Positions 1 through 64,000 of a stretch of DNA of 64,000 nt are shown here, piece after piece. Location of the stretch: the NCBI GenBank assembly GCA_963801605.1, contig CAWDFP010000006.1:1696001-1760000 (forward strand), read 5' to 3'. Source of the DNA: an uncultured candidate division Zixibacteria bacterium (GTDB lineage: Bacteria > Zixibacteria > MSB-5A5 > UBA10806). Position 1 is the stretch's first letter. The number at the start of each line of letters is the position of its first letter. Made by a program: the position numbers and the translations under genes. Under the pieces are notes generated by a model. It was not told the DNA's origin. It saw only the letters and a program-made list of their open reading frames with translations, and did no database searches.

Positions 1-1
1 A

Positions 2-1159
2 ATCGAGGGTCTTCTTGATTTGGCGGGGTTTTATATCAAGGTCAACAAATTGGATAAAGCTCTGGGGACCTACTCCGAAGCTGCCGCTCTTGACTCGACC
101 GATATAAGAGCGGTCGTTGGCATAGCCTCGGTATATATAGCCAAGGCCGATACAGCAAAATCGGACAGCATTTATTTTTCCATTGCTCAGAAAAATTGGG
201 ATGATACCGCCATGCTCGGCTCTCTCACCTCTTTGTTTTTCAGTCTGCATAATTATGAATATGCTGAAAAACTCGCTGCCCGGGTAGCTGAACTACTGCC
301 AGACGATCTCGATTCCCAAAGGCGATATGCGATGATCGTTTTCGGCAACGGAAAATTCGCCCAGGCGGAAACTCTTATGACCGCTCTGGAGCAAAAGGGC
401 GGAGCCAACGCAGCAATCTATTATTACCTGGCCCGTATTAAACAGGAAAGCAAAGATTATCCGACTGCGGAAAACTATTTCCGGAAATCACTTTCGCTGG
501 CGGATACCGTTACCGATACCTGGATTAACCTGGCCCTGGTAGTTAATCAGCAAAAGCGCTACCCGGAATCACTTGAGATAATGGGGGAGGCCATGCGGGC
601 CGTGCCCCAGGATTCCGATGGAATTATTTTCTATACTGCTATTATTCATTCCCAAAACGAACACTACGATTTGGCCAAAGAAGGCTATCTGAGGCTGCTA
701 AAATCAAAACCTGATGATATCGGCTTAAGATTCAGCCTGGCGTCGATGGATGAGCGATTGGGCAATATTGACGAGGCCGAACGGGGATTTAGATGGGTAA
801 TCCAAAAGGAGCCTAAAAATGCCATGGCTCTTAATTATTTGGGCTATATGTATGCCGATCAGGGTGTCAAACTCAAAGAAGCCAAGGGACTGCTCGAGAG
901 GGCGTTGGCAATCGATCCCGAAAACGGCGCATACCTTGACAGCTATGCCTGGGTATTGTATAAATTGGGAAAATATGATGAAGCGTTAGTCGAGATGAAA
1001 AAAGCCGTTAAAACCGAACTGGAAGATCCGGTAATTTACGATCACCAGGGTGATATCTATTCCGCCCTGAAACAGGATGATTTGGCCCGGGAAAGCTGGG
1101 AAAAAGCGTTGCAACTTAGTCCAGATGATCAAGCTATTCGCGCCAAACTAAACAAGTGA
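2..1159 (+). CDS. Multi-TPR protein (5'-partial)
   Basis: Frame is open from position 2. Repeated TPR helices include the common C-terminal block 'ALNYLGYMYAD...PENGAYLDSYAWVLYKLG...DHQGDIY'. Confidence 0.9.
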   Translation: MEGLLDLAGFYIKVNKLDKALGTYSEAAALDSTDIRAVVGIASVYIAKADTAKSDSIYFSIAQKNWDDTAMLGSLTSLFFSLHNYEYAEKLAARVAELLPDDLDSQRRYAMIVFGNGKFAQAETLMTALEQKGGANAAIYYYLARIKQESKDYPTAENYFRKSLSLADTVTDTWINLALVVNQQKRYPESLEIMGEAMRAVPQDSDGIIFYTAIIHSQNEHYDLAKEGYLRLLKSKPDDIGLRFSLASMDERLGNIDEAERGFRWVIQKEPKNAMALNYLGYMYADQGVKLKEAKGLLERALAIDPENGAYLDSYAWVLYKLGKYDEALVEMKKAVKTELEDPVIYDHQGDIYSALKQDDLARESWEKALQLSPDDQAIRAKLNK

Positions 1160-2835
1160 AACTATCCAATCTATTTTTCGGGCTGTTTGCCTCAAGTCTA
1201 ATACTTACCTCTTGCGCCGTTAGGGAAGCCCCTCAGGGTGGCCCCGAGGATAAGACGCCTCCGAGCATCATGGATATTGAACCTGCCGATGGCAGCACCA
1301 TGTTGCCGCTCGATGCATCATTTAAGGTTACTTTTTCCAAAGGAATGCAACAGGAAAATACGCAAAGCGCTATTTTTCTCTCTCCGGTATTCTGGGGTTA
1401 TCCCGGATTTAAGTGGTCCGGCCGGACACTGAGTGTTATCCCTCCGGAAAATCTAAAAGCAAATACGACATATATTCTGACCATTGGAGCCGGAGCGATT
1501 GATATTCATGGGAATAAAATTGGCCAATCCCGAAGCTATGCATTTTCAACCGGGCCGGCGATCGATAGCGGCTCAATCTCCGGAGCAATTTTTTCTACGG
1601 ATGGCCAGCGTATCGTTTACGATATTTGGGCCTACAGCCTGGGTGATACAGCGGTATCGAATTTTTGGAAGAGGATTCCCGATTATGCAACTCAGGTTGA
1701 TTCCACGGGAGGATTTAAGATCGAGCATCTGGGAAACAATCGCTATCTAATTCTCGCTATCAACGATAAAAACGATGATCTTTTCTGGGACCCATCATCC
1801 GAGGAGCTTGGCCTACCACCGGGAATCCTGAAATTGACAGGGGCAGAAATACCTAAGGGGATTATCTTCAGACCTGCTCGACGGGACACCTCAACATCCT
1901 ATATTACCAGAGCAGTTCCTCTTAGTAATCAGCGATTGGCGGTAGAGTTTTCTCAGCAACCCGTTAAGGAATTGATGTTGAATTCCAAATCTTATCTTAT
2001 CAGATATAGCGATTCCCTGCTAAATTTCGGGACTCCCTATGTTGGTGAAGGCGGAGCTCTGATTCTCGAAACAGACAAGCAAATTCCCGGACAGAGCTAC
2101 CAGCTCATTCCAGTTGCCCTGATTAATACCTGGGGCATGCCGTTCGATACCACTGGCATAAGATTTACAGGAATCGCACAGGCAGATACGTCGGCTCCCA
2201 GGCTATCATTAATATTTCCACCTGACGGCTCAACCGGAGTGTATGAGGATAGTGTTGTAGAATTGACCTTTACTAAAAGAATCCAGGTATTGACATTTCC
2301 GACGGCTGTTTCGGCCGTGGCTGATTCAACTGATACGCTCCGATTCGTTTCGACTTGGGTCACACCGAATCAAGTCCGATTGCGCTTTCCAACGCGAATT
2401 CCCCGGGAACGAAAGATTCATCTTGTTTTATCGCCCAAGAAAATTATCGATATTTTTCAAAATCCGATGGCTGATAGCGCCCTGGCTTATAGCTTCAGGC
2501 TTCCGCCTGCCGATACCGCCGGCAGCGTTGTTGCATCCCTCGAAACCGGGCAAATCGGGAATATAAACGGTCTTTTATCCCAATATGGGCGTGAAGAGGA
2601 GCCCTATCAGGGGCGTTTTGATCCCTCCGGACAGCTAAACCTCGATTTTATAATGCCGGGTATTTACAGATTTGAATTTTTCGATGATAGCGACAGCAAC
2701 GGACAATGGTCGCCCGGTGATATTTCACCATTCAGGCCGGCCGAAAGATTTTCATTCCTGGCCGATACAATCAAAGTCCGCTCCCGTTGGAGTACGGATA
2801 TTGGAGCAGTGTCGCTTCCCGAAATCAACCGCTAA
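1156..2835 (+). CDS. Lipoprotein with bacterial Ig-like (Big_5-type) domains
   Basis: Lipobox LTSC followed by 'A..P.GGPEDKTPP', an Ig-like beta-rich body and C-terminal 'D.D.NG.W.PG...AE..L..I.VRSRW', typical of this FCB family. GTG start overlaps the upstream stop. Confidence 0.85.
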   Translation: MKLSNLFFGLFASSLILTSCAVREAPQGGPEDKTPPSIMDIEPADGSTMLPLDASFKVTFSKGMQQENTQSAIFLSPVFWGYPGFKWSGRTLSVIPPENLKANTTYILTIGAGAIDIHGNKIGQSRSYAFSTGPAIDSGSISGAIFSTDGQRIVYDIWAYSLGDTAVSNFWKRIPDYATQVDSTGGFKIEHLGNNRYLILAINDKNDDLFWDPSSEELGLPPGILKLTGAEIPKGIIFRPARRDTSTSYITRAVPLSNQRLAVEFSQQPVKELMLNSKSYLIRYSDSLLNFGTPYVGEGGALILETDKQIPGQSYQLIPVALINTWGMPFDTTGIRFTGIAQADTSAPRLSLIFPPDGSTGVYEDSVVELTFTKRIQVLTFPTAVSAVADSTDTLRFVSTWVTPNQVRLRFPTRIPRERKIHLVLSPKKIIDIFQNPMADSALAYSFRLPPADTAGSVVASLETGQIGNINGLLSQYGREEEPYQGRFDPSGQLNLDFIMPGIYRFEFFDDSDSNGQWSPGDISPFRPAERFSFLADTIKVRSRWSTDIGAVSLPEINR

Positions 2836-2887
2836 TAAATATTGACATATTTTGACAATTGCATATCTTCTGCCTGAGGCTACGAAA

Positions 2888-5800
2888 ATGGCAGCGAGAA
2901 CCAAATTGGTAGCGGCCTCCCTATCTGCAATAGTACTCTTCTACGCTTTTGGGGCGCTTGCCGCAAATCCGGATGTTGTCTACCAGACGACCTTCAGTCC
3001 CAGAGTTCCGATTCTGGGAAGTGTTAAAATACGTCTGCAAAACGACAGCATCAGCCCTATCCTGATTTATGGGCAGGATTTGAACGGCAAACGCTGGCCA
3101 CTTGCATTTAGCACTTCTCGACGAGATATAATCATCAATGCCAATCCCGTTCCATTTGAAATGGCGGATCTATTTCTGGTTTATAGTACCAAGTTACACC
3201 AAAATAGGATCGATAGGGCTGCGGTATTTGTCAACAATATTGAGGCCCCAGGAGAGTGGGACAATCCGGAACCCTTGATTAACGGCGTTCTCACCGATGT
3301 TGTCGATTCACTTTCATTCGGGTTGGTCGGAGTCGCTGATACTCATTCCGTATCTTTTACCGTTAATAATAACCCCATTAGTGATTCCGGAGCCGTCTGG
3401 ATCATTTTCCCGTCAGGATTCGATATTTCAAACGTCGATGGCGTTCTTTATTCCGATAATGACACCACAAATGACGGGGAAGAATATTACCCGATAATTG
3501 AATCTGTCTCAGCCAACGAACATTCGCTTTTATTTCAATTTGCCCCATCGCGTCAGCAAGCATCTCCACTATCCCGAATTAACTTAAAATTCTGGCCCGT
3601 TATTAACGATACGGTAGCTCAAAGCTACACAGTCATAGTGATGACCACTAATCGAGCCGGAGAAATCGATAATGATCCGGCGGAGTCGCAATCATTTAAC
3701 CTTGTCCCTGAATCGCTTGATCGTATTAGCATCAATCCCGATACTGCCATGACACTTCGGGCGGGAGCCATAATCAATTTCACGGCATCCGGTACTGATA
3801 TATATAATAATCCGCTCCCAAACCTGCTTTTCGATTTTAATATCACAACGGATTCCTGCGGGAATATTGCCGCTGGGGCATTTCAAGCCTTGAAATTGGG
3901 AAGCACCTACGTCACTGTGTCGGCTTTGGGCCTTACGGATTCATCTGGTTTGATTACCGTTATACCCGGACCGTTGGATCATTTTAATTTTACGGGATAC
4001 CCGTCGCAGGACACCGCCGGCCGAACCTTCCGTCAAAATATTGTAGTTGAGGCCAGTGATGCCGAAAACAATCGCAAATATGACTACTACGGTTTGCTGT
4101 GGTTTAATACTGGAGACAATATCGACGATCTCCCGTTCAGAATCGCCAACCCCGATTCCTTTACAGTCCTCGATTCAGGTAGAGTAGAATATCCCGGAGC
4201 AGGTTTCTCACTTAAAAGAGCTGGTATCAGGTATATCCACGCCACCAATGGCAGCATCGAGGCGGTTTCGCCTCCGATAAGAGTCTTTCCCGCGGCCATA
4301 AACAGCTTCAGAATATCGACCGGAACTTCCCATACGGCAGGTGAGAGTTTCCCTGTTTTGGTTGATAGCGCTCTTGATGCTTATGGGAATTTGACATCGG
4401 GAGAAGTTGTGGTTTCCGATTCGACCGGCGGCGGAAGTTCACCCGGACAGCATTCCTCCGACCTTTAATAGCATTATCGTTTCCTCATCGGGAAATGGCA
4501 GCGCCCTGCAAACCCTTACCAATGCCGTTCCAACTTCCCTTAAGGGGGTGTCGGTTGGAGCTGGTATTCGAGCGGCTACTGCAGAATTTCAAGTGGTGCC
4601 CGGTGCTGTGGGGCGATTCGAACTGGCCGGATATCCTGACTTGGTTGTTGCCGGCGATCCCTTTCCTCCAACCAGAGTCAATATTTTTGATATTTTGGGA
4701 AATATTAAGACCAATTTTGATGGTTGGATTTATTTTGAATGCGACGATCCACAGGCAATACTCCCTTGTGTTATATCATCGCCCTGTCATCTACAGGGTG
4801 GAGTCTACAATGTCCCCGCAGGCGCCATATCGCTTCGAACCGCAGGCGTACAATCTATTGTGGCCACGGATGGAAGTCATTCCACTCCGTCAAATGCTAT
4901 TCATGTCGCTCCTTCAACTATCAGCCAATTTACTCTTACAGCCACAACATCTATAGCGGCAGGGACTCCCTTCGGCGCATCCGTAAGCGAAGCCCGAGAC
5001 ATTTGGGGAAATTTATCAAATGGTACGATAGCCATTTCTGCGGCTTCGGGCGGCGGACCGTCGCCAAATGGCACTTTACCGAATTTTGCTCCTGTTACCG
5101 TCGTATCCGGATTAGGAATTGCCTATCAAACCTTATACAATGTTAATATCACGGTTCTCAGGGGAACACTCGATAGCATATCCGCGCTAACCGATCCGAT
5201 TTCAGTCGGCCCGGGCGCCTTAGGCGGTTTTGATTTGACGGTTTCATCGCCTCAAGTGACCGAAATACCTTTTAGAAATGCGGCCGGGCTAACCGCGCGC
5301 GATCGTTATGGCAATTTGAAAACCAATTTTGATGCCTCTCTTGATTCCGTGGTAATATCATCCACGGGGGGAGGCCTGATGAGCAATAATATTTTGCGAT
5401 CTCCGGGCGATTTTATAGGCGGTATCGCTAATCTGGTAAATACGGGCACTACCTATCATGGTCCCGGCGGTTTAATGTCGTTCCGGGCAACATCCCGTTC
5501 AGGTAATTCCGGCTTATCCAACCAGGTTGATATGAACGCCATCCAGTGTTCAAATTTCATTATCGATCAACTTTCGGTAGCTCAGGGCGATACCGTAACC
5601 GGTACTATCTCGGTAGATAATGTAGCCGGTAGAAATGTCAGCATCACAAATCTATATGTGTTCGATGGCACTGGATGGTCACCGCAGCTCGAACCTGATT
5701 CTCTGTTACCCGCATTATTGGCCCGGACGAAACTAAAATATTTGGATTCCGACTTCCAATTCCGGATATCCTGCCGATAGGAACGCACTATCTGATTGCA

Positions 5801-8800
5801 GCCGCGCACGGCGCTTATGACCAGGACGTGGTTTCCGATACTCTGTCTGCTTTCCCGGATTCGGTTCAGGTAAGAGCCCGATCGATCATCTCATATGTTT
5901 CCGGTTCTCTGCATCCTGATACGCTCTCTTCCGGTTCCACTTATTCTTTGAATCTGCAACTTATAAATGTTGGAGCCGCGTCGCTGGCCCTTTATGATTC
6001 CTCATATATTTATTTTTCCGACGGTTCGAATAATTATAAAGCCGATATATCGGCCCCGGCTTATTTGACTCCAAATAATCCAGTTCTCATAACATTTGAT
6101 GCGGCGCTCGTCCCGCCAGGATTTACTCCCGGAACTTACACTCCTGTTTTCCAATATTTTGCCAATGAAAATGATCATTTCCGTTCGGGACAGGTTATTT
6201 TATCTGATCAGATACTAATTCAAAGCGCTCCTGAGATTTCATTTCACGGCCAGCTCAATATCCACAGCCTGGTCGCAGGACAAATTGTTTCGTTTGCTTT
6301 GGATGTTCTTAACAGCGGCCAGGCGGATTTCATCATTAACCATCAAGCCACCAGAATATCCCTCAGCGATTCCCAGCGTGAGTTTGTCGCTTATTCCGAC
6401 ACAACCAATGGAGTAAGAACGGATACGCTTCATAATGGGGTAACGACATTCCATTTCGCGCCAACGGAATTTCCATCTAATTTCACATACCGGTATGTAT
6501 CTTCCTTTAGTTACCTTTGACGGACGGCAAAATGGTTACGACACGAGCTTCACTTTCTATCTCGGGATCGATTCTGTATGGGTAATGTCTCCGGCTCTGA
6601 TACGCATCGATTCAACTAATACCATTTCTCGTAACGCACCTTTTGTAAACATTGCTCAGCCCTGCTCGATCAAAGTTACCATTGAAAATTTGGGATGGGA
6701 AAGGGCTGACTCCTTTTATATTCACCTGGCCACCGATGGCGCGTCTCAATTTCCAGATTCCATGCTTGTATCTTCGCTCGATGGCCGCCATAATCAAAAT
6801 ATCGTATTCCACTTAGCCGCTGGAGCATCATCGAATCCCAACGAGATCTTTAATAGCTCCGTTTCCGGAGGAAAAGGAAACTTAAGCGGGAATCCCCTCC
6901 AAATCGGGCCCCCGCTCGATAATAATGCTCTCCTGATTACTGAAATTCCAGCCGACTTAGCTCTTTCTTCAATTAATATCATTGGTCCGCCCGGTGCTCT
7001 CGATAGCACTATCTCCATCGAACAGCCGCTTACTGTTTCGGTTACGGTGCGAAATTTGGGTGAGGCCGATATTTCCCAACCAAGAATTCTGACTCTATAT
7101 CCGGGGGATGCCAATTGGGGAGTTGATTCTCTGCAGCGCGATTACATTCTTGGCCAGCCGGTGATCTGGCATCTGACTGCGCCCCCAATCGCTGTGGATT
7201 CCGCAGGGTTTTCGATCGGAATCTCCGGCAGCCCAATAGACTTGAACGACGGCTCGCCGGCCATCGGACCGAACGGTGTCTCGCTGATATGGTTTGCTAT
7301 AGAAAACAGAGCATCGATAGACCACTCTGCTTCAATTACGGAGCCTGCCGGAGCCGCTGACGGTATATTGTCAACGGATCAAACTATCATCGTTCGCGAC
7401 ATTTTGAGTCCGCACGGACTTTACCGAAGCAAGGCTGTTCAGTTAATCCTTCCCGACGGTTTCACAACTCAGGATTCGCTTGTTAAATATCCATCATCAG
7501 ATACAGCATTCTGGCATCTGCGGGCGCCTTCCGCGGCCACTGTCGATACCGCTAATATCGCATGTTGGATTTTTGACCTCAACAGGGGAGACTCATCAGA
7601 AGCGCCGTCTATTTCAATTCCACTTACAGTAGTCGATGCCGCTGAGCTTCAAATTTCGACAAGTATCATCGGCCCGCCGAGCGCTCAGGATGGTATCATC
7701 GAACCTGGCGGGCATTTTCAGTTTGAGGCCATGGTTAGGAATCTCGGTCAATCCGGAGTCAGCGCCGGCAGGATGACTATTCAAACCGGACGCTCCGATA
7801 TTACCACTGATATTTACAGCAAAAACTTCGTAGTTGGAGAACCAATCGATTGGACTATTAATTTGCCCAACGAGGAAATTCCGTTGCCAGTCCCGATTTG
7901 GGTTACTATTGATTCCATCCCAATCGAAGAAAATACAAATTTACCGGCTCACGTTTTAATTGATTCCGCCGGCGTTTCGATAGTAGTCAGAGAGCTTTTC
8001 CCCAGACTGGTGCTGGCGGGTATTACTTCGAATCATTCAGGTTCAGCTTTCAAAGGTCAGCAGTTGGGTTTTGCAACTATCGATCTACAAAACCGTGATT
8101 TCGGCGGCAATTTTGATATTGGAATAATGAGCCTTTCGGTAATAGTCAACAATAATCCGGATTTGCCTGCCGGACAGCTTCTTTCCAGTGCGACTTTAGG
8201 ATTCGGTTCTGAAAGCACTATCTCCGGGATATTCCAGGGCGATACGATCCTATTTAGTCAATTTGATACCTTGATGTTAGGTCCATCGCAGACAATATCC
8301 TTTAATCTTAATTTTGAAATTAATCCCGCCACTTCAGTTCGAGATTTTACCGTCCAATTTGCCTGGAATTTTGTGCAGGCCGGGGTGTTTGAAAACGGCA
8401 CATTTGTGGAAAATATAACGCCAGTTATGCCCCGGGGCGAATCGGTAAGTTGGCAGAGTGAACCATCAGCGATACTTGAGCCGAACTTTACGGCATCGCT
8501 TTCCAGCTATCCTAATCCTTTCAGTCCTCAGGATGGCGGTACGACAATTGGATATTTTCTACCAGCAGCTTCAAATCTTGAAATTAGGATATTTACCCTC
8601 TTAGGCGAACTGGTTTGGACTAAAACTATATCAGCAGCCGATCCGTTAGGCGCTGCCGGTCTCCATAGCGGTTCAAATGCGCTTCTATGGAATGCTACCA
8701 ACGATGTCGGCAACGAAATCCGCTCGGGTGTTTATATCTGTATGGTTAGAAATTTAACTTCAGGGGAGGAGGCAAAATTCAAAATCGCAGTTGTAAAATA

Positions 8801-8801
8801 G
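2888..8801 (+). CDS. Giant (~1,970 aa) secreted Ig-repeat surface protein with C-terminal FlgD/T9SS-sorting-like domain, split by three single-base indels (~4443, ~5722, ~6488)
   Basis: Four consecutive ORFs join by single-base shifts. Repairing the first junction gives TGGGSSPDSIPPTF, paralogous to downstream SGGGPSPNGTLPNF. Signal peptide follows ATG 2888. C-terminus reads 'SYPNPFSP..TTIGYFL..IRIFTLLGELV..WNATND.G..IRSGVYIC..KIAVVK'. Confidence 0.8.
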
Positions 8802-8806
8802 CGCTT

Positions 8807-10627
8807 TTGGCTGTGGGATTTATCCTTTCCCTGACCTCTCTTGCTTTTTGCCAGGGTGACGCCGGACGCGAGTCGCCGTTTTCGCTGGGTGCCGGCGCTC
8901 GCGGTATGGGTATGGGACGGTCGTTTGTCTCGTTAGGCGGGGATGCGTCCTCCGCATTTTCTAATCCGGCTGCAACCGCGACGATTGACCGTAGCGAGTT
9001 CATGGCTTTTCACACCTCGCTATTTATGAGCACCAATTATGATTGCCTGGCGCTGGCTCATCCGATAGGTGTTCTGGGAGTCTTTACCGTTTCGGCTGGA
9101 CGGTTAGGGACTGGTAGTTTTACCGGACGCGATGCATATAACCGTCCCAACCAGGAAATTTCCGCATCCAATACGCATCTGGGTTTATCATACGGCCGTG
9201 ACGTAGGACGCGGTTTTGCCGCTGGCCTAACGCTAAAGGGAGTGGGGCAAGAGATTGGAAACAACTCCGGATACGGGTTTGGCCTGGACCTGGGCTTTCA
9301 GTATCGTCCAACAATGGCTAAGGGGCTGATTTTAGGGGTAGCATTTAACGATCTAATTCGTCCAAGTATAAAACTAATTAATATTAAAGATAAATATCAA
9401 ACCGAATCACGATACGGCATTTCATATAACAGGAAATTTTCAACCAGTGTTGCCGCCACCGGGGTATTCGAGGTTGATAAAATCTCGGGAAGAAAAACGC
9501 ACATTCACCCTGGCCTGGAATTTGCCTTCTATAACGATTACGCCCTTCGTATAGGTTATGATAAAGATCGCCCCACATTCGGGGCCGGTATCGCCTACAG
9601 CGTTTTCCGTCTTGATTATGCTTACGAGGATATTCAGTATCTGGGCGGAAGTCATCGAGTTTCTTTGAGTATCTCTTTCGGCAAATCGGTTCGACGCAGT
9701 CAGACTGAGTTAATTGCCGAAGCAGTCCAGAGCGAAAAAGCAAACTGGCAAAAATCGCTCGATGAGAAAAAGATGTACGATTTCGCCGCTTACATATATA
9801 CCGCGGACAGCCTTCGAGGCCTTAATCAGTATCAGGATGCCATGTTTTTCTATGAACGCGCCCTGGCGTCTAATGAAACATCGACCCGCGCCCGTACAAT
9901 GTCTGACAGCATGATGACGCTGATTGTTGCTAATGCAGCATCTACCGCCCGCGATCAAAAGCGAGAGGACCTCATATCCAAAAGGGTTACGGCCGCGCTT
10001 GATGATTTCAAAGCGGGACGATTCAACGAAGCTATCGACCAATATGAATTGGCGCTTGAAATCGACCCAATGAATAAAAATGTTTCGGATCTGTTAAGTT
10101 CGGCCCGCGCCACTCGCCAGACGGAAATTGATAAAACCAGAGCCAACGCTCATTCCTTGCAGGCTAAAGGAGACTTCCCCGGCGCTCTGATCGCCTGGAA
10201 TAGGGTTTTGGTGCTGGAGCCGACTGATCCCGATGCTCTGAGTAATATCGAAATTGCAAAAAAGGCGATTAATGTCAACTCCCTGATGGCATCGGCGATA
10301 ACCGCTATGAGCGAACAAAGATATTCCGATGCCGCCACTTTATTACAGCAGGCTCAAACAATCCGGCCTAACGACTCTACCATTAAATCGCTTTTAGCCG
10401 AATCGAAAGCCAAGGCCGCACCAGTTACCAGCCTGGCCGATATCAAAGCTAACTCCGAGAACTGGGCTACCTACTTAAGTGGGCTTGAAAGCTACCAGGC
10501 AAGCAACTATAAAAAGGCGCTCGAAAGCTGGGAAAGCCTTCAGCAGTATTATCCGAATAACCCCGATCTTGAAAAGAATATAAATCAGGCCAAACAGAGA
10601 CTTTCTACCGAGGGCGGGAAAGATTAG
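8807..10627 (+). CDS. PorV/PorQ-family outer-membrane beta-barrel fused to a C-terminal TPR region
   Basis: 'LGAGARGMGMG...NPA' FadL/PorV-like N-terminus. The barrel ends at 'RLDYAY....LGGSHRVSLSISF' and is followed by ~310 aa of helical/TPR sequence. Confidence 0.8.
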   Translation: MAVGFILSLTSLAFCQGDAGRESPFSLGAGARGMGMGRSFVSLGGDASSAFSNPAATATIDRSEFMAFHTSLFMSTNYDCLALAHPIGVLGVFTVSAGRLGTGSFTGRDAYNRPNQEISASNTHLGLSYGRDVGRGFAAGLTLKGVGQEIGNNSGYGFGLDLGFQYRPTMAKGLILGVAFNDLIRPSIKLINIKDKYQTESRYGISYNRKFSTSVAATGVFEVDKISGRKTHIHPGLEFAFYNDYALRIGYDKDRPTFGAGIAYSVFRLDYAYEDIQYLGGSHRVSLSISFGKSVRRSQTELIAEAVQSEKANWQKSLDEKKMYDFAAYIYTADSLRGLNQYQDAMFFYERALASNETSTRARTMSDSMMTLIVANAASTARDQKREDLISKRVTAALDDFKAGRFNEAIDQYELALEIDPMNKNVSDLLSSARATRQTEIDKTRANAHSLQAKGDFPGALIAWNRVLVLEPTDPDALSNIEIAKKAINVNSLMASAITAMSEQRYSDAATLLQQAQTIRPNDSTIKSLLAESKAKAAPVTSLADIKANSENWATYLSGLESYQASNYKKALESWESLQQYYPNNPDLEKNINQAKQRLSTEGGKD

Positions 10628-10686
10628 TCTTTACAGGGCTGTCCTGTGCCCTTAAATTTGTATAATAGAGGGGGCGGTATAAAGTT

Positions 10687-13611
10687 ATGGCTCGAAAATT
10701 AGTAAAAGAAGTATTCATGACGTTCCCCGCAGCGGAGGATCAGCTTGAGGATATCCGCAGCAGTGTGCGAAATGTGCTTTCCGAGGGTGACCTTTCTGAT
10801 AAGGCTGCCAACGGCGTACTTTTGGCTATCGAGGAAGCCTGTACTAACGTTATCCGACACGCTTACCTGTATGGACCGGGTGTTATCAGGATTAAGGTTA
10901 AGCTTTATCAAGATAGAGTAATTTTTTCCATATTTGATCGCGGGCGCAAATTCGATTTCGATCATTCCGAGGTGCCCGATCTGGATCGTTATATTCGCAC
11001 CGGCCGCAAGGGTGGCCTGGGCCTTTACCTCATCCGCAAGATGATGGATTCGGTGGAGTACTATTCCCGCGATGGCGAAAACGAGCTTCGCATGGAAAAA
11101 CGCTCCGACCGGGCAACTGCCCGCGCCATTCGGCCTCGAGGTATTTCAATTCGTGTTAAATTTGCATTATGGGCATCGTTAGTTGTTTTCGCCATAGTAG
11201 CAGGAGTATATCTCTATTTCCAAAATCAGGTGCGATTAAATGCCGAGCAACGCTTTTTCTCGGGCGCCGATAATAGTATCAATTCCTTTGTCTCCGATAT
11301 TGGCGATAAAACCGTCTTGAGAGACCCCGATCTCATGCGATCCGCCGATACCTGGCTGCGCTCCAACACCGATTTTTCCTATGTCATCGTAACTGATACC
11401 GCCAATATTATTATCGCTAATCCTCTTGCTTCCAGGGATTTTCTGACGGAATATTTCCCTAAACCGGAGGGAGAATATAATATCAAATTCGCCCAGGGCG
11501 ATTCCGCCGGGCAAAAGGAATTTAATTTCAAATTGCCGGTTAAACTTCGCGATCAAGTGGTGGGATATGCATATTTCGGCCTGATGGAACGGCCTTTGCT
11601 TTCGGATATTAGCCAGGCGCGCCGGAATCTTTTTATAATCAGCTTTCTCGGTTTGGTGATCGGTTTTGTAGCGGTATTTGCGCTTTCGAATTATTTCGTA
11701 AAGCCGATTCAAAAGCTCACCGAAGGAGTTAAGCGGATTGGTGAGGGCAATCTCGATCAAACCCTGCCTATCGAAGGCGCTGACGAGTTTTCCGATATTG
11801 CCAGAGCTTTCAACGAGATGACCACCAAGTTTAAAAAGGCCCAGGAAAATGTCGTTGAACAGGAACGCATGCAAAAAGAAATGCAGGTCGCCCAGGAGAT
11901 TCAGCACGCTCTCCTTCCGCGCCGTTTCCCCGATATTGAGGGGTACGATATCTCTACGGTCTACCGCGCCGCTAAGGATGTGGGCGGTGACTATTTCGAT
12001 TTTGTACAGATCGATGAGGATATCTTAGGTATCATCGTGGCCGATGTTTCCGGAAAGGGCGTACCCGGCTCACTGGTCATGACCATGATCCGCACCGCCC
12101 TGCGGCTCGAAGCCAGGGAAAATTATTCGCCAACCGATATCCTGGCGAAAGTCAACCGATTCGTCACCGATGACGTCAAACGCGGCATGTTTATTACTAT
12201 CTTCTTTATCACTCTCGATTCCGCCAAACGAACTATCTCATTCGCCTCGGCCGGCCATAATCCGATGATCCTCTACCGTAAGGATTCCGATTCCTGTTAC
12301 TTCCTCAATACTCGCGGTATGCCGCTGGGAATAGCGCTTCCCGAAGGAGTTAGTTTCGAGGATTCGCTGGAGTTCGATCGCGTCAAACTTAAAAAAGACG
12401 ATATGCTCGTTCTCTACACCGACGGTATCACTGAGGCTATGAACAAAGCCGGAGAGCTTTTCGGAAACGACAGGCTGATCCAATTCATCAAATCTCATTC
12501 TGAATTAGCCCCCGAGGAATTTACAAAAAAGCTCGATGCCGAATTGCATAAATTCACCGGCGGCGCCCCTCAGGGTGATGATATCACCCTGGTTGTGATT
12601 AAAGAGAAGATGATGCTTGATGAGTTAGTTTTCGAAAAACGAAAACGGCTTATCGAGATGGTTGAAAACGAGGGTGTGCCCCTGGAGCAGGCTTGCGAAC
12701 AGATGGGAATTTCGCCGTCTACTTATTATAAATATCGCCGTCGCTGGCTGAAGCTTGGGGATGTCGGTCTTCTCAATAAAAAGTTGCGCGCCGATTCGAT
12801 TATCAGGCAAATTCCTTATGAGGTTCGAAAAGAGATCTTAAAACTGGTGCGGGAAAATCCCGATCTCGGTACCAAGCGTATCCTGGATGAACTCAATAGC
12901 AGAGGGATTATCGATATTGATCAGCGCGGGATATATGAAGAGATGATTCGCCTCCGGCTTAACACCAGAAAAATGCGTTTGGAATATGTCGAGAGAGTCG
13001 GCGGCCTGACGCCCGAGATGAGCGCCGAACTTGAAAAAGAGCTTCTAAAGGACAACGGTAAAAAAGAAGAGGTCGACCGCGGCGAATATCTGGAGATCAT
13101 CAAGAAAAGCCTTGAATCAAAAAAGGGGCAGTTAAGTCCTGCGGCCAGGGAATTGGTTGAGAAGCTTCAGAAAATGGAGCCGGTTTTAGGGGATACCATC
13201 CTTTACGGCGAAATTGCAGCCGAACTAACCAAGCTGCGGGACGGCGAAGATATTGCCAGGCTATTTGAAAGTATTATTCTCAAAATGGCCAATATGACCA
13301 AAGAAAAGGCAGAAAACGAAGCAGCGGCTGCGCAGATCGCGGAGCGTCAGGAACAAGCTCCGCATGCCCCCACTGTCAAAGCTAATGGTATAATTGCCGC
13401 GTTGAATTCCGAGGCAATCCCAACGGAAACTGAACCTGAACAAGGATCGTCTGAATCTACAGTAGATTTATCCGAATTAAGCAAGGAAATTTCGCCGATA
13501 AATATAGTAGACTCAGCCTTAAAGATTGAGAACGAAAACGAAGGGGAGGCGCCAGGGTTCGACTGGGAGGAATATTCGCGCAAGCTTTCTGAGAAACACA
13601 AATCGAAATGA
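10687..13611 (+). CDS. Membrane-anchored RsbW-like kinase / extracytoplasmic sensor / HAMP / SpoIIE (PP2C) phosphatase / tandem HTH fusion
   Basis: HATPase_c_2 motifs EEACTNVIRHAY and GGLGLYLI, two TM helices and a HAMP domain. PP2C motifs VGGDYFD, ADVSGKG, YTDGITEA and DDIT are intact. C-terminal 'ACEQMGISPSTYYKYRRRW' HTH is followed by a second HTH and an acidic tail. Confidence 0.9.
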   Translation: MARKLVKEVFMTFPAAEDQLEDIRSSVRNVLSEGDLSDKAANGVLLAIEEACTNVIRHAYLYGPGVIRIKVKLYQDRVIFSIFDRGRKFDFDHSEVPDLDRYIRTGRKGGLGLYLIRKMMDSVEYYSRDGENELRMEKRSDRATARAIRPRGISIRVKFALWASLVVFAIVAGVYLYFQNQVRLNAEQRFFSGADNSINSFVSDIGDKTVLRDPDLMRSADTWLRSNTDFSYVIVTDTANIIIANPLASRDFLTEYFPKPEGEYNIKFAQGDSAGQKEFNFKLPVKLRDQVVGYAYFGLMERPLLSDISQARRNLFIISFLGLVIGFVAVFALSNYFVKPIQKLTEGVKRIGEGNLDQTLPIEGADEFSDIARAFNEMTTKFKKAQENVVEQERMQKEMQVAQEIQHALLPRRFPDIEGYDISTVYRAAKDVGGDYFDFVQIDEDILGIIVADVSGKGVPGSLVMTMIRTALRLEARENYSPTDILAKVNRFVTDDVKRGMFITIFFITLDSAKRTISFASAGHNPMILYRKDSDSCYFLNTRGMPLGIALPEGVSFEDSLEFDRVKLKKDDMLVLYTDGITEAMNKAGELFGNDRLIQFIKSHSELAPEEFTKKLDAELHKFTGGAPQGDDITLVVIKEKMMLDELVFEKRKRLIEMVENEGVPLEQACEQMGISPSTYYKYRRRWLKLGDVGLLNKKLRADSIIRQIPYEVRKEILKLVRENPDLGTKRILDELNSRGIIDIDQRGIYEEMIRLRLNTRKMRLEYVERVGGLTPEMSAELEKELLKDNGKKEEVDRGEYLEIIKKSLESKKGQLSPAARELVEKLQKMEPVLGDTILYGEIAAELTKLRDGEDIARLFESIILKMANMTKEKAENEAAAAQIAERQEQAPHAPTVKANGIIAALNSEAIPTETEPEQGSSESTVDLSELSKEISPINIVDSALKIENENEGEAPGFDWEEYSRKLSEKHKSK

Positions 13612-14351
13612 TCAAATTAGCCATCTTGACAGCCAAAGGCGGTACCGGGAAAACCACAACGGCCATCAATCTGGGCCACGGTTTGGCGCTATCCGGAAGG
13701 CGTGTGCTGATTATTGATTGTGATCCTCAAGGCTCGGCCTCAGCCGCTTTTGGAATCAATGGCGAACACGGATTGGCAGATCTTCTCCTGGACGGAAAAG
13801 TCGATATATTCCAGGTTCGGCCCCATCTTTATTTGGTACCATCAGGACGAAAACGTTTGGCGGAACTCGAAATCAAACTGGCGGCCCGTCCGGATCGCCT
13901 GGAACGTCTAAAAATTGCGCTTGCCAGGCTTTCCGGCTGCGATTGGGTTATTTTGGATTGCTCTCCATCAATAAATGTAGTAAATTTGAATGCCTTAGGT
14001 TTTGCCGATAAACTTTTAATACCCTCCTCACTTGATTACTTTTCTCTGGAGGGTGTAAAGTCGACCATGGAGTTGACCGTCGAATTGGCGGCAAATGGAG
14101 CAGGGAAGCTTGAAATATTGGGGGTTTTGCCGACATTTTACGATAAGAGGACAAGCGTTTCGCGTATGGCGCTTGAGACCCTTAGAAACACTTATGGCAA
14201 AATGGTATTTGATACCGAAATCAGGCTTAATACCGAGATTAAAAAGTCGCAGTGGTATAAAAAAACGGTTTTTGAGTTCGCTCCCTATTCACATGGGGCT
14301 TACGATTACTATAAATTGGCAAAGGAAGTCCTGGAAAGGATACAGGTTTGA
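13608..14351 (+). CDS. ParA/Soj-family ATPase (orphan, no adjacent parB)
   Basis: Deviant Walker A KGGTGKTTT, DCDPQG and DCSPS. Start overlaps the upstream stop (ATGA). Confidence 0.92.
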   Translation: MIKLAILTAKGGTGKTTTAINLGHGLALSGRRVLIIDCDPQGSASAAFGINGEHGLADLLLDGKVDIFQVRPHLYLVPSGRKRLAELEIKLAARPDRLERLKIALARLSGCDWVILDCSPSINVVNLNALGFADKLLIPSSLDYFSLEGVKSTMELTVELAANGAGKLEILGVLPTFYDKRTSVSRMALETLRNTYGKMVFDTEIRLNTEIKKSQWYKKTVFEFAPYSHGAYDYYKLAKEVLERIQV

Positions 14352-14357
14352 GGGGAT

Positions 14358-15071
14358 ATGAGCGATATTAAAATCTCTCTCGACAGTTCGGGGCCAAAAG
14401 GCGAAATCTCCATCGTCCGCGTCGACGGCGTCATCGATACCATGACCGCTACCGATTTGGAAAAGGTAATGAATTCCCTTCTAGAACGACGCCGTTATAA
14501 CGTAATTATCGATCTTGGCGGAGTCGACTACATCTCATCCGCCGGATGGGGTATTTTTATTTCCAATATCAGGGAGATTCGTCAGCATTCCGGCGATATC
14601 AAACTGGCCAGAATGATTCCCAATGTATATGAAATTTTCGAGTTATTGGAATTTGATAGTATTCTCAAAGCTTTCGATAGCGTCGAAAAGGCCAAGACCG
14701 ATTTCGATGGCATTAAAAAAGCGGTATCTGATGACGAAAGCAAAGAAGCCGTGCCTCAGGCCACAACCAAGATGGAGACTAAGATTGTCAAACCGGATAC
14801 CTCCGGCGTTCCTCAAACTACGAAGCCGATAGATCCCCAGCCCACAGCCAAAACCGAATTTCCTGTTAAGCTTGAGCCGCATGATGTGGTTATCGAGATG
14901 ATTTCCAAGGATCCCTTTCTAACTATTTCCGAAATCAAAAGCGAAATTGCCAAAAAACATCCCGAATTGAGGGTTGGCTGGTGGAAAATCTGGGGGATAT
15001 TGAAGCGCGAGAAACTTCTTGGCAGGAAAAATCGGTTTCGTAAAGCCCGGCTTAAATCCGGAGGCAATTGA
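14358..15071 (+). CDS. STAS anti-sigma-factor antagonist with C-terminal HTH-like domain
   Basis: STAS motifs 'G.ID..TA..LE', 'DLGGVDYISSAGWG' (phospho-Ser) and 'VYEIFELLEF'. A P/T/K linker leads to a basic helical domain. Confidence 0.9.
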   Translation: MSDIKISLDSSGPKGEISIVRVDGVIDTMTATDLEKVMNSLLERRRYNVIIDLGGVDYISSAGWGIFISNIREIRQHSGDIKLARMIPNVYEIFELLEFDSILKAFDSVEKAKTDFDGIKKAVSDDESKEAVPQATTKMETKIVKPDTSGVPQTTKPIDPQPTAKTEFPVKLEPHDVVIEMISKDPFLTISEIKSEIAKKHPELRVGWWKIWGILKREKLLGRKNRFRKARLKSGGN

Positions 15072-15075
15072 AAAC

Positions 15076-16917
15076 ATGTCCAATTCCAGGCTCTGGCTTA
15101 TAATTTTTTCCCTATTCTTCTTTTGCCTTTTGGCATTCGGGGTGGCGATTGTCTTAAAAACAGCCTGGATCACCGCTTTAGTAGTCGTACTCGTTTTAGC
15201 GATCTCGGCCGTTTTAATAATTTCCTTCAATAAAACTTCGCGGGATTTAGCAATTCTATCGAAAATTACCCAGCCTGTAAAATCTACAGAGAACATTTTA
15301 GCCTTTAGGCTTTTAGCCGAACTTGACCTCTCCGCTATCGAGAAAAAATCGCCGGCCTTGAAAGCCGCTGAATTAATAAGGGAGAAATTCCAGCTTGAAA
15401 GTTTCGCCATATTCTTCCGTGAGGAAGATAAATATATCCCCAAGATTTACTCCGGAATAAACAGGATCGGCCTCGCTGCGCCGCCAATCCAAAAGCTAAG
15501 CCCCGCAATGAAAAGCAATATCAATATTGGGGCTTTGTCCAGTGATGAGAGTGATATCCTGACAGCATTCAAACGCGATGGAGTTAATATCGCTTCCTCG
15601 ATGATAGCCTTCGCTTATTCCTGGAGCCGGATGCACTCGGTTTATCTGATTGCCGACGATTCTCTCGGACGATTTTCCGAATCGCTGCGAGACTCTGAAT
15701 TCAACCGCATTTTCTGGCCCGGTCTGGATAATGAATTAAGGCAAAATCAAAAATTTCTGGAAAGAGGGCAGGAGGTTCGTGAACTTGGCCGCCAGTTGGA
15801 TCAAGCCAAAAAGGACATTGGCGATTTAAACAGGGAGCTTAAAAATAAGCTTTTGGATCTCAGGGCTTTCGTAAATATATCCAGCGATCTCTATTCGCTT
15901 TTCAGTGAAGAAGAGCTGCTTTCCAGGCTCAAACAGATAGTATGTGAAAAGCTTGGCGCCGCTTCAGCCGAAATCCTGGTACCTTCCGGTGATAGCCGTT
16001 TCATTCCCCACGCTGCCGGTGATGCCGGTCAGGCTGCTATGGACCTGTCATTGGATTCCGAATCGGAATTGGCAGAACTTATTTCAAAATCGCCTCGCCC
16101 CGTGTTACTGCCGTTGGCCGGGTCAGGTTTTAAGCGCAACGAACCTTTCCTTCGAGCAGCCCTGACTTTGAATTTTCAGATAGCCTCGGCGATCAGAACC
16201 TCCGGGCATACGGCTTGTGTACTGATGGTTTCTCAGAAAAAAGATAAGACTCAGTTTACCAATCTCGATCTCGATGTTTTATATATAATTACCAATATTG
16301 CATCACTGGCGCTCGACAATATCCATCAATATTCAACAATAGAAAAATTATCTTATACCGATAGCATGACGGGGATTTATAACTACCGATACTTTTACAA
16401 ACGTCTTAACGAAGAAATTTTGCGCGCCAAACGTTACGACCGTGAACTGGCGCTGGTCATTCTCGACATCGATAATTTTAAATCCTTTAATGATAATTTC
16501 GGTCACCAGGCCGGAGATCTGGTACTAAAGCAATTGTCTGATTTGATTACCAAAACTATTCGTTCAATCGATGTGGTCAGCCGATATGGAGGCGAAGAAT
16601 TCTGTATTATCATGCCGGATACCGGTATCGGCCATTGCCAAATATTTATAGAAAGGCTTCGTTCTCAAATTGCGGATTTTAAGTTTGAATCGAATCTTTT
16701 CCAAAAAGGCGGCAGTATATCGGTGTCGGTGGGAGGGGCGGTCTACCCGCAGCACGCTCCCATGCCCGATCGGCTCATTTACTGCTCCGATATGGCGCTT
16801 CTCAAGGCTAAGGCGTTGGGACGAAATCGGGCTGTGATGTATGAAGCGGATATTTCCTTTGAGTCAAAATCCACGGAAGGGGGATTTAATGGAAGCCGTC
16901 AAGAATCGATGCTATGA
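15076..16917 (+). CDS. Membrane-anchored GAF-GGDEF diguanylate cyclase
   Basis: Two N-terminal TM helices, a coiled coil and a GAF-like domain. TDSMTG, DIDNFK.FND.FGH.AGD, RSID I-site and RYGGEEF active site are present. Confidence 0.92.
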   Translation: MSNSRLWLIIFSLFFFCLLAFGVAIVLKTAWITALVVVLVLAISAVLIISFNKTSRDLAILSKITQPVKSTENILAFRLLAELDLSAIEKKSPALKAAELIREKFQLESFAIFFREEDKYIPKIYSGINRIGLAAPPIQKLSPAMKSNINIGALSSDESDILTAFKRDGVNIASSMIAFAYSWSRMHSVYLIADDSLGRFSESLRDSEFNRIFWPGLDNELRQNQKFLERGQEVRELGRQLDQAKKDIGDLNRELKNKLLDLRAFVNISSDLYSLFSEEELLSRLKQIVCEKLGAASAEILVPSGDSRFIPHAAGDAGQAAMDLSLDSESELAELISKSPRPVLLPLAGSGFKRNEPFLRAALTLNFQIASAIRTSGHTACVLMVSQKKDKTQFTNLDLDVLYIITNIASLALDNIHQYSTIEKLSYTDSMTGIYNYRYFYKRLNEEILRAKRYDRELALVILDIDNFKSFNDNFGHQAGDLVLKQLSDLITKTIRSIDVVSRYGGEEFCIIMPDTGIGHCQIFIERLRSQIADFKFESNLFQKGGSISVSVGGAVYPQHAPMPDRLIYCSDMALLKAKALGRNRAVMYEADISFESKSTEGGFNGSRQESML

Positions 16918-17971
16918 AGCGATCTTGATTAAAATTGCATTAGCGCTATTTGGGCTGATTTTTATAGGGCAGTTTTGTGCTTTAGCGAGCGCCTCTGCTC
17001 AGGATACCGCCGGCAAACAAGCCCAGGCTAATGATCAAACCGTAAATCAGCCTCAAACCGGTCAGGAATCTTATGTTATCGGTAACCTCGATATGCTGTC
17101 GGTAGCATTCTGGCAGCAACCGGATCTCAACCGCGATGTTCGAGTTGATGAGAACGGGATGATAAGTTTGCCGGTTATCGGCGATATCAAAGCTGCCGGT
17201 TTGACGCCTAACGAGCTTTCCAAAAAAATCGTGCAGCAAATGAGTATCTACAACACTCCAGTCTCACAGGCAACGGTTAATGTCACCGAGTTTAACTCCC
17301 GAAGCGTGGTGGTCGCCGGTCGGGTTCTCACTCCGGGCAGCCGCCGATATGAAAAGATACCCGACGTTTGGCAGGTCATTCTTGACGCCGGCGGACCTAT
17401 GTCCGATGCCGACCTTTCACGCGTGACTATTGTCAGGAAAGAGGGCGAGAAATCTAACGTTATCAATGTAGATATATATAAGATCATTCAGTCGGGCGAC
17501 CTTGCTAAAGCTCCTCAGCTTCAGCCGGGAGACCTGGTCAACGTTCCCATATCCAGTTATGGCACGAATATAAGCATGTCCCTACCCACTCAACCCAGAT
17601 TTGAAGGCAGAAATATATTTTTCGTCTTTGGACAGGTTGTCGAACAGGGTCCGCGGAACCTTGAAGAGGGAATGGATGTTTTGGACGGGATTGCGCTTGC
17701 CAGAGGGTATACTCCTGATGCCGATCTCAAGCACGTTAAAGTTATAATGAAGGACGCTAAATATTCTAATGTCATAAAGCTGAATTTGGAAAAGTATATG
17801 TCAAGCGGTCAGCCTCCCAGAATAATGCTTCATCCGGAGGATACCATAATTGTGCCCACCCGAAGCAGTTTCTTCACAACCGCCATGTCGCATCTGAATA
17901 CTATTCTGCCTGCACTGGGCACTACGGCGACCCTGGTACTTGTGATAAGAGAAATTCAAAGGAATCCCTGA
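16889..17971 (+). CDS. Polysaccharide export protein (Wza/OPX-like, Poly_export plus SLBB repeats)
   Basis: 'YVIG..D.L.V.FWQQPDL...VRVDENG.ISLP.IG.IKAAGLTP.EL' motif, SLBB repeats and a C-terminal amphipathic helix. Confidence 0.9.
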   Translation: MEAVKNRCYEAILIKIALALFGLIFIGQFCALASASAQDTAGKQAQANDQTVNQPQTGQESYVIGNLDMLSVAFWQQPDLNRDVRVDENGMISLPVIGDIKAAGLTPNELSKKIVQQMSIYNTPVSQATVNVTEFNSRSVVVAGRVLTPGSRRYEKIPDVWQVILDAGGPMSDADLSRVTIVRKEGEKSNVINVDIYKIIQSGDLAKAPQLQPGDLVNVPISSYGTNISMSLPTQPRFEGRNIFFVFGQVVEQGPRNLEEGMDVLDGIALARGYTPDADLKHVKVIMKDAKYSNVIKLNLEKYMSSGQPPRIMLHPEDTIIVPTRSSFFTTAMSHLNTILPALGTTATLVLVIREIQRNP

Positions 17972-18131
17972 TGAACCTGGCTTATGGTTTTGAACGGTTG
18001 GGCATTGAATTTTCCAGCGAACAAAAACCATAATTACCGTCTAAAATGAAATAGCGGGCTTGCGAAAGTTAGAATATTAATATATACATTTTGATGTATC
18101 AGGATAATTATTAAATCTCGAAGGTAGTGCT

Positions 18132-19718
18132 TTGGAAAACGAAAAATCGCAAATAGATTTAAGAAGTTACTGGGCTATTCTGGGAAGGCGCAAAGCGCTT
18201 CTGATCTTGCCGCTTATGATTGTGCCCCTGGTCGCATTCATCATAACTTATTTTATGAAACCGACCTATGTTTCAACCGTGTCCATTCTGATTGGCGATA
18301 CTATGGTTTTACCTACTCCAGTTCAACAGGATGTACAGGGTCGAAACGGCGGATACGATTATCGAAGCGCCCAGGAATTGCAGAGTTCTTATCTAAATCA
18401 GATCACATCGACGAAATACCTGAAACGCCTTATTGCCGTTCTTAATATCCCGATCTCGGAAGAAGTTAAGCGCATGGTCGCTTTAACCAAGGCCAATTAC
18501 CCCGATGTTACTGAAAGCGATCTGGCTGAAAATATCCTTTCCGACCAGCTTCGCAAAAGGGTCATGGTCTCGATGAGATCCAACAACCTTATCGATCTCT
18601 CGGTTGTATCCATAGATCCGATCAGCGCACGGAAAATGGCGGCGGCCCTGGCAGATATCTTCATTGAAGAGAACCTGGCATCCGAACTGGCCGGGATTCG
18701 CTCCAGTATTTCCTTCTCAGAAGATCAACTGGCATTTTATAAAGATAAACTTAAAGAAGCCGAGGATAAGCTTCGCGACTTCAGGCAGGGCATCTTATCA
18801 TCATCGTTCGGCCAGGATACCAGCTCGATCAATCTCAGGGAGATTGCCTCTGCGGTTCAGACGCTGGATATAGAAATATCCAATGAACAGGAACAGCAGG
18901 CCGGCCTGCGTTCAGCGCTGGATCAGGAAAGCGTCGATGTTTCCGCATTTACACTGCCTCCCGGAGTCAGCACTCTCAGGGATAGACTGCTTGGTAATGT
19001 CAACCAGCTTGCTAATCTTCTTACAAGTTATTCCTGGCGAGATGCCAAGGTTGTGAGTCTTAATGAGGAGTCCCGCGGCCTTATCACTGATATTACCACT
19101 CAGATTCGTACCTGGGCGGAGCAAAAATATGCCGCATCACCTGCTAATGTACGAGAGACTATCATCGAATATCTCGCCGGTAATATTGTCACCGATTTTA
19201 ATCATGCCAAGCGCGCCAGCCTCGATTCATATATAGGGAAAACCAAAACGAAGCTTGGCGAGGACCCGGGAACCGAAATTACCTTGCAAAGACTTCAAAG
19301 CGAGGTCGACAGTTATAAGAGATTCTATGACCTCTTCGTTTCTCATTCCCAGAATGCTGCTATCAACCAATCGGCCATAAAAGTTGAGGCCGAGGCTAAA
19401 TATACCATCATCAGGCCGGCTTCTCTGCCCCTGGCGCCTGATTCGCCAAATAGATTTCGGATTTTTGGCATGGGTATCGCCTTAGGCCTGGTATTGGGAT
19501 TTGGCGCTATTCTGACTGTCGAGCTTCTTGATGATTCCTTTAAGAAAATTGAAGATGTGACCCACTACTTGAAACTGCCCGTCATCGGAACCATCCCAAG
19601 AATGGAGCTTCCCTTTGGCAACTCCTCGAAAAAAAGATTTCCGATAATAATTGGCTTGGGCATCAGCATGGTGCTCATCATGATTATAGTATTCTTACAT
19701 TTTAAGAAGAACGGATAA
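18132..19718 (+). CDS. Polysaccharide co-polymerase (Wzz/Wzc N-terminal, GumC-like)
   Basis: 'IDLRSYW.IL.RRK', TM, long coiled coil, 'PASLP.APDSPN', TM and 'E.LDDSF...EDV...L.LPVIGTIP'. Confidence 0.88.
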   Translation: MENEKSQIDLRSYWAILGRRKALLILPLMIVPLVAFIITYFMKPTYVSTVSILIGDTMVLPTPVQQDVQGRNGGYDYRSAQELQSSYLNQITSTKYLKRLIAVLNIPISEEVKRMVALTKANYPDVTESDLAENILSDQLRKRVMVSMRSNNLIDLSVVSIDPISARKMAAALADIFIEENLASELAGIRSSISFSEDQLAFYKDKLKEAEDKLRDFRQGILSSSFGQDTSSINLREIASAVQTLDIEISNEQEQQAGLRSALDQESVDVSAFTLPPGVSTLRDRLLGNVNQLANLLTSYSWRDAKVVSLNEESRGLITDITTQIRTWAEQKYAASPANVRETIIEYLAGNIVTDFNHAKRASLDSYIGKTKTKLGEDPGTEITLQRLQSEVDSYKRFYDLFVSHSQNAAINQSAIKVEAEAKYTIIRPASLPLAPDSPNRFRIFGMGIALGLVLGFGAILTVELLDDSFKKIEDVTHYLKLPVIGTIPRMELPFGNSSKKRFPIIIGLGISMVLIMIIVFLHFKKNG

Positions 19719-19723
19719 TAATT

Positions 19724-20842
19724 ATGCCTCCGATTGGATTTACGGATAAGTTCAGACGTTTGGATCGCGAATACCTGATGCAAACATCGGTAAGTGAAGC
19801 TCGCAAGGCGATCGTTTGTTCGCTTTTTCACTCGGGTTTGCTGATTAACTCCCGGACTTTTCCATTGCCGCCCAATCTCGAAGGCGACGCTTTATTGGAA
19901 AAAGTGGCCAAACATCATGAGCATTGCCTTTCGGATATCAACTCCCTGTTGGGTCTTGTGGAGCGCATGAAAGAACTCGATAAGCCGGAGATCATTGAAA
20001 AACTGGGACGAACTCTCTGTTCGCATGAACTATACGATGAGGGATGCAGCCTGTTGGATTACGCTGTTCAAAAGTACCCCGAATCTCCCGGACTACGGTT
20101 TGCGTTGGGACGGATTTGTCTGGCTAAGGGAAAATTCGAAGAGGCCTGTGAGCAGCTATCGCGGGCGGTGGAGTTGGCGCCAGTATATCCCGATTACCGT
20201 AATCTTCTCGGCGTTGCTTTTCTTAAGACCAATAAACCGGTAGCAGCCATAGACGAATTCCGTAAAGCTGTGGAAATCAATATTTATTATGATGAAGCAT
20301 ATTTCAACCTGGGCCTTGGATATATATTGAATGGGATTGTCAAAGAAGATTTCAATCTGGCAAAAAATCTTCTGCACAACTGTCAGGAAACATTTCAAAA
20401 AGCTGCTCTATTTAATCCCGCCTTTGGCACTGAGGAATATGAAAAAGGCATGGCGCTTTTAAGTGAGGGTCAACTGGAACCAGCTTATGAAATTCTTGGC
20501 AACGTTGGCAGGGACGCTGTCAATCATCGCGCCGACGAAAAGCTGCTTGAAATGTATATGCGCTATATTTACGGGCAACCGGGGTTAACCGAAGCCGGGA
20601 TAAAGCAATATCTCGAGGAAGTAAGCGAGCTTCTCAAATCCAATCCGGGGCATGCCGATCTGCACAACGAACTTGGTATGGCTTATATGATAATGAGCAA
20701 ATTCCTGAACAATAAAGCAATGGAGCACTTCCAGGAGGCATTGAGGATTAATCCCAATTTCCTCAAGGCCGCCAGGAATCTCAAGCTTTCTCAGAATGAT
20801 CTGAAAGGCTTTGAGGTCCTGCTGGACGCGATTATCAGATGA
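19724..20842 (+). CDS. Cytoplasmic TPR protein
   Basis: TPR motifs (YPDYRNLLG, HADLHNELG, ALRINPNF). No signal peptide. Confidence 0.8.
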   Translation: MPPIGFTDKFRRLDREYLMQTSVSEARKAIVCSLFHSGLLINSRTFPLPPNLEGDALLEKVAKHHEHCLSDINSLLGLVERMKELDKPEIIEKLGRTLCSHELYDEGCSLLDYAVQKYPESPGLRFALGRICLAKGKFEEACEQLSRAVELAPVYPDYRNLLGVAFLKTNKPVAAIDEFRKAVEINIYYDEAYFNLGLGYILNGIVKEDFNLAKNLLHNCQETFQKAALFNPAFGTEEYEKGMALLSEGQLEPAYEILGNVGRDAVNHRADEKLLEMYMRYIYGQPGLTEAGIKQYLEEVSELLKSNPGHADLHNELGMAYMIMSKFLNNKAMEHFQEALRINPNFLKAARNLKLSQNDLKGFEVLLDAIIR

Positions 20843-21552
20843 ACGATAGAAAGCAGATGTCATTATTATCGGTTTATCATAAAGAATCGGCGATCGGCAC
20901 CGAGTTTCGTCGCTTGTATTCCAATATCAGAAGTAAAAGTCAGGGTCGGAAAATTCAAAACCTGATGATTACATCCGCTACGGTGGGGGAGGGCAAATCG
21001 CTGACCAGCAGTTTGCTTGCCATAACCATAGCCGAGCTTACCAAGCTCAAAGTGGCGTTAGTTGATTTTGATTTGAGACGCCCCAAGATTTCAAGTTATT
21101 TCGGTCTGGAGAACGACGGTGGAGTAGCTGACGTTTTAACCGGCAAAGCGTCGTTAAAAGCGGTCTCACAAAAGACTACTGCCCCGAATTTGACTGTTAT
21201 TCCCGCCGGGCATCTGGATAAGCTTCCCACCGACGTACTTGAACATGAGCATGTCGCCAATTTCTTTCAAGAATTGAAATTCTATTTCGATCAGGTTATA
21301 GTTGATACCCCTCCTATTATTCCCGTTTCAGATCCCATGCTCCTGGCCGAGCATGTCGATAGCGTCATTCTCGTGATAAGGGGAGGCTCCACCCAAAGAG
21401 ATGTCGTCAGCAGGGCGTCCAATCTTCTGATCAACGCCAATATTGATATCCTTGGAGTGGTTCTTAATGATTTCGAGGAAGTCCTACCGTATTATTACAA
21501 GGAAAAATATTACGGGTATCATTATTATCACAAAGATTTAAAGATTGAATGA
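20839..21552 (+). CDS. BY-kinase (CpsD/CapB-type tyrosine autokinase)
   Basis: Walker A GEGKS, A' DFDLRRP, B DTPP and C-terminal Tyr cluster YYYKEKYYGYHYY. Confidence 0.93.
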   Translation: MNDRKQMSLLSVYHKESAIGTEFRRLYSNIRSKSQGRKIQNLMITSATVGEGKSLTSSLLAITIAELTKLKVALVDFDLRRPKISSYFGLENDGGVADVLTGKASLKAVSQKTTAPNLTVIPAGHLDKLPTDVLEHEHVANFFQELKFYFDQVIVDTPPIIPVSDPMLLAEHVDSVILVIRGGSTQRDVVSRASNLLINANIDILGVVLNDFEEVLPYYYKEKYYGYHYYHKDLKIE

Positions 21553-21779
21553 CACATCTCAATAAATGCTGCAATGCATTATTTCTGCATTTATTTGCAT
21601 AATCGACTGATTTTGTTTATTCCAATTTAGGGATAATTCCTATTAATTTTCCGCGAGCACGAAACCCGGCCTTATTTCTGGTTTTGTAAGTTATTATATT
21701 TTATGAACTTACAATACCTATGATGCGCTTGTCTCTTAAATAATTTTTTAACGCAAACTTAATCCTCGTGGCTTGTTCG

Positions 21780-21795
21780 TGGCAGCAAATTTGCA
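21780..21795 (+). promoter_or_regulatory. Putative sigma54 (-24/-12) promoter
   Basis: TGGCAGCAAATTTGCA matches TGGCACGNNNNTTGCW spacing and lies 58 nt upstream of the sugar transferase. An AT-rich IHF-like tract is at ~21685-21712. Confidence 0.6.
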
Positions 21796-21853
21796 TTAAG
21801 AGGGAGCAAAAGGGGAAATCTTAAATTAGATAATTTTTATCGGAGATAGATTA

Positions 21854-22753
21854 ATGAGATACCAATATCCTGTGCCAAATCCTCTCGGACATTACTGGGA
21901 TGAAGAATCCGTCAGAGTATGGGGCATTAAACTCGGGATTTCTAAAAAAGCCGGATATTACCTGAGCTACTTTCTGGGCGAAATAGTTTTAGCCAATTTC
22001 TTTATGTTATATGCGCTTATCCTAAATCAGGCCTTGCTTCTTGGTTCAAAGAGGGCAGTAGCCAGAGTTTCTCACCGCATTGATATTGGCTCGATTGCTA
22101 AAAGATCGATTGATATCGTTGGAGCCATAGTTGGTTTGATTTTAACCTTGCCACTTTGGTGCTTAATCGCCGTCGCGATAAAGCTTGAATCCAAGGGGCC
22201 AATCTTCTACAAACAAGAACGGGTTGGCCAGAATAGACGCCGTGGTGATCGGCGTGCTGTAATATTGACAGGCCAGGAAAGACGTATTCAGGCGGATCGT
22301 CGTAAAACGCCCGGCCATGGAATGACTTTCATGATTGTGAAGTTCCGCAGTATGCGGCAAGATGCTGAATCCTATAGCGGCCCTGTTTGGGCGCAGAAGA
22401 AGGATCCTCGTATAACCCGCGTTGGACATTTCCTGAGAATCACCAGGTTGGATGAACTTCCGCAGTTTATCAACGTTCTTATCGGAAATATGAGCCTGGT
22501 TGGCCCTCGCCCTGAAAGACCGTTTTTCGTCAACGATCTTCAAACTAAAATTAAAGATTACACTGCTCGTTTTGATGTTAAGCCCGGCATTACTGGTCTG
22601 GCTCAAGTCGAACACAAGTATGACGAAAGTATTGAAGATGTTTCCAAGAAGATTTCTTATGATCTTCGATATATCCACAACTGGACCGTTTTTCAGGACG
22701 TTAAGATCATCATGAGAACCGTGATCGTGGTTTTAACAGCTCGCGGTATGTAG
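21854..22753 (+). CDS. Priming (polyprenyl-phosphate) sugar transferase, Bac_transf family
   Basis: [53 protein letters not shown] and [10 protein letters not shown]. Confidence 0.93.
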
Positions 22754-22771
22754 GATTCTAAAATTTCTTTA

Positions 22772-22802
22772 AGAAAGGGGGATTGTATCCCCCTTTTTTA
22801 TT
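22772..22802 (+). terminator. Intrinsic terminator
   Basis: AAAGGGGGAT-tgt-ATCCCCCTTT hairpin followed by a T tract. Confidence 0.85.
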
Positions 22803-23060
22803 GGCATAAATAGCTTGCAAAATGTCTCTGTTTAATTTATGTTCATGACCGAGGGATATGGATGCAGGTGCAAGACTATCTTGTAACCAGACTTAGAGCG
22901 GGAAACCGGAATTTTCTAAGCGAAAAGATCCCTTATTAATTGTTTTTTATCAGCCATTGGAGAGCAGTAATCGTTGATGCTTTAGAAAGGGCGATTCGAT
23001 CCGATTATAATAGAAGCTCTATAAATCTGCAGTTATTGAAATATAGGGAGGGGAACTTAG

Positions 23061-23780
23061 ATGAATAGAACGACCTTTTATGCAATACTAATCTGTGTTG
23101 CATTGACGTCAGCAGTTTTGGCACAGCAAACCGCTGCTCCGAAATCCGATAATGTTGTTTTGACAACCAATCCTCCCGGAGCCACGGCTTATTTTAGCGG
23201 CTCATACAACCTGGTGGTAAATACTCCGGCCATTCTACCCTCCAATCTTTCAGGTACCTATAAGATCAGAATCACTCGTCCCGGATATGAATCCTGGAAA
23301 GGTGAACTCGCTCTTCTACCCGGCAGCGCCAACAATATCAATGTTGATCTCATTCAGAAAACGCGGATAAAGGCCGGCTTACGTTCGCTCTTTATCCCTG
23401 GTTGGGGGCAATACTATGGGGGCAGCTCAATTAGAGGCGCTGTATTCACTCTTAGCGTAATTGGCGCCGGCGCAGTTCTATATGATTCTGATAAGAAATA
23501 CAGGGATAAGCGCAATGCCTATGATATTGCCCATCAGAATTACGATAACGCAACTTCCATCACTCAAATGGAACTGCTAAGGCCCATACTTGAATCCGCC
23601 CGACAAACCGCCAGCAAATCCGAAACTGATCGGCGCCGCATATTTTATCTGGGTGTCGGAATATGGGTTTATAATATTCTGGATTCAATGGTATTCTTCC
23701 CTGAAGGATCAGCCTATTACCCCGCAATTTCCACGACCGATAATGGGGGCACTCAGGTATCAATGGTAGTCAAATTTTAG
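23061..23780 (+). CDS. Secreted/membrane protein with PEGA-like and DUF5683-like regions
   Basis: Signal peptide, 'TNPPGA..Y', 'G.YKIRITRPGYESW', 'RSLFIPGWGQYY' and 'WVYNILDS'. Confidence 0.7.
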   Translation: MNRTTFYAILICVALTSAVLAQQTAAPKSDNVVLTTNPPGATAYFSGSYNLVVNTPAILPSNLSGTYKIRITRPGYESWKGELALLPGSANNINVDLIQKTRIKAGLRSLFIPGWGQYYGGSSIRGAVFTLSVIGAGAVLYDSDKKYRDKRNAYDIAHQNYDNATSITQMELLRPILESARQTASKSETDRRRIFYLGVGIWVYNILDSMVFFPEGSAYYPAISTTDNGGTQVSMVVKF

Positions 23781-23790
23781 GAGGGGATAA

Positions 23791-25944
23791 ATGAACGCTA
23801 TCGTTAGATTAACCGCGATACTGGGGGCGATCTTAATCGTTGCTTTTTCATGTTCGCGGCAAATACCGAACACGATATCACCACCGATAAACGAACCGGT
23901 CCCGGCAACCCCCTCCAATCTTACGGTCACGGTAGGTGATCGTCTGGCCCTGCTGACCTGGTCTGTTGATGATACCACCGGTATTAAATTTTACCGGGTA
24001 TACAGGTCTGATTCCACCAACACTAATTTCCAGGCCCTGGCCGAAGTTACTCAGACATCTTATACGGCTGCAAATTTAAGTAATGGGCAATCTTATTATT
24101 TTAGGATTGCGGCGGTAAACTGGGCTGAATTTGAGGGCTATCCCAGCCCACAGGTATTGGCAATCCCCAATTTGTTCGGCCTTTTCGTAAATGATGGTCA
24201 ACAATATACGAATCTCCGGGATGTGACTCTTTCCATGATGGCTCCGGTGGGAACCTCATATATGCAGGTTTCGAATGATTCCAACTTTATAGGCAGTGCC
24301 TGGGAAAATTTTGTGGTCACCAGGCCCTGGATTTTGTCATCTGGAGATAATCTTAAAAACGTTTATGTCAAATATCGACTTCAAAGCGATGATATAGGGA
24401 CGGTACCTTATTCCGCTAATATCACTCTGGATACTCGTGCCGTGATCGACTCGGTTGTATTCTCTCCTATCGGCTCTCCGCTGGTCGCGGGGGATCATGT
24501 TCACTTCAAACTTTTCGCCGGTGAAGCTGACGGTAACGCTGGAGTCGCAGTCGGACAGAACTTCATTAATCAAGTATTATATGATGACGGCAGCAGGGGA
24601 GATGCGGTTGCCGGAGACGGCATTTATGAGGCCGATTATACGGTCGCCAGCAATCTGGACTTTAATGATGCCAGCGTAACGGGGAATTTTACCGATCGCG
24701 CCAATAACACTTCCGGGCAGGTTCAGGCCAGAGGATTTATTTCGGTTCAACGCGCTCCGGATCCCATTTCCATTATTAGCATTATCGCTCCGAACGGCTT
24801 TTTCGACCGCCTTGAAATTGAATGGAATAGATCTCAGATTTCAGATTTTGCGCAATATCGTATTTATAGGGGCCTGACTGCTGGAGTGGATTCCAGTGAT
24901 TATTTGGCCGGCGTAATTAGTTCCGCCCAAACTACGACCCTTATCGATACCGGCCTGACCGCAAATACCATTTATTATTACAGGGTATTTGTGATTGATA
25001 ATTCAAGTCTGTGGGCTCGCTCAAATGAGGTTCAGTCCCGAACTAATCAAAATTCCCCGCCTGTGCCTGTAGTGCTTTATTCTCCGGTAACTCCTCCCGG
25101 ATCGCATAATCGATTGAGTCTTTCCTGGTCTGCCAGCAACGATCAGGATTTCCTGCGCTATGAGCTTTATCGATCCTATAATAATCAAGTCAATACCTCC
25201 GATGTCCTGATACTTGTATCATCAAGCCAAACCGCCGTAGAGGATACCGGCCTGGCCGCCGATTCCATTTATTATTATGGTGTCCTTACCATCGATCAAA
25301 CGGGCAATTCCGCCTGGTCTAATACTGTCAACGGACGGACTGGCATTGATACACCTCCTGAGGCTGCCACTCTTTATCCGGTCGAGGTGGCTCCCGATAA
25401 TTATCAGGATATCAGATTGCATTGGTCGCAGCCTTATACGCCCGATTTCGAGGCTTATCGCCTTTATTCCTGGCGGCCCGATGCCGGCAGGGCCGACAGT
25501 ACTCTCCTCGCCGTGATCACTAATCAGGATTCCACTGCGTTTTTGGATCATCCTGTTTTTAACGCCGGGTATGATACGCTCAATTATTTTTATATCATCT
25601 ATACCGTCGATCAAGGCGGTAACAGAGCGCTATCCAATATTCTCAGAGTTCATCTCGTTGACACTATTCCCGGGCTGGTCACGGGTGTGGTTATTGCCCA
25701 AACAGCATCGATAGCGATCTCCTGGATAACCAGCGATATCCCCGATTTTTCCAATTACCTTTTAACAAGAGATACTCTATCGATTCCGACTCAGGGAGCG
25801 CCGGTTTTCTCGTCGGTGGATCAAACCGCATCCAGTTTCGACGATTCCAATGTGGTCAGAGGGCATACCTACTATTATTGGCTTACCATCAGCGACAGGC
25901 GCGGTCATAGCTCGAGATCGTTTATGGGCAGTGCCGTATGGTAA
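23791..25944 (+). CDS. Fibronectin type III repeat lipoprotein
   Basis: Lipobox AFSC, repeated 'W......DF..Y..YR ... D.GL.....YYY.V...D..GN...SN' FN3 units and a 'YDDG..GD.VAGDGIY' motif. Confidence 0.85.
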   Translation: MNAIVRLTAILGAILIVAFSCSRQIPNTISPPINEPVPATPSNLTVTVGDRLALLTWSVDDTTGIKFYRVYRSDSTNTNFQALAEVTQTSYTAANLSNGQSYYFRIAAVNWAEFEGYPSPQVLAIPNLFGLFVNDGQQYTNLRDVTLSMMAPVGTSYMQVSNDSNFIGSAWENFVVTRPWILSSGDNLKNVYVKYRLQSDDIGTVPYSANITLDTRAVIDSVVFSPIGSPLVAGDHVHFKLFAGEADGNAGVAVGQNFINQVLYDDGSRGDAVAGDGIYEADYTVASNLDFNDASVTGNFTDRANNTSGQVQARGFISVQRAPDPISIISIIAPNGFFDRLEIEWNRSQISDFAQYRIYRGLTAGVDSSDYLAGVISSAQTTTLIDTGLTANTIYYYRVFVIDNSSLWARSNEVQSRTNQNSPPVPVVLYSPVTPPGSHNRLSLSWSASNDQDFLRYELYRSYNNQVNTSDVLILVSSSQTAVEDTGLAADSIYYYGVLTIDQTGNSAWSNTVNGRTGIDTPPEAATLYPVEVAPDNYQDIRLHWSQPYTPDFEAYRLYSWRPDAGRADSTLLAVITNQDSTAFLDHPVFNAGYDTLNYFYIIYTVDQGGNRALSNILRVHLVDTIPGLVTGVVIAQTASIAISWITSDIPDFSNYLLTRDTLSIPTQGAPVFSSVDQTASSFDDSNVVRGHTYYYWLTISDRRGHSSRSFMGSAVW

Positions 25945-26793
25945 AACCTCGGTTATCGTTTCTCGATAAACTGAATTTATTCGTTAATGCTTATGGGCAG
26001 TTATCTTTAGGTATTTTAAAATTTTCCTGGTGGTCGCCATTTTTCGTATACGCCATTTTTCAAACATTGGGATTCATGGCGCTGCTCTGGTACTATGCTC
26101 CGATGCTGTCGTCCCTGGTTTATCCGCTTATTTCGTTATTTCTACCTGCCAATGCTTTTCACTATCCTCAATATTACCTGGCCTTACCATCGCTTTACGC
26201 TACGTTTGAAAGTCTCATACTCGGTATCACCGCCTGGGTTATCCTGACTGCGGCGGCTGTTTATAGATTGAATGGTGTATATGGCGGCAAGATTCCAAAA
26301 TTTGGTGATGGCGTCAGACTGGCTTTGCGTTCGTACCTGCCGCTGATGCTGGTCTGGCTGTTGGAGACTGCTCTTGTCATCATTATTCTTTATGTACCCA
26401 GTTCGCTTCTAAAAGATTTTACCGCCGGTTCACCCAACCGAACCGCGGCCGTCGACGTTTTTTTCGAAATGATCGGATTGGTGGTAACATCGATGCTGAT
26501 CTACTCCGTTCCTGGAATTATTCTCGATGGCAAAAAGGTTGGCCGCGCTATTCGGGATAGCATCGGGCTCTTCATAAATAATATGTTTCTGACTTATTTT
26601 ATCGTCGTTTATTCCGAGCATCATTCGCATTCTGTTGAATTTACTTCTCACCAGTTATGCTCCCAAAATTATTAGCCTTCTAAACCCGGATTTAATCCCC
26701 GCAACCATGTTTATCTATATTATTGTGGGAATTTTTATTAATCTCTTTGTTTATGGCGCCGCGGTATTTGTCTATAAGAGATTGGCGGGTTGA
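25938..26793 (+). CDS. Polytopic membrane protein, hypothetical (one +1 indel at ~26608)
   Basis: Hydrophobic helices. Removing one T from 'gtttatt' continues the frame IPSIIRILLNLL...YKRLAG to TGA 26793. Confidence 0.65.
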
Positions 26794-26847
26794 TTTGCTT
26801 TACCCCCGGTGGCTTTATATTTCCAGCATGCTTCCGAAAAGAGTAAT

Positions 26848-28596
26848 ATGAAACGAATAATAGCCTCTTTAGCGCTTTTCGCTGCCGCCTTGATATTCTA
26901 TTATCATCAGGCCTGCCCCACATTCTATTTCTGGGATTCAGCCGAACTTACCACGGCTGTCATAACCGGAGGCGTTCCTCATCCGCCCGGCTTCCCATTT
27001 TTCCTTATCTTATCAAGACTTTGGCTCAATATCGTGCCGCTCACGGCAGGATTCAGCCTTAATATCTTCGCTGCTTTCTTTGGGGCGTTGGGTTTGGTTC
27101 TATGGTTTAACGTTATCATCGGATTTGTCCGTCCTATGCACCTTTCCAGAAGCGATATCATAGTAACATTGGTAACGCTTTTGGCTGTGGCTATCATGGG
27201 AGTTTCGCTGACATACTCCATACAGGCTACTCGTTTCGAGGTTTACTCCTTGAATTTTGCCGGATTTGCCGCCCTGGTATTGGTCTGTCAAAAAATTATT
27301 TCTCGGGAACGGCCTTCGATACTCTGGAGCTTCATCCTCTTTGTGTTGTTGGGTTTGTTTCTGGCAGTGCATAATCTGACTATAGCTCTGGCAATTCCCG
27401 GAATTATTCTCTTCATGCTCTGGGGTAAAAAGATTACCCCTGGCAACGCTATCCTGGGCGTAATAGCCTCATTTATTTTCTCGGGGCTATTCTATGTCAC
27501 TCTGGTATTTCGAGCTGAACATAATCCGCTAATCAATTGGGGCGATCCATCAAATCTCGGCAATCTCGTGGATTATATTTTGATAAAAGGTTTTACTACA
27601 ACCACATCGCGTTTGGCTCCTTCGCACTTCGCGGATCAACTCGGATTTGCGTATGATGTTCTCTACAAGCAATTAGGTCCGGCCGCCTTAGCGCTTTCAG
27701 CCTTTGGTCTCGGTTATGTTGTCGTTCGTAAAAGGGAAATAGGTATTCCTCTGGTTGTACTCTTCGGATTCAATATCCTTTCGGTTGCCTTTGCCGAAAA
27801 TTACTTTTATGAGAATTATGATCTTCACGGCTATCTCATGATAGCGCTGGCCGTATTAACTGTGGGTTTGGCCGTAGCCCTGGCAATTATTTATGATCTT
27901 GTCATGTCTCGACTGCGTGGCAGGAGGGCGGGAATTGCCCGTTATCTGGCGGTGGGAGTATTTTTCATTTTCGCCATGCTTGTTACGGCGCCGCCGGTCA
28001 GAGATAATTATCGCGCCGCCGATCTTTCCCATGTTACGGGCGCCGCTGATTTCGCCGGCCGCTTTCTGGCCGATTCGCCCGACAGCGCCGTGGTTGTGAC
28101 CTCATCATATAATACCTATTTTTGCGCTTTAGCTTATCAAGCTACGCATCCGGGTAAATCCGAGCAGATTGTAAATATATATAATTGGGATCATCAGTGG
28201 GGACGTGATGAAACCGATAAGCAGCTTGATTTATCTTCGCAATCGATTCTGACGCGCGAAAGCTATTACGCCAATCTCATAACCCAGAATTTTAAAAAGC
28301 GTCCCGTTTATATCGAGTATGACCAGGCCAGCGCCCCGATCACCCGTTATTTGATTCCTCGCGGTATGGGATATCTGTTTGTAGTCCCTGACTCGTCGGT
28401 GAGCGTTCCTCAGGTGGTATCCGATAGTGCCTATTTATCGATGGCTTCAGCGTCAAACGATCTTGAAACGATCCGAACCTGGGTTCTCTGGATTCAGAAT
28501 AGGGGAGAATATTATAAGGCCCGGGGTAACCAGGAGGCCGCCGTGCGTTTTAGCAGCCTTATCGATACTCTGGCGTCAAAGGCCAATCTTCAATAA
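26848..28596 (+). CDS. DUF2723 / TMEM260-like GT-C fold membrane glycosyltransferase
   Basis: 'PT...WDSAEL......GVPHPPGFP.F', 'AT..EVYSL', 'NWGDP' and ~11 TM helices. Confidence 0.8.
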   Translation: MKRIIASLALFAAALIFYYHQACPTFYFWDSAELTTAVITGGVPHPPGFPFFLILSRLWLNIVPLTAGFSLNIFAAFFGALGLVLWFNVIIGFVRPMHLSRSDIIVTLVTLLAVAIMGVSLTYSIQATRFEVYSLNFAGFAALVLVCQKIISRERPSILWSFILFVLLGLFLAVHNLTIALAIPGIILFMLWGKKITPGNAILGVIASFIFSGLFYVTLVFRAEHNPLINWGDPSNLGNLVDYILIKGFTTTTSRLAPSHFADQLGFAYDVLYKQLGPAALALSAFGLGYVVVRKREIGIPLVVLFGFNILSVAFAENYFYENYDLHGYLMIALAVLTVGLAVALAIIYDLVMSRLRGRRAGIARYLAVGVFFIFAMLVTAPPVRDNYRAADLSHVTGAADFAGRFLADSPDSAVVVTSSYNTYFCALAYQATHPGKSEQIVNIYNWDHQWGRDETDKQLDLSSQSILTRESYYANLITQNFKKRPVYIEYDQASAPITRYLIPRGMGYLFVVPDSSVSVPQVVSDSAYLSMASASNDLETIRTWVLWIQNRGEYYKARGNQEAAVRFSSLIDTLASKANLQ

Positions 28597-28859
28597 TATG
28601 TAAGATTATTCCGTTATAAAGCTGAGATCATTTTTAGACCTCCAAAATCTGACGCGGCAACATCCCTATAGTTTCAATTTGAACCAATTCTAAACCTGGC
28701 TCTTTTTGGCGTTTTGCAAAGCGCAATAGTCCAAATCGGTGATTAGCCTCATTATTTAGAATACGGATTTTTATTATTTTAGTTCGGCGACTTCCGTAAC
28801 CCGATAATACATAAGACGATATAGAACAATAATAATCGTGACACCCAAAAAACAGAGAT

Positions 28860-28875
28860 GGGCACAATCTTTGCC
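28860..28875 (+). promoter_or_regulatory. Putative sigma54 promoter of the pilin array
   Basis: GGGCACAATCTTTGCC has GG and GC at exact -24/-12 spacing, 139 nt upstream of pilin 1. Confidence 0.6.
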
Positions 28876-29014
28876 TGATGTGATTGCGGCTGTTTGAAAA
28901 CAAAAAAAGGGATCGAGCCTGAATTAAGGCGACTGGCTCACTAAAGTCATTTTGACAATGTTCGATAAAATATATGACGAAACGTTAAACCCCAATTTCC
29001 AAGTGAGGTAAGAA

Positions 29015-29428
29015 ATGAGAACGGGAAACAAAAAAGGCTTCACACTGATTGAGCTTATGATCGTGGTGGTCATTATCGGCATCCTGGCCGCTCTGGCAAT
29101 TCCGCGTTTCATGCGCTCAACCACTAAAGCCAAACAATCGGAAGCCAAGCAGCTTCTAAAGCAGATCTACACCATGCAGCACGCCTACAGGCAGGAATTC
29201 AACGCTTACTGCCTTAACGGTGTCACCGCTGCTGCCAGTAGCGCCAACTTTGCCAGAATCGGCGTTGATGTAGGCGCCTCCGCACGTTACAGCTATGCCA
29301 TGGTCTCCGCCGCTAACACCTTCACCTGCACGGCTACGGCCAACCTTGACGATGATGCCACTGTTGATACCTGGACCATCAACCAGGATGGCACATTAGC
29401 TTGCACAATCGACGATTCAGTAACTTGA
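29015..29428 (+). CDS. pilA: Type IVa pilin, copy 1
   Basis: Basic leader, G|FTLIELMIVVVIIGILAALAIP and KAKQSEAK. RBS GAGG. Confidence 0.92.
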   Translation: MRTGNKKGFTLIELMIVVVIIGILAALAIPRFMRSTTKAKQSEAKQLLKQIYTMQHAYRQEFNAYCLNGVTAAASSANFARIGVDVGASARYSYAMVSAANTFTCTATANLDDDATVDTWTINQDGTLACTIDDSVT

Positions 29429-29442
29429 TGAAACGATATGAT

Positions 29443-29470
29443 AGGGGGGATGGGTTACCATCCCCCCTTA
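29443..29470 (+). terminator. Hairpin/terminator between pilin 1 and pilin 2
   Basis: AGGGGGGATGG-gtta-CCATCCCCCCT perfect stem. Confidence 0.7.
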
Positions 29471-29514
29471 TCATTTTGAACTTGAAAACGATGATCTACT
29501 TTAGGGAGAACAAA

Positions 29515-29931
29515 GTGCAAAAGGATAGGAAAAATTCTGGTTTCACACTGATTGAGCTTATGATCGTGGTAGTCATTATCGGCATCCTGGCCGCTCTGGC
29601 AATTCCGCGTTTCATGCGCTCAACCACTAAAGCCAAACAATCGGAAGCCAAGCAGCTTCTAAAGCAGATCTACACCATGCAGCACGCCTACAGACAGGAA
29701 TTCAACGCTTACTGCCTTAACGGTGTCACCGCTGCTGCCAGTAGCGCCAACTTTGCCAGAATCGGCGTTGATGTAGGCGCCTCCGCACGCTACAGCTATG
29801 CCATGGTCTCCGCCGCCAACACCTTCACCTGCACGGCTACGGCCAACCTTGACGATGATGCCACTGTTGATACCTGGACCATCAACCAGGCGGGCACTCT
29901 GGCTTGTACTATCGATGATTCTGTCACTTAA
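29515..29931 (+). CDS. pilA: Type IVa pilin, copy 2 (mature protein differs from copy 1 by one residue)
   Basis: GTG start after GGGAG and the same G|FTLIE motif. 29542-29890 matches 29039-29387 with four synonymous differences by manual comparison. Confidence 0.92.
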   Translation: MQKDRKNSGFTLIELMIVVVIIGILAALAIPRFMRSTTKAKQSEAKQLLKQIYTMQHAYRQEFNAYCLNGVTAAASSANFARIGVDVGASARYSYAMVSAANTFTCTATANLDDDATVDTWTINQAGTLACTIDDSVT

Positions 29932-29946
29932 AATTAAATAAAGTTT

Positions 29947-29975
29947 AGGGGGATGTTCATGCTCCCCCTTTTTAT
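29947..29975 (+). terminator. Intrinsic terminator after pilin 2
   Basis: AGGGGG-atgttcatgct-CCCCCT followed by TTTTTATTT. Confidence 0.7.
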
Positions 29976-30003
29976 TTACAATCGCACCGGGATCGAGGAC
30001 ACC

Positions 30004-30429
30004 ATGAATACGGATAAAAAAAAGAAATCTAAGGGCTTCACGCTTATAGAACTAATGATCGTCGTGGTCATCATCGGTATTCTCGCCGCTATGGCGCTCC
30101 CTCGATTCATGAAAGTAGCCACTAAATCCAAGCAATCTGAGGCTAAGGGGCTTCTCAAGCAAATCTACACCATGCAGGCGGCCTATTATGCCGAGCATGA
30201 AACCTATTGTCTTAACGGCGGCCAGGCCTCTCCCACACTTCTGGATGGCTTTGCCTCCATAGGCGTCTCAATTACACCGCCTGCCAGATATACCTATGAT
30301 ATGGTATCCGATGCTAATACATTTACCTGCACCGCCACCGCCAATCTTGATCCCGATGCCACTGTTGATACCTGGACAATTACCCAGGACGGAACCCTGG
30401 TAAATTCTATTGATGATTCCGACGATTAA
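30004..30429 (+). CDS. Type IVa pilin, diverged copy 3
   Basis: MNTDKKKKSKG|FTLIELMIVVVIIG, KSKQSEAK and the same C-terminal layout (NTFTCTATANLD.DATVDTWTI). Confidence 0.9.
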   Translation: MNTDKKKKSKGFTLIELMIVVVIIGILAAMALPRFMKVATKSKQSEAKGLLKQIYTMQAAYYAEHETYCLNGGQASPTLLDGFASIGVSITPPARYTYDMVSDANTFTCTATANLDPDATVDTWTITQDGTLVNSIDDSDD

Positions 30430-30500
30430 ATTATATTTGCCTCTAACTCGCTATTCTTTTCTAATTTACATATTAACAATCAAAAGCTATATTTAAGTCT

Positions 30501-31283
30501 ATGCATGATCCGTTCATTTTGGCATTTGTACTGCTTTTTGGCCTCGCATTTGGCAGCTTTTTCAATGTCCTGATTTACCGCCTGCCTCATGGTAAATCGC
30601 TTCTTAAGCCGCCATCGCATTGCCCTAAATGCAATCACCTGATAAAATTCTATGATAATATCCCCATTCTATCGTTTCTCATTCTGCGGGGACGATGCCG
30701 CTATTGTAAAACCAAAATCTCCTGGCGCTACCCTCTGGTGGAGACGCTTACCGGTGTCCTGACAGTGATTGCAATCTACCATTTCGGTTTCACTATCAGA
30801 GGTTTGGAGGCAACCCTCCTTTCGCTTCTTTTTGTCCCGGTGTTCTTCATCGATCTCGAACATTGGATAATCCCGGATTCGCTCGATTTACCCTGGATTC
30901 CGGTTGGCCTGGCGCTGGGATTCGTCTCGGGCGCTTTCGTTGGATGGAAAGGCGCTCTGGTCGGCGCAATTGTGGGCGGCGGAGCTTTCTTTCTGATAAT
31001 GTGGTTTGGCAAAATTGCATTTAAGAAAGAGGCTATGGGCTTTGGGGATGTTAAATTTGCGGCCATGCTGGGATCATTCCTCGGGGCGCTGAATCTGCTC
31101 CTGATAATGGTGATGGCCTCATTCCTGGGTTCGGTAATCGGGCTGGCAATTATGACCTCAACGCGGAAAGAGGGGAAGAGCTCCTACGTGCCGTTTGGAC
31201 CTTTTCTCGTTTTGGCCGCTTTGATTACGATTTATTGCGGCGATTGGATCATTAACGCTTATCGAAATTTTGTCAATCTGTAA
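30501..31283 (+). CDS. pilD: Prepilin peptidase / N-methyltransferase
   Basis: GSFFNVLIYRLP, CPKC and CRYC Zn motifs, IDLEH, MGFGDVKF and PFGPFL. Confidence 0.95.
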   Translation: MHDPFILAFVLLFGLAFGSFFNVLIYRLPHGKSLLKPPSHCPKCNHLIKFYDNIPILSFLILRGRCRYCKTKISWRYPLVETLTGVLTVIAIYHFGFTIRGLEATLLSLLFVPVFFIDLEHWIIPDSLDLPWIPVGLALGFVSGAFVGWKGALVGAIVGGGAFFLIMWFGKIAFKKEAMGFGDVKFAAMLGSFLGALNLLLIMVMASFLGSVIGLAIMTSTRKEGKSSYVPFGPFLVLAALITIYCGDWIINAYRNFVNL

Positions 31284-31321
31284 ACGCTTCAATCTACTCC
31301 CTTTTTGCCGATAATTATTAT

Positions 31322-33112
31322 GTGAAGAAAAGATATGACACTTATGAAGTCGAGATTATCCTTTCGCTCGGCTTTCTTATCCTCTTTTTAATTTCGATAA
31401 ATTTTATATCGGGCTATTCCTTCGAAAAAGCCCGGCAGGAGCAGAAAGCTCAATTTCAGACTCAGATGAATCTGTCTGCCGATTATGCCCGCGAACTTGT
31501 CCAGCGGGAAATTCCAAAGCTAAAATATAATTACAAAATAAAAGGGGACCGCCTGGGAGCAGTTGCTCTTCTTACGGGTGTCACCAATATCGCCTTATTC
31601 GATACCCTCAATAAAAACATCGTATCCATTGGCAATAGCACCGAACCCGGCGTCGACGCCGTTCAAAGGCCCCTGTTTTACTCAAACAACGAAAAGCTGG
31701 GCTATTTGATCGTGTCCTCGCCCAATACATTGGGGGAGGAGCTTGCGAGACTTGCTCGCTGGGATATCCTGTTCCGAGTGGCCGGGCTGTTCTCCGCCCT
31801 GATCATGGCGGCTTATTTCCTGCGCGCCATATTGCTTCCGTACCGACGAATCAAGCGCGAAGCCCTGGATTACAATTTCGATCTTCGCGAAGCTGGAGGC
31901 AAAACCGGAATTGAGTATATCGTCAGTACCTTCAAAGAGGTCATTACCGAGCTCGAGGAAAATAAAAGCGCGCTCGAAAATATGTATCAGAACTCCGAAA
32001 AACGCGCCGATTCGCTGGCGCGATATAATGAATATATCCTGGGCTCTATTACTTCGGGCGTGGTAATCTGCGATTCCGGCGGTATTGTAACCCGCTTTAA
32101 TCCATCGGCGCAGACTATCCTGCAATACCTGGAACGAGATTGCCGCGGACGGCATTATCGTGAGGTTTTCGGCAATGAGCATAAGCTGGTCAGCCTGCTT
32201 GACGATGCGCTTTTGTATAAGAAAGTTCATTCACGATTGGAATTTGAAATCAGATGTCCCGATGGCAAAAAGCTGTGGTTGGGATGTTCATCATCGCTGA
32301 TAAATGACGAGAAAGGGGAGGGCATGGGGGCAGCCCTCCTCCTGATCGATCTTACTGAAATTCGGCGATTACAGGATGTTTCATCATATACCGAAAAGAT
32401 GGTAATCCTTGGTGAAACGGCAGCCGGGTTGGCGCACGAGGTGCGAAATTCGTTTGCGGCCATTATGGGGTTTGCCAATTTACTGCGAAAATCGGTAAAA
32501 GTTGATGATAAGGCAGTGAAGTTGGCGGACGCTATCAAAGATGAATCGATGGCCGCTGAATCGTTGATGTCTCGTTTTTTGAGCTTCGCCCGACCCTTGA
32601 ATCTCAATCCTGAGACGCTCGATATTCATTATTTAGTCGAGACAATCCTCGAAAACTTTTCTCATTCCAATCTTGGCAAAGTTAAAATTTCAAATATTAT
32701 TGAAAGCGGCCTGCCTTCTATTCAGGGCGATAGGATGCTGTTACGGCAAGCTCTGCTTAATCTCATTATTAACGCTTGTGATGCCATGCCCGATGGGGGA
32801 GAGGTTTTACTTCGGGCCGGTCTTGAAAGACAAGATACGATTTCGACTATTTACATTTCAGTAACGGATAATGGTGAGGGTATTAATCCTGAATTAGTCG
32901 GTAAAATATTCGAGCCGTTCATTACTGGTAAGCCTGATGGTACCGGGCTTGGTTTATCGCTGGTAAAAAAGATAGTTGTCATGCATGGGGGCAGAATCGA
33001 AGTCCACAGCCGGCCTCATAAAGGCGCCAGATTTACTATCTATTTGCCCGTAATTCAGGATTTTGACAACAAAAACGAAAGTAAAAATTACCTTACCGCA
33101 CAACCCGCATAG
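31322..33112 (+). CDS. Membrane PAS sensor histidine kinase (NtrB/PilS-like)
   Basis: Two TM helices, PAS domain, H-box LAHEVRNS, N-box NLIINA, DNGEGI, FEPFIT and GTGLGL. No response regulator is adjacent. Confidence 0.9.
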   Translation: MKKRYDTYEVEIILSLGFLILFLISINFISGYSFEKARQEQKAQFQTQMNLSADYARELVQREIPKLKYNYKIKGDRLGAVALLTGVTNIALFDTLNKNIVSIGNSTEPGVDAVQRPLFYSNNEKLGYLIVSSPNTLGEELARLARWDILFRVAGLFSALIMAAYFLRAILLPYRRIKREALDYNFDLREAGGKTGIEYIVSTFKEVITELEENKSALENMYQNSEKRADSLARYNEYILGSITSGVVICDSGGIVTRFNPSAQTILQYLERDCRGRHYREVFGNEHKLVSLLDDALLYKKVHSRLEFEIRCPDGKKLWLGCSSSLINDEKGEGMGAALLLIDLTEIRRLQDVSSYTEKMVILGETAAGLAHEVRNSFAAIMGFANLLRKSVKVDDKAVKLADAIKDESMAAESLMSRFLSFARPLNLNPETLDIHYLVETILENFSHSNLGKVKISNIIESGLPSIQGDRMLLRQALLNLIINACDAMPDGGEVLLRAGLERQDTISTIYISVTDNGEGINPELVGKIFEPFITGKPDGTGLGLSLVKKIVVMHGGRIEVHSRPHKGARFTIYLPVIQDFDNKNESKNYLTAQPA

Positions 33113-33202
33113 ATAAGTTACCAGAGGCGTAGGGAATTTTATTAAGGATGCTCAGGGTGTTGCCTCAATTAAGACCCTGGCGTTATTAACAACCCCGTTT
33201 CA

Positions 33203-34564
33203 TTACGCCCCGCTTACGGTCATGCTGGCGACTCTATAAGTTGGCGATGCTACCGCCCCCATGAATATTAAATCATTCCCGATCATATCGATATTCTTGA
33301 GTACTTCCAGCATATTGGCCGCTACCGTAATCCCCTCGACTGGATAGGCAAGCCTGCCGTTTTCTATCCATAGGCCTGCTCCGCCCAGAGAGAAATCTCC
33401 GGTAACAACATTTGCCCCGAATCCCATCAGGCTAGTCAGATACAAACCATTCTTAACAGAGCCGATAATCTCATCGAATGTCGAGTCTCCGGGCTGAAGG
33501 TAGAAATTTAGAGGTCCTATTGAAGGTAGTGACGAGTATTCGCGACGGGCATTTCCTGTGGATTTAGTTTTGGCTTTTCGCGCCGTGTAGGTATCATACA
33601 AGTAACTTTGTAAAACTCCCTTTGATATAATTTCCTTGCGATTGGTAGGCGCTCCTTCACCGTCAAAAGGCGACGTCGCCAGGCCTTTGGGCATGAGGCC
33701 ATCATCCAATATGGTAACCATATTTGAGGCTACCTGCTTGCCAAGCATATTTACAAGAAAAGAACCGCCCTTGAAAATGGCATCTCCATCGACCGCGCCA
33801 ACGATATTACCCAGAATGGCCGCTCCGGTGATATTATCGAATACAACCGGTACTACCGATGTTGGAGGCACTCGCGCACCGAGCATCCGTACCACTCGTT
33901 CGGCGGCGATTCTGGCTACCTCCTGAGGCGCATCCAAATCTCTTAAAAACCTCTTGGTCGATTGCCAGCCGTTTGATTGAAGCTTACCATTTTCCTCTGC
34001 TACCGGATTAACCGATAAATGACAAAATGTAGATTTGGCCGAATAACTTCCTCCGGCCGTATTGGCTATAACCACAATCCCCTGGCCATCGAAAAAGCCG
34101 GCTCCCTCGGAATTAGTAATTCGTTTATCATATTCAAACATGGTGCGCTCGGCTTGCAGGCAAAAATCAATTTTCTTTTGTGCCGGAATTTCTTCGATTG
34201 AGGGATCGTATATTTCCAATTTGGCGTCATTGTTTATTGTTTTTAAATCCGGAATTCCGTTGTATTCATCCTCGGATGATTCTTTCGCAAGCGAGATCGC
34301 CTGTTCGACCGCTAATTTTACAGCGCCCGGGGAGAAATCGGAACTGTGGCTGAATCCAAGTTTTCCGTTCTTGAATACTCTTAAACCGAAACCCTGAGAT
34401 ATTGATTCCTTCAGGTTTTCGATCTTTTCCATCCTCGAGGTGATCTCGGATTCTCTGCCTATCTCGATATAAGCATCAGCCTCATCGGCGCCGGCTCGCC
34501 TGGCGGCATCAATAATGTTACCGGCAAACTCCTCTAATTCATTTTGACTTAATTGTCGTTCCAT
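33203..34564 (-). CDS. pmbA: TldE/PmbA family protein
   Basis: FDGEG, TGNA, 'N.VTGDFSLG..G.WIENG.LAYPV' and no HExxGH motif. Confidence 0.92.
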   Translation of the reverse strand: MERQLSQNELEEFAGNIIDAARRAGADEADAYIEIGRESEITSRMEKIENLKESISQGFGLRVFKNGKLGFSHSSDFSPGAVKLAVEQAISLAKESSEDEYNGIPDLKTINNDAKLEIYDPSIEEIPAQKKIDFCLQAERTMFEYDKRITNSEGAGFFDGQGIVVIANTAGGSYSAKSTFCHLSVNPVAEENGKLQSNGWQSTKRFLRDLDAPQEVARIAAERVVRMLGARVPPTSVVPVVFDNITGAAILGNIVGAVDGDAIFKGGSFLVNMLGKQVASNMVTILDDGLMPKGLATSPFDGEGAPTNRKEIISKGVLQSYLYDTYTARKAKTKSTGNARREYSSLPSIGPLNFYLQPGDSTFDEIIGSVKNGLYLTSLMGFGANVVTGDFSLGGAGLWIENGRLAYPVEGITVAANMLEVLKNIDMIGNDLIFMGAVASPTYRVASMTVSGA

Positions 34565-34576
34565 TATTATTCGCTC

Positions 34577-36046
34577 CTATACCCTGGTCCCGCCCACAGT
34601 CATTTCCGAAATCTTGCAGGTCGGCATTCCCACCCCGACCGGCACTCCCTGATTATCCTTGCCGCATGTCCCCACGCCGGTGTCATATTCGAGATCGCTT
34701 CCGACCATGACCACTCTTTGCAATATCTCCGGTCCCGAACCGATCAGGGTGGCTCCCTTGACTGGATAAGTGATGTGCCCATCCTCGATCATATATCCTT
34801 CGGTAACCTGGAAAATGAACTGGCCATTCGATATATCAACCTGGCCGCCGCCGAAACTTTTGGCGTAGAAACCGCGTTTGACCGATTTCATTATCTCCTC
34901 GGGATCATATTCGCCAGCGGTCATAAAGGTGTTAGTCATCCTGGGCACCGGATTATGCTGATATGATTCACGTCGACCGGAGCCTGTTGATTTCATTCCT
35001 AAAAGCCTGCCATTGAGCTTATCGACCATATATCCCTTGAGGATTCCCTTTTCGATCAGCACTTTTCTCGCCGCCGGTTCACCTTCGTCATCCATATTGA
35101 TCGAACCGCGCAGATTGGGAATAGTGCCATCATCAACCACCGTGACCAATTCCGAGGCCACTTTCTGGCCGATCTTGCCCGAGTATAGCGATGTTCCCTT
35201 GCGGTTGAAATCAGCTTCCAGACCGTGTCCGACTGATTCATGCAGCAGCACTCCGGCCCAGCCGTTTCCCAATACCACAGTTTGCGGCCCGGCAGGAGCC
35301 TCGCGCGCTTCAAGCATGACTACACCGGTCCTAACCGCCTCTTTGGCGAATATCTCCGGAGTCATTTTGTCAAAATATTCAAATCCGATTCGCCCGCCTC
35401 CGCCGTGATGCCCCATTTGACGGTTTTCGTTTTCCCGAACCAATGCCATCACGTTAAGCTTGAGCATGATTCGCTGGTCAGCGGTAAACAGCCCGTCCGA
35501 ATTGGCTATTACAACGATCTTCATCGAGTCCCACAGGGATGCTTCCACCTGATATACTCTTTTATCCTCATCGAATGCTGCAGTGTTGGCTCGCCGGAGT
35601 AGATCGGATTTTTGTTTGACCTCGATTTCATCCGGATATACTTTCACGGGCGAATAGATCGGAGTATTAACAATATGTGGTTCCAGGCGGTTTACGCTCG
35701 ATGAAGGTGAATGATCGGCTATGAGCGACGCTGTACTGGCAGCGTGCAATAGACTGGGCATGTCAAAACGCTCCGAATAAGCATATCCTGTTTTTTCGCC
35801 GCTAATCACCCTGATTCCAATACCCTGCATAATGCCCGATTGGGCTTGACGGATTTTATTTTCCTCAAGCGATAAGCCGTTAATTACGGCATATTCGGCA
35901 TAGATTTCCGCAAACTCGCCACCGCGGCTTTGCGCCTGGTCTATGATTTTTTTAATATTATCGATTGATAAAATATCGGTTATGGCGTCGTATCCGGGCT
36001 TTACCATTTTAGCCACCGGAGTTTTAATCAAGGATTCATTTATCAT
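34577..36046 (-). CDS. tldD: TldD metalloprotease
   Basis: LLHESVGHGLEADFNRKG, DDEG, TG.GRRESY...P.PRMTNT and CGK..Q.VPVG.GMPT. Confidence 0.95.
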   Translation of the reverse strand: MINESLIKTPVAKMVKPGYDAITDILSIDNIKKIIDQAQSRGGEFAEIYAEYAVINGLSLEENKIRQAQSGIMQGIGIRVISGEKTGYAYSERFDMPSLLHAASTASLIADHSPSSSVNRLEPHIVNTPIYSPVKVYPDEIEVKQKSDLLRRANTAAFDEDKRVYQVEASLWDSMKIVVIANSDGLFTADQRIMLKLNVMALVRENENRQMGHHGGGGRIGFEYFDKMTPEIFAKEAVRTGVVMLEAREAPAGPQTVVLGNGWAGVLLHESVGHGLEADFNRKGTSLYSGKIGQKVASELVTVVDDGTIPNLRGSINMDDEGEPAARKVLIEKGILKGYMVDKLNGRLLGMKSTGSGRRESYQHNPVPRMTNTFMTAGEYDPEEIMKSVKRGFYAKSFGGGQVDISNGQFIFQVTEGYMIEDGHITYPVKGATLIGSGPEILQRVVMVGSDLEYDTGVGTCGKDNQGVPVGVGMPTCKISEMTVGGTRV

Positions 36047-36362
36047 TCTTTTATTCCTGTTATAATTTCCTTAGGATTTTCGATATGTTAATAGAACTAT
36101 TATTTTCCATAAAAGTTTGGCGAATATTTCATTTTTTCCAAGATAATGCCTCGATTCTTTTATGTCCAGCCACTTTATATTGACGGGGATAGCTCTGTTA
36201 ATCAATTTTAGTTTCCTAATAACAGTAAAGCTTAGACTAAAGTATTTTATTCAAATAAAAGGCGACGCCCGAAAATATTATAATTCGAACGCCGCCTAAT
36301 TAAATTACTTTGGTATTCTAAACGGAAAATTCCCACAAACCGTCGATCATCAGGCAGTGGGT

Positions 36363-36944
36363 TTATTTGGTTACTACCACCTTGCCGACCACATATTTCG
36401 GTTTCCAGGAATGATATCCGTCGATTGAACCGAAATACATATCGCCCTGAAGCGGATCCTTGGTCATTTCAAATATATAATAACCGGGTTTGGCGTCTGG
36501 TTTAACCGTAAGATATAACCTGGCAATTTCCAATGGTTCCTTGGGGCTGACGAGAGCCGGTTTTTCTGCGCCGGTCAAAGTATAAATGCCTGCAAAAGAA
36601 ACAAATCCCGTATCGGTCTTTTTATTGGTAAACTTCTCATCCCATTTAAGCAGCGTATTTTTAAATTTCACCGAATCGATCTGAATAACATTCCTGTCGT
36701 ATAAAAACGGAATACAAAAGCTTCCGACTCCAACCCATGATCTGTTATTAAATGAGGTAGTATCGTCAATAAGCACACGCAAGGCCATGTCGACATTTTG
36801 GCCGGGCTTGGCTTGCACCGAGTCGAGGACAACCATATCGGGTTTACCGGGATCGATTAGCTTCTGCGAATCTTCGATGGCCTGAGCGTTGAGCCAGGTG
36901 ATGGCGCATAGGGCCGTTAGGACGATTATAAGTCTCGTCTTCAT
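36363..36944 (-). CDS. Secreted protein with a cohesin-like beta-sandwich
   Basis: Signal peptide, 'DPG.PD.V.LDSV.A.PGQ.V.....I..D', 'IP..YD...IQIDSV.F' and 'IA.LY.TV...A.PG'. Confidence 0.55.
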   Translation of the reverse strand: MKTRLIIVLTALCAITWLNAQAIEDSQKLIDPGKPDMVVLDSVQAKPGQNVDMALRVLIDDTTSFNNRSWVGVGSFCIPFLYDRNVIQIDSVKFKNTLLKWDEKFTNKKTDTGFVSFAGIYTLTGAEKPALVSPKEPLEIARLYLTVKPDAKPGYYIFEMTKDPLQGDMYFGSIDGYHSWKPKYVVGKVVVTK

Positions 36945-37708
36945 TTTATTATGACCGCCTTCCAGGGTATAGTGAATCGTGAACCGGTAATATTACCAGC
37001 TTCTAATGTTATCGATTGATTTATTTCGCCCGGCTTTGCCTGCGGAACCAAATCGAGCACCAACTCCGTCGTGCCCTCAGGAGTAAGAGTTGTTTTGGCG
37101 AGAGTTGCCTTAACTATTGTGGGGGCTGATTCCTCCACGATCGCAAGATTTGCCTTGGCTTTATCGGTGTTGGTGATAATGATTTTAACCTGTGCCGAGG
37201 CTCCGGCTTTTACATTTCCAAAATCCGCGGCTGTGGGGGCCGGTATGATGGTTTGAAGAGGGTTATTAATTATGGCCGAAAATATGAGTTTAAGATAAGG
37301 CTTAATGGGATCGCTGCTGTCTACAAAAATCTGCTTGGTAACTCGTCCGTTAAAATTCTTGGTATTGAATGTTGCCATGATATCGGCAGTCGCTCCGGGA
37401 GTAACAATGCTATCGGAAAGAGGGGCAGTGGTACAGCCACAGGTCGGCTTGACATTGGTGATCATGAGCGGATCTGTACCGGTATTTTTGAATTTAAATG
37501 AATGAAGTACAATCGCGCCCCGAGGAATTGAGCCAAAATCCCAGGTATCTGCTAGAAATTCGATCCTGGCTTTGGAGGCGGGATTAACTTTTATAACCGC
37601 CGCGTCATTTTTTCTGGACGTATCCGGGGCGGCAGTATCGACTGCCAGACATTGTGTCGAAAAGCCCAATATAGAGGCCAGAATAATAATCCTGGAAAAC
37701 TTAGGCAT
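36941..37708 (-). CDS. DUF1573 domain secreted protein
   Basis: 'WDFG.I......H.F.F.N.G..PL.I..V.PTCGCT' signature. Confidence 0.85.
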   Translation of the reverse strand: MPKFSRIIILASILGFSTQCLAVDTAAPDTSRKNDAAVIKVNPASKARIEFLADTWDFGSIPRGAIVLHSFKFKNTGTDPLMITNVKPTCGCTTAPLSDSIVTPGATADIMATFNTKNFNGRVTKQIFVDSSDPIKPYLKLIFSAIINNPLQTIIPAPTAADFGNVKAGASAQVKIIITNTDKAKANLAIVEESAPTIVKATLAKTTLTPEGTTELVLDLVPQAKPGEINQSITLEAGNITGSRFTIPWKAVIIK

Positions 37709-37750
37709 CTCTACGGCTCCTTTCATATAAGAAAATTAAAATATTTCCCA

Positions 37751-38746
37751 TTAACATTCTAAATATCCCATTTTACGCATCCAGGAATCGTTATAAATCT
37801 TGGAAAGGTAACGGTTACCGGAATCGGCCAGGATAATTACGGGATGCTTGAATTGAGGATTGTTATTTAAAACTTCGCGAGCAGCAGCCAGCACCGCTCC
37901 CGATGATCCACCGCAGAAAATACCCTCGGTTTTGGCCATTTCCCTGGTGGTCAGGAACGCCTCTTTATCGCTGATTTGAATAAATCTGTCCACAACACTG
38001 AAATCCATGGCGCCTACCAGTTTGTCACTTCCAATTCCTTCGACCTCATAATGCTCGGCAATCGGGATTTTGCCGGTCTCAAAATATGATGTGAAAATCG
38101 AACCCTCTGAATCAACGGCCACAATTTCGATATTGGGATTGCGCTCCTTGAGGAATCGTCCCACGCCCGAAATCGTGCCGCCCGTTCCCGCTCCCGCGAA
38201 AAAGCAATCGACCAGCCCGTCGGTTTGCTCCCAGATTTCAGGGCCGGTTACATTGTAATGGCAGTCGATATTGGCGGGATTGTTGTATTGATCGAGATAG
38301 ATCGAATCCGGTATCTGCGAGGCCAACCGTTCAGCGGTTTTATAATTCGACGATGGATCGTCCGGCCTGGCGGTGTGCGGCGTCAGGATAAGTTCGGCTC
38401 CGAACGCTTTCATCATATCCTGTTTTTCCTGGGAGTTTTTATCGCTCATCACTATCACCGCTTTATAGCCCCTGGTGGCACAAATCCATGAAACAGCAAT
38501 TCCCGTATTGCCCGATGTTACCTCGATTACCGTCCCCTTGGGCTTGAGCCGCCCGTCGCGCTCCGCAGCATCGATTAGCGATTGCGCTAATCTATCCTTA
38601 ATTGACCCGCCAGGATTATACATCTCAGCTTTGGCGAGGATAGTGCAGGGGAGACCATGCGAACTTTTTACCAATGGTAATAGCGGCGTGTGCCCAATTC
38701 GCATCTTATTTGTCATGACAGGTAATGTCGTTTGCCGGACCAGCAT
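37751..38746 (-). CDS. PLP-dependent cysteine synthase / cystathionine beta-synthase family enzyme
   Basis: NPGGSIKDR (PLP Lys), TSGNTG, QYNNPAN, GTGGT, EGIG, GGSSG and DSGNRYLSK. Confidence 0.9.
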   Translation of the reverse strand: MLVRQTTLPVMTNKMRIGHTPLLPLVKSSHGLPCTILAKAEMYNPGGSIKDRLAQSLIDAAERDGRLKPKGTVIEVTSGNTGIAVSWICATRGYKAVIVMSDKNSQEKQDMMKAFGAELILTPHTARPDDPSSNYKTAERLASQIPDSIYLDQYNNPANIDCHYNVTGPEIWEQTDGLVDCFFAGAGTGGTISGVGRFLKERNPNIEIVAVDSEGSIFTSYFETGKIPIAEHYEVEGIGSDKLVGAMDFSVVDRFIQISDKEAFLTTREMAKTEGIFCGGSSGAVLAAAREVLNNNPQFKHPVIILADSGNRYLSKIYNDSWMRKMGYLEC

Positions 38747-38934
38747 CTCTTTAACTTATACCCCTTTGTCGATTGGATTGTTCATGTTATTTCAAAGTAG
38801 CAGCTAACCTGTTAAATGTCAATCAAATAACGTATTTGTCGACTCTAATATTCCGATATTAAAACTCGTTTTTTTCCTAAGTGTTAAAGCGATTTTCATT
38901 AAAATGATTGGCTCTTCGTTGATTATCGGGATTA

Positions 38935-40371
38935 TCAGATGATTCTAAAGTAGTCAACCAAAGTACATCGTCGGGGCCTGGTAAAGGTTCGCGCCCGTGT
39001 CAAGCCCTCGCCAGTAGTTCCGGCAATTGAAAATGAGCAGAACCCTTCGGCGTTCATTCCCAAACCGGCCATCGACGGCCCATTCTTTACGAATATATTA
39101 CCATTACACAGCTGTGCCATTTTGGAAAGGTTGGCAATATTAGTGGAATGCATTACAAATGTATGTTCAAACTTATGTTCCACGGTAATCGCCAGCCCCA
39201 TAGCATCATCAACATTTTTACAACGTACTACGGGATGGACCGGCATAAGTTGCTCAGCCATGACAAGGGGATGATCCCATTCGGCCTCGAAAAAGAGAAG
39301 CCTGGTATTCATGGGAACGCTTATTCCGGCAGCATGAGCGATACTGACCGCGCTCTTGCCGACAAAATCCCTGCACAGTCTGGGATATCTGATCCCTTTT
39401 TTAGTGGAATCATCTACGACGATCATCGAGATAATTTTCCGAAGCTCGGCCTCTTTCAACAAATATCCGCCCGCTGATGCCATCTCTCCCAGGAGTTGAT
39501 TGAAAATCTTATCTACCGCAAAGGTTTCTTTTTCGGCGGTACAGAGGACATTGTTATCGAAACTTGCCCCGTAGATTATATTGTCGGCGGCTTTCTTGAT
39601 ATCGGCAGTTTCATCGACTACCACGGGCGGATTGCCAGGCCCCGCACAAATGGCACGCGCGCCGGATGTCATCGCCATGCGAACCACTTCGCCTCCGCCG
39701 GTGACCACCAACAGATCGATATCTCGGTGCTTCATGAGCGCCGTGGCGGTATCTTTGGATGGGTCCTTTATGGCCGTGATGAGATTGGCCGGCCCTCCGG
39801 CTGAAATTACAGCGTCATTTAGAATTTCAGCCGTGCGGTTGGTAACCCCTTTGGCCCCGGGATGAGCGTTGATAAGTATGGCGTTGCCAGCGGAGATTAT
39901 GCTGATAGCGTTATTGACAGCCGTGGCAGCCGGATTTGTCGATGGTGTAATCGAGCCGACGACTCCATAGGGAGCAGGTTCGGTGATTGTGAGGCCGTGA
40001 TCGCCGCTCCAGGCCTCGGTGGTGATATCATCCGGCCCCGGCGTTTTGCGCGCCGCCAGATCGATTTTTAGCCTCTTGTCGGGCATTTTGCCAAGCCCGG
40101 TCTCAGCCACTGCCATTTGTCCGAGACCCTCGGCGTAACGAACCGCCGCCGCGCGCATCGCCTCAACAATTATCTTACGCGCTTCGAGGCCCAGATCCAG
40201 TAGTTGCTGCTGCGCCTTACGGGCCGCCCCGGCCGCTTCATCAATGGTTTCGTAAAGGCAGGATGGAGCGCTCAGTTTTGGCGCAGATTCAGTAATATCA
40301 GGCTTGTCATATCCAAGCTCACGCATTATCTGGCTTACGGTGCGTTCGATATTTTCCGGCGAAATTTCCAA
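38935..40371 (-). CDS. eutE: Acylating aldehyde dehydrogenase (EutE/PduP family) with N-terminal encapsulation-peptide-like helix
   Basis: ITPSTNP, TGGGEVV, AGPGNPPVVVDETAD, SFDNNVLCTAEK (catalytic Cys), EQLMP and TTGEGLT..RTF.R.RRC. Confidence 0.88.
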   Translation of the reverse strand: MEISPENIERTVSQIMRELGYDKPDITESAPKLSAPSCLYETIDEAAGAARKAQQQLLDLGLEARKIIVEAMRAAAVRYAEGLGQMAVAETGLGKMPDKRLKIDLAARKTPGPDDITTEAWSGDHGLTITEPAPYGVVGSITPSTNPAATAVNNAISIISAGNAILINAHPGAKGVTNRTAEILNDAVISAGGPANLITAIKDPSKDTATALMKHRDIDLLVVTGGGEVVRMAMTSGARAICAGPGNPPVVVDETADIKKAADNIIYGASFDNNVLCTAEKETFAVDKIFNQLLGEMASAGGYLLKEAELRKIISMIVVDDSTKKGIRYPRLCRDFVGKSAVSIAHAAGISVPMNTRLLFFEAEWDHPLVMAEQLMPVHPVVRCKNVDDAMGLAITVEHKFEHTFVMHSTNIANLSKMAQLCNGNIFVKNGPSMAGLGMNAEGFCSFSIAGTTGEGLTRARTFTRPRRCTLVDYFRII

Positions 40372-40489
40372 AAAATCTCCAGTTACAAATTGCCCAATCT
40401 CAATAAAAACTCATTCTCGTTACGGGCATAAACATGTTTTCCTCGCTCAAATTGGCAAGGGAATCATGTTATCGAAAATGAATCCCCGA

Positions 40490-40781
40490 TTACTTCTCTT
40501 CCGACGGCAGTTTGGTAGGGAAGATATCGTGAACATTGGAATGCGGGCGCGGGATGACATGGACGCTCACCAACTCGCCTACTTTCTGAGCGGCAGCGGC
40601 GCCGGCTTCGGTGGCAGCCTTACAGGCGGCAACATCGCCACGTACTAACGCCGTTACATAACCGCCTCCAATTTTCTCATAACCTACCAAGGTCACCTTG
40701 GCGGCCTTAACCATGGCATCGGATGCCTCAATTAAGTGCGATCAGTCCTTTAGTTTCTATCATACCCAATGCTTCCATCAT
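40490..40781 (-). CDS. BMC-H microcompartment shell protein (EutM/PduA-like), one +1 indel at ~40731
   Basis: Removing one A gives [29 protein letters not shown]...[10 protein letters not shown]...[16 protein letters not shown]. Confidence 0.9.
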
Positions 40782-41111
40782 CACTCTCCTAATTAGTGGT
40801 GGCAATTTTTGCCGATTCTATAATATCTCCAAGGTTTTGTCAAATGGTAATTTGAGGGAAAATCTGGAGTTACCTTCATTTCGGCAGGAAGCAGGTTGTT
40901 ATGAATTTTCGGATAATCAAAGGTCATTACTAATAATATCTATAATATTAAGACGGTAACCCCATATATTCTATTAATCACATTAATAAACTCGCTGAAA
41001 ATCAATAATTGTAAAAGCTTCCTTAATAAACCAATATACAAACGGCGCTAAAAAAGATATTGATAATCCACTTGAAATTGTGTTATACATTAGAATTAAA
41101 CTCGGAGGCTT

Positions 41112-42396
41112 ATGAAGATACTTGTGATAGGTAAGGGTGGACGTGAACATGCGATGGTATGGAAACTGGCGCAATCGCGAGGGGTGGAAAAGATATACTG
41201 CGCCCCCGGTAATGCCGGAATTGCGCAAATTGCCGAGACGGTTCCGATTCCACTCGATAACCTTTCGGCTCTGGCGGATTTCGCCGCTGATAAAAAAATC
41301 GATCTGACAGTCGTAGGACCAGAACTACCCCTGACGCTTGGGATAGTCGATGTATTCGAAGAAAAGGGTCTGAGAATATTCGGCCCAGATAAGGCTGCTG
41401 CGGAAATCGAAGGTTCCAAGGCTTTTGCCAAAGACTTCATGCAGCGTTATCATATCCCCACGGGCAGTTTCCGGATTTTCTCCAATCATGGAGATGCGCT
41501 CGATTTCGTTTCATCGGCCAGTTATCCGCTGGTGATCAAAGCTGACGGTCTGGCAGCCGGCAAAGGAACGATTATTGTTAGTTCTCCAGGCGAGGCCAAA
41601 ACGGCGGTTGAAAATATAATGGTAGAGAAGGTTTTTGGCGAGGCGGGGGAGAGACTGGTAGTTGAGGAATTTCTTAGAAGGCGAAGAGGTCACGGTCATG
41701 GCCCTCACCGACGGCGAGCGGGTTATTCCGATGGTATCGGCGCAAGATCACAAAAGGATTTTCGATGGCGACAAGGGTCCCAATACGGGCGGCATGGGAG
41801 CCTATGCGCCCACCCATGTAATCTCCGATAAAATGATGAAACGGATTGTCGAGGAGATTCTGGAGCCGACGGTACAGGGCTTAGCCGATATGGGGCGGCT
41901 TTATAAAGGAGTTCTTTATACCGGTTTGATAGTAACCGATCGCGGGCCGAAAGTGCTGGAATATAATTGCCGATTTGGCGACCCTGAAACGCAAGCGGTA
42001 TTGCCCCTTCTCGAAAGCGATCTTGTTGAAATATTCCTGGATATCGCAGATGGTTATCTCAATATCGACGAGATTAAATGGAAAGATCAATCTTGTGTTT
42101 GTGTCGTGCTGGCGTCGCGCGGCTATCCTGAATCGAACGAAAAAGGCGTAGCGATCGACGGGCTCGACAAAGCGAACAACAAGGATTCGTTTGTGTTTCA
42201 TGCCGGGACGATTCGACAAGATGATAAGATTATCACCAACGGCGGCCGGGTTCTGGGCGTAACCGCTATCGATCACACCCTCAAAGGCGCGATCAGCAAA
42301 GCTTATGACACTATTCAAACCATTAGTTTCGATGGAATGCAATACAGGCGCGATATCGGAATGAGGGCCGTTAAGGTAGATTCGAGTTATTTCTAA
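41112..42396 (+). CDS. purD: Phosphoribosylamine--glycine ligase, one +1 indel at ~41673
   Basis: GGREHA, APGNAG, VGPE.PL, KADGLAAGKG, EEFL/EGEE junction, GPNTGGMGAY, EYNCRFGDPE and TNGGRVL. Confidence 0.95.
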
Positions 42397-42860
42397 TGAA
42401 TGAAGAAAGAGTATTAATAGTCCTGGGAAGCAAATCCGATCTGGAAGCGGTAGCCGGATGCGGAAAGCTTCTTGAAAAGTTTGGCGTTAAATACCGTCAG
42501 GAAATTAGTTCGGCACACCGCCGTCCCACGGAGACAATTGAGCTTGTCAGGAACGCGGAATCGAATGGCGCCAAAGTAATAATCGCCGCGGCGGGAATGG
42601 CTGCCCATTTGCCGGGATTTATAGCCTCGCAAACCATTCTTCCGGTTATCGGGGTGCCATTGCCGGGATCGGCACTAAACGGGTTTGACGCCCTCTTATC
42701 TATTGTTCAAATGCCGGTTGGGGTACCGGTAGCGACGATGTCAATTGGCACTCACGGAGCTCAAAACGCCGCTTTGCTGGCAGTCGAGATACTGGCGTTA
42801 AGCGATGGTGATTTACGGGAGAAGCTCGAAGCCTATCGCAGAGAGCTTGGGAGGCCGTAG
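42396..42860 (+). CDS. purE: N5-CAIR mutase
   Basis: GSKSD, SAHR.P, AGMAAHLPG, PVIGVP and SIVQMP.GVPVAT. Confidence 0.96.
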   Translation: MNEERVLIVLGSKSDLEAVAGCGKLLEKFGVKYRQEISSAHRRPTETIELVRNAESNGAKVIIAAAGMAAHLPGFIASQTILPVIGVPLPGSALNGFDALLSIVQMPVGVPVATMSIGTHGAQNAALLAVEILALSDGDLREKLEAYRRELGRP

Positions 42861-42863
42861 TAT

Positions 42864-43425
42864 ATGCTGTTGATTTTCTTACTTATTCCAATTGCTATCC
42901 TGGCGATTGCCGTCATTTATTTTGTATCGATTTATAACAATCTGGTATCATTCAAGAATGCGGCAGTGGCGGCCTGGCATCAGATCGATGTTCAGCTTAC
43001 TCGCCGAGCCGATTTGGTTGGCAACCTGGTTGAGACGGTCAAGGGCTATGCCTCGCACGAAAAGACCGTTTTCGAGGATGTTGCCACCGCAAGGTCGTCG
43101 GTGATGCAAAGTCGCGGAGCCCGCCAGGCAGGAGAAGCTTCGGCCTCACTTGATTCGGCTTTATCTCGTTTGTTTGCGGTAGCCGAAAGTTATCCGGACC
43201 TAAAGGCCAGCGCTAATTTTATGTCCTTACAAGCACAGTTGACAGAACTTGAAAATACAATAGCCGCCGCTCGGCAGTTCTATAACGATAATGTTCGCCG
43301 CTATAACGTCGCTGTTCAACAATTTCCGGCCACACTATTTGCATCGTCATTTCGGATTTATATCCATGGACTATTTCGAAGCTGCGCCGGCCGGCACCGA
43401 ACCACCGAAAGTAAACTTTTCATAG
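42864..43425 (+). CDS. lemA: LemA family protein, one +1 indel at ~43350
   Basis: YN.LV, W..IDVQL.RR.DL..NLVETVKGYA.HE, AESYPDLKAS.NF and ARQFYN. The corrected C-terminus FGFISMDYFEA...PPKVNFS ends at 43425. Confidence 0.88.
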
Positions 43426-43427
43426 AA

Positions 43428-44307
43428 GTGGCATTCCCAGGCCAAAAACTCGAGACTCCTGAAGCCTCCACGAAGCTATCTATAGTCGCCAATTTCTTGC
43501 TTCTGGTGCTTAAGTTTATTGGTGGATTTATAGGCGGCAGCAAAGCCCTGATCGCCGATTTTATTAATTCTCTTCTCGATTTGATAGCCAATTTTGCGGT
43601 GCTTATTGGAATCAGGGTCGCTCAACGGCCCGCCGATGCCGAACATCAATATGGACACGGCAATGCCGATGTTATCGCGGCATTTTTGGTGGCGGTAATA
43701 ATCCTGATGACAGGCGTCTATATAGGTTATGATTCGGCTAATACGGTATTCGAGAAAAAATATCACACCCCGAATTTATTTGCGACAGCCGTGGCGCTTT
43801 TTACTATATTTGCCAAAACAATTTTGTATCGTTACACCAAAAGGGTTGGCTTGAAAAGCAAAAGCGCTGCAGTGCTCGCCAACGCCCAGGATCATAAATC
43901 CGATGTTTACGCATCGGTGAGGGGCGCTATTGGGAATTATTATCGCTCAACTGGGATATCCTATCTGGGATCCAATTGGCGGCATTTGGGTATCATTTTT
44001 TATCATACGAAATTCAGTCAACCTCATCAGAGGCAATATTCATACGCTCATGAGCGGAGCGCCGGACAAGAAAACCATCGAGCAAGTTCAACAGGCGGCC
44101 GGTCAGATATCGGGAGTTGAAGGAGTAAAGTCGGTGCGCATGCGTACTCTGGGGTCCAAACAGATCGTAGATATCGAAATTCTGGTCGATAAAAATTTAA
44201 GCGTTGAGCAAGGCCATGAGATCGCCCAAAAGGTACAGGACAAATTAATCTCGCATTATGAAGATATTATTGAAGTCATGGTTCATGTCGAACCCAAACA
44301 GGATTAG
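43428..44307 (+). CDS. Cation diffusion facilitator (FieF-like), one +1 indel at ~43920
   Basis: S.ALIAD, PAD.EH.YGHG, A.A.DHKSD, WDPIG and a C-terminal dimerisation domain ending in VMVHVEP. Confidence 0.88.
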
Positions 44308-44312
44308 AAACT

Positions 44313-45560
44313 ATGAATATCGCATTTTTTGAAGATCCCAAATATGTCAATTTCGAACCTATTTCCCTTTCACATCCGGTTTATATGCTTCTCTATGGGA
44401 CATCGAAAATATATGAGAAGTGGGTCAAAGCATTAAAACCGAAAAAGTATACTTTTCTGGCACGTCCGTATTTGGGGGAAGTTCTTGAGGCCGAAACGGG
44501 AATAAGACACAACGTTATCCCCGAAGGCGATATTCTTTTTATCAATGGCCGTTTTATTCCATCGGCCGAGTCAGTGGCTATTCTTCGAAAGCTTAACTTT
44601 GGAGAATCGGCCATAGTCGATAATGAGCTTTTAGCCTTTCGACTCGCTAAGGGGGAACAACCGACATTCGAAAAGCATCTTTTAACAATGTACGAGAATG
44701 AATCTTACGACAAAGTCAGGCGGCCGCTCAAAATTAGAAGAACCAAAACGAGCGTTATCAACCACCTCTGGGAAATGATCGATGGCAACGGCGAGATGAT
44801 TACTGCGGAATTTCCGGAGATTAAGCGCAAATTAAAAAGCCAAGGCAAGATCGATGCGAAAGCCTCGATAATCAATAAAGGCTCGGTGGTAATATTTCCG
44901 GGAGCCAAAATCAGCCCACAGGTGACTATTGACGCATCCGATGGCCCGGTTATAATCAGCGGCGGCGTGGTAATTGAACCATTGACTTATATTAAGGGAC
45001 CGTGTTATATCGGGCCTGATTGCCGTGTGGTGGGAGGAAAAATTCGCGAGGGGTGTTCGTTTGGGCCGGTTTGTAGGATCGGGGGAGAGGTCGAGGAATC
45101 GATAATGCTCGGCTACGACAACAAGTACCATGAGGGCTTTTTGGGGCACGCCTATCTGGGGGAATGGGTTAATCTGGGAGCGATGACTACGAATTCGGAT
45201 TTGAAAAACAATTACACCGATATTTCCGTAATGGTGAATAATGAACAAGTCAACACCGGGCGGATCAAAGTCGGCTGCTTTATAGGAGACCATACCAAAA
45301 CCGGTATTGGCACTTTGCTGAATACCGGAATATCGATCGGCTTTTCATGTAATCTTTATGGAGGCGGATTATTTACTGAGAAAGTAATAAAATCTTTTTC
45401 ATGGGGCACGCCCGGAAATTTGGTAGAATATAGACTCGATAAGGCTCTTCAAACCGCCTGTAGCTCCATGAAGCGACGTCAGGTGCAATTAAAACCGGCG
45501 CATGAAAAGCTATTTGGTCAAATATATAAGGATTCCGGCCGATCAGCCGCGGAAGGATAA
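44313..45560 (+). CDS. GlmU-like sugar nucleotidyltransferase/acyltransferase with left-handed beta-helix (FCB-type)
   Basis: 'DASDGPVII', 'GPCYIG', 'CRIGGEVEES', 'NKYHEGFLGHAYLGEWVNLGA.TTNSDLKNNY' and 'GDHTKTGIG'. Confidence 0.8.
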   Translation: MNIAFFEDPKYVNFEPISLSHPVYMLLYGTSKIYEKWVKALKPKKYTFLARPYLGEVLEAETGIRHNVIPEGDILFINGRFIPSAESVAILRKLNFGESAIVDNELLAFRLAKGEQPTFEKHLLTMYENESYDKVRRPLKIRRTKTSVINHLWEMIDGNGEMITAEFPEIKRKLKSQGKIDAKASIINKGSVVIFPGAKISPQVTIDASDGPVIISGGVVIEPLTYIKGPCYIGPDCRVVGGKIREGCSFGPVCRIGGEVEESIMLGYDNKYHEGFLGHAYLGEWVNLGAMTTNSDLKNNYTDISVMVNNEQVNTGRIKVGCFIGDHTKTGIGTLLNTGISIGFSCNLYGGGLFTEKVIKSFSWGTPGNLVEYRLDKALQTACSSMKRRQVQLKPAHEKLFGQIYKDSGRSAAEG

Positions 45561-45707
45561 TTTAAATAATCTATTTCGTGGCCTTGACCGGTAAAAGCAT
45601 ATTAAAATGAAACTAATAACGATCCAGGTATAGTTAAAAATGGTGCGAAATGGACGATAAATTAAAAGGGAGCGGTTTATCAGTGTCTTTGTATATTTGG
45701 AGGATCG

Positions 45708-46721
45708 ATGCCTGAACTTCGTAAAGACCCTATTATGGGACGATGGGTAATCATTTCGACTGAACGCGGCAAGCGGCCGTCAGATTTCCCCATGGAATCT
45801 CGGAGACGCGAGCCCAAGCTTTGCCCATTTTGTCCCACAAACGAATCGTCCACACCGCCAGAGATTATGGCATTCAGGGAAAATGGTTCCAAGCCCAATA
45901 CACCGGGTTGGAGCCTGCGAGTGATTCCCAATAAATTTCCGGCGTTGCGGATTGAGGGAGATCTCAATCGCGAGGGAGTCGGCATTTTCGATAAGATGAA
46001 TGGAATCGGCGCCCATGAGGTGATAGTGGAGACTCCCGATCATACCAAGGATTTGGTGGATCTGGAACTAAAAGAGATAGAGAATGTAATCTGGGCGTAT
46101 CGCGACAGAATTAATGATCTCAAGCGCGATCCGCGTTTCAGGCATATCATGATTTTCAAAAATCAGGGCGAAGCGGCAGGCGCATCACTGGAGCATTCGC
46201 ATAGCCAGTTAATAGCCACTCCTATTGTGCCCATCAGGATTTTATCCGAAATGGAGGGCGCCAAGAAATACTACGATTACAAAGAACGCTGCATTTTCTG
46301 CGATATAATCCGGCAGGAGCTTAATGACGGCACCCGGATTATCGTCGAAAACGATAAATTTGTGGCGCTGTCTCCATTCGCCGCCAGATTTCCGTTTGAA
46401 ACCTGGATCATGCCTAAAAGACATAATCCCGCTTTCGAAAATATGAAAACCGAAAATGTGCCATTTTTCGCCGAAATATTGAAGGATATGCTTAGCAGAT
46501 TATCGATGGCTCTAAATAATCCCGCTTATAATTTCGTAGTGCATTCCTCGCCGGTTGAAATCCACAATAAAGATGAGTATCATTGGCATCTGGAGATCAT
46601 GCCCAAACTGACCAAGGTCGCGGGCTTTGAATGGGGCACCGGTTTCTATATCAATCCTACCACGCCAGAGGATGCCGCCCTCTACTTACGAGAGATAAAA
46701 AAGCCACAACCAGTGGCATAG
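45708..46721 (+). CDS. galT: GalT-family nucleotidyltransferase
   Basis: ELRKDP...RW, CPFC, NKFPAL, GAHEV, GASLEHSHSQ (HxHxQ), HWH and AGFEWGTG. Confidence 0.9.
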   Translation: MPELRKDPIMGRWVIISTERGKRPSDFPMESRRREPKLCPFCPTNESSTPPEIMAFRENGSKPNTPGWSLRVIPNKFPALRIEGDLNREGVGIFDKMNGIGAHEVIVETPDHTKDLVDLELKEIENVIWAYRDRINDLKRDPRFRHIMIFKNQGEAAGASLEHSHSQLIATPIVPIRILSEMEGAKKYYDYKERCIFCDIIRQELNDGTRIIVENDKFVALSPFAARFPFETWIMPKRHNPAFENMKTENVPFFAEILKDMLSRLSMALNNPAYNFVVHSSPVEIHNKDEYHWHLEIMPKLTKVAGFEWGTGFYINPTTPEDAALYLREIKKPQPVA

Positions 46722-46742
46722 ATTAATTTTTACGGAGGTTTA

Positions 46743-48236
46743 ATGCAGGTTTTGAAGATATTATTAGTATCCCCCGAGGCTGTTCCTTATGCCAAAACAG
46801 GAGGTTTGGCCGATGTTGCCGGGGCGCTTCCCAAAGCGCTGAGGGCTATGGGGCATGATGTTAAACTTGTGATGCCGCTTTTTCAGCAGATAAACAGAAC
46901 TAATTACCAGTTAAAGAAAATAAGTTCGGAATCACTAAAAGCGGAAATTAACGGCAAGAGCGAAAATTTCGATTTGTACGAGGATGGCAGAGCAACACGA
47001 GATTTCGATGCCTGGTTTATCGATCACCCCGGATATTTTGACCGTCCTGAGCTCTACCGCGATCCTGCCACTGGTAAGGATTGGGCTGATAACGATGAGC
47101 GTTTTGCATTTTTCGCTCGTGCGGTATTGGAATCTGCGCGCCAAAGAGGTTTCATTCCTGATGTTATTCATCTCAACGATTGGCAGACCGGATTGATACC
47201 GGCCTTTATTAAGGTCGATTCGAAATATAAGGATTTTGCCGGCGTAGCTACTTTGCTTTCAATACATAATATTGCCTACCAGGGAAATTTCCCCCACGAA
47301 TCGTTTGCAAAACTCGGATTGGATATGAGCCTTTTTGCGCCGGGTCAGGGATTCGAATTTTGGAATTATGTGAGCTATTTGAAAACGGGCGTTTGGTATT
47401 CGGATTTGCTCAATACCGTTTCTCCGACTTATGCCAAGGAAATTCAATTATCGGAAGAGTACGGTTTTGGATTTGAAGGGATTTTGCGCAACCGCACAAA
47501 CGATCTTTTCGGGGTTCTCAATGGTATCGATGATGATGTTTGGAATCCGTCAAATGATGAGTTAATTCCCGCCAAATTCACTCCCGATAAACCGGACGCC
47601 AAAACCAAGTGCAAGGCCGCTCTTCGCAAACAAACCAAGCTGCCGGCAGTCCGTCGCGACGTTCCAATTATAGGTATCATCTCGCGATTGGCGGATCAAA
47701 AAGGATTCGATCTTATTGCCGAGGTAGCCGATGAGATAATGGGGCTGGATATGCAAATGGTCGTACTTGGCACCGGCGACCAGAAGTATCATGATCTCTT
47801 CGCCGCCCTGCAGACGAAATATCCCAAGAAGCTTGCGGTGACATTAGGATTCAACAATGAGCTGGCACATCTGATTGAAGCAGGAAGCGATATGTTCCTG
47901 ATGCCATCGCGATACGAACCCTGCGGATTGAACCAGATGTACAGCCTTAAATATGGCACAATCCCGATTGTCAGGGAAACTGGCGGTCTGGCGGATACGA
48001 TAGATAACGCCAATCCTGCTCGCGGCACCGGCAATGGTTTTACATTCAGAAAATACGATTCGCGCGAAATGCTGAATGCCATTAAATTCGCAATCGAGGT
48101 TTATCGCGATAAAAATGTCTGGGAAGTTATGATGCTGCGGGGGATGCGTCAGGATTTCTCCTGGAAAGCGTCGGCTGAAAAGTATGTTGAATTATATCTC
48201 AAGGCGATGGAAAAAAAGCAGCCGGTTTTGGCATAG
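46743..48236 (+). CDS. glgA: Glycogen synthase
   Basis: E..PYAKTGGLADV, DN.ERF, HLNDWQTG, HNIAYQG, SRL.DQKG and PSRYEPCGLNQM. Confidence 0.96.
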   Translation: MQVLKILLVSPEAVPYAKTGGLADVAGALPKALRAMGHDVKLVMPLFQQINRTNYQLKKISSESLKAEINGKSENFDLYEDGRATRDFDAWFIDHPGYFDRPELYRDPATGKDWADNDERFAFFARAVLESARQRGFIPDVIHLNDWQTGLIPAFIKVDSKYKDFAGVATLLSIHNIAYQGNFPHESFAKLGLDMSLFAPGQGFEFWNYVSYLKTGVWYSDLLNTVSPTYAKEIQLSEEYGFGFEGILRNRTNDLFGVLNGIDDDVWNPSNDELIPAKFTPDKPDAKTKCKAALRKQTKLPAVRRDVPIIGIISRLADQKGFDLIAEVADEIMGLDMQMVVLGTGDQKYHDLFAALQTKYPKKLAVTLGFNNELAHLIEAGSDMFLMPSRYEPCGLNQMYSLKYGTIPIVRETGGLADTIDNANPARGTGNGFTFRKYDSREMLNAIKFAIEVYRDKNVWEVMMLRGMRQDFSWKASAEKYVELYLKAMEKKQPVLA

Positions 48237-48264
48237 TATCATATTAGGATTGTTTATAAGGTTT

Positions 48265-48299
48265 TGGCGTTAGCTTGAAATAGCTGGCGCCATTTTCTT
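48265..48299 (+). terminator. Intrinsic terminator after glgA
   Basis: TGGCGTTAGCT-tgaaat-AGCTGGCGCCA followed by TTTTCTT. Confidence 0.75.
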
Positions 48300-48764
48300 A
48301 GGAGGTCGAAATCAAACCACCCCCGGGCTTATTTTTCCCGGGGGCGAATTTTGGAAACAAGTGAGCGTTATTGGCGGTTTAAGAGCGTGGTGGGGATACT
48401 GCTATATATAGGTATGAACAAATCCCTATATGAAGCGAGATCATTGGCATAATCAGATATCCACTATTAAATTTATCTTTTGTTTTATGAGCAATATCAT
48501 TGCGCTTTGAAATCGAATTGTCTTAAATACTGAGGATTGAAATTAAATAGGCGATGATAGATTCGAATGATAACGATTATTATCATCGTGATTATAGAGG
48601 GAGACTAACCGGCGGCAGGTCGTTTCGCTCACCGAAAAAGAGGGCATGAGTAGATCAAAATGAAATTCTGGAACTTGCGGTCGATATAGGTGGTAATAAC
48701 ATTGGGAGATAGAAAGCCGATAATTTAGAATAGAAAATATTTATAAAAATATTTCTAAAAAGGC

Positions 48765-48912
48765 TTGACAGGCGAGAACGAGATATATACATTGGGCACT
48801 TGCCGAAGACGAAATATCGGCATAAGCCGAAAAAAGGGCGAAGGACTTGAAAAAAAGTTTTTTTGAAAAAAGTAAATTTTTGACTTGACTTGGCTAAAAA
48901 ATATCGTATTTT
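48765..48912 (+). promoter_or_regulatory. Tandem rRNA promoters P1/P2
   Basis: TTGACA-17-TACATT (48765-48793) and TTGACT-16-TATTTT (48885-48912), each with an upstream A/T tract. A boxA-like GCTCTTTGAGAAC lies at ~48977. Confidence 0.75.
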
Positions 48913-49123
48913 GGCAGTCTGTCGGCGAATTTTGAGGCAGACTTTTTTTCGCCCGAAAAGCCGAGTAAAACAAAAAGCTCTTTGAGAACTGAATAGCACA
49001 CATAAGACGGACCCGTCGATTTAATATGATCCGGCGCAAGCTGGATTGAATTTAGATTCGACGAACAATCGCGAAGTTTTTGCTAAAATTTTAGCTTTAA
49101 CCAGCGTTTTAGTTCTAAAGCTC

Positions 49124-50684
<1,561 letters not shown>

Positions 50685-50876
50685 AAGGTGAATGGTGTGA
50701 TGTCTTGTCTTTACGATGAGACTCATATCTACCCAATTTGGGTAGGTCGGTAAATTGATGGCAAGTTCTTATGCGTGCTATTCGATTCTCGAAGAGAGAC
50801 GAAGCTCTTTTAGAATATGAAAGATTTCCGGGCAAAAGCCCAGCGACTGGGAATCAGAGGCCCGATAGCAAATTGA

Positions 50877-50953
50877 GGGCCTTTAGCTCAGTTGGTTAGA
50901 GCGCGTCCCTGATAAGGACGAGGTCGGTGGTTCGACTCCACTAAGGCCCACCA
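50877..50953 (+). tRNA. tRNA-Ile(GAT)
   Basis: GGGCCTT/AAGGCCC acceptor stem, anticodon loop CTGATAA, GGTTCGA and encoded CCA. Confidence 0.97.
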
Positions 50954-50961
50954 GGATTCAA

Positions 50962-51034
50962 GGGGACGTAGCTCAGTTGGGAGAGCGATAGCTTTGCAAG
51001 CTATAGGTCGCCGGTTCGATCCCGGTCGTCTCCA
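50962..51034 (+). tRNA. tRNA-Ala(TGC)
   Basis: GGGGACG/CGTCTCC acceptor stem with G3:U70 and anticodon loop TTTGCAA. CCA is not encoded. Confidence 0.97.
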
Positions 51035-51171
51035 TGTTTTGAGCGCTCAGTTTCGTACACAAGTACGTTAAAATAAAGCTTATGTTCGGCTGCTGCCGAA
51101 CTCCAGAGATCTTTGACAACTAAATAGAATGTTGTGTTTTTTCGAGTAAAAAGGTTTCGCCGAGAGTTTTT

Positions 51172-54563
<3,392 letters not shown>

Positions 54564-54751
54564 TAAAATTCTTGACGAAACCTTAAATTCCCCTCGGAAT
54601 GCACAACATTCTATTTAGTTGTCGGGATCTTTATGATCTTTGATAAATAAATCCTGTAAAGCTGCTTGAGGTTACTAGTGCCTCACCTGCGACAAGTAAG
54701 AGCAGGCTGGTTTCCTTTCGACGGGAAACCTGACAGCAACAGGAAAAATTT

Positions 54752-54869
54752 TTCCGGTAGCGATAGCGCAGGGGAAACACCCGTTCCCATTCCGAACACG
54801 GCAGTTAAGCCCTGTAGCGCCGATGGTACTGCCTCTTTACGGGGGTGGGAGAGTAGGACGCCGCCGGGA
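54752..54869 (+). rRNA. rrf: 5S rRNA
   Basis: CCCATTCCGAACACGGCAGTTAAG, GATGGTACT, GGGAGAGTAGGAC and paired ends. Confidence 0.98.
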
Positions 54870-54878
54870 GTTTATTGG

Positions 54879-54914
54879 AAGCCCTCTTTCAGAAATGAAG
54901 AGGGCTTTTTGTTT
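54879..54914 (+). terminator. rRNA operon terminator
   Basis: AAGCCCTCTT-tcagaaatg-AAGAGGGCTT followed by TTTGTTT. Confidence 0.9.
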
Positions 54915-54940
54915 GACATTAATATGGTTGGTAATATAAT
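54913..54940 (+). promoter_or_regulatory. Sigma70-type promoter of the MNT-HEPN pair
   Basis: TTGACA-16-TATAAT overlapping the tail of the rRNA terminator. Confidence 0.7.
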
Positions 54941-54957
54941 ATTAATATGAGGTTAGA

Positions 54958-55210
54958 ATGATACCGTTAATAAAAGATAACAAGAATTCATTGATAGATC
55001 TTTGCCATAAATATTCGGTTAAACGGCTGTATGTGTTTGGCTCAGCGGCAAATGACAGCTTTGACCGTACCCAAAGCGATATAGATTTTATTGTTGAATT
55101 TGAGGAATCGCCTCCCGGAGAACACGCATTCCGTTATTTTGGGCTACTTTCTGCCTTGCAGGATCTTTTTTTCCCGTAAGATATTATCAAAGGTGCCGAT
55201 TTATGGATGA
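54958..55210 (+). pseudogene. Minimal nucleotidyltransferase (MntA-like antitoxin), frameshifted and apparently internally deleted
   Basis: LC.KY.V.RLYVFGS...F....SDIDF.VEF motif. Stops at 55179 as read. Removing one T from the T-run gives ...LQDLFSRKILSKVPIYG*, overlapping the HEPN start but lacking the usual 'VDLV...I.NP' segment. Confidence 0.7.
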
Positions 55211-55544
55211 TCGTACGAGGAAACATCTTTTTGATATAGTTGAGTCTTGTAAGCTTATTGAAAAATTTATAAGTAATAGGACGCTTAAAGATTATCAAAG
55301 CGATTCCATGCTGCGTTCCGCCGTAGAACGACAATTCCAGATAATAGGCGAAGCGCTCCAGCGGCTGATTCGAGAAAATCCCCAAAGTGCAAAATCGATC
55401 AGCGACCATCGCACTATTATCAATTTCAGAAATATTCTCGTTCATGGATACGACATGGTTGATAATGAAGTTGTATGGGGCGTAATTGAACGCGAATTGG
55501 CATTGCTCCATAGGGAAGCCGAGTCGTTATTACAGGGCAGTTAA
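55203..55544 (+). CDS. HepT-like (DUF86) HEPN ribonuclease toxin
   Basis: L.DI, AVERQFQIIGEA, intact RNILVHGY (Rx4HxY) and VD.EVVW. Confidence 0.92.
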   Translation: MDDRTRKHLFDIVESCKLIEKFISNRTLKDYQSDSMLRSAVERQFQIIGEALQRLIRENPQSAKSISDHRTIINFRNILVHGYDMVDNEVVWGVIERELALLHREAESLLQGS

Positions 55545-55645
55545 GCCCTGTAGCGCCGTGGTACTGTCGGGTTTCTCCGATCCGGGCCTCTTTACGGGGG
55601 TGGGAGAGGCCATTTGGCTCGAAACGATAGGACGCCGCCGGGAGT
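55536..55645 (+). repeat. Partial copy of the 3' ~60% of the 5S rRNA with two insertions
   Basis: GGCAGTTAAGCCCTGTAGCGCCG(-)TGGTACTG [20-nt insert] CCTCTTTACGGGGGTGGGAGAG [19-nt insert] TAGGACGCCGCCGGGAGT matches 54800-54871. Confidence 0.93.
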
Positions 55646-55650
55646 ATATG

Positions 55651-55684
55651 AATCGCCTCAATGCAAAACGGGGCGATTTTCTTT
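55651..55684 (+). terminator. Intrinsic terminator after the 5S-like copy
   Basis: AATCGCCTC-aatgcaaaac-GGGGCGATT followed by TTCTTT. Confidence 0.75.
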
Positions 55685-55757
55685 AACAGGATTAATAAGT
55701 AGAAAAAACTGAAATGTTGAATTGACCTAATATGATTTTAATTGTAACTTTGATAAA

Positions 55758-56297
55758 ATGGCCAGCTTTACTAAAGAACAAATAGAATATATTAATACAA
55801 TGCTTGACGAGCTCGGCAATGAAAAGGATCGAGGCCGTCCTATATAGGCGCGGAACTTGATAGATCTCTTGGAGACATCTTAATTGCGCACTTGCTCCCG
55901 GAAAAAGGAAAAACTAGTTCACCTCTTTTAGACAAGGATGGGCCTTTGGCACTCTCGCTTCAGGAATAGAAATTATCTATCGTCGTAGGGATTGATCAGC
56001 CCTTTGCTTCATCGAGAAGATTCATTTGTGAAAATAAGAAATCATTTTGCACATTCAAATGGCGCTGGAGTAGCAAAAAGTGAAAAATCGGCAATGGTGG
56101 ACTTATCCGAGCGTCTTGCATATTCCCAATGGATTTTGGAGGGTAATCCTTATTTTATTCAAGATGGCAATTGAGTAACATAGATGGCTATAACGATGAA
56201 ATACAGATTCATCTTTGTGCATGGCGCATCTTCATTGCTTGCTGGAAACATCGCGAATATTATTGAACAAGTAAAACATAAAATTCTATTGAGTTAG
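55758..56297 (+). pseudogene. Degraded MtlR-like HEPN-fold protein
   Basis: Fragments across frames read E.DRG / IGAELDRSLGDILIAHL / LLDKDGPL / IEIIYR / GLISP / KIRNHFAH. At least three or four frame breaks. Confidence 0.6.
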
Positions 56298-56509
56298 TGC
56301 GTTGAACCTCGGCTATCAAGCGTAACATACTAGTTATTTTGAGCCAAGGACCGGGGTGATCGGGGACCCACGGCGAAAAGCTTGTATCCGGCGGTTCGCG
56401 AATTGCTAAAGAATGCCAGAACTACCTTGGTTATTAATCGGTTAATAATATTTGGCATTTATATTATAATTACGCAGGATAGAAAAATAACCGAATGAGG
56501 GGCAACAAT

Positions 56510-56902
56510 ATGAAAAAGGACACAACAACTAAGGGCGAATCCCCTTCTCGGCTGATCGACGCGAAGATCAAGGAACTGGACGATTGGAGGGGCAAGACGC
56601 TCTCCCATATCCGCGCTCTCATCAAACAGGCTGACCCTGAGGTGGTCGAGGAGTGGAAGTGGGATGTTCCGGTTTGGTCTGACAATGGAATTATCTGCAC
56701 CGGCGAGACATACAAGAGCGCCGTAAAGCTGACTTTTCCCAAAGGCGCTTCGCTTGCGGACCCGTCAGGACTATTCAACTCCAGCCTTGAAGGCAAAGTT
56801 AGGCGCGCTATCGATTTCCGTGAGGGTGATAAAATAGATGAGGATGCCTTCAAGACGCTCATCCGCGCCGCCGCAGCCCTGAACAGGTCATCGGCCAAAT
56901 AG
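56510..56902 (+). CDS. DUF1801 (YdhG-like) protein
   Basis: 'IDAKIKELDDWRG.TL..IR.LI..ADP.V.EEWKW..PVW...GIICTGE.YK..VKLTF.KGASL.DP..LFNSSLEG..RRAID'. Confidence 0.88.
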   Translation: MKKDTTTKGESPSRLIDAKIKELDDWRGKTLSHIRALIKQADPEVVEEWKWDVPVWSDNGIICTGETYKSAVKLTFPKGASLADPSGLFNSSLEGKVRRAIDFREGDKIDEDAFKTLIRAAAALNRSSAK

Positions 56903-56993
56903 TCGAATCCGGGCGCTTCATGAGTTAGCGTCCATCGTAATCGGTGCGTAGTCCGCTTTGCGAAAATATAAACTACCTTACTAAGGAGGCCCT

Positions 56994-57479
56994 ATCTACA
57001 CATCAGAATCCCTTTTAGATATAAACGAGCGGTCGCAACGCAGTTTCAAAAAGCTGTTGGAGCATTGCCGCCAATTCAGTGTCGAGGAAATAAACCGCGA
57101 GATCGAGGGTTTCGGCTATCCCACGATCCGACTGCAATTGTATCACATACTCGGCGCTCAGAATTATTGGATCGGAGTGCTGCAAGGGCGTATGGATGCC
57201 GATGAGAATGACCCGCTGTATCCCACAATTGATTCGCTCGAAAGATTTCACGAACAGATATTCCGCATGACCGATGAGTATCTGCGGGAGGCGTCGATGG
57301 AGGAGCTAAGTACTCCGCGCAAGATGATGACTTGGCAGAATATCGAACGCGACTTAATCCCGGCGCATGTGATCATGAGAACCGTGACGCATTTATATCA
57401 GCATCAAGGCCAGATTATGGCACTCTGCAGGCTGCTCGGAAAACCTGTGGAAAGAGGGATGGATTATCCGATAGTGTAG
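56994..57479 (+). CDS. DinB/YfiT-family protein (start codon reads ATC)
   Basis: His motifs 'QLYHILGAQ.YW' and 'THLYQHQGQI..LCRLLG'. SD AAGGAGG precedes the in-frame ATC at 56994. Confidence 0.75.
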   Translation: MYTSESLLDINERSQRSFKKLLEHCRQFSVEEINREIEGFGYPTIRLQLYHILGAQNYWIGVLQGRMDADENDPLYPTIDSLERFHEQIFRMTDEYLREASMEELSTPRKMMTWQNIERDLIPAHVIMRTVTHLYQHQGQIMALCRLLGKPVERGMDYPIV

Positions 57480-57506
57480 AATGGCACACCTGGGAGTGTG
57501 CCATTC
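57479..57506. terminator. Perfect 11-bp hairpin between convergent genes
   Basis: GAATGGCACAC-ctggga-GTGTGCCATTC. Confidence 0.65.
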
Positions 57507-57541
57507 GCGAAATTTACGGAATTATTGTGATGCTTAGCCCG

Positions 57542-58018
57542 TTACTTTACCCCATCATAAGCATCTTTCAATATTTTGATATCAAGCTTGGTCATCTGAA
57601 GCATTGACATCATTGCTCTGCCCCTTTTTTCAATGTCCTTGCTTGATAACAATTCGCCCAAAATAGTTGGGACGATTTGCCAGGAGATGCCATACTTATC
57701 CTTAAGCCAGCCGCATTGCTCCTGTTCACCGCCATCGGAGAGTTTCTCCCATAATAAGTCGACCTCAACCTGGGTCTGGCAATTGACATAGAGTGAAATC
57801 GCCGGTGAAAAGGTGAATATCGGGCCGCCATTAATCGCGATAAAATCCTGCCCCTCGAGTTGGAAAGCAATAACCGTTACGGTTCCCGGATGATCTGGAT
57901 GCTCATTTTCAAAGCGATTAATGCTTTCAATTTTAGAATTCTTGAAGATAGAAGTATAAAAGTTTACTGCCTCTTCCGCCTGGTCGTTAAACCATAAAAA
58001 TGGAGTGATTTTTTGCAT
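57542..58018 (-). CDS. VOC/PhnB-like (3-demethylubiquinone-9 3-methyltransferase family) protein
   Basis: MQKITPFLWF..QAEEA..FY.SIF, NGGP.F.F..AIS and CGWLKDKYG.SWQIVP. Confidence 0.92.
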   Translation of the reverse strand: MQKITPFLWFNDQAEEAVNFYTSIFKNSKIESINRFENEHPDHPGTVTVIAFQLEGQDFIAINGGPIFTFSPAISLYVNCQTQVEVDLLWEKLSDGGEQEQCGWLKDKYGISWQIVPTILGELLSSKDIEKRGRAMMSMLQMTKLDIKILKDAYDGVK

Positions 58019-58340
58019 GCGGAATTCCTTTCTGACAAATTTTGGATTAATCTACCAAATTTCTTTAATACAAATCAAATTTCATAATCAATTGTTTCAT
58101 CAAATGCTGCTTTCAATCTTCATTTTTTCTACGACGTCATAATTCATTGGCAGTCCGTGACCTGGCAAGAACTGAAAAGCCGGATGTCACATATAGTAAT
58201 CTCAAATCAGATAAGCTAATTTGCCGTTTATTCTACTCCATATTCCACGTATTTTCAGCCTATCACGGCACAAATAAAAGCCTCTAATTGTTTTTACAAA
58301 CGGAAATCCAAGAATTTCAACTTTATTTAAGGAGGGGAAT

Positions 58341-58691
58341 ATGCCAACAGGACAACCTTACACGATCACGTATTATGAGGTCAAGCCGGGTAAGGAACAT
58401 AATTTTAAATCGGCTTGGGAAAATATGGCTCGCGAATCAATGAAGCATTACCGGGTGGGCGGGAATCCGCGGTTGTTGCAGGATCCGGAAAATCCTCGCC
58501 GCTTTTTTTCGTACGCCGAATGGATTCGGATCAACGATATAACCGACTGGATGCAGCAGCCATATTTTAAGGAGTTCGTCCAATCTACCCAAGAGCTTTG
58601 CGAGAGAGTCGATCGCCATATTTTTAATGTCGTCTCAGATATGGCCGTAAGAGCGCCGGAATTCGAAAAGATTAAGACCAGGGGAAAGTAG
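58341..58691 (+). CDS. ABM (antibiotic biosynthesis monooxygenase)-like dimeric alpha/beta barrel protein
   Basis: 'Y.VKPGKE..F...W', 'LLQD.ENP.RF.S..EW' and a strong RBS AAGGAGG. Confidence 0.7.
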   Translation: MPTGQPYTITYYEVKPGKEHNFKSAWENMARESMKHYRVGGNPRLLQDPENPRRFFSYAEWIRINDITDWMQQPYFKEFVQSTQELCERVDRHIFNVVSDMAVRAPEFEKIKTRGK

Positions 58692-58887
58692 TTTTAACCG
58701 GCAAAACGGTTCAGGGCGATCAGAAGATTTATTATAGTCGTTATCGCGGGCGCCATAAAATTGGAGTGAAGGGGAGATTCTATAATCACCCCTTCATGGT
58801 TTTAGGCTCCGGGAATCCTACTTAAGGCGATTAGCAATTTTATTTTGATTTCCAAAATGCCCCATTAATTGTCACTTTACTCTTGCT

Positions 58888-60049
58888 ATGGAGGCTATTT
58901 TTTACCATTTTCACCAAGCTATGGTGGGAATTTCGAAATTTAAATATCAATCTGCCGGATTACCAGTGATTATAGGTAGCGACAAATTCAGGCAATTACA
59001 TATCGCCATTTTTGCAAACGAGCGCTCAATTCATACTCGACGCTGGGTGTTGGGCCTGCGGGAATTGGGGCATCGAGTTGATCTAATTACGTTCTATAAA
59101 GATTACGACCATGATATCGGTGGAATTGATCTAGAAGCGACGAGTAAGGCGGGGTATCTGCTTAAAATCGGGAAGCTCAGGGAGATAATAAGCAGAGCTT
59201 CAGCCGGATATTTTTCATGCCCATTGTGCGTCCAGTTTCGGATTTTTGGCCAGTTTCGTAGATCATCCACGAAAGGTTCTTTCGGTTTGGGGGGAGGATA
59301 TAATAGCATTTCCGCGACGAAACCTCATAAATCAGAAAATAGTACAAAAATCATTATCAAGCGCTCATCAGATTACAGCAACCAGCTTGTTTCTTGAAAG
59401 AGTCGCGCGCTCCTTTCCAATTAAACTTCCTCCCATAACTGTTATACCGTTCGGAATAGATCTTAGGGTATTTTCCTACATAGAACGACAACCGCAGTCG
59501 GTAATCAAGATTGGTATTGCCAAGCACCTTGAGGAACAGTATGGTATCGACACTTTGATAAAATCATTCATGGTATTGTTGAAGAACAATAGCAACGTTA
59601 AATTGATTATTGCCGGTAGGGGAACCAAGGAAGATAAATATAAACGGCTGGCAAGCAGATTTGGGCTTGACACAAAAATTGAATTTTTGGGCGCTGTGGA
59701 ACATTCCAGGATGCCCGAATTTCTATGGTCGGTGGACATTGCCGCAATGCCGTCTAGATACGATGATGAAAGCTTTGGCGTTGCTGCCCTGGAAGCGTCA
59801 GCAACGGGTTTGCCTGTTGTAGCTACCAAAGTAGGCGGCGTACCCGAAGTTGTTATCGATGGTGTTACCGGCTTTATGGCGGAAAAGGAAAATGAGGAGC
59901 AGTTAGCGCAATATCTCGAAAGGCTAATCCAGGATTCCGACCTTCGCAAAAGGATGGGAATTGCGGGCCGAAAAATGGTGGAGGAACGATATCGCTGGGA
60001 AGATAACCTGGAATCGATGCAAAATCTATACTACGGAATGATGAAATGA
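58888..60049 (+). CDS. GT4 glycosyltransferase, one +1 indel at ~59190 (start uncertain)
   Basis: SIHT.RW, corrected ELQPDIFHAH.ASSFG, SVWG.D and ESFGVAALEASATGLPVVAT.VGG.PEVV. Confidence 0.85.
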
Positions 60050-61260
60050 AAATTCTATTGATGACACAATATTTTTATCCGGAGCCGGGGGCTACGACCA
60101 ACAGGCTTCTCTCGTTTGCCAGAATATTCGCCCAGAAAGGACATGACGTAACCGTGCTGTGTGAATTTCCTAGCTACCCGGTAGGCGTGTTACCGAAAGA
60201 ATATCATTACAGACTGTTCAAAACGGAAAAATTTGAAAATTTCAGGGTTGTACGCACATTTATACTGCCAACTGCAAGATCCAACGTCTTATCCCGTCTG
60301 CTAAATTATGCCAGCTATTTCATTTCGTCATTTGTTATCGGAGTATTCCTGCGTCGCCCCGATGTTATCATTGCGTCATCTCCTCCACCTACGGTAGGTT
60401 TGAGCGCGGCGCTGGTCAGCATAGTCAGGTTTGTCCCGATGATAGGGGATATCCAGGATCTCTGGCCGGAATATGCTATTGCCATTGGAGAGTTACGGAA
60501 TAAAGTCGCTATAATTATCGGTAAATTGGTGGAATCGATATTTTATTGGCGTTGTTTAGCGTTGGTAACCATTTCCAATGGACTCAAGGAATATCTCGAC
60601 AAGAAAACAAAAGGTAAGAAGCAGGTATTTATTGTACGCAATGGCTCATCAATACCCGATATGCCGGAATTTCCCCAAATCAAGGCAAATTGCTTCAGTC
60701 GGAAAACAGTAAATGTTTGCTATGCCGGTGTAATCGGCCTTTTACAACCAATTCAGGATGTCGTCGATGCGGCCGAATTAACTTTGACTGATGAATCTAT
60801 TCGTTATACCGTTATTGGGGACGGCGTCCGTCGAGGAAATTTAGAGAATCAGGTGCTAACGAAAAATCTTTCAAACATGACATTCACAGGGGCGTTATCG
60901 CAGAAAGAAACAATTGATCTACTCTTAGAATCGGATATTGCCATCGTAACCCTTCTCGATATAGAGCAGTTCAAGAGCGCCTTACCATCGAAATTTTTTG
61001 ATTACATGGCGATGGCCTTACCGATTGTACTCGGTGTCGATGGCGAAGCCCGTGAAATTCTCGAAACTAATAAAACCGGTCTATTTTATAAATCAGGATA
61101 TCCTGAGGATATGGTTAAGCAAATTCGCTGGTTGCAGGCTAATCCCGCCAAAGGGAAAGAAATGGGACTGGCAGGGAGACAACTGGTCATAGAATCGTTT
61201 TCGCGTTCCGACCTTTCGGTGAAAATGGAAAAGATCATTTCGGAATTGATTATTAAATAA
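60046..61260 (+). CDS. GT4 glycosyltransferase (WbuB-like)
   Basis: TQYFYPE.GA, RLLNY.S, ASSPP, D.QDLWPE, YAG.IG..Q and PSK.FDYMA...PI. Confidence 0.88.
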   Translation: MKILLMTQYFYPEPGATTNRLLSFARIFAQKGHDVTVLCEFPSYPVGVLPKEYHYRLFKTEKFENFRVVRTFILPTARSNVLSRLLNYASYFISSFVIGVFLRRPDVIIASSPPPTVGLSAALVSIVRFVPMIGDIQDLWPEYAIAIGELRNKVAIIIGKLVESIFYWRCLALVTISNGLKEYLDKKTKGKKQVFIVRNGSSIPDMPEFPQIKANCFSRKTVNVCYAGVIGLLQPIQDVVDAAELTLTDESIRYTVIGDGVRRGNLENQVLTKNLSNMTFTGALSQKETIDLLLESDIAIVTLLDIEQFKSALPSKFFDYMAMALPIVLGVDGEAREILETNKTGLFYKSGYPEDMVKQIRWLQANPAKGKEMGLAGRQLVIESFSRSDLSVKMEKIISELIIK

Positions 61261-61528
61261 GCGTTATAAATTAATCCGATGAATTGTTTATATATTTTTG
61301 GTGTAAGCGTTAATTACCATTACTAGCCTGCAAAATTGGTATAAATATCCTAGATTTTTATTATGCTATTATTAATTGAAAATAAGCGGCGACAAATGGC
61401 TATGACCAAATGGAGGATGATATGGTTTTGGGGAGTAATAGAAACTAAGCTACCCGTTTTGCTAGGCGAAGTTAAGGCTCTTATTAGCCAGCCTTAGTTA
61501 GATTGTATCAACCATTAATCCAATATGC

Positions 61529-61557
61529 TTGACTGTCTTCATATTAGACGATATATT
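61529..61557 (+). promoter_or_regulatory. Sigma70-type promoter for tRNA-Gly/der
   Basis: TTGACT-17-TATATT. Confidence 0.6.
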
Positions 61558-61581
61558 CAATTCCGGATATAAATAGCTTAA

Positions 61582-61653
61582 GCGGGCGTAATTCAGTGGT
61601 AGAATGTCAGCTTCCCAAGCTGGACGTCGTGGGTTCAAATCCCATCGCCCGCT
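61582..61653 (+). tRNA. tRNA-Gly(CCC)
   Basis: GCGGGCG/CGCCCGC acceptor stem, discriminator U, anticodon loop TTCCCAA and GGTTCAAAT. CCA is not encoded. Confidence 0.96.
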
Positions 61654-61726
61654 TTTAATAATGTCTTGATATCAGGCTATGATCAATTCTGGGGCGTAGA
61701 ATAATGTTGATGGGAGCAAATACATT

Positions 61727-63037
61727 TTGACAGTACCGATAATCGCAATCATAGGCCGACCCAATGTCGGCAAATCAACTCTGTTCAACAGGCTTATAAA
61801 GGCTCCTCAGGCGATTGTGGATGATATGCCGGGGGTGACCCGCGACCGCCTTTATAGGCCGACCAGTTGGAACGGAGTCGAATTTATGCTGGTGGATACC
61901 GGCGGTTTACATGTCGGAGCGCAAGAGCCACTGGCCCAGCAGGTTACTGATCAGGCCAAAATCGCCATCGACCAGGCAGATGTAGTTGTATTTCTACTGG
62001 ATACCAAAGTAGGTTTGCAGGATGAAGATATCCGGATCTCGCGAGACCTGAAACGCTCCGAAAAACGAGTGGTCATCGCGGTTAACAAGGTAGATGATGC
62101 CAAGAAGGAATATGATTCCCATGAATTCTATGCGCTTGGATTTAAAGATGTAATCCTCATTTCGGCGGCCAATGGCCGCAATATCGGCGAACTGCTGGAT
62201 GCTATGGTTGAGGGGCTGCCAAAGGAAGTAGTCGAGGAATCTCCGGAGGATATCAAGGTTGCAATCGTGGGCCGTCCCAATGTAGGAAAATCGTCACTGA
62301 TAAACTCAATGACCGGTCGCAATGTCACAATAGTGGCGCCAATACCCGGTACCACTCGAGACGCAATCGATACTCGCTTTGAACGCGATGGCAAGACCTT
62401 TCTTCTAATCGATACTGCCGGTCTGAAAAAGAAAAATATTTATAAAGATGATCTCGAATTTTACACCTCGCTTCGCACCATGCGGGCTATTACGCGCTGC
62501 GATATTGCGGTGGTGGTAATAGATAGTATCGATAATCTCGTAGTGGGGGACTTGCGGATTGCAACCGATGCGGCAGAGCAATTCAAGGGGCTTATTTTCG
62601 CGGTTAATAAATGGGACGTTTTCGAGAAAGACGAAAACAGCGCTGATTTGATTCGAAAAGCCATAAGGGATAAGGCGCCTCTTTTCTCCTATGCTCCCAT
62701 ACTATTTATTTCGGCCAAGACTGGTACTCGAGTGCACAAGGTCTGGGAAACGATCGAACAGGTAGATCAGGAGCGAAAAAAGAGAATTCCGACCGCGGAG
62801 TTAAATGCCTTTATAGGCAAACTGGTGGAAAATAACCCTCCTCCGGCTACGGGAGGGCGGTTTATTAAAATTTATTATGTAACGCATGCCGAAAGCGATC
62901 CACCGACTTTTATCTTCTTCAGCAATCATGCCAAGTATATCGAAATTCCCTATATGCGCTTTCTCGAAAATCGAATCAGGGAAAAGTATGGTTTTACCGG
63001 GACTCCACTTAAAATGATTTTCAAGTCGAAGAAATAA
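61727..63037 (+). CDS. der: Ribosome biogenesis GTPase Der (EngA)
   Basis: Two GTPase domains (GRPNVGKS twice, DTGG/DTAG, NKVD/NKWD) plus a KH-like C-terminus. Confidence 0.97.
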   Translation: MTVPIIAIIGRPNVGKSTLFNRLIKAPQAIVDDMPGVTRDRLYRPTSWNGVEFMLVDTGGLHVGAQEPLAQQVTDQAKIAIDQADVVVFLLDTKVGLQDEDIRISRDLKRSEKRVVIAVNKVDDAKKEYDSHEFYALGFKDVILISAANGRNIGELLDAMVEGLPKEVVEESPEDIKVAIVGRPNVGKSSLINSMTGRNVTIVAPIPGTTRDAIDTRFERDGKTFLLIDTAGLKKKNIYKDDLEFYTSLRTMRAITRCDIAVVVIDSIDNLVVGDLRIATDAAEQFKGLIFAVNKWDVFEKDENSADLIRKAIRDKAPLFSYAPILFISAKTGTRVHKVWETIEQVDQERKKRIPTAELNAFIGKLVENNPPPATGGRFIKIYYVTHAESDPPTFIFFSNHAKYIEIPYMRFLENRIREKYGFTGTPLKMIFKSKK

Positions 63038-63038
63038 G

Positions 63039-63668
63039 ATGATTACGATTACAATAAACGCGTTAATGGGTTATTTCCTGGGGTCAATTCCAACGGGTGT
63101 TTGGACCGGCCGGGTTTTTAGAGGGATCGATATCAGAGAGCATGGCTCCAAATCGATCGGCGCAACAAATGTCTTCCGCGTTTTAGGAGCCCGGTTGGCT
63201 GTCGGGGTGTTGGTTATCGATATCGCCAAGGGATTTTTCGCGGCTTATTTCGGTTCGAAGATTAACCTGGGGGATACGCTACTAACAACCGGTCAGCTCG
63301 CGATGATTGCGGGATTAGCGGCAATTATTGGGCATCTGTTTCCACTCTTTGCCAGATTTAGAGGGGGAAAAGGTGTCGCTACCGGCGCCGGTATGCTGCT
63401 GTTCCTGGCCCCATTAGAGGTGGCATTTGCGTTAATAGTATTCGTGGTGACCATAGCGATAACACGCTATGTCTCGCTGGGGTCAATTCTGGCAGCATGC
63501 TTTTTATCGATATCGCTTATTATTCAAAAATATGCTTACCATTATCCCCTGGGAAATGAGATGATCGGTTTGGCGGCGTTTATTCTGATTTTGATTTTGT
63601 TGACACATAGGGCCAATATCGGCCGTCTCATGCAGGGGACAGAAAATAAACTGGGAGCGAAGGCGTGA
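63039..63668 (+). CDS. plsY: Glycerol-3-phosphate acyltransferase PlsY
   Basis: YFLGSIP, DIR.HGS..IGATN, GH.FP.F..FRGGKGVAT and H..NI.RL..G.E. Confidence 0.96.
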   Translation: MITITINALMGYFLGSIPTGVWTGRVFRGIDIREHGSKSIGATNVFRVLGARLAVGVLVIDIAKGFFAAYFGSKINLGDTLLTTGQLAMIAGLAAIIGHLFPLFARFRGGKGVATGAGMLLFLAPLEVAFALIVFVVTIAITRYVSLGSILAACFLSISLIIQKYAYHYPLGNEMIGLAAFILILILLTHRANIGRLMQGTENKLGAKA

Positions 63669-64000
63669 GCGCTCAGAAGGTCGCAATATTGGGAGCCGGT
63701 GGATGGGGAATGGCAATCGCCAATCTCCTGTCTGAAAAGGATTACGATATCGGTCTCTGGGAGTTCGATAAAGCCGCTGCAGATGAGCTCGATTCGACCC
63801 GAGTGTTACCATCAAAGCTGCCTGGTATTGATCTAAATCAAAATATCTCAGTGACAAATGAATTGAATAAAGCAGTTGCCGGAGCGTCATTTATCTGTTT
63901 TGTAGTTCCATCCCAAACACTTCGGGCAACAGCCATTAGGCTACATGAGTGCGATCTTGCCAAACGGCCGGTTCTTATTAATCTTGCCAAGGGGATTGAA
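63665..64000 (+). CDS. gpsA: NAD(P)H-dependent glycerol-3-phosphate dehydrogenase (3'-partial)
   Basis: GTG start overlaps the plsY stop. Translates KVAILGAGGWGMAIA ... VVPSQ ... LAKGIE. der-plsY-gpsA synteny. Confidence 0.92.
   Translation, partial: MSAQKVAILGAGGWGMAIANLLSEKDYDIGLWEFDKAAADELDSTRVLPSKLPGIDLNQNISVTNELNKAVAGASFICFVVPSQTLRATAIRLHECDLAKRPVLINLAKGIE

Follow-up and report, generated by a model that had tools for sequence, protein, structure and literature searches.

A membrane kinase/phosphatase sensor and its STAS-HTH neighbour in Zixibacteria: a new arrangement within an established type of biofilm control

Described partner switches and the Zixibacteria locus

In Vibrio fischeri, a single protein, SypE, is both Ser kinase and phosphatase for the STAS protein SypA; the pair belongs to a polysaccharide locus without a known sigma factor (PMC4517449, PMC8256260), and the output mechanism of SypA is described as unknown (PMC4517449). 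The HptB-HsbR-HsbA-HsbD system of Pseudomonas aeruginosa combines a one-piece kinase/phosphatase, a STAS substrate and a neighbouring cyclase. HsbD is a polar protein that binds HsbA-P, and HsbA also works through sigma and anti-sigma factors (PMC5085249). SiaABCD comprises a PP2C phosphatase, a kinase, a switch protein and a cyclase controlling biofilm or polysaccharide (PMC8457831, PMC7647112), and BgrU/V/W/R of Sinorhizobium meliloti joins a partner switch, a cyclase and polysaccharide (as cited in PMC7647112). In CapK/CapS, a GHKL kinase that also bears an HTH phosphorylates a STAS protein fused to a DNA-binding domain, and the adjacent operon is controlled without a sigma factor (PMC13373217).

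The locus analysed here is a new layout of this known kind of biofilm control, situated between a giant surface-protein gene and polysaccharide-export genes. It lies in a stretch of 64,000 nucleotides (the window) from the Zixibacteria, a phylum of which we know no cultured member. Our literature search found no paper describing its fusion sensor family. The initial annotation had named SypE/SypA and SiaABCD as precedents; other close ones (HsbR/HsbA/HsbD, BgrUVWR and CapS) had been overlooked.

SypE is soluble, a response regulator that receives its input from a phosphorelay, whereas the Zixibacteria fusion is a membrane sensor with a HAMP domain and an HTH tail; moreover, the Zixibacteria STAS protein carries an HTH, and ParA and the cyclase are adjacent (PMC4517449, PMC8256260). 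Compared with HptB-HsbR-HsbA-HsbD, the locus has no receiver domain or Hpt, and we saw no HTH add-ons or dedicated ParA described for HsbR/HsbA/HsbD (PMC5085249). Kinase and phosphatase are separate proteins in SiaABCD and BgrUVWR but fused here; SiaC is phosphorylated on Thr68 whereas the predicted site of the Zixibacteria STAS is Ser61; and the Zixibacteria cyclase has GAF-like regions, with no conserved stalk seen in it (PMC8457831, PMC7647112). CapS is described as having a MarR/ArsR-like winged helix, whereas the Zixibacteria STAS tail appears transposase-like; CapK is a soluble sensor of single-stranded DNA to which no phosphatase is fused in the description given, and it controls immune operons (PMC13373217). 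The CapK/CapS layout (HTH-STAS-GHKL kinase beside an immune operon) was not found at the loci examined. The locus also recalls the orphan ParA systems PpfA/TlpT, ParC/ParP, McdAB and BcsQ, where a ParA-type ATPase without ParB stands beside a signalling or polysaccharide complex; in contrast to these, the predicted cargo here is a membrane Ser kinase/phosphatase, reached via a C-terminal helix (PMC9178275).

Gene order and neighbours

All genes and junctions of the coupled five-gene run that had been proposed are present in the DNA (Table 1). Fusion and ParA genes overlap by 4 nt, ParA and STAS-HTH are 6 nt apart, STAS-HTH and GGDEF 4 nt (likely GGDEF start ATG 15076), and GGDEF and Wza overlap by about 29 nt (likely Wza start ATG 16889). 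Spacing is wider ahead of Wzc-N (160 nt) and of the priming glycosyltransferase (301 nt). A promoter and terminator scan of the window gave 32 against 25.8 +/- 4.6, which is within chance, and an Rfam search of the locus returned no match.

Table 1. Features of the locus, in window coordinates
Feature	Position	Strand	Basis
Giant secreted surface protein, T9SS-like C-terminal domain	2852..8801	+	upstream of fusion in 35/40 loci
PorV/PorQ-family barrel with C-terminal TPRs	8807..10627	+	NCBIfam NF033709, 111 bits, cut-off 90
Fusion sensor, 974 aa	10687..13611	+	ORF list, Pfam, NCBIfam, hydropathy
Bipartite HTH, fusion aa 651-763	12637..12975	+	NF033577 positions 1-112 of 284, E 2.8e-16
C-terminal helix with Y-x-x-K-L motif, predicted ParA docking site	13558..13608	+	motif/ParA co-occurrence
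Soj/ParA-type ATPase	13608..14351	+	start overlaps stop of fusion; Soj 1WCV best solved relative
STAS-HTH	14358..15071	+	STAS aa 1-115, variable linker, HTH aa 170-237
Diguanylate cyclase, membrane-anchored, GAF-like middle region	15076..16917	+	Pfam, NCBIfam, motifs, hydropathy
Wza/OPX polysaccharide export protein	16889..17971	+	Pfam, NCBIfam
Wzc-N/Wzz chain-length protein	18132..19718	+	nearest model the XrtA/PEP-CTERM one, below cut-off
TPR protein	19724..20842	+	Pfam
BY-kinase	20839..21552	+	TIGR01007 above cut-off
Priming glycosyltransferase	21854..22753	+	Pfam, NCBIfam

The conserved core is giant secreted protein, PorV-TPR, fusion and STAS-HTH; the first two genes lie upstream of the stretch 10687..22753 to which the initial annotation was confined. 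PorV-TPR is the most constant neighbour of the fusion, adjoining it in 39 of 40 phylum loci (in four as the TPR part only) and in all 15 non-Zixibacteria loci having upstream DNA. The giant protein is a single ORF of ~2000-2600 aa in relatives and lies in four pieces in the window (frame changes near 4444, 5717 and 6470). The proposed conservation of gene order holds within Zixibacteria, where the exact order fusion-parA-STAS-GGDEF-wza occurs at 12/40 loci. At 0/15 loci from other groups with downstream DNA did cyclase or wza stand beside the module, and both were seen only in Zixibacteria. The export block is inverted in family f18 and absent beside the module in f6. The priming glycosyltransferase occupies its place mainly in the window's own gene order, and an XrtA-type deacetylase does so in most other families. 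At loci L105-L107 and L112 the signalling module includes a homologue of the window's TPR protein, which either separates STAS from the preceding fusion or ParA gene or follows STAS.

The cyclase motif reads RSID-x5-GGEEF, in accordance with the active and I sites first assigned to it, and RxxD and GG[DE]E are retained in nearly all of 42 cyclases. On the NCBIfam SiaD model the cyclase scored 148 of 290 bits, short of the cut-off. STAS and cyclase genes often move together. In families f3 and f11 the cyclase gene is preceded by its own conserved sigma-70-type promoter at 42/61 loci (shuffle rate 2.7%); the conserved DNA before the gene consists of a T-tract and -35/-10 boxes only, and no operator was found. 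Because the cyclase and wza neighbours are found only in Zixibacteria, often with a separate promoter and with the exact order at a minority of loci, polysaccharide control through c-di-GMP is weaker than originally claimed and forms the weakest step.

The fusion, its STAS partner and ParA

The fusion leads from an RsbW-type Ser kinase through a membrane helix, a Cache-like periplasmic domain, a second membrane helix, HAMP and a SpoIIE/PP2C phosphatase to a bipartite HTH and a helical and acidic tail. Pfam placed HATPase_c_2 at 13-138, HAMP at 333-380, SpoIIE at 446-639 and HTH_23/28 at 650-699, with a weak match to sCache_3_2 at 222-312 below its cut-off, and hydropathy gave two membrane helices, 159-177 and 315-333. 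The GHKL ATP-binding motifs are intact and the PP2C metal-binding aspartates are present. Residues E50, N54, D84, G86 and G109-G112 of the kinase and D435, D453, D579, G580, D631 and D632 of the phosphatase are invariant in 19/19 aligned orthologues, which bears out that one polypeptide carries both enzymes intact. The best named models of the kinase are RsbW and SpoIIAB; SiaA is the best NCBIfam model across the HAMP-PP2C part, with 95 bits against a cut-off of 700, which was not reached. No receiver domain was among the Pfam matches at E 0.05, unlike in a SypE or HsbR orthologue. A genome search for the kinase-sensor-HAMP-phosphatase protein gave a match in 130/151 phylum genomes and also in other phyla, and the fusion is a single-copy regulator in most sampled Zixibacteria genomes. 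The genome holds 14 sigma-70 region 2 matches, none of them in the window and the nearest ~118 kb from the fusion, and the locus contains no cognate sigma gene of a canonical SigB/SigF switch. The reading as a sigma-independent partner switch is supported.

In the STAS protein, Y58, S60, S61, A62 and G63 are invariant in 14/14 sequences (I59 varies), and S61 is aligned with the serine following the aspartate in a solved antagonist, so the predicted phospho-Ser is indeed kept. The genome holds two STAS and two RsbW-type kinase domains; because the second pair, near C6:597-600 kb, sits with its own phosphatase, the window STAS is left for the fusion enzyme. The sensor at L105-L107 contains three STAS domains of the SSxGWG subfamily, to which the window STAS belongs as well. 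Where a full-length fusion match is lacking (four f11 genomes), STAS is down to 37-42% identity, the HTH is gone and Ser61 is T (three) or L (one); judged from these sequences, STAS decays where the fusion is missing. The window STAS is thus a likely substrate of the fusion enzyme.

The HTH of the fusion matches the N-terminal region of IS481 transposases, and the NF033577 match stops short of the integrase catalytic core, none of which was found there. Since the core is absent and the HTH is conserved across groups, an active insertion sequence inside the fusion is ruled out. The model of the bipartite HTH has a pLDDT of 88.6, and its best fold matches are Pax paired domains, TnsB and Tc3 (E 0.058-0.69). 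The STAS tail (aa 170-237) has no Pfam match; it is modelled as four helices and zero strands, and its fold matches are generic, many HTH folds tying at Z 5.0-5.8 (best 5.8). Used alone as a query it found only 14 close relatives. It is a helix-turn-helix with homology to the fusion HTH's second half, and both add-ons are related to the IS481 transposase DNA-binding region. Across 93 STAS HTH sequences three residues (P, L, R) never vary and six (D, F, E, W, L, F) hardly do. A quick-search tree of the second HTH, built on 72 columns and 135 rows with two thirds of the Zixibacteria STAS rows excluded, split fusion and STAS copies from most GT2 and all IS481 copies at an SH-aLRT of 89; this support is too low to demonstrate a single origin. 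A homologous module caps membrane GT2 glycosyltransferases (a GT2 domain in 26/30 scanned proteins) and thus may serve as a protein or membrane contact. STAS retains its HTH in groups without an adjacent cyclase (L110, L113-L116, L118, L119, L123, L126); the free STAS proteins of L105-L107 and L112 have none. Most Zixibacteria fusions have no HTH, and STAS keeps its own there in f3, f4 and f11. Hence DNA binding would not be required on both proteins.

All 62 complete STAS-HTH genes of f3 and f11 contain an A9-11 run at a constant position. The HTH is out of frame in 40 of them, and its frame is open from the run onward in 62/62. The run length is 10 in most genes of both the in-frame and the out-of-frame type and the peptide after the run is conserved in the shifted frame, which rules out assembly error; three further assemblies of one sample, not independent of each other, show the same split without insertion or deletion. 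A pure -1 ribosomal frameshift fits less well, as in-frame, -1 and two +1 arrangements all occur. The pattern points to programmed slippage like that of Thermus thermophilus dnaX and Shigella mxiE, where a run of 9 or more A/T leads to long and short products (PMC5009743); different from these, slippage in f3/f11 would toggle the HTH on a STAS switch, and whether the HTH is in frame differs between genomes. The window's own STAS-HTH gene has no such run. In f5 a single gene, G144, lacks the run and is out of frame, probably through an error.

ParA has a deviant Walker A motif with the signature lysine (KGGTGKT), and K10, G11, G12, K15, T16, D37, D39 and D117 (Walker A, switch I, Walker B) are invariant in 33/33 sequences. 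The match to Soj 1WCV has an E of 5.6e-42; scores on BcsQ models are below or near cut-off. Orthologues (E 4e-110 or better, next match 3e-56) are present in 33/151 genomes; they occur in every member of six families and are absent from the remaining 13, and it is in these six that the fusion ends in a Y-x-x-K-L helix. ParA thus belongs to the system, as had been assumed. The strict motif pattern was found in 29/36 fusion ends preceding ParA (the other seven are close variants) and in 1/41 complete ends without ParA, a match that represents few independent lineages since relatives share both traits. At L105-L107 the motif is retained, though the remaining tail consists there of three STAS domains. 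Under a motif profile trained on Zixibacteria, L105 reached 13.1 bits and L106 6.7, both higher than any of the 44 ParA-less ends (maximum 2.9), but L107 was missed (-2.2). DNA binding by Soj uses two arginines. At what we take to be their positions, ParA keeps R181 and has E in the window and Q in the consensus at the other, which makes nucleoid-based positioning unsure; R181 and R206 are invariant in the 33 orthologues.

Proposed mechanism and alternatives

The best overall explanation, to which we assign a probability of about one half, is that the fusion sets the phosphorylation of STAS-HTH, STAS-HTH acts on DNA and ParA positions the sensor. The fusion, as a membrane sensor, would likely set the phosphorylation state of its STAS-HTH neighbour, which itself likely regulates cell-surface genes by binding DNA. 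A cue from the periplasm, perhaps connected with the PorV-TPR barrel and the giant cargo protein, would signal via HAMP and shift the kinase/phosphatase balance of the fusion. The phosphorylation target would very probably be Ser61, and its modification would alter STAS association and in this way how the HTH binds DNA; CapS offers the parallel, and a sigma factor would not be required. In Zixibacteria the targets may include the adjacent cyclase-wza-wzc block. ParA is predicted to dock on the Y-x-x-K-L helix, the last helix of the sensor, and to position it. In f3 and f11, though not in the window, RNA polymerase slippage at the A10 run could provide STAS-only and STAS-HTH products.

The initial annotation had pictured STAS binding the adjacent cyclase directly and setting c-di-GMP and polysaccharide, as in SiaC-SiaD and HsbA-P-HsbD, with the HTH secondary. 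We hold this to be less probable than the transcriptional reading. Besides these several precedents and the retained cyclase motifs, the cyclase follows STAS at 28/32 loci with STAS beside the fusion and at 10/17 loci (with downstream DNA) where STAS is not beside it, begins 4 nt past the STAS stop in the window, and slippage would provide a STAS-only form. Yet the module does without an adjacent cyclase at 15/15 loci of other groups, the cyclase stays with the fusion in f4 where STAS is relocated (7/7 STAS loci) and has a separate promoter at 42/61 f3/f11 loci, and its N-terminal region is highly variable whereas the STAS surface is nearly fixed.

It is improbable that the switch governs something unlinked, for example a sigma factor held by the kinase domain, with the cyclase-wza block only an old neighbour. 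The genome's 14 sigma-70 region 2 matches, the RsbW and SpoIIAB models and the inverted or missing export block of f18 and f6 would suit this; however, no sigma gene is among the annotated neighbours, STAS and cyclase often relocate together, and a membrane kinase fused to a phosphatase, with a STAS bearing its own HTH, fits a sigma-free output better. We give still less credence to the HTH modules being docking domains (linking the sensor with STAS or with a polysaccharide synthase) and ParA assembling an export complex like BcsQ instead of transporting cargo along DNA. The homology of the two HTH modules, the module's place on GT2 synthases, the BcsQ scores and the one absent arginine agree with it, but in f3, f4 and f11 the HTH is retained on STAS and missing from the fusion, ParA resembles Soj far more closely than BcsQ and has the signature lysine, and it accompanies the sensor into L105-L107, where no export genes are nearby.

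A joint reading, which we hold to be rather doubtful, is a cross-envelope system in several uncultured phyla. In it a T9SS barrel and giant cargo would feed the fusion, ParA would position the fusion via the C-terminal helix, the fusion would reach DNA through a domesticated transposase domain, the equivalent in bacteria of the paired domain, slippage would split STAS into DNA-binding and cyclase-binding forms, and one phosphoserine would control both transcription and c-di-GMP.

Being single-copy in most sampled genomes of the phylum and present in other little-studied groups, the fusion probably governs surface attachment. The locus offers a signalling enzyme with a short helix as candidate ParA-binding site, together with a STAS protein possibly acting on DNA while two opposed enzyme activities control it; f3 and f11 may add a chromosomal signalling gene to the known cases of programmed slippage. 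The locus is also relevant to the output of STAS proteins that work without a sigma factor, SypA among them.

Gene content and the sensor-STAS pair

The genes, gene order and motifs described in the initial annotation are all present, as judged from open reading frames, Pfam matches and the junctions in the DNA. The fusion protein is a one-piece sensor of 974 aa, with an N-terminal kinase, a Cache-like domain between two membrane helices, HAMP, a SpoIIE phosphatase and a tail carrying a transposase-like helix-turn-helix (HTH) module. Kinase and phosphatase are both intact, their catalytic residues being invariant across 19 aligned orthologues. The STAS protein keeps the predicted phospho-Ser, since Ser61 aligns with the position phosphorylated in known antagonists, where the equivalent serine serves as the phosphorylation site. 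The diguanylate cyclase has both its active site and its inhibitory site, and the genome search found no sigma factor gene within the 64-kb window.

Features of the window (window positions) and of the remainder of its genome (G000; C5 and C6 are its contigs)
Feature	Position	Strand	Remark
Giant secreted protein gene	2852-8801		frame breaks
Fusion gene	10687-13611	+
ParA gene	13608-14351	+
STAS-HTH gene	14358-15071	+
Cyclase (GGDEF) gene	15076-16917	+	starts 4 nt past STAS
wza	16889-17971	+
Membrane protein gene	25938-26675		shortened: 245 aa, about 280 in relatives
Region after the locus	29015-36046		three type IV pilin-like genes in tandem, two of them near-identical; prepilin peptidase-like gene, sensor kinase; read from sequence
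Group I intron	53241-53518		within 23S rRNA gene; Rfam RF00028, 64 bits
SpoIIE paralogue	G000:C5:28935-29661		broken
Homologue of the ~720-aa post-STAS protein	C6:1221443-1222984

Because relatives have intact copies, the defects in the giant protein gene, the membrane protein and the SpoIIE paralogue are probably assembly indels. With its type IV pilin-like genes the region after the locus looks like a surface-adhesion cluster. The intron-containing 23S rRNA gene measures 3393 nt against 2925 positions of the model.

Besides this pair, the window's genome encodes just one other STAS domain and one other RsbW-type kinase domain, which lie beside their own phosphatase. The sensors of three loci from other groups (L105-L107) have three STAS domains built into them, belonging to the subfamily of the window's STAS. 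Four genomes of family f11 have no full-length fusion match: three have none, and the match in the fourth (E 2e-67) is at the level of phosphatase paralogues. The STAS proteins of these four (37-42% identity to that of the window) have T or L in place of Ser61 and have lost the HTH. This strongly suggests that STAS is the substrate of the fusion kinase and phosphatase, the two forming an enzyme-substrate core.

An ancient core and a Zixibacteria addition

The fusion was matched in 130 of 151 genomes of the phylum and STAS in 136, once per genome; in families f12, f13 and f16 neither profile matched. Full-length relatives of the fusion beyond Zixibacteria include Latescibacterota, Eisenbacteria, Calditrichia and KSB1, an outer range that is a lower bound as it comes from the best 80 of 593 relatives.

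In 40 phylum loci picked across families, the PorV-TPR gene lay upstream of the fusion in 39, four of which have just its TPR part, and 35 have the giant secreted protein on that side; downstream were found STAS (32), the cyclase (31), wza (31) and ParA (14). The five-gene order described in the initial annotation, fusion-parA-STAS-GGDEF-wza, was intact in 12 loci. Among 17 loci from other groups, 15 with upstream and 15 with downstream DNA, PorV-TPR preceded the fusion in 15/15 and STAS followed it in 13/15, but neither cyclase nor wza came after the module in any of the 15, where unrelated genes were found instead. Hence secreted protein, barrel, sensor and STAS are the ancient core, to which Zixibacteria have added the cyclase-export block. 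A SprA match in the window's genome (genome search) makes T9SS-type export of the giant protein plausible.

Some arrangements differ. Family f18 (L040, L103, L117) has the wza-wzc-TPR-kinase-deacetylase block in reverse orientation, pointing towards the cyclase gene. The relocated STAS-HTH gene of family f4 (L181-L185, L198) lies directly 5' of another large protein (about 1245 aa) with a similar secretion-type C-terminus. In L105-L107, L110 and L113, STAS is followed by a gene for a conserved ~720-aa protein that Pfam does not match at 1e-6.

ParA, HTH modules and a poly-A run

ParA is Soj-like in a search of solved structures and has the full set of catalytic residues. Among the 151 genomes, 33 have an orthologue, sharply separated in score from the next matches; these are all the sampled members of f1, f2, f5, f8, f18 and f19, and the remaining families have none. 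The distribution of ParA is not tied to the HTH, which occurs without ParA in f14, f15 and several outside loci. It tracks the last helix of the fusion: a strict pattern for this helix matched 29 of 36 fusion ends with ParA next to them versus 1 of 41 complete ends without, and in an alignment of 33 ends (three duplicates omitted) conservation of the motif's Tyr and Leu is 90% or higher. L105-L107 keep both last helix and ParA, though the rest of the tail is three STAS domains, and a motif profile built from Zixibacteria sequences picks up two of the three loci. ParA may well dock on this helix, a prediction from co-occurrence across few lineages.

Residues 651-763 of the fusion match the first 112 positions of the IS481 transposase model; the match is confined to these N-terminal positions, with none to the catalytic core. 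The best matches to the predicted structure are Pax paired domains, TnsB and Tc3, all with weak E-values (0.058-0.69). The second half of the module has a counterpart in the STAS tail (alignment probability 78, E 1.7e-5). A profile of this half gave 31-50 bits for STAS tails from other groups (n=9), and medians of 29 bits for GT2-borne copies, 14 for Zixibacteria STAS tails and 12 for IS481 transposases. These scores speak for a common origin of the copies on fusion and STAS, which a tree of the second half does not settle. The nearest other carriers are GT2 glycosyltransferases with tandem copies, and 26 of 30 scanned proteins contain a GT2 domain. A family of large ones (up to 2949 aa; P0095, P0105-P0108, P0110 and others) starts with two tandem modules, which puts a module of DNA-binding type on a polysaccharide synthase. 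Beyond the HTH the fusion tail is swapped between groups for TPR-like repeats (L118, L119, L121-L123), three STAS domains (L105-L107) or a helical region (L115, L116).

The poly-A survey covered 128 STAS loci of the 136 matches; five f3/f11 loci without the phosphorylation motif were left unscored. All 62 f3 and f11 genes with both STAS and HTH contain a run of A9-A11, 193-208 nt downstream of that motif; none of 59 STAS genes from other families does, and two f3 genes without the run also have no HTH. Relative to STAS, the HTH frame is -1 in 38 of the 62, +1 in two and in frame in 22, and it is open from the run onward in all. The window's own gene has A6 only, with the HTH in frame. Runs of nine A or T are described as causing efficient polymerase slippage, e.g. 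in Thermus dnaX (PMC5009743). Programmed slippage in the f3/f11 genes is very probable from their sequence.

Output of the switch

The initial annotation had surface polysaccharide controlled through c-di-GMP. The cyclase does usually follow STAS in Zixibacteria: it does so in 28 of 32 loci with the whole module and in 10 of 17 where STAS is not beside the fusion. Yet it is absent beside the module outside the phylum, STAS and cyclase are separated in f4, and the N-terminal region of the cyclase is highly variable. Moreover, a TTGACA-N17-TATATT-type promoter lies directly 3' of STAS in 42 of 61 f3/f11 loci, as compared with 0 of 30 in other families and 2.7% in shuffles. A link of the STAS switch to c-di-GMP through the neighbouring cyclase is therefore weaker than claimed. 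The promoter is compatible with transcriptional control by STAS-HTH, but also with independence from it; a conserved-DNA scan before the cyclase gene found no operator for STAS-HTH.

The module resembles the sigma-free partner switches SypE/SypA, HsbR/HsbA/HsbD, SiaABCD and Bgr, and its likely output resembles CapK/CapS, but wherever Pfam and NCBIfam allowed a comparison it was not orthologous to any of them. CapS sets a precedent for a repressor in which STAS is joined to a DNA-binding domain and which a GHKL kinase inactivates (PMC13373217); polysaccharide synthesis in Anabaena is also acted on by a STAS switch (PMC13555669). In the literature covered, with few subscription papers and no supplements, nothing was found on the fusion family, Zixibacteria partner switches or slippage in STAS genes.

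The system is real, conserved and apparently undescribed in print, but it is built on known partner-switch logic. The best explanation of the whole, to which we give a probability of about 0.5, is that the sensor sets the phosphorylation of STAS-HTH, which would control surface genes at the DNA level, and that the predicted docking of ParA would position the sensor.

Follow-up and report, generated by a model that had tools for sequence, protein, structure and literature searches.

Our analysis of a 64,000-nucleotide stretch of DNA (the window) from an uncultured candidate division Zixibacteria bacterium supports, at the level of sequence comparison, the presence of a domesticated helix-turn-helix (HTH) module of IS481 transposase origin on a membrane sensor fusion, the second half of which (HTH2) is the likely parent or sister of an HTH on the STAS partner of that sensor. 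Taken whole, our reading is of a partner switch in which the sensor carries the IS481-type module, HTH2 was duplicated onto the STAS protein, and nucleic-acid binding by the latter would be controlled through Ser61 and would regulate polysaccharide export; we give this reading a little under an even chance.

Table. Features of the sensor-STAS locus, in window positions
Feature	Position	Strand	Basis or remark
Sigma-70-like promoter, TTTACA-17-TAAATT, before fusion	10630..10658	+	promoter scan
Fusion ORF, 974 aa	10687..13611	+	RsbW-type kinase-2 TM-HAMP-SpoIIE/PP2C-HTH1-HTH2-helical region-tail
RsbW/SpoIIAB-type GHKL serine kinase domain	10708..11103	+	PF13581 E 7e-27
TM1, Cache-like extracytoplasmic sensor, TM2	11149..11697	+	hydropathy peaks residues 152-170, 312-330
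HAMP domain	11683..11841	+	PF00672 E 6e-14
SpoIIE/PP2C phosphatase	12022..12609	+	PF07228 E 2e-51
HTH1 of IS481-type module, fixed spacing to PP2C	12628..12786	+	Pfam/NCBIfam, HHalign, AlphaFold2
HTH2 and basic fourth helix; third helix net acidic	12811..13002	+	
Helical region and poorly conserved tail; short conserved motif at end	13009..13608	+	
ParA/Soj-type ATPase, between fusion and STAS genes	13608..14351	+	PF13614 E 8e-34
STAS partner ORF, 237 aa	14358..15071	+	
STAS domain (anti-anti-sigma type)	14358..14705	+	TIGR00377 above cut-off
STAS-HTH linker	14706..14876	+	dN/dS ~1.0, neutral evolution
Single HTH and basic fourth helix, C-terminal part of STAS partner	14877..15050	+	homologous to fusion HTH2 by profile
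Membrane GGDEF diguanylate cyclase (GGEEF)	15076..16917	+	PF00990 E 1e-42; directly 3' of STAS gene
wza-like export, wzc-like chain-length, TPR, tyrosine-kinase and sugar transferase genes	16889..22753	+	

Within the kinase domain of the fusion, motifs that we take to be the N, G1 and G2 boxes were located, the acidic metal-ligand motifs of the phosphatase are intact, and the sensor region matched sCache_3_2 under the cut-off (E 1.8e-4). Ser61 of the STAS partner (14538-14540) occupies the position of SpoIIAA Ser58 in the alignment to 1TID/1TH8; the partner itself is a small, soluble protein. Taken alone, the promoter scan did no better than chance (36 matches, 31.8 expected). In families f1 and f2 the hexamer CTTTAC recurs at this position upstream of the fusion, where no conserved operator was seen. 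Downstream, the cyclase is a candidate conventional output and the export genes are, by context, candidate regulated genes; the wza label rests on PF02563, and the wzc-like, TPR, tyrosine-kinase and sugar transferase genes presumably belong to these families, as judged from sequence and general family knowledge.

The earlier note had read related, transposase-like HTH modules at the ends of both proteins from a set of peptides, all of which were found in place (12628-13002 in the fusion), although the fusion does not end in its module, as 200 residues follow in a helical stretch and a tail of low conservation (residues 775-974). Its two-HTH layout of IS481/IS630/IS3 type was borne out by profiles: fusion residues 651-763 matched positions 1-112 of the 284 in the NCBIfam IS481 profile (NF033577) with E 1.5e-17, in comparison to 1.5e-9 for IS3 and 1.6e-7 for IS630, and HHalign to IS481 gave 98.9% for HTH1 and 96-97% for HTH2. 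Of HTH_28/29/32, proposed as a check, the fusion module passed the Pfam cut-off for HTH_28 and, when scanned alone, reached that for HTH_32; it also passed for HTH_23. The STAS HTH by itself stayed short of every Pfam and NCBIfam cut-off, with E 0.02-0.04 at best. AlphaFold2 produced confident HTH folds for the fusion module (pLDDT 88) and the STAS HTH (pLDDT 93), the latter with four helices and no strands. For the fusion module, Foldseek ranked the PAX6/PAX5 paired domains, TnsB and Tc3 highest; each of these binds DNA in a bipartite manner, and none reached E 0.001; the PAX paired domain and Tc3 are its structural analogues. For the STAS HTH model, Foldseek gave no match at E<=0.001 and a wide structural search gave generic HTH rows only (best Z 6.0), with CapS not among them; the ESM Atlas yielded no usable match, and PDB sequence searches returned STAS proteins only, plus weak TnsB and Sleeping Beauty rows.

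Pfam, NCBIfam, tblastn and repeat searches agreed with the earlier observation that no DDE domain or insertion sequence (IS) ends are present. No rve-type Pfam domain was found in the fusion, which scored 64 against a cut-off of 224 for the full IS481 profile; IS481-type ORFs from 30 Zixibacterial loci matched the window by tblastn only within 12538-13056 and never through their catalytic part, and no terminal inverted repeat was found to bracket the module. A search of 30-534-aa proteins with the fusion module gave nine matches at 53-82% identity, apparently fusion fragments, and no transposase. Like the N-terminus of IS481 transposases, the module has two three-helix HTHs in tandem, joined by a basic linker, and one IS481 subgroup has the same fourth-helix motif; unlike these transposases, it has neither DDE core nor IS ends, occurs as a single copy and has an altered third helix in HTH2.

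Mutual similarity of the two modules, previously noted by eye, was evident from profiles and not from pairwise comparison: BLASTP of the two window HTH sequences gave no alignment at E<=100, whereas HHalign of fusion HTH2 against STAS HTH profiles gave 93.7% (E 1.9e-7), rising to 99.1% (E 7.5e-19) for the Calditrichota orthologues. The cognate STAS HTH of Calditrichota scored 93 to the Calditrichota fusion HTH2, where transposases reached 38 and the GT2 family 63; for the Zixibacterial STAS profile the scores were 68 with GT2 modules and 27-35 with the fusion, an excess partly due to how the sequences were collected. A related module is also found on Patescibacteria glycosyltransferases. An xYG turn was present in 13/13 and 29/38 sequences of the two sets compared and in 0/26 transposases, and a Glu-Leu motif in 7/13, 36/38 and 1/26, respectively. 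Fusion and STAS sequences formed one side of a 97/84 branch in a tree that had IS481 alone as outgroup, without IS3 or IS630, and excluded three f4 fusion rows with long branches as well as 8 of the 18 Zixibacterial STAS rows; AU tests on 65 columns did not reject the grouping of STAS with transposases (p 0.167) or with GT2 modules (p 0.229). Because of the Calditrichota intermediates (HHalign 99%, shared motifs) and the 97/84 branch, we favour a single capture of an IS481 N-terminus before the Zixibacteria/Calditrichota split, followed by duplication of HTH2 onto the STAS gene, which these comparisons make quite probable. The proposed grafting onto both members of the switch is retained as common origin, with one capture and one duplication more likely than two grafts.

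Among the 285 genomes of the phylum, 60 had one copy each of the fusion module (63 matches, three of which were 392-395-aa ORFs, two of these being IS481 transposases) and 228 had the STAS HTH; several families possess the fusion without the module (0/108 in f9), and approximately 170 genomes have the STAS HTH with no fusion module. This last group rules out docking of the two modules as a heterodimer as their sole function, and the STAS HTH is not merely a dock for the fusion because it persists where the fusion module is absent. Prediction of a complex between the two gave a score of 0.00 that is uninformative either way.

In f9, a run of A9-11 lies between STAS and HTH at 69/69 loci, placing the HTH in frames -1, 0 and +1 at 50, 16 and 3 of them, and no A-run above A7 occurs at 39/39 other loci. 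The conserved run in three frames rules out a reading of these loci as split genes, and its fixed position and length in 68 genomes rule out assembly error; Illumina contigs (two runs of one study, possibly the source) span it without a gap in one genome. Going by the sequence pattern, the run likely causes RNA-polymerase slippage and two protein forms. Slippage on an A-run is exemplified by Thermus dnaX. Programmed transcriptional slippage on an A-run is also described for tssM1 of Citrobacter rodentium, with mxiE cited as a further case, in PMC4256274, and on that description tssM1 and the f9 genes are alike in a mid-gene run of A9-11 and in having relatives with the long or the short form as default. 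Unlike tssM1-type genes, the window STAS gene has no slippery run, its longest being an in-frame A6 in the linker, and the resemblance is limited to the f9 orthologues.

The suggestion that direct DNA binding would take the place of sigma sequestration as the output is not supported: the GGDEF cyclase and FliA offer ordinary outputs, the residues expected to contact DNA have diverged from those of transposases, and no operator was found. In the recognition helix of HTH1, 24/25 transposases and 24/26 GT2 modules have an Arg that is retained by 0/120 fusions. The third helix of fusion HTH2 is net acidic (-0.8), and that of the STAS HTH has approximately 2.7 aromatic residues at three positions where transposases have small, polar ones. 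Across the promoter regions of about 55 loci, inspection by eye and k-mer counts detected no conserved palindrome or operator, and only sigma-70-, sigma-28- and sigma-54-like elements were present. A tandem TGT-N11-ACA element upstream of a sigma-54-like promoter in KSB1 paralogues was rejected as an HTH operator, as given that promoter it would more simply be an enhancer-binding-protein site. No SigB/SigF-type sigma gene was found in the operon; of the 14 sigma region-2 matches in an 87%-complete genome, the one scanned by profile is FliA/WhiG and the remainder look RpoD-like or ECF by inspection. DNA binding by the modules is nevertheless plausible by analogy, with CapS as a published precedent.

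Acidic and aromatic third helices would fit a protein interface. The HTHs may serve as protein-binding surfaces in an HsbR-HsbA-HsbD-like switch, where STAS phosphorylation would choose between the adjacent GGDEF cyclase and the FliA pathway, and the STAS HTH would dock the partner on another protein, be it the cyclase, Wzc, an anti-sigma or polymerase, an explanation that is possible and on the unlikely side. HsbR combines kinase and phosphatase in one protein, as does the present fusion, and is soluble, with a receiver domain and with HptB as its source of input; we know of no HTH on HsbA or HsbR. Unlike HsbR, the fusion has no receiver domain among its Pfam matches and takes its input through a membrane sensor, and HTHs are present on the two partners. 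In the HptB-HsbR-HsbA-HsbD system of Pseudomonas aeruginosa, according to Valentini et al. 2016 (PMC5085249), the phosphorylated STAS protein HsbA binds the cyclase HsbD, and the two systems share a STAS protein, a linked diguanylate cyclase and a biofilm and flagellar context. This explanation also draws on the GGDEF gene directly 3' of the STAS gene in most Zixibacterial loci, on FliA/WhiG in 272/285 and flagellin in 226/285 genomes, on the lost Arg and missing operator, and on sigma-28-like promoters in 6/28 STAS and 7/22 wza intergenic regions of relatives against approximately 0.2 expected, for a pattern chosen post hoc. It is at odds with the strongly basic STAS HTH (net +7 to +10) and with retention of this HTH both at loci that have no cyclase downstream, namely the Calditrichota cognate operons and the KSB1 paralogues, and where the fusion lacks the module, because of which no single candidate partner tracks it.

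Unspecific DNA binding for placement or sensing is an unlikely alternative, in which the fusion module and ParA would position the membrane complex over the nucleoid or let the phosphatase sense contact with DNA. In this view the STAS HTH would park the substrate on the nucleoid, and f9 slippage would create free and bound pools. ParA adjoins the fusion at 21/21 examined Zixibacterial loci with intact HTH1-HTH2 and at none of the other loci compared, a correlation drawn from a small number of related families that does not amount to an independent test, and in Calditrichota the fusions retain the module although no ParA gene adjoins them. The invariant PP2C-to-HTH1 spacing (33-35 residues in 120/120 proteins, two phyla) and basic surfaces retained with loss of the specificity Arg are consistent with it, as are the lack of a detected operator and nucleic acid as the input to such a kinase in CapK, according to PMC13373217.

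Purifying selection on the modules was indicated by median dN/dS values of 0.11 (HTH1), 0.08 (HTH2) and 0.07 (STAS HTH) in comparison to 1.0 for the linker (only 3-24 unsaturated pairs), matching the dN/dS check that the earlier note had proposed; with single-copy occurrence and conservation across two phyla, this upholds its description of the module as domesticated. The fusion and STAS pair is kept across many uncultured Zixibacteria and Calditrichota, and in KSB1 too. Lack of an HTH fold or of the module in orthologues, named beforehand as counter-evidence, was not found for the STAS HTH, whereas the fusion module is missing in several families. A strain-specific IS scar without function, to which those families and IS481 as the closest curated family might point, is refuted with next to no residual probability by an in-frame, single-copy module with a fixed junction in 120 proteins, dN/dS of ~0.1, and GC and GC3 the same as the remainder of the gene.

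The closest precedent is CapK/CapS, of which the present pair is not a member. According to Chambers et al. (EMBO J 2026, PMC13373217), CapS is a STAS-wHTH repressor with an ArsR/MarR-like winged HTH that is released by phosphorylation, CapK is an ssDNA-activated protein of HTH-STAS-GHKL architecture, and both adjoin immune operons. On that description, the two pairs agree in having a GHKL kinase of anti-sigma type together with a STAS substrate that keeps the conserved Ser, both proteins bearing an HTH-type domain; both substrates place a C-terminal DNA-binding-type domain after STAS, and both pairs lie beside possibly controlled genes. Unlike CapK, the present kinase is N-terminal in a membrane sensor (GHKL-TM-HAMP-PP2C-HTH-HTH); unlike the CapS wHTH, the partner's HTH is modelled without strands and is IS481-related; the neighbours are GGDEF and wza-wzc genes instead of immune operons, and no palindromic operator of the CapK/CapS kind was seen by eye in the promoter regions.

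Under the preferred reading of a phospho-controlled, nucleic-acid-binding partner, the membrane sensor would add and remove the Ser61 phosphate of the STAS protein through its predicted kinase and phosphatase domains, and family knowledge makes action in both directions very probable. The STAS HTH would be the working effector that binds nucleic acid, because it is kept when the fusion module is lost and is made optional by the likely f9 slippage. Ser61 phosphorylation may alter STAS dimerisation or partner choice and so DNA occupancy, for which the analogy to CapS leaves the chances evenly balanced. The partner would probably control the adjoining polysaccharide-export (slime-export) genes; the STAS HTH adjoins wza-wzc genes even in KSB1/Calditrichota paralogues distant from the fusion. 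The fusion's own module, tightly fixed to the phosphatase, would more probably serve for input or tethering than for output, and DNA output would run beside the usual STAS outputs (cyclase, FliA pathway) and not replace them.

Domesticated transposase DNA-binding domains are established in eukaryotes (PAX, CENP-B); to our knowledge they have seldom been traced in bacteria. Our literature searches, which mostly left subscription papers outside their scope, found no published account of a Zixibacteria anti-sigma or c-di-GMP system, of slippage in anti-sigma factor antagonist genes or, by title and start of abstract, of a domesticated IS481 HTH of this kind. A more far-reaching and rather unlikely view is that of PAX-type domestication in bacteria, where half of a captured bipartite domain was copied to the substrate so that enzyme and substrate would meet on DNA, a transmembrane signal would directly determine how far a STAS transcription factor occupies biofilm genes, ParA would position the complex, and slippage would tune the DNA-binding fraction in one large family. 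In the present case, both a signalling enzyme and the substrate of that enzyme hold such a domain as a fixed feature in Zixibacteria, Calditrichota and KSB1. Should the STAS HTH bind DNA, direct control of transcription would have arisen in partner switches on at least two separate routes, in CapS and in the present system, the latter with a membrane input that is reversible and a target in motility/biofilm.

The partner switch is a real, old and selected feature in which both members carry related IS481-type helix-turn-helix (HTH) domains, and it is not an insertion sequence (IS). The fusion comprises, in order, an RsbW-type kinase, two transmembrane helices flanking a sensor, a HAMP domain, a SpoIIE phosphatase and the HTH1-HTH2 module; its catalytic motifs were found, and Ser61 of the STAS protein aligned with SpoIIAA Ser58. 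A further 200 residues lie C-terminal to the module, so, contrary to the earlier note, the fusion does not end in it. The large surface-protein gene was split into four ORFs in the window (2852-8801) and forms one ORF of ~1,900 amino acids in the close relatives L276-L278, pointing either to indels in the assembly or to gene decay. Elsewhere in the window's genome, the second of its RpoD-like sigma ORFs (G000:C6:1588409-1588933) stops early past region 2-3, a further hint of such indels.

Layout of the operon and associated features in the window
Feature	Position	Length	Place
Surface-protein gene (four ORFs)	2852-4468, 4407-5780, 5828-6520, 6495-8801		Ahead of fusion in operon
PorV-like/TPR gene			After surface-protein gene, ahead of fusion
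Fusion	10687-13611	974 aa	
ParA-type gene	13608-14351		
STAS protein	14358-15071	237 aa	
Membrane GGDEF cyclase gene			After STAS gene
wza/wzc-type genes			After cyclase gene
Sigma-54-like promoter	21780-21795		Before sugar-transferase gene

The peptides previously quoted from both proteins were correct, and the proposed N-terminal layout of IS481-type transposases was borne out, as fusion residues 651-763, scanned alone, matched the 284-position IS481 model over positions 1-112 (E 1.5e-17), and this model outranked those of IS3 and IS630. IS ends looked for in the window were not found and IS481-type ORFs of 30 loci matched the window over the module only, in agreement with the claim that neither IS ends nor the transposase remainder accompany it. 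AlphaFold2 modelled the module as a pair of HTH units joined by a flexible linker (pLDDT 87.9), for which the top Foldseek ranks were the PAX6 and PAX5 paired domains, TnsB and Tc3 (best E 0.03). The HTH1 Arg of transposases (24/25) was retained in 24/26 modules of Patescibacteria glycosyltransferases (GT2) and in 0/120 fusions. These GT2 proteins are a third family possessing the module, with two copies each, and membrane members P0228, P0231, P0237, P0248, P0255, P0271 and P0272 start N-terminally with two tandem HTH1-HTH2 copies; this is a third use of the module, once more on a polysaccharide protein. Protein P0258, in which a DnaJ domain is joined to an HTH2-type module, may be a chimera from gene calling or assembly.

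Named homologues came from Zixibacteria and Calditrichota, and the assignment of the window to Zixibacteria rests on them. The fusion module was present as a single copy in 60 of 285 Zixibacteria genomes (63 matches minus three ORFs of transposase size), and its distribution by family was f1 12/13, f2 10/10, f5 20/21, f6 2/2, f7 6/6, f14 6/6 and f4 3/5, with none in f9 (0/108), f18 (0/33) or f10 (0/15). Median dN/dS values in family f1 were 0.11 for HTH1, 0.08 for HTH2 and 0.07 for the STAS HTH, between the PP2C value of 0.02 and that of the STAS linker (1.0), with synonymous sites close to saturation and only 3-24 usable pairs per domain. The distance from the PP2C end to HTH1 was 33-35 residues in 120/120 proteins. 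Single-copy occurrence across the phylum, low dN/dS and fixed spacing uphold the suggested domestication, and rule out an IS scar. One f4 genome (G025; fusion L076:5839-8133) has lost HTH1 and retained HTH2; elsewhere in f4, HTH1 of the fusion is degenerate and ParA does not adjoin.

That related modules sit on both members was upheld by profiles: the two window HTHs gave no pairwise alignment, but Zixibacterial profiles related HTH2 to the STAS HTH (HHalign 93.7%, E 1.9e-7), slightly above the STAS HTH against transposases (78-89%) and below HTH2 against transposases (96-97%). The STAS HTH was modelled as a four-helix HTH without strands (AlphaFold2, pLDDT 93.0), and structure searches with this model, including Foldseek, returned generic HTH rows only. 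Its profile had 171 matches among 1.84 billion representatives, and among the 150 matches listed, distant STAS-HTH proteins scored similarly on both profiles. Eighty loci retrieved from named genomes included 13 cognate operons, mostly from Calditrichota, bearing both fusion module and STAS HTH; most of the others were paralogues, largely KSB1, heading a wza-wzc operon. The 13 cognate STAS HTHs matched Calditrichota HTH2 at 99.1% (HHalign score 93, 35% identity) in comparison to a score of 38 against transposases. An xYG turn occurred in 13/13 cognate STAS HTHs, 29/38 Calditrichota HTH2 and 0/26 transposases, and Glu-Leu in helix 3 in 7/13, 36/38 and 1/26, respectively. A tree of 76 rows and 65 columns placed fusion and STAS domains on one side of a 97/84 branch, opposite IS481 transposases and GT2 modules. 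One capture followed by duplication is therefore quite probable for the two modules, tempered by AU tests that rejected neither STAS with transposases (p 0.167) nor STAS with GT2 modules (p 0.229), and by the higher score of the Zixibacterial STAS profile to GT2 modules.

The STAS HTH was found in 228/285 genomes, ~170 of them without the fusion module; it is thus not merely a dock for that module, and is the core of the system. Families without a STAS HTH are f3, f8, f12 and f16. For family f9, 71 of 77 matching loci were examined and a downstream HTH was present in 69, all with a linker A-run (A9 in 12, A10 in 56, A11 in one); the HTH frame relative to STAS was -1 in 50, 0 in 16 and +1 in 3. 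All 39 loci from other families were in frame, with a longest A-run of at most 7. RNA-polymerase slippage, which predicts a constant run with the HTH in three frames, is likely in f9 on this sequence pattern; tssM serves as precedent (PMC4256274). In one genome, Illumina contigs spanned the run unbroken. The window's linker has A6, and the slippage reading does not extend to it.

ParA adjoins the fusion in 21/21 examined Zixibacterial loci with an intact module, and Calditrichota fusions carry the module without it. Given the tight phosphatase junction and the company of ParA in Zixibacteria, the fusion's module reads better as an input or tether.

Direct DNA binding had been proposed as the output rather than sigma sequestration, a substitution that our analysis does not favour. 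FliA/WhiG was present in 272/285 genomes (G000:C5:20509-21357 in the window's genome) and flagellin in 226/285; in the window's genome and two congeners no flagellin was found and FliA is kept. Pseudomonas phospho-HsbA binds the cyclase HsbD (PMC5085249), and in the window a cyclase gene comes directly after the STAS gene. Direct DNA binding, if real, would therefore likely add to these candidate sigma and cyclase outputs. The hsb cluster adjoins flagellar genes; reminiscent of this, five f9 genomes (G030:C6, G047:C7, G054:C5, G076:C6, G134:C2) carry on one contig a STAS gene and, ~25-26 kb away, a flagellin-family gene.

Promoter labels follow the consensus sequences of sigma-70, sigma-28 and sigma-54. 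A sigma-70-like element lies upstream of the fusion, and sigma-28-like elements occurred in relatives before STAS (6/28) and wza (7/22), by a pattern fixed after the data were inspected. The window's sigma-54-like match is by itself within chance; similar elements occupy the corresponding place in L281-L283. KSB1/Calditrichota STAS-HTH paralogues (L195-L272) lie between a glycogen-synthase-like gene, assigned by inspection, and a wza-wzc operon. Sigma-54-like promoters preceded 40/60 KSB1-type paralogues in comparison to 0.27 in shuffles, and a tandem TGT-N11-ACA-type element occurred in 21/60 KSB1/Calditrichota paralogue loci upstream of position ~8001.

Loss of the HTH1 Arg, an acidic helix 3 in fusion HTH2 and an aromatic one in the STAS HTH, and the lack of any operator seen by eye in promoter regions argue against DNA binding. 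Binding by the STAS HTH is favoured by its fold, its strong basicity (net +7 to +10), its constant linkage to polysaccharide-export genes and the CapK/CapS precedent, in which the STAS-wHTH dimer CapS represses the neighbouring operon until phosphorylated by the HTH-STAS-GHKL kinase CapK (PMC13373217). The logic is similar, but the system departs from CapK/CapS in architecture, fold and neighbourhood: the window's kinase sits in a membrane fusion with HAMP and phosphatase domains, CapS has a winged HTH unlike the four helices modelled here, and GGDEF cyclase and wza/wzc-type genes adjoin. As the best mechanism, put forward tentatively and at slightly less than even chances, a putative nucleic-acid-binding STAS HTH would bind depending on Ser61 phosphorylation and thereby regulate the adjoining polysaccharide-export genes.

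Follow-up and report, generated by a model that had tools for sequence, protein, structure and literature searches.

Integron arrays are built of one- or two-gene cassettes, are rich in toxin-antitoxin (TA) genes, and have boundaries that hug the stop codon. Additive flexible genomic islands of Alteromonas, as presented in PMC4898812, lie at tRNA and tmRNA genes and consist of variable cassettes, some of them with a partial repeat of the target downstream. Truncated 5S pseudogenes with insertions have been described behind rrf in Peptococcaceae and Pseudoalteromonas (PMC7812874), and the E. coli tRNA-linked repeats (TLRs) rrA, rrB and rrF are non-coding, 18–19-bp repeats conserved across Enterobacteriales (PMC8144298). 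The class I HepT/MntA modules described by Yao et al. (2020; PMC7641770) are composed of a PF01909 gene followed by a PF01934 gene, with an RX4HXY motif in the toxin and GS..DXD in the antitoxin.

We have analyzed a 64-kb stretch of DNA (the window) from an uncultured Zixibacteria genome (G000) in which an MNT-HEPN pair stands behind the 5S rRNA gene and is followed by a displaced piece of the 5S 3' end, together with the corresponding loci of its class. These loci resemble integrons in forming arrays of small TA-rich cassettes with boundaries at the stop codon, although their spacers align to host 5S ends and terminators rather than to attC, and the cassettes carry promoters; IntI (TIGR02249) was found in none of the 32 array genomes and in one of the 64 genomes tested, which is not an array genome. 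In common with the islands of PMC4898812, a hotspot gathers variable cassettes with TA and restriction-modification cargo, and relatives hold different cassette sets at the one fixed locus; the islands described there differ in that the target here is 5S, the units are 0.6–3 kb with one to three genes, and the 5S repeat spans the terminator and varies in length. None of the 44 tRNA and tmRNA genes in G000 has a nearby 3' fragment. The remnants of PMC7812874 are likewise 5S copies that are truncated and bear insertions, with a terminator ahead of each and sometimes more than one copy, but they are described there without genes between the copies, and the main text of that paper uses neither 'toxin' nor 'integrase'. 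The rrA, rrB and rrF elements also place a 5S 3'-end copy downstream of rrf and between terminators, although as described in PMC8144298 they are without protein cargo or turnover; the 5S fragments here are not conserved across relatives. A literature search among papers available without subscription found nothing relevant that treats 5S as a target for insertions or cassettes. 5S remnants without cargo are already published, and it is the lineage-wide cassette pattern that is notable, not the decayed copy in G000.

Layout of the cassette behind rrf

The rrn operon of the window reads 16S, tRNA-Ile, tRNA-Ala, 23S, 5S; it is the only one in the assembly, and G000 has one 16S and one 5S gene. 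The features downstream are listed in Table 1, and their order as given in an earlier note made from the sequence alone (5S, terminator, promoter, MNT, HEPN, part of 5S, terminator) is borne out by Rfam, folding, Pfam and alignment. A group I intron interrupts the 23S rRNA gene (window 53241–53518; Rfam RF00028, 64 bits) and contains no plus-strand ORF of 60 aa or more.

Table 1. Features at the end of the rrn operon (window coordinates)
Feature	Position	Strand	Evidence or remark
Intact 5S rRNA gene	54753..54869	+	Rfam RF00001, 94 bits
Hairpin T1, terminator-like, with U-tract	54879..54912	+	Fold z −3.42
Sigma-70-type promoter consensus, TTGACA-16-TATAAT	54913..54940	+	12/12 match
MNT antitoxin gene, broken	54958..55209	+	ORF 54958–55179, 73 aa; NTP_transf_2 PF01909, E 7.5e-9
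HEPN (HepT-like) predicted RNase toxin gene, 113 aa	55203..55544	+	PF01934, E 1.7e-20
Displaced, decayed 5S 3' fragment, nt 44–117 + 2 nt	55532..55645	+	Alignment to 5S
Insertion 1 in 5S fragment, 20 nt	55566..55585	+	Starts with left arm of a REP-like repeat family
Insertion 2 in 5S fragment, 19 nt	55609..55627	+	Alignment to 5S
Hairpin T2, terminator-like	55650..55684	+	Fold z −3.38

The 5S fragment exceeds chance similarity, being identical to the working gene at 77 of 79 aligned bases in perfect blocks of 23, 7, 23 and 18 nt, and no further 5S-like copy was found across the 3.06-Mb genome. The earlier note had taken it for a simple 3' part of 5S; the derivation from 5S holds, but a 1-nt deletion at nt 71 and both insertions had been missed. 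That the last HEPN codons and stop are supplied by 5S was correctly seen: they equal 5S nt 48–56, and the HEPN stop lies inside the fragment.

The first 12 nt of insertion 1 occur 26 times in G000, mostly within one palindromic family. REP-like palindromic repeats number about two dozen copies with variable inner hairpins, clustering at C6:1535000–1560000, and the genome has one Y1 transposase (C6:524629); insertions 1 and 2 loosely resemble the left and right arms of the REP-like family and flank 5S helix IV. Insertion 2 has the same position as an insertion in G003 and nearly that of one in G010, and further fragments with insertions near these 5S positions are present in G024, G053, G060 and G258. 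Short hairpin insertions recur after 5S nt ~68, ~78, ~87 and ~99–101 in decayed copies of different families (loci L033, L061, L107, L044, L078, L084, L104 and L136), and such recurrent sites suggest structure- or sequence-directed insertion.

An AT-rich palindrome, possibly an operator, overlaps the promoter, which aligns with that of a cassette in the metagenome locus L168. This locus is the best of 49 metagenome relatives, with a full 5S gene, an intact MNT and a HEPN that is 65% identical and ends on the same 5S-derived codons at an identical joint, although the 3' half of its 5S fragment has been lost. Neither T1 nor T2 was flagged by a consensus terminator scan. T1 matches T1 of L168 at 40 of 48 nt and T1 of G001 at 32 of 48, T2 matches the first terminators of G001 and G004 at 38 and 39 of 48, and T1 and T2 share 32 of 48 nt with each other. 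On these affinities T1 likely came in with the cassette, and T2 is likely to be the displaced rrn terminator of the host lineage. The cassette has a G+C content of 39% against 47% for the window, but the DNA 3' of T2 is similarly AT-rich (38% G+C), so that composition cannot delimit the cassette. A multi-stop pseudogene without a Pfam match follows T2 immediately (55758–56171), and a glycosyltransferase-like gene is broken into two frames at 58888–60049.

The pair shares with the class I HepT/MntA modules of PMC7641770 the adjacent PF01909 and PF01934 genes in that order, RX4HXY in the toxin (R76-X4-H81-X-Y83 by alignment) and GS..DXD in the antitoxin; it departs from those described there in an MNT spacer of X11 rather than X10, as in its intact relatives, and in a truncated antitoxin from which the third Asp is gone. 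About 18 codons are missing, including this catalytic Asp, which corresponds to MntA D71 and is present in all eight aligned intact relatives; the protein is without the DLV segment and its C-terminal third, although a C-terminal remnant survives in another frame up to 55209 in the DNA alignment to L168. The earlier note had missed that MNT is cut short at 73 aa, and the pair is probably defunct. Its picture of an RNase toxin placed where the rRNA operon ends was overstated as well, since the two are separated by a terminator and an independent promoter, and the antitoxin is broken. HEPN is the only HepT-like match in G000 and had no match in a sequence search of the PDB; it is not a new toxin family.

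The layout is genuine and not a mis-assembly. Among contigs from public short reads of other studies (runs X1–X4, of which X1 and X2 are probably one data set filed twice), a 232-nt contig of X3 covers 54803–55033 with the 5S-T1-MNT joint, and a 151-nt contig of X1/X2 covers 55532–55677 with both insertions and T2, albeit with one substitution and five extra bases. Within HEPN, an X1/X2 contig covers 55291–55441 and an X4 contig 55366–55516, and X1 and X4 match the gene exactly. No X1–X4 contig spans the HEPN-fragment joint with 31 nt or more on each flank, and the MNT lesion lies outside all of them; the single-base part of that lesion could be a consensus error, which is unlikely for the loss of ~54 nt. 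The assembly is 87% complete and some genes nearby are split, but with outside contigs holding both the upstream joint and the insertion-bearing fragment, and with the identical HEPN-5S joint in L168, a duplicate 5S created by assembly is scarcely credible.

Fragments and cargo across the class

Of 285 genomes of the class, 157 had a 5S match. From 119 genomes we took 120 loci, for the most part the top-scoring among the matches listed, each with at most 12 kb of downstream sequence; with the window this gives 121 loci, the kin among which are not independent, so that P values computed on them are overstated. BLAST placed same-strand copies of the locus's own 5S end at 30 of the 121, compared with one antisense and one in a reversed control. 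A stricter motif scan, from which G010 and G024 were omitted (as from the 1.5-kb rates below) as their 5S anchor is itself a fragment, found same-strand fragments at 28 of 119 class loci and antisense fragments at none, with 39 of 43 matches within 3 kb of rrf. The survey for TA pairs flanked by 5S fragments that the earlier note proposed has thus revealed a lineage-wide pattern. Within 1.5 kb, and dropping loci with less than 1 kb downstream, fragments occur at 24 of 116 loci in the Zixibacteria class and 3 of 34 in Hydrogenedentota, but at none in Acidobacteriota (0/28), Planctomycetota (0/28), Bacteroidota (0/24) or Spirochaetota (0/28); two Acidobacteriota have 5S copies further out, at 2.5 and 4 kb. 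Four of the 28 Spirochaetota loci (L381, L383, L361 and L366) have inverted matches to the 5S end or tail downstream of rrf, and in L381 and L383 an inverted terminator and 5S end copy follows closely. In G043 (L009) the 5' half of 5S is duplicated upstream of rrf with a palindromic insert, and contig C60 of G018 (L314) has a divergent, possibly contaminant rRNA region.

The left ends of the fragments range from 5S nt −53 to 104, and the right ends fall mostly at +39 to +53, at the U-tract that ends the terminator, although they lie ~190–240 nt further in G258 and G053. The fragment starts within 20 nt of the cargo stop codon in 11 of 19 units, including all nine TA/Fic units. MNT-HEPN pairs are bracketed by rrf and a fragment in G000, G001, G008, G278, G031, G035, G113 and G143, as is an MNT with a cut HEPN in G274. 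Other bracketed cargo includes Fic, RelB-ParE (RelBE), ImmA with a PIN-like gene and a nuclease, globin, BsuBI and BglII restriction-modification, and unknown and single genes, and many cargo ORFs have no Pfam match. G024, G060, G258, G259 and G008 carry arrays, and in G319 rrf is followed by three units, each ended by a 5S fragment and terminator, two of them with PIN-like TA genes (identified by inspection, without a Pfam match at E 1e-4); a HicA-HicB-like pair in G328 was likewise identified by inspection. Fragments without cargo occur in G003, G060, G053, G263 and G041.

MNT, with or without HEPN, is present at 15 of the 121 loci and always starts within 1.4 kb of the 5S anchor; with a profile built from rrf-adjacent proteins, none was found in the ~1.0 Mb lying beyond 1.5 kb of these anchors. 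A 5S fragment is present at 9 of 14 loci with MNT behind rrf and at 19 of 105 without. The MNT-HEPN pairs represent at least four lineages, with 26–43% identity between the three that aligned. The TA genes of G000 and same-genus G001 are only 33–34% identical, from which the captures would be independent.

The cargo-5S joint common to G000 and L168 has its counterparts in G001 and G008, which share one joint, and in G319, where the same joint occurs three times; by this measure cassette-fragment junctions are stable. In G000/L168 and in G001/G008 each fragment agrees with the 5S allele of its own host at one diagnostic site, a thin signal of two sites. The 5S gene of L168 differs from that of G000 at 8 positions and that of G001 at 7; L168 is therefore about as close to G000 as G001 is, and the shared cassette can be explained by vertical inheritance. 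With one genome sampled per species, no near-identical cassette was found in distant hosts, the best cross-genus identity being 71–73% at the amino acid level (G001/G008).

Filled and empty pairs occur among the relatives. An ImmA cassette stands directly behind the working 5S gene in G255, whereas in G258 and G259 the same cassette (82% identical as DNA) stands behind a decayed fragment that is itself preceded by a new unit; a second, similar pair is G003 and G006. The empty-site comparison that the earlier note called for thus succeeded elsewhere in the class and not for the window, where the 8.3 kb after T2 showed no synteny with the 121 loci and one weak match. Nor did the proposed look for excision between 54800 and 55536 reveal any: the short-read contigs hold no excised circle at this locus, and a joint from 55608 to 54860 in run X3 was an artefact, as the real 5S lay outside the reference used.

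Several further arrangements were observed. 5S 3' fragments with terminators lie on contigs away from rrf in G319 (L311, L312), G052 (L313) and G272 (L318); those of G319 have the cassette-tail joint of its array, and that of G052 adjoins a Thoeris ThsA-ThsB pair. REP-associated tyrosine transposase (RAYT) genes lie directly behind rrf at L052, L057 and L128 (G224, G234 and G123). In G255 (L046) a T-run lacking a hairpin separates the working 5S from the ImmA-PIN cassette, into which rRNA transcription may read.

Origin of the bracketed units

The 5S 3' end is likely a landing site for short cassettes that are added without an integrase of their own. A fuller account, in which homology-anchored capture adds units at this end and addictive cargo persists, we regard as evenly poised between right and wrong, and its recombination step is one that we infer. 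An incoming segment of 5S 3' part, terminator, promoter and cargo would pair with the chromosomal rrf, either through a single crossover from a circle or through two unlike joints, one homologous and the opposite one formed by microhomology inside 5S. The added cassette would push the old 5S end and its terminator downstream. The resulting direct repeat would make the cargo excisable, so that the cargo to persist would be addictive or protective (TA, restriction-modification), and deletions would shorten the spacer to the point where the cargo stop codon adjoins the fragment or is supplied by it. On this account the unit in G000 is old and decaying, its repeat broken by hairpin insertions that would suppress excision, after which the antitoxin could decay. 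Given minimal homology lengths, a perfect repeat of 23 nt or less would lower RecA-dependent excision; the insertions split the repeat into blocks of at most 23 nt, and excision would thereby be suppressed.

The polarity of G255 relative to G258 and G259, with the affinities of T1 and T2, favours a course in which units are added at rrf and the previous end is displaced, and the variable starts and extended right ends (G258, G053) are more in keeping with homology than with a fixed att core. ComEC and DprA were also found, which offers weak support as both are widespread. Against capture, 5 of the 14 rrf-adjacent MNT loci have no fragment; HEPN relatives adjoin 5S in only 1 of 72 cases (none of the 23 genome loci and one of the 49 from metagenomes); the cargo-free fragments indicate that the duplication can arise or persist without cargo; and the fragments of G319, G052 and G272 lie far from rrf. 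Capture also leaves unexplained an intact HEPN beside a broken MNT and behind a consensus promoter. HEPN may be tolerated because of poor translation after the loss of MNT coupling, or because of weak toxicity, and a wrong MNT consensus sequence may be an alternative account of this state. A reverse-transcription origin, as 5'-truncated copies ending at the terminator, was set aside, since nearly all copies are local and the cassette has its promoter with it.

The earlier note had a TA unit of ~740 bp entering by recombination in 5S, and likened the duplication to the attL and attR of integrative elements. Addition at the 5S 3' end with displacement of fragment and terminator is supported by the T1/T2 affinities and the filled and empty pairs; an attL/attR pair made by a site-specific integrase is not supported, as fragment lengths vary widely and no integrase lies beside rrf. 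A related possibility, that the units are relics or trans-mobilised satellites of integrase-driven elements using the 5S 3' end as attB, we consider unlikely. The geometry, an intact gene upstream and a displaced 3' fragment at the other end, is that of tRNA-targeted islands as described in PMC4898812, several fragments begin at nt 100–104 (G001, G008, G030, G113), and G000 has a decayed integrase beside tRNA-Leu. However, there is no integrase at the island end: within 12 kb of rrf at the 121 loci a tyrosine recombinase profile (three seeds and one match) detected only a XerC-like gene, at a distance of 11 kb, 118 rrf-proximal ORFs gave no recombinase name against NCBIfam at E 1e-12, and PF07508 had no match in G000, the genome covered by a family-level check for serine recombinases. 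Across 60 genomes, distant 5S 3' ends were not above a reversed-pattern control; of four extra matches inspected, one was real (G272), with no tyrosine recombinase there. Viral contigs gave no match to a strict 5S 3' pattern, and 12 matches in phage records were longer 5S pieces or terminator-only. The fragment lengths are too variable for a single att core, with starts scattered over the range given above, although erosion could blur a fixed site. The decayed tyrosine integrase of G000 lies beside secG and tRNA-Leu (C6:1424487–1433000), and a tRNA-Met 3' fragment with a tail lies at C6:1432817, far from its tRNA gene.

Duplication of the rrf 3' end and terminator in place, by tandem duplication or template switching, with a TA pair landing behind the first terminator by usual means and deletions trimming the second copy, would account for the cargo-free fragments, for near-full second 5S copies (G208, G169, G071, G153, G041) and for a repeat in G113 that is 61/61 identical including the terminator; the slot behind rrf also gathers IS, RAYT and methyltransferase genes without fragments. 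Even so, T1 and T2 are dissimilar and each has a different closest relative, the placement of ImmA-PIN in G255 and G258/G259 needs addition upstream of existing cargo, and fragments are commoner where MNT lies behind rrf, so that we judge this origin rather doubtful, if conceivable. Retention of the fragment for a role as a functional RNA, or as a signal for processing the TA transcript at its 3' end, much as for rrA, rrB and rrF, is very improbable. The E. coli TLRs behind 5S end in an 18–19-bp 5S 3' copy and are transcribed (PMC8144298), and the insertion-bearing fragment folds as a single long stem (z −1.7), but this fold is not significant, the 3' half of the fragment is gone in L168, and the sites of decay differ between genomes. 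Homology-anchored capture thus remains the reading that we carry forward.

Implications

Small TA modules have a wide and scattered distribution, for which no obvious vehicle is known. In about a quarter of the class genomes sampled, modules of this kind are gained at a single place, where an essential single-copy rRNA gene ends. With its ancestral sequence known, the displaced 5S piece serves as a ruler, on which joints, arrival order and later hairpin insertions can be read; it is also a caution for the annotation of 5S copy number. The pattern offers a testable route for the traffic of TA and defence genes, and a place to mine for new ones. As a tentative and somewhat unlikely extension, minimal circles of a 5S end, terminator, promoter and one to three defence or TA genes may excise from and re-enter the single rrn operon, with the 5S 3' end and terminator as the recombination module of an integrase-free system and conserved rRNA as an almost universal docking site; arrays like those of integrons would be built in this way in Zixibacteria, in Hydrogenedentota and in further uncultured lineages. 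If true, such a system would provide a route for stand-alone TA modules between taxa.
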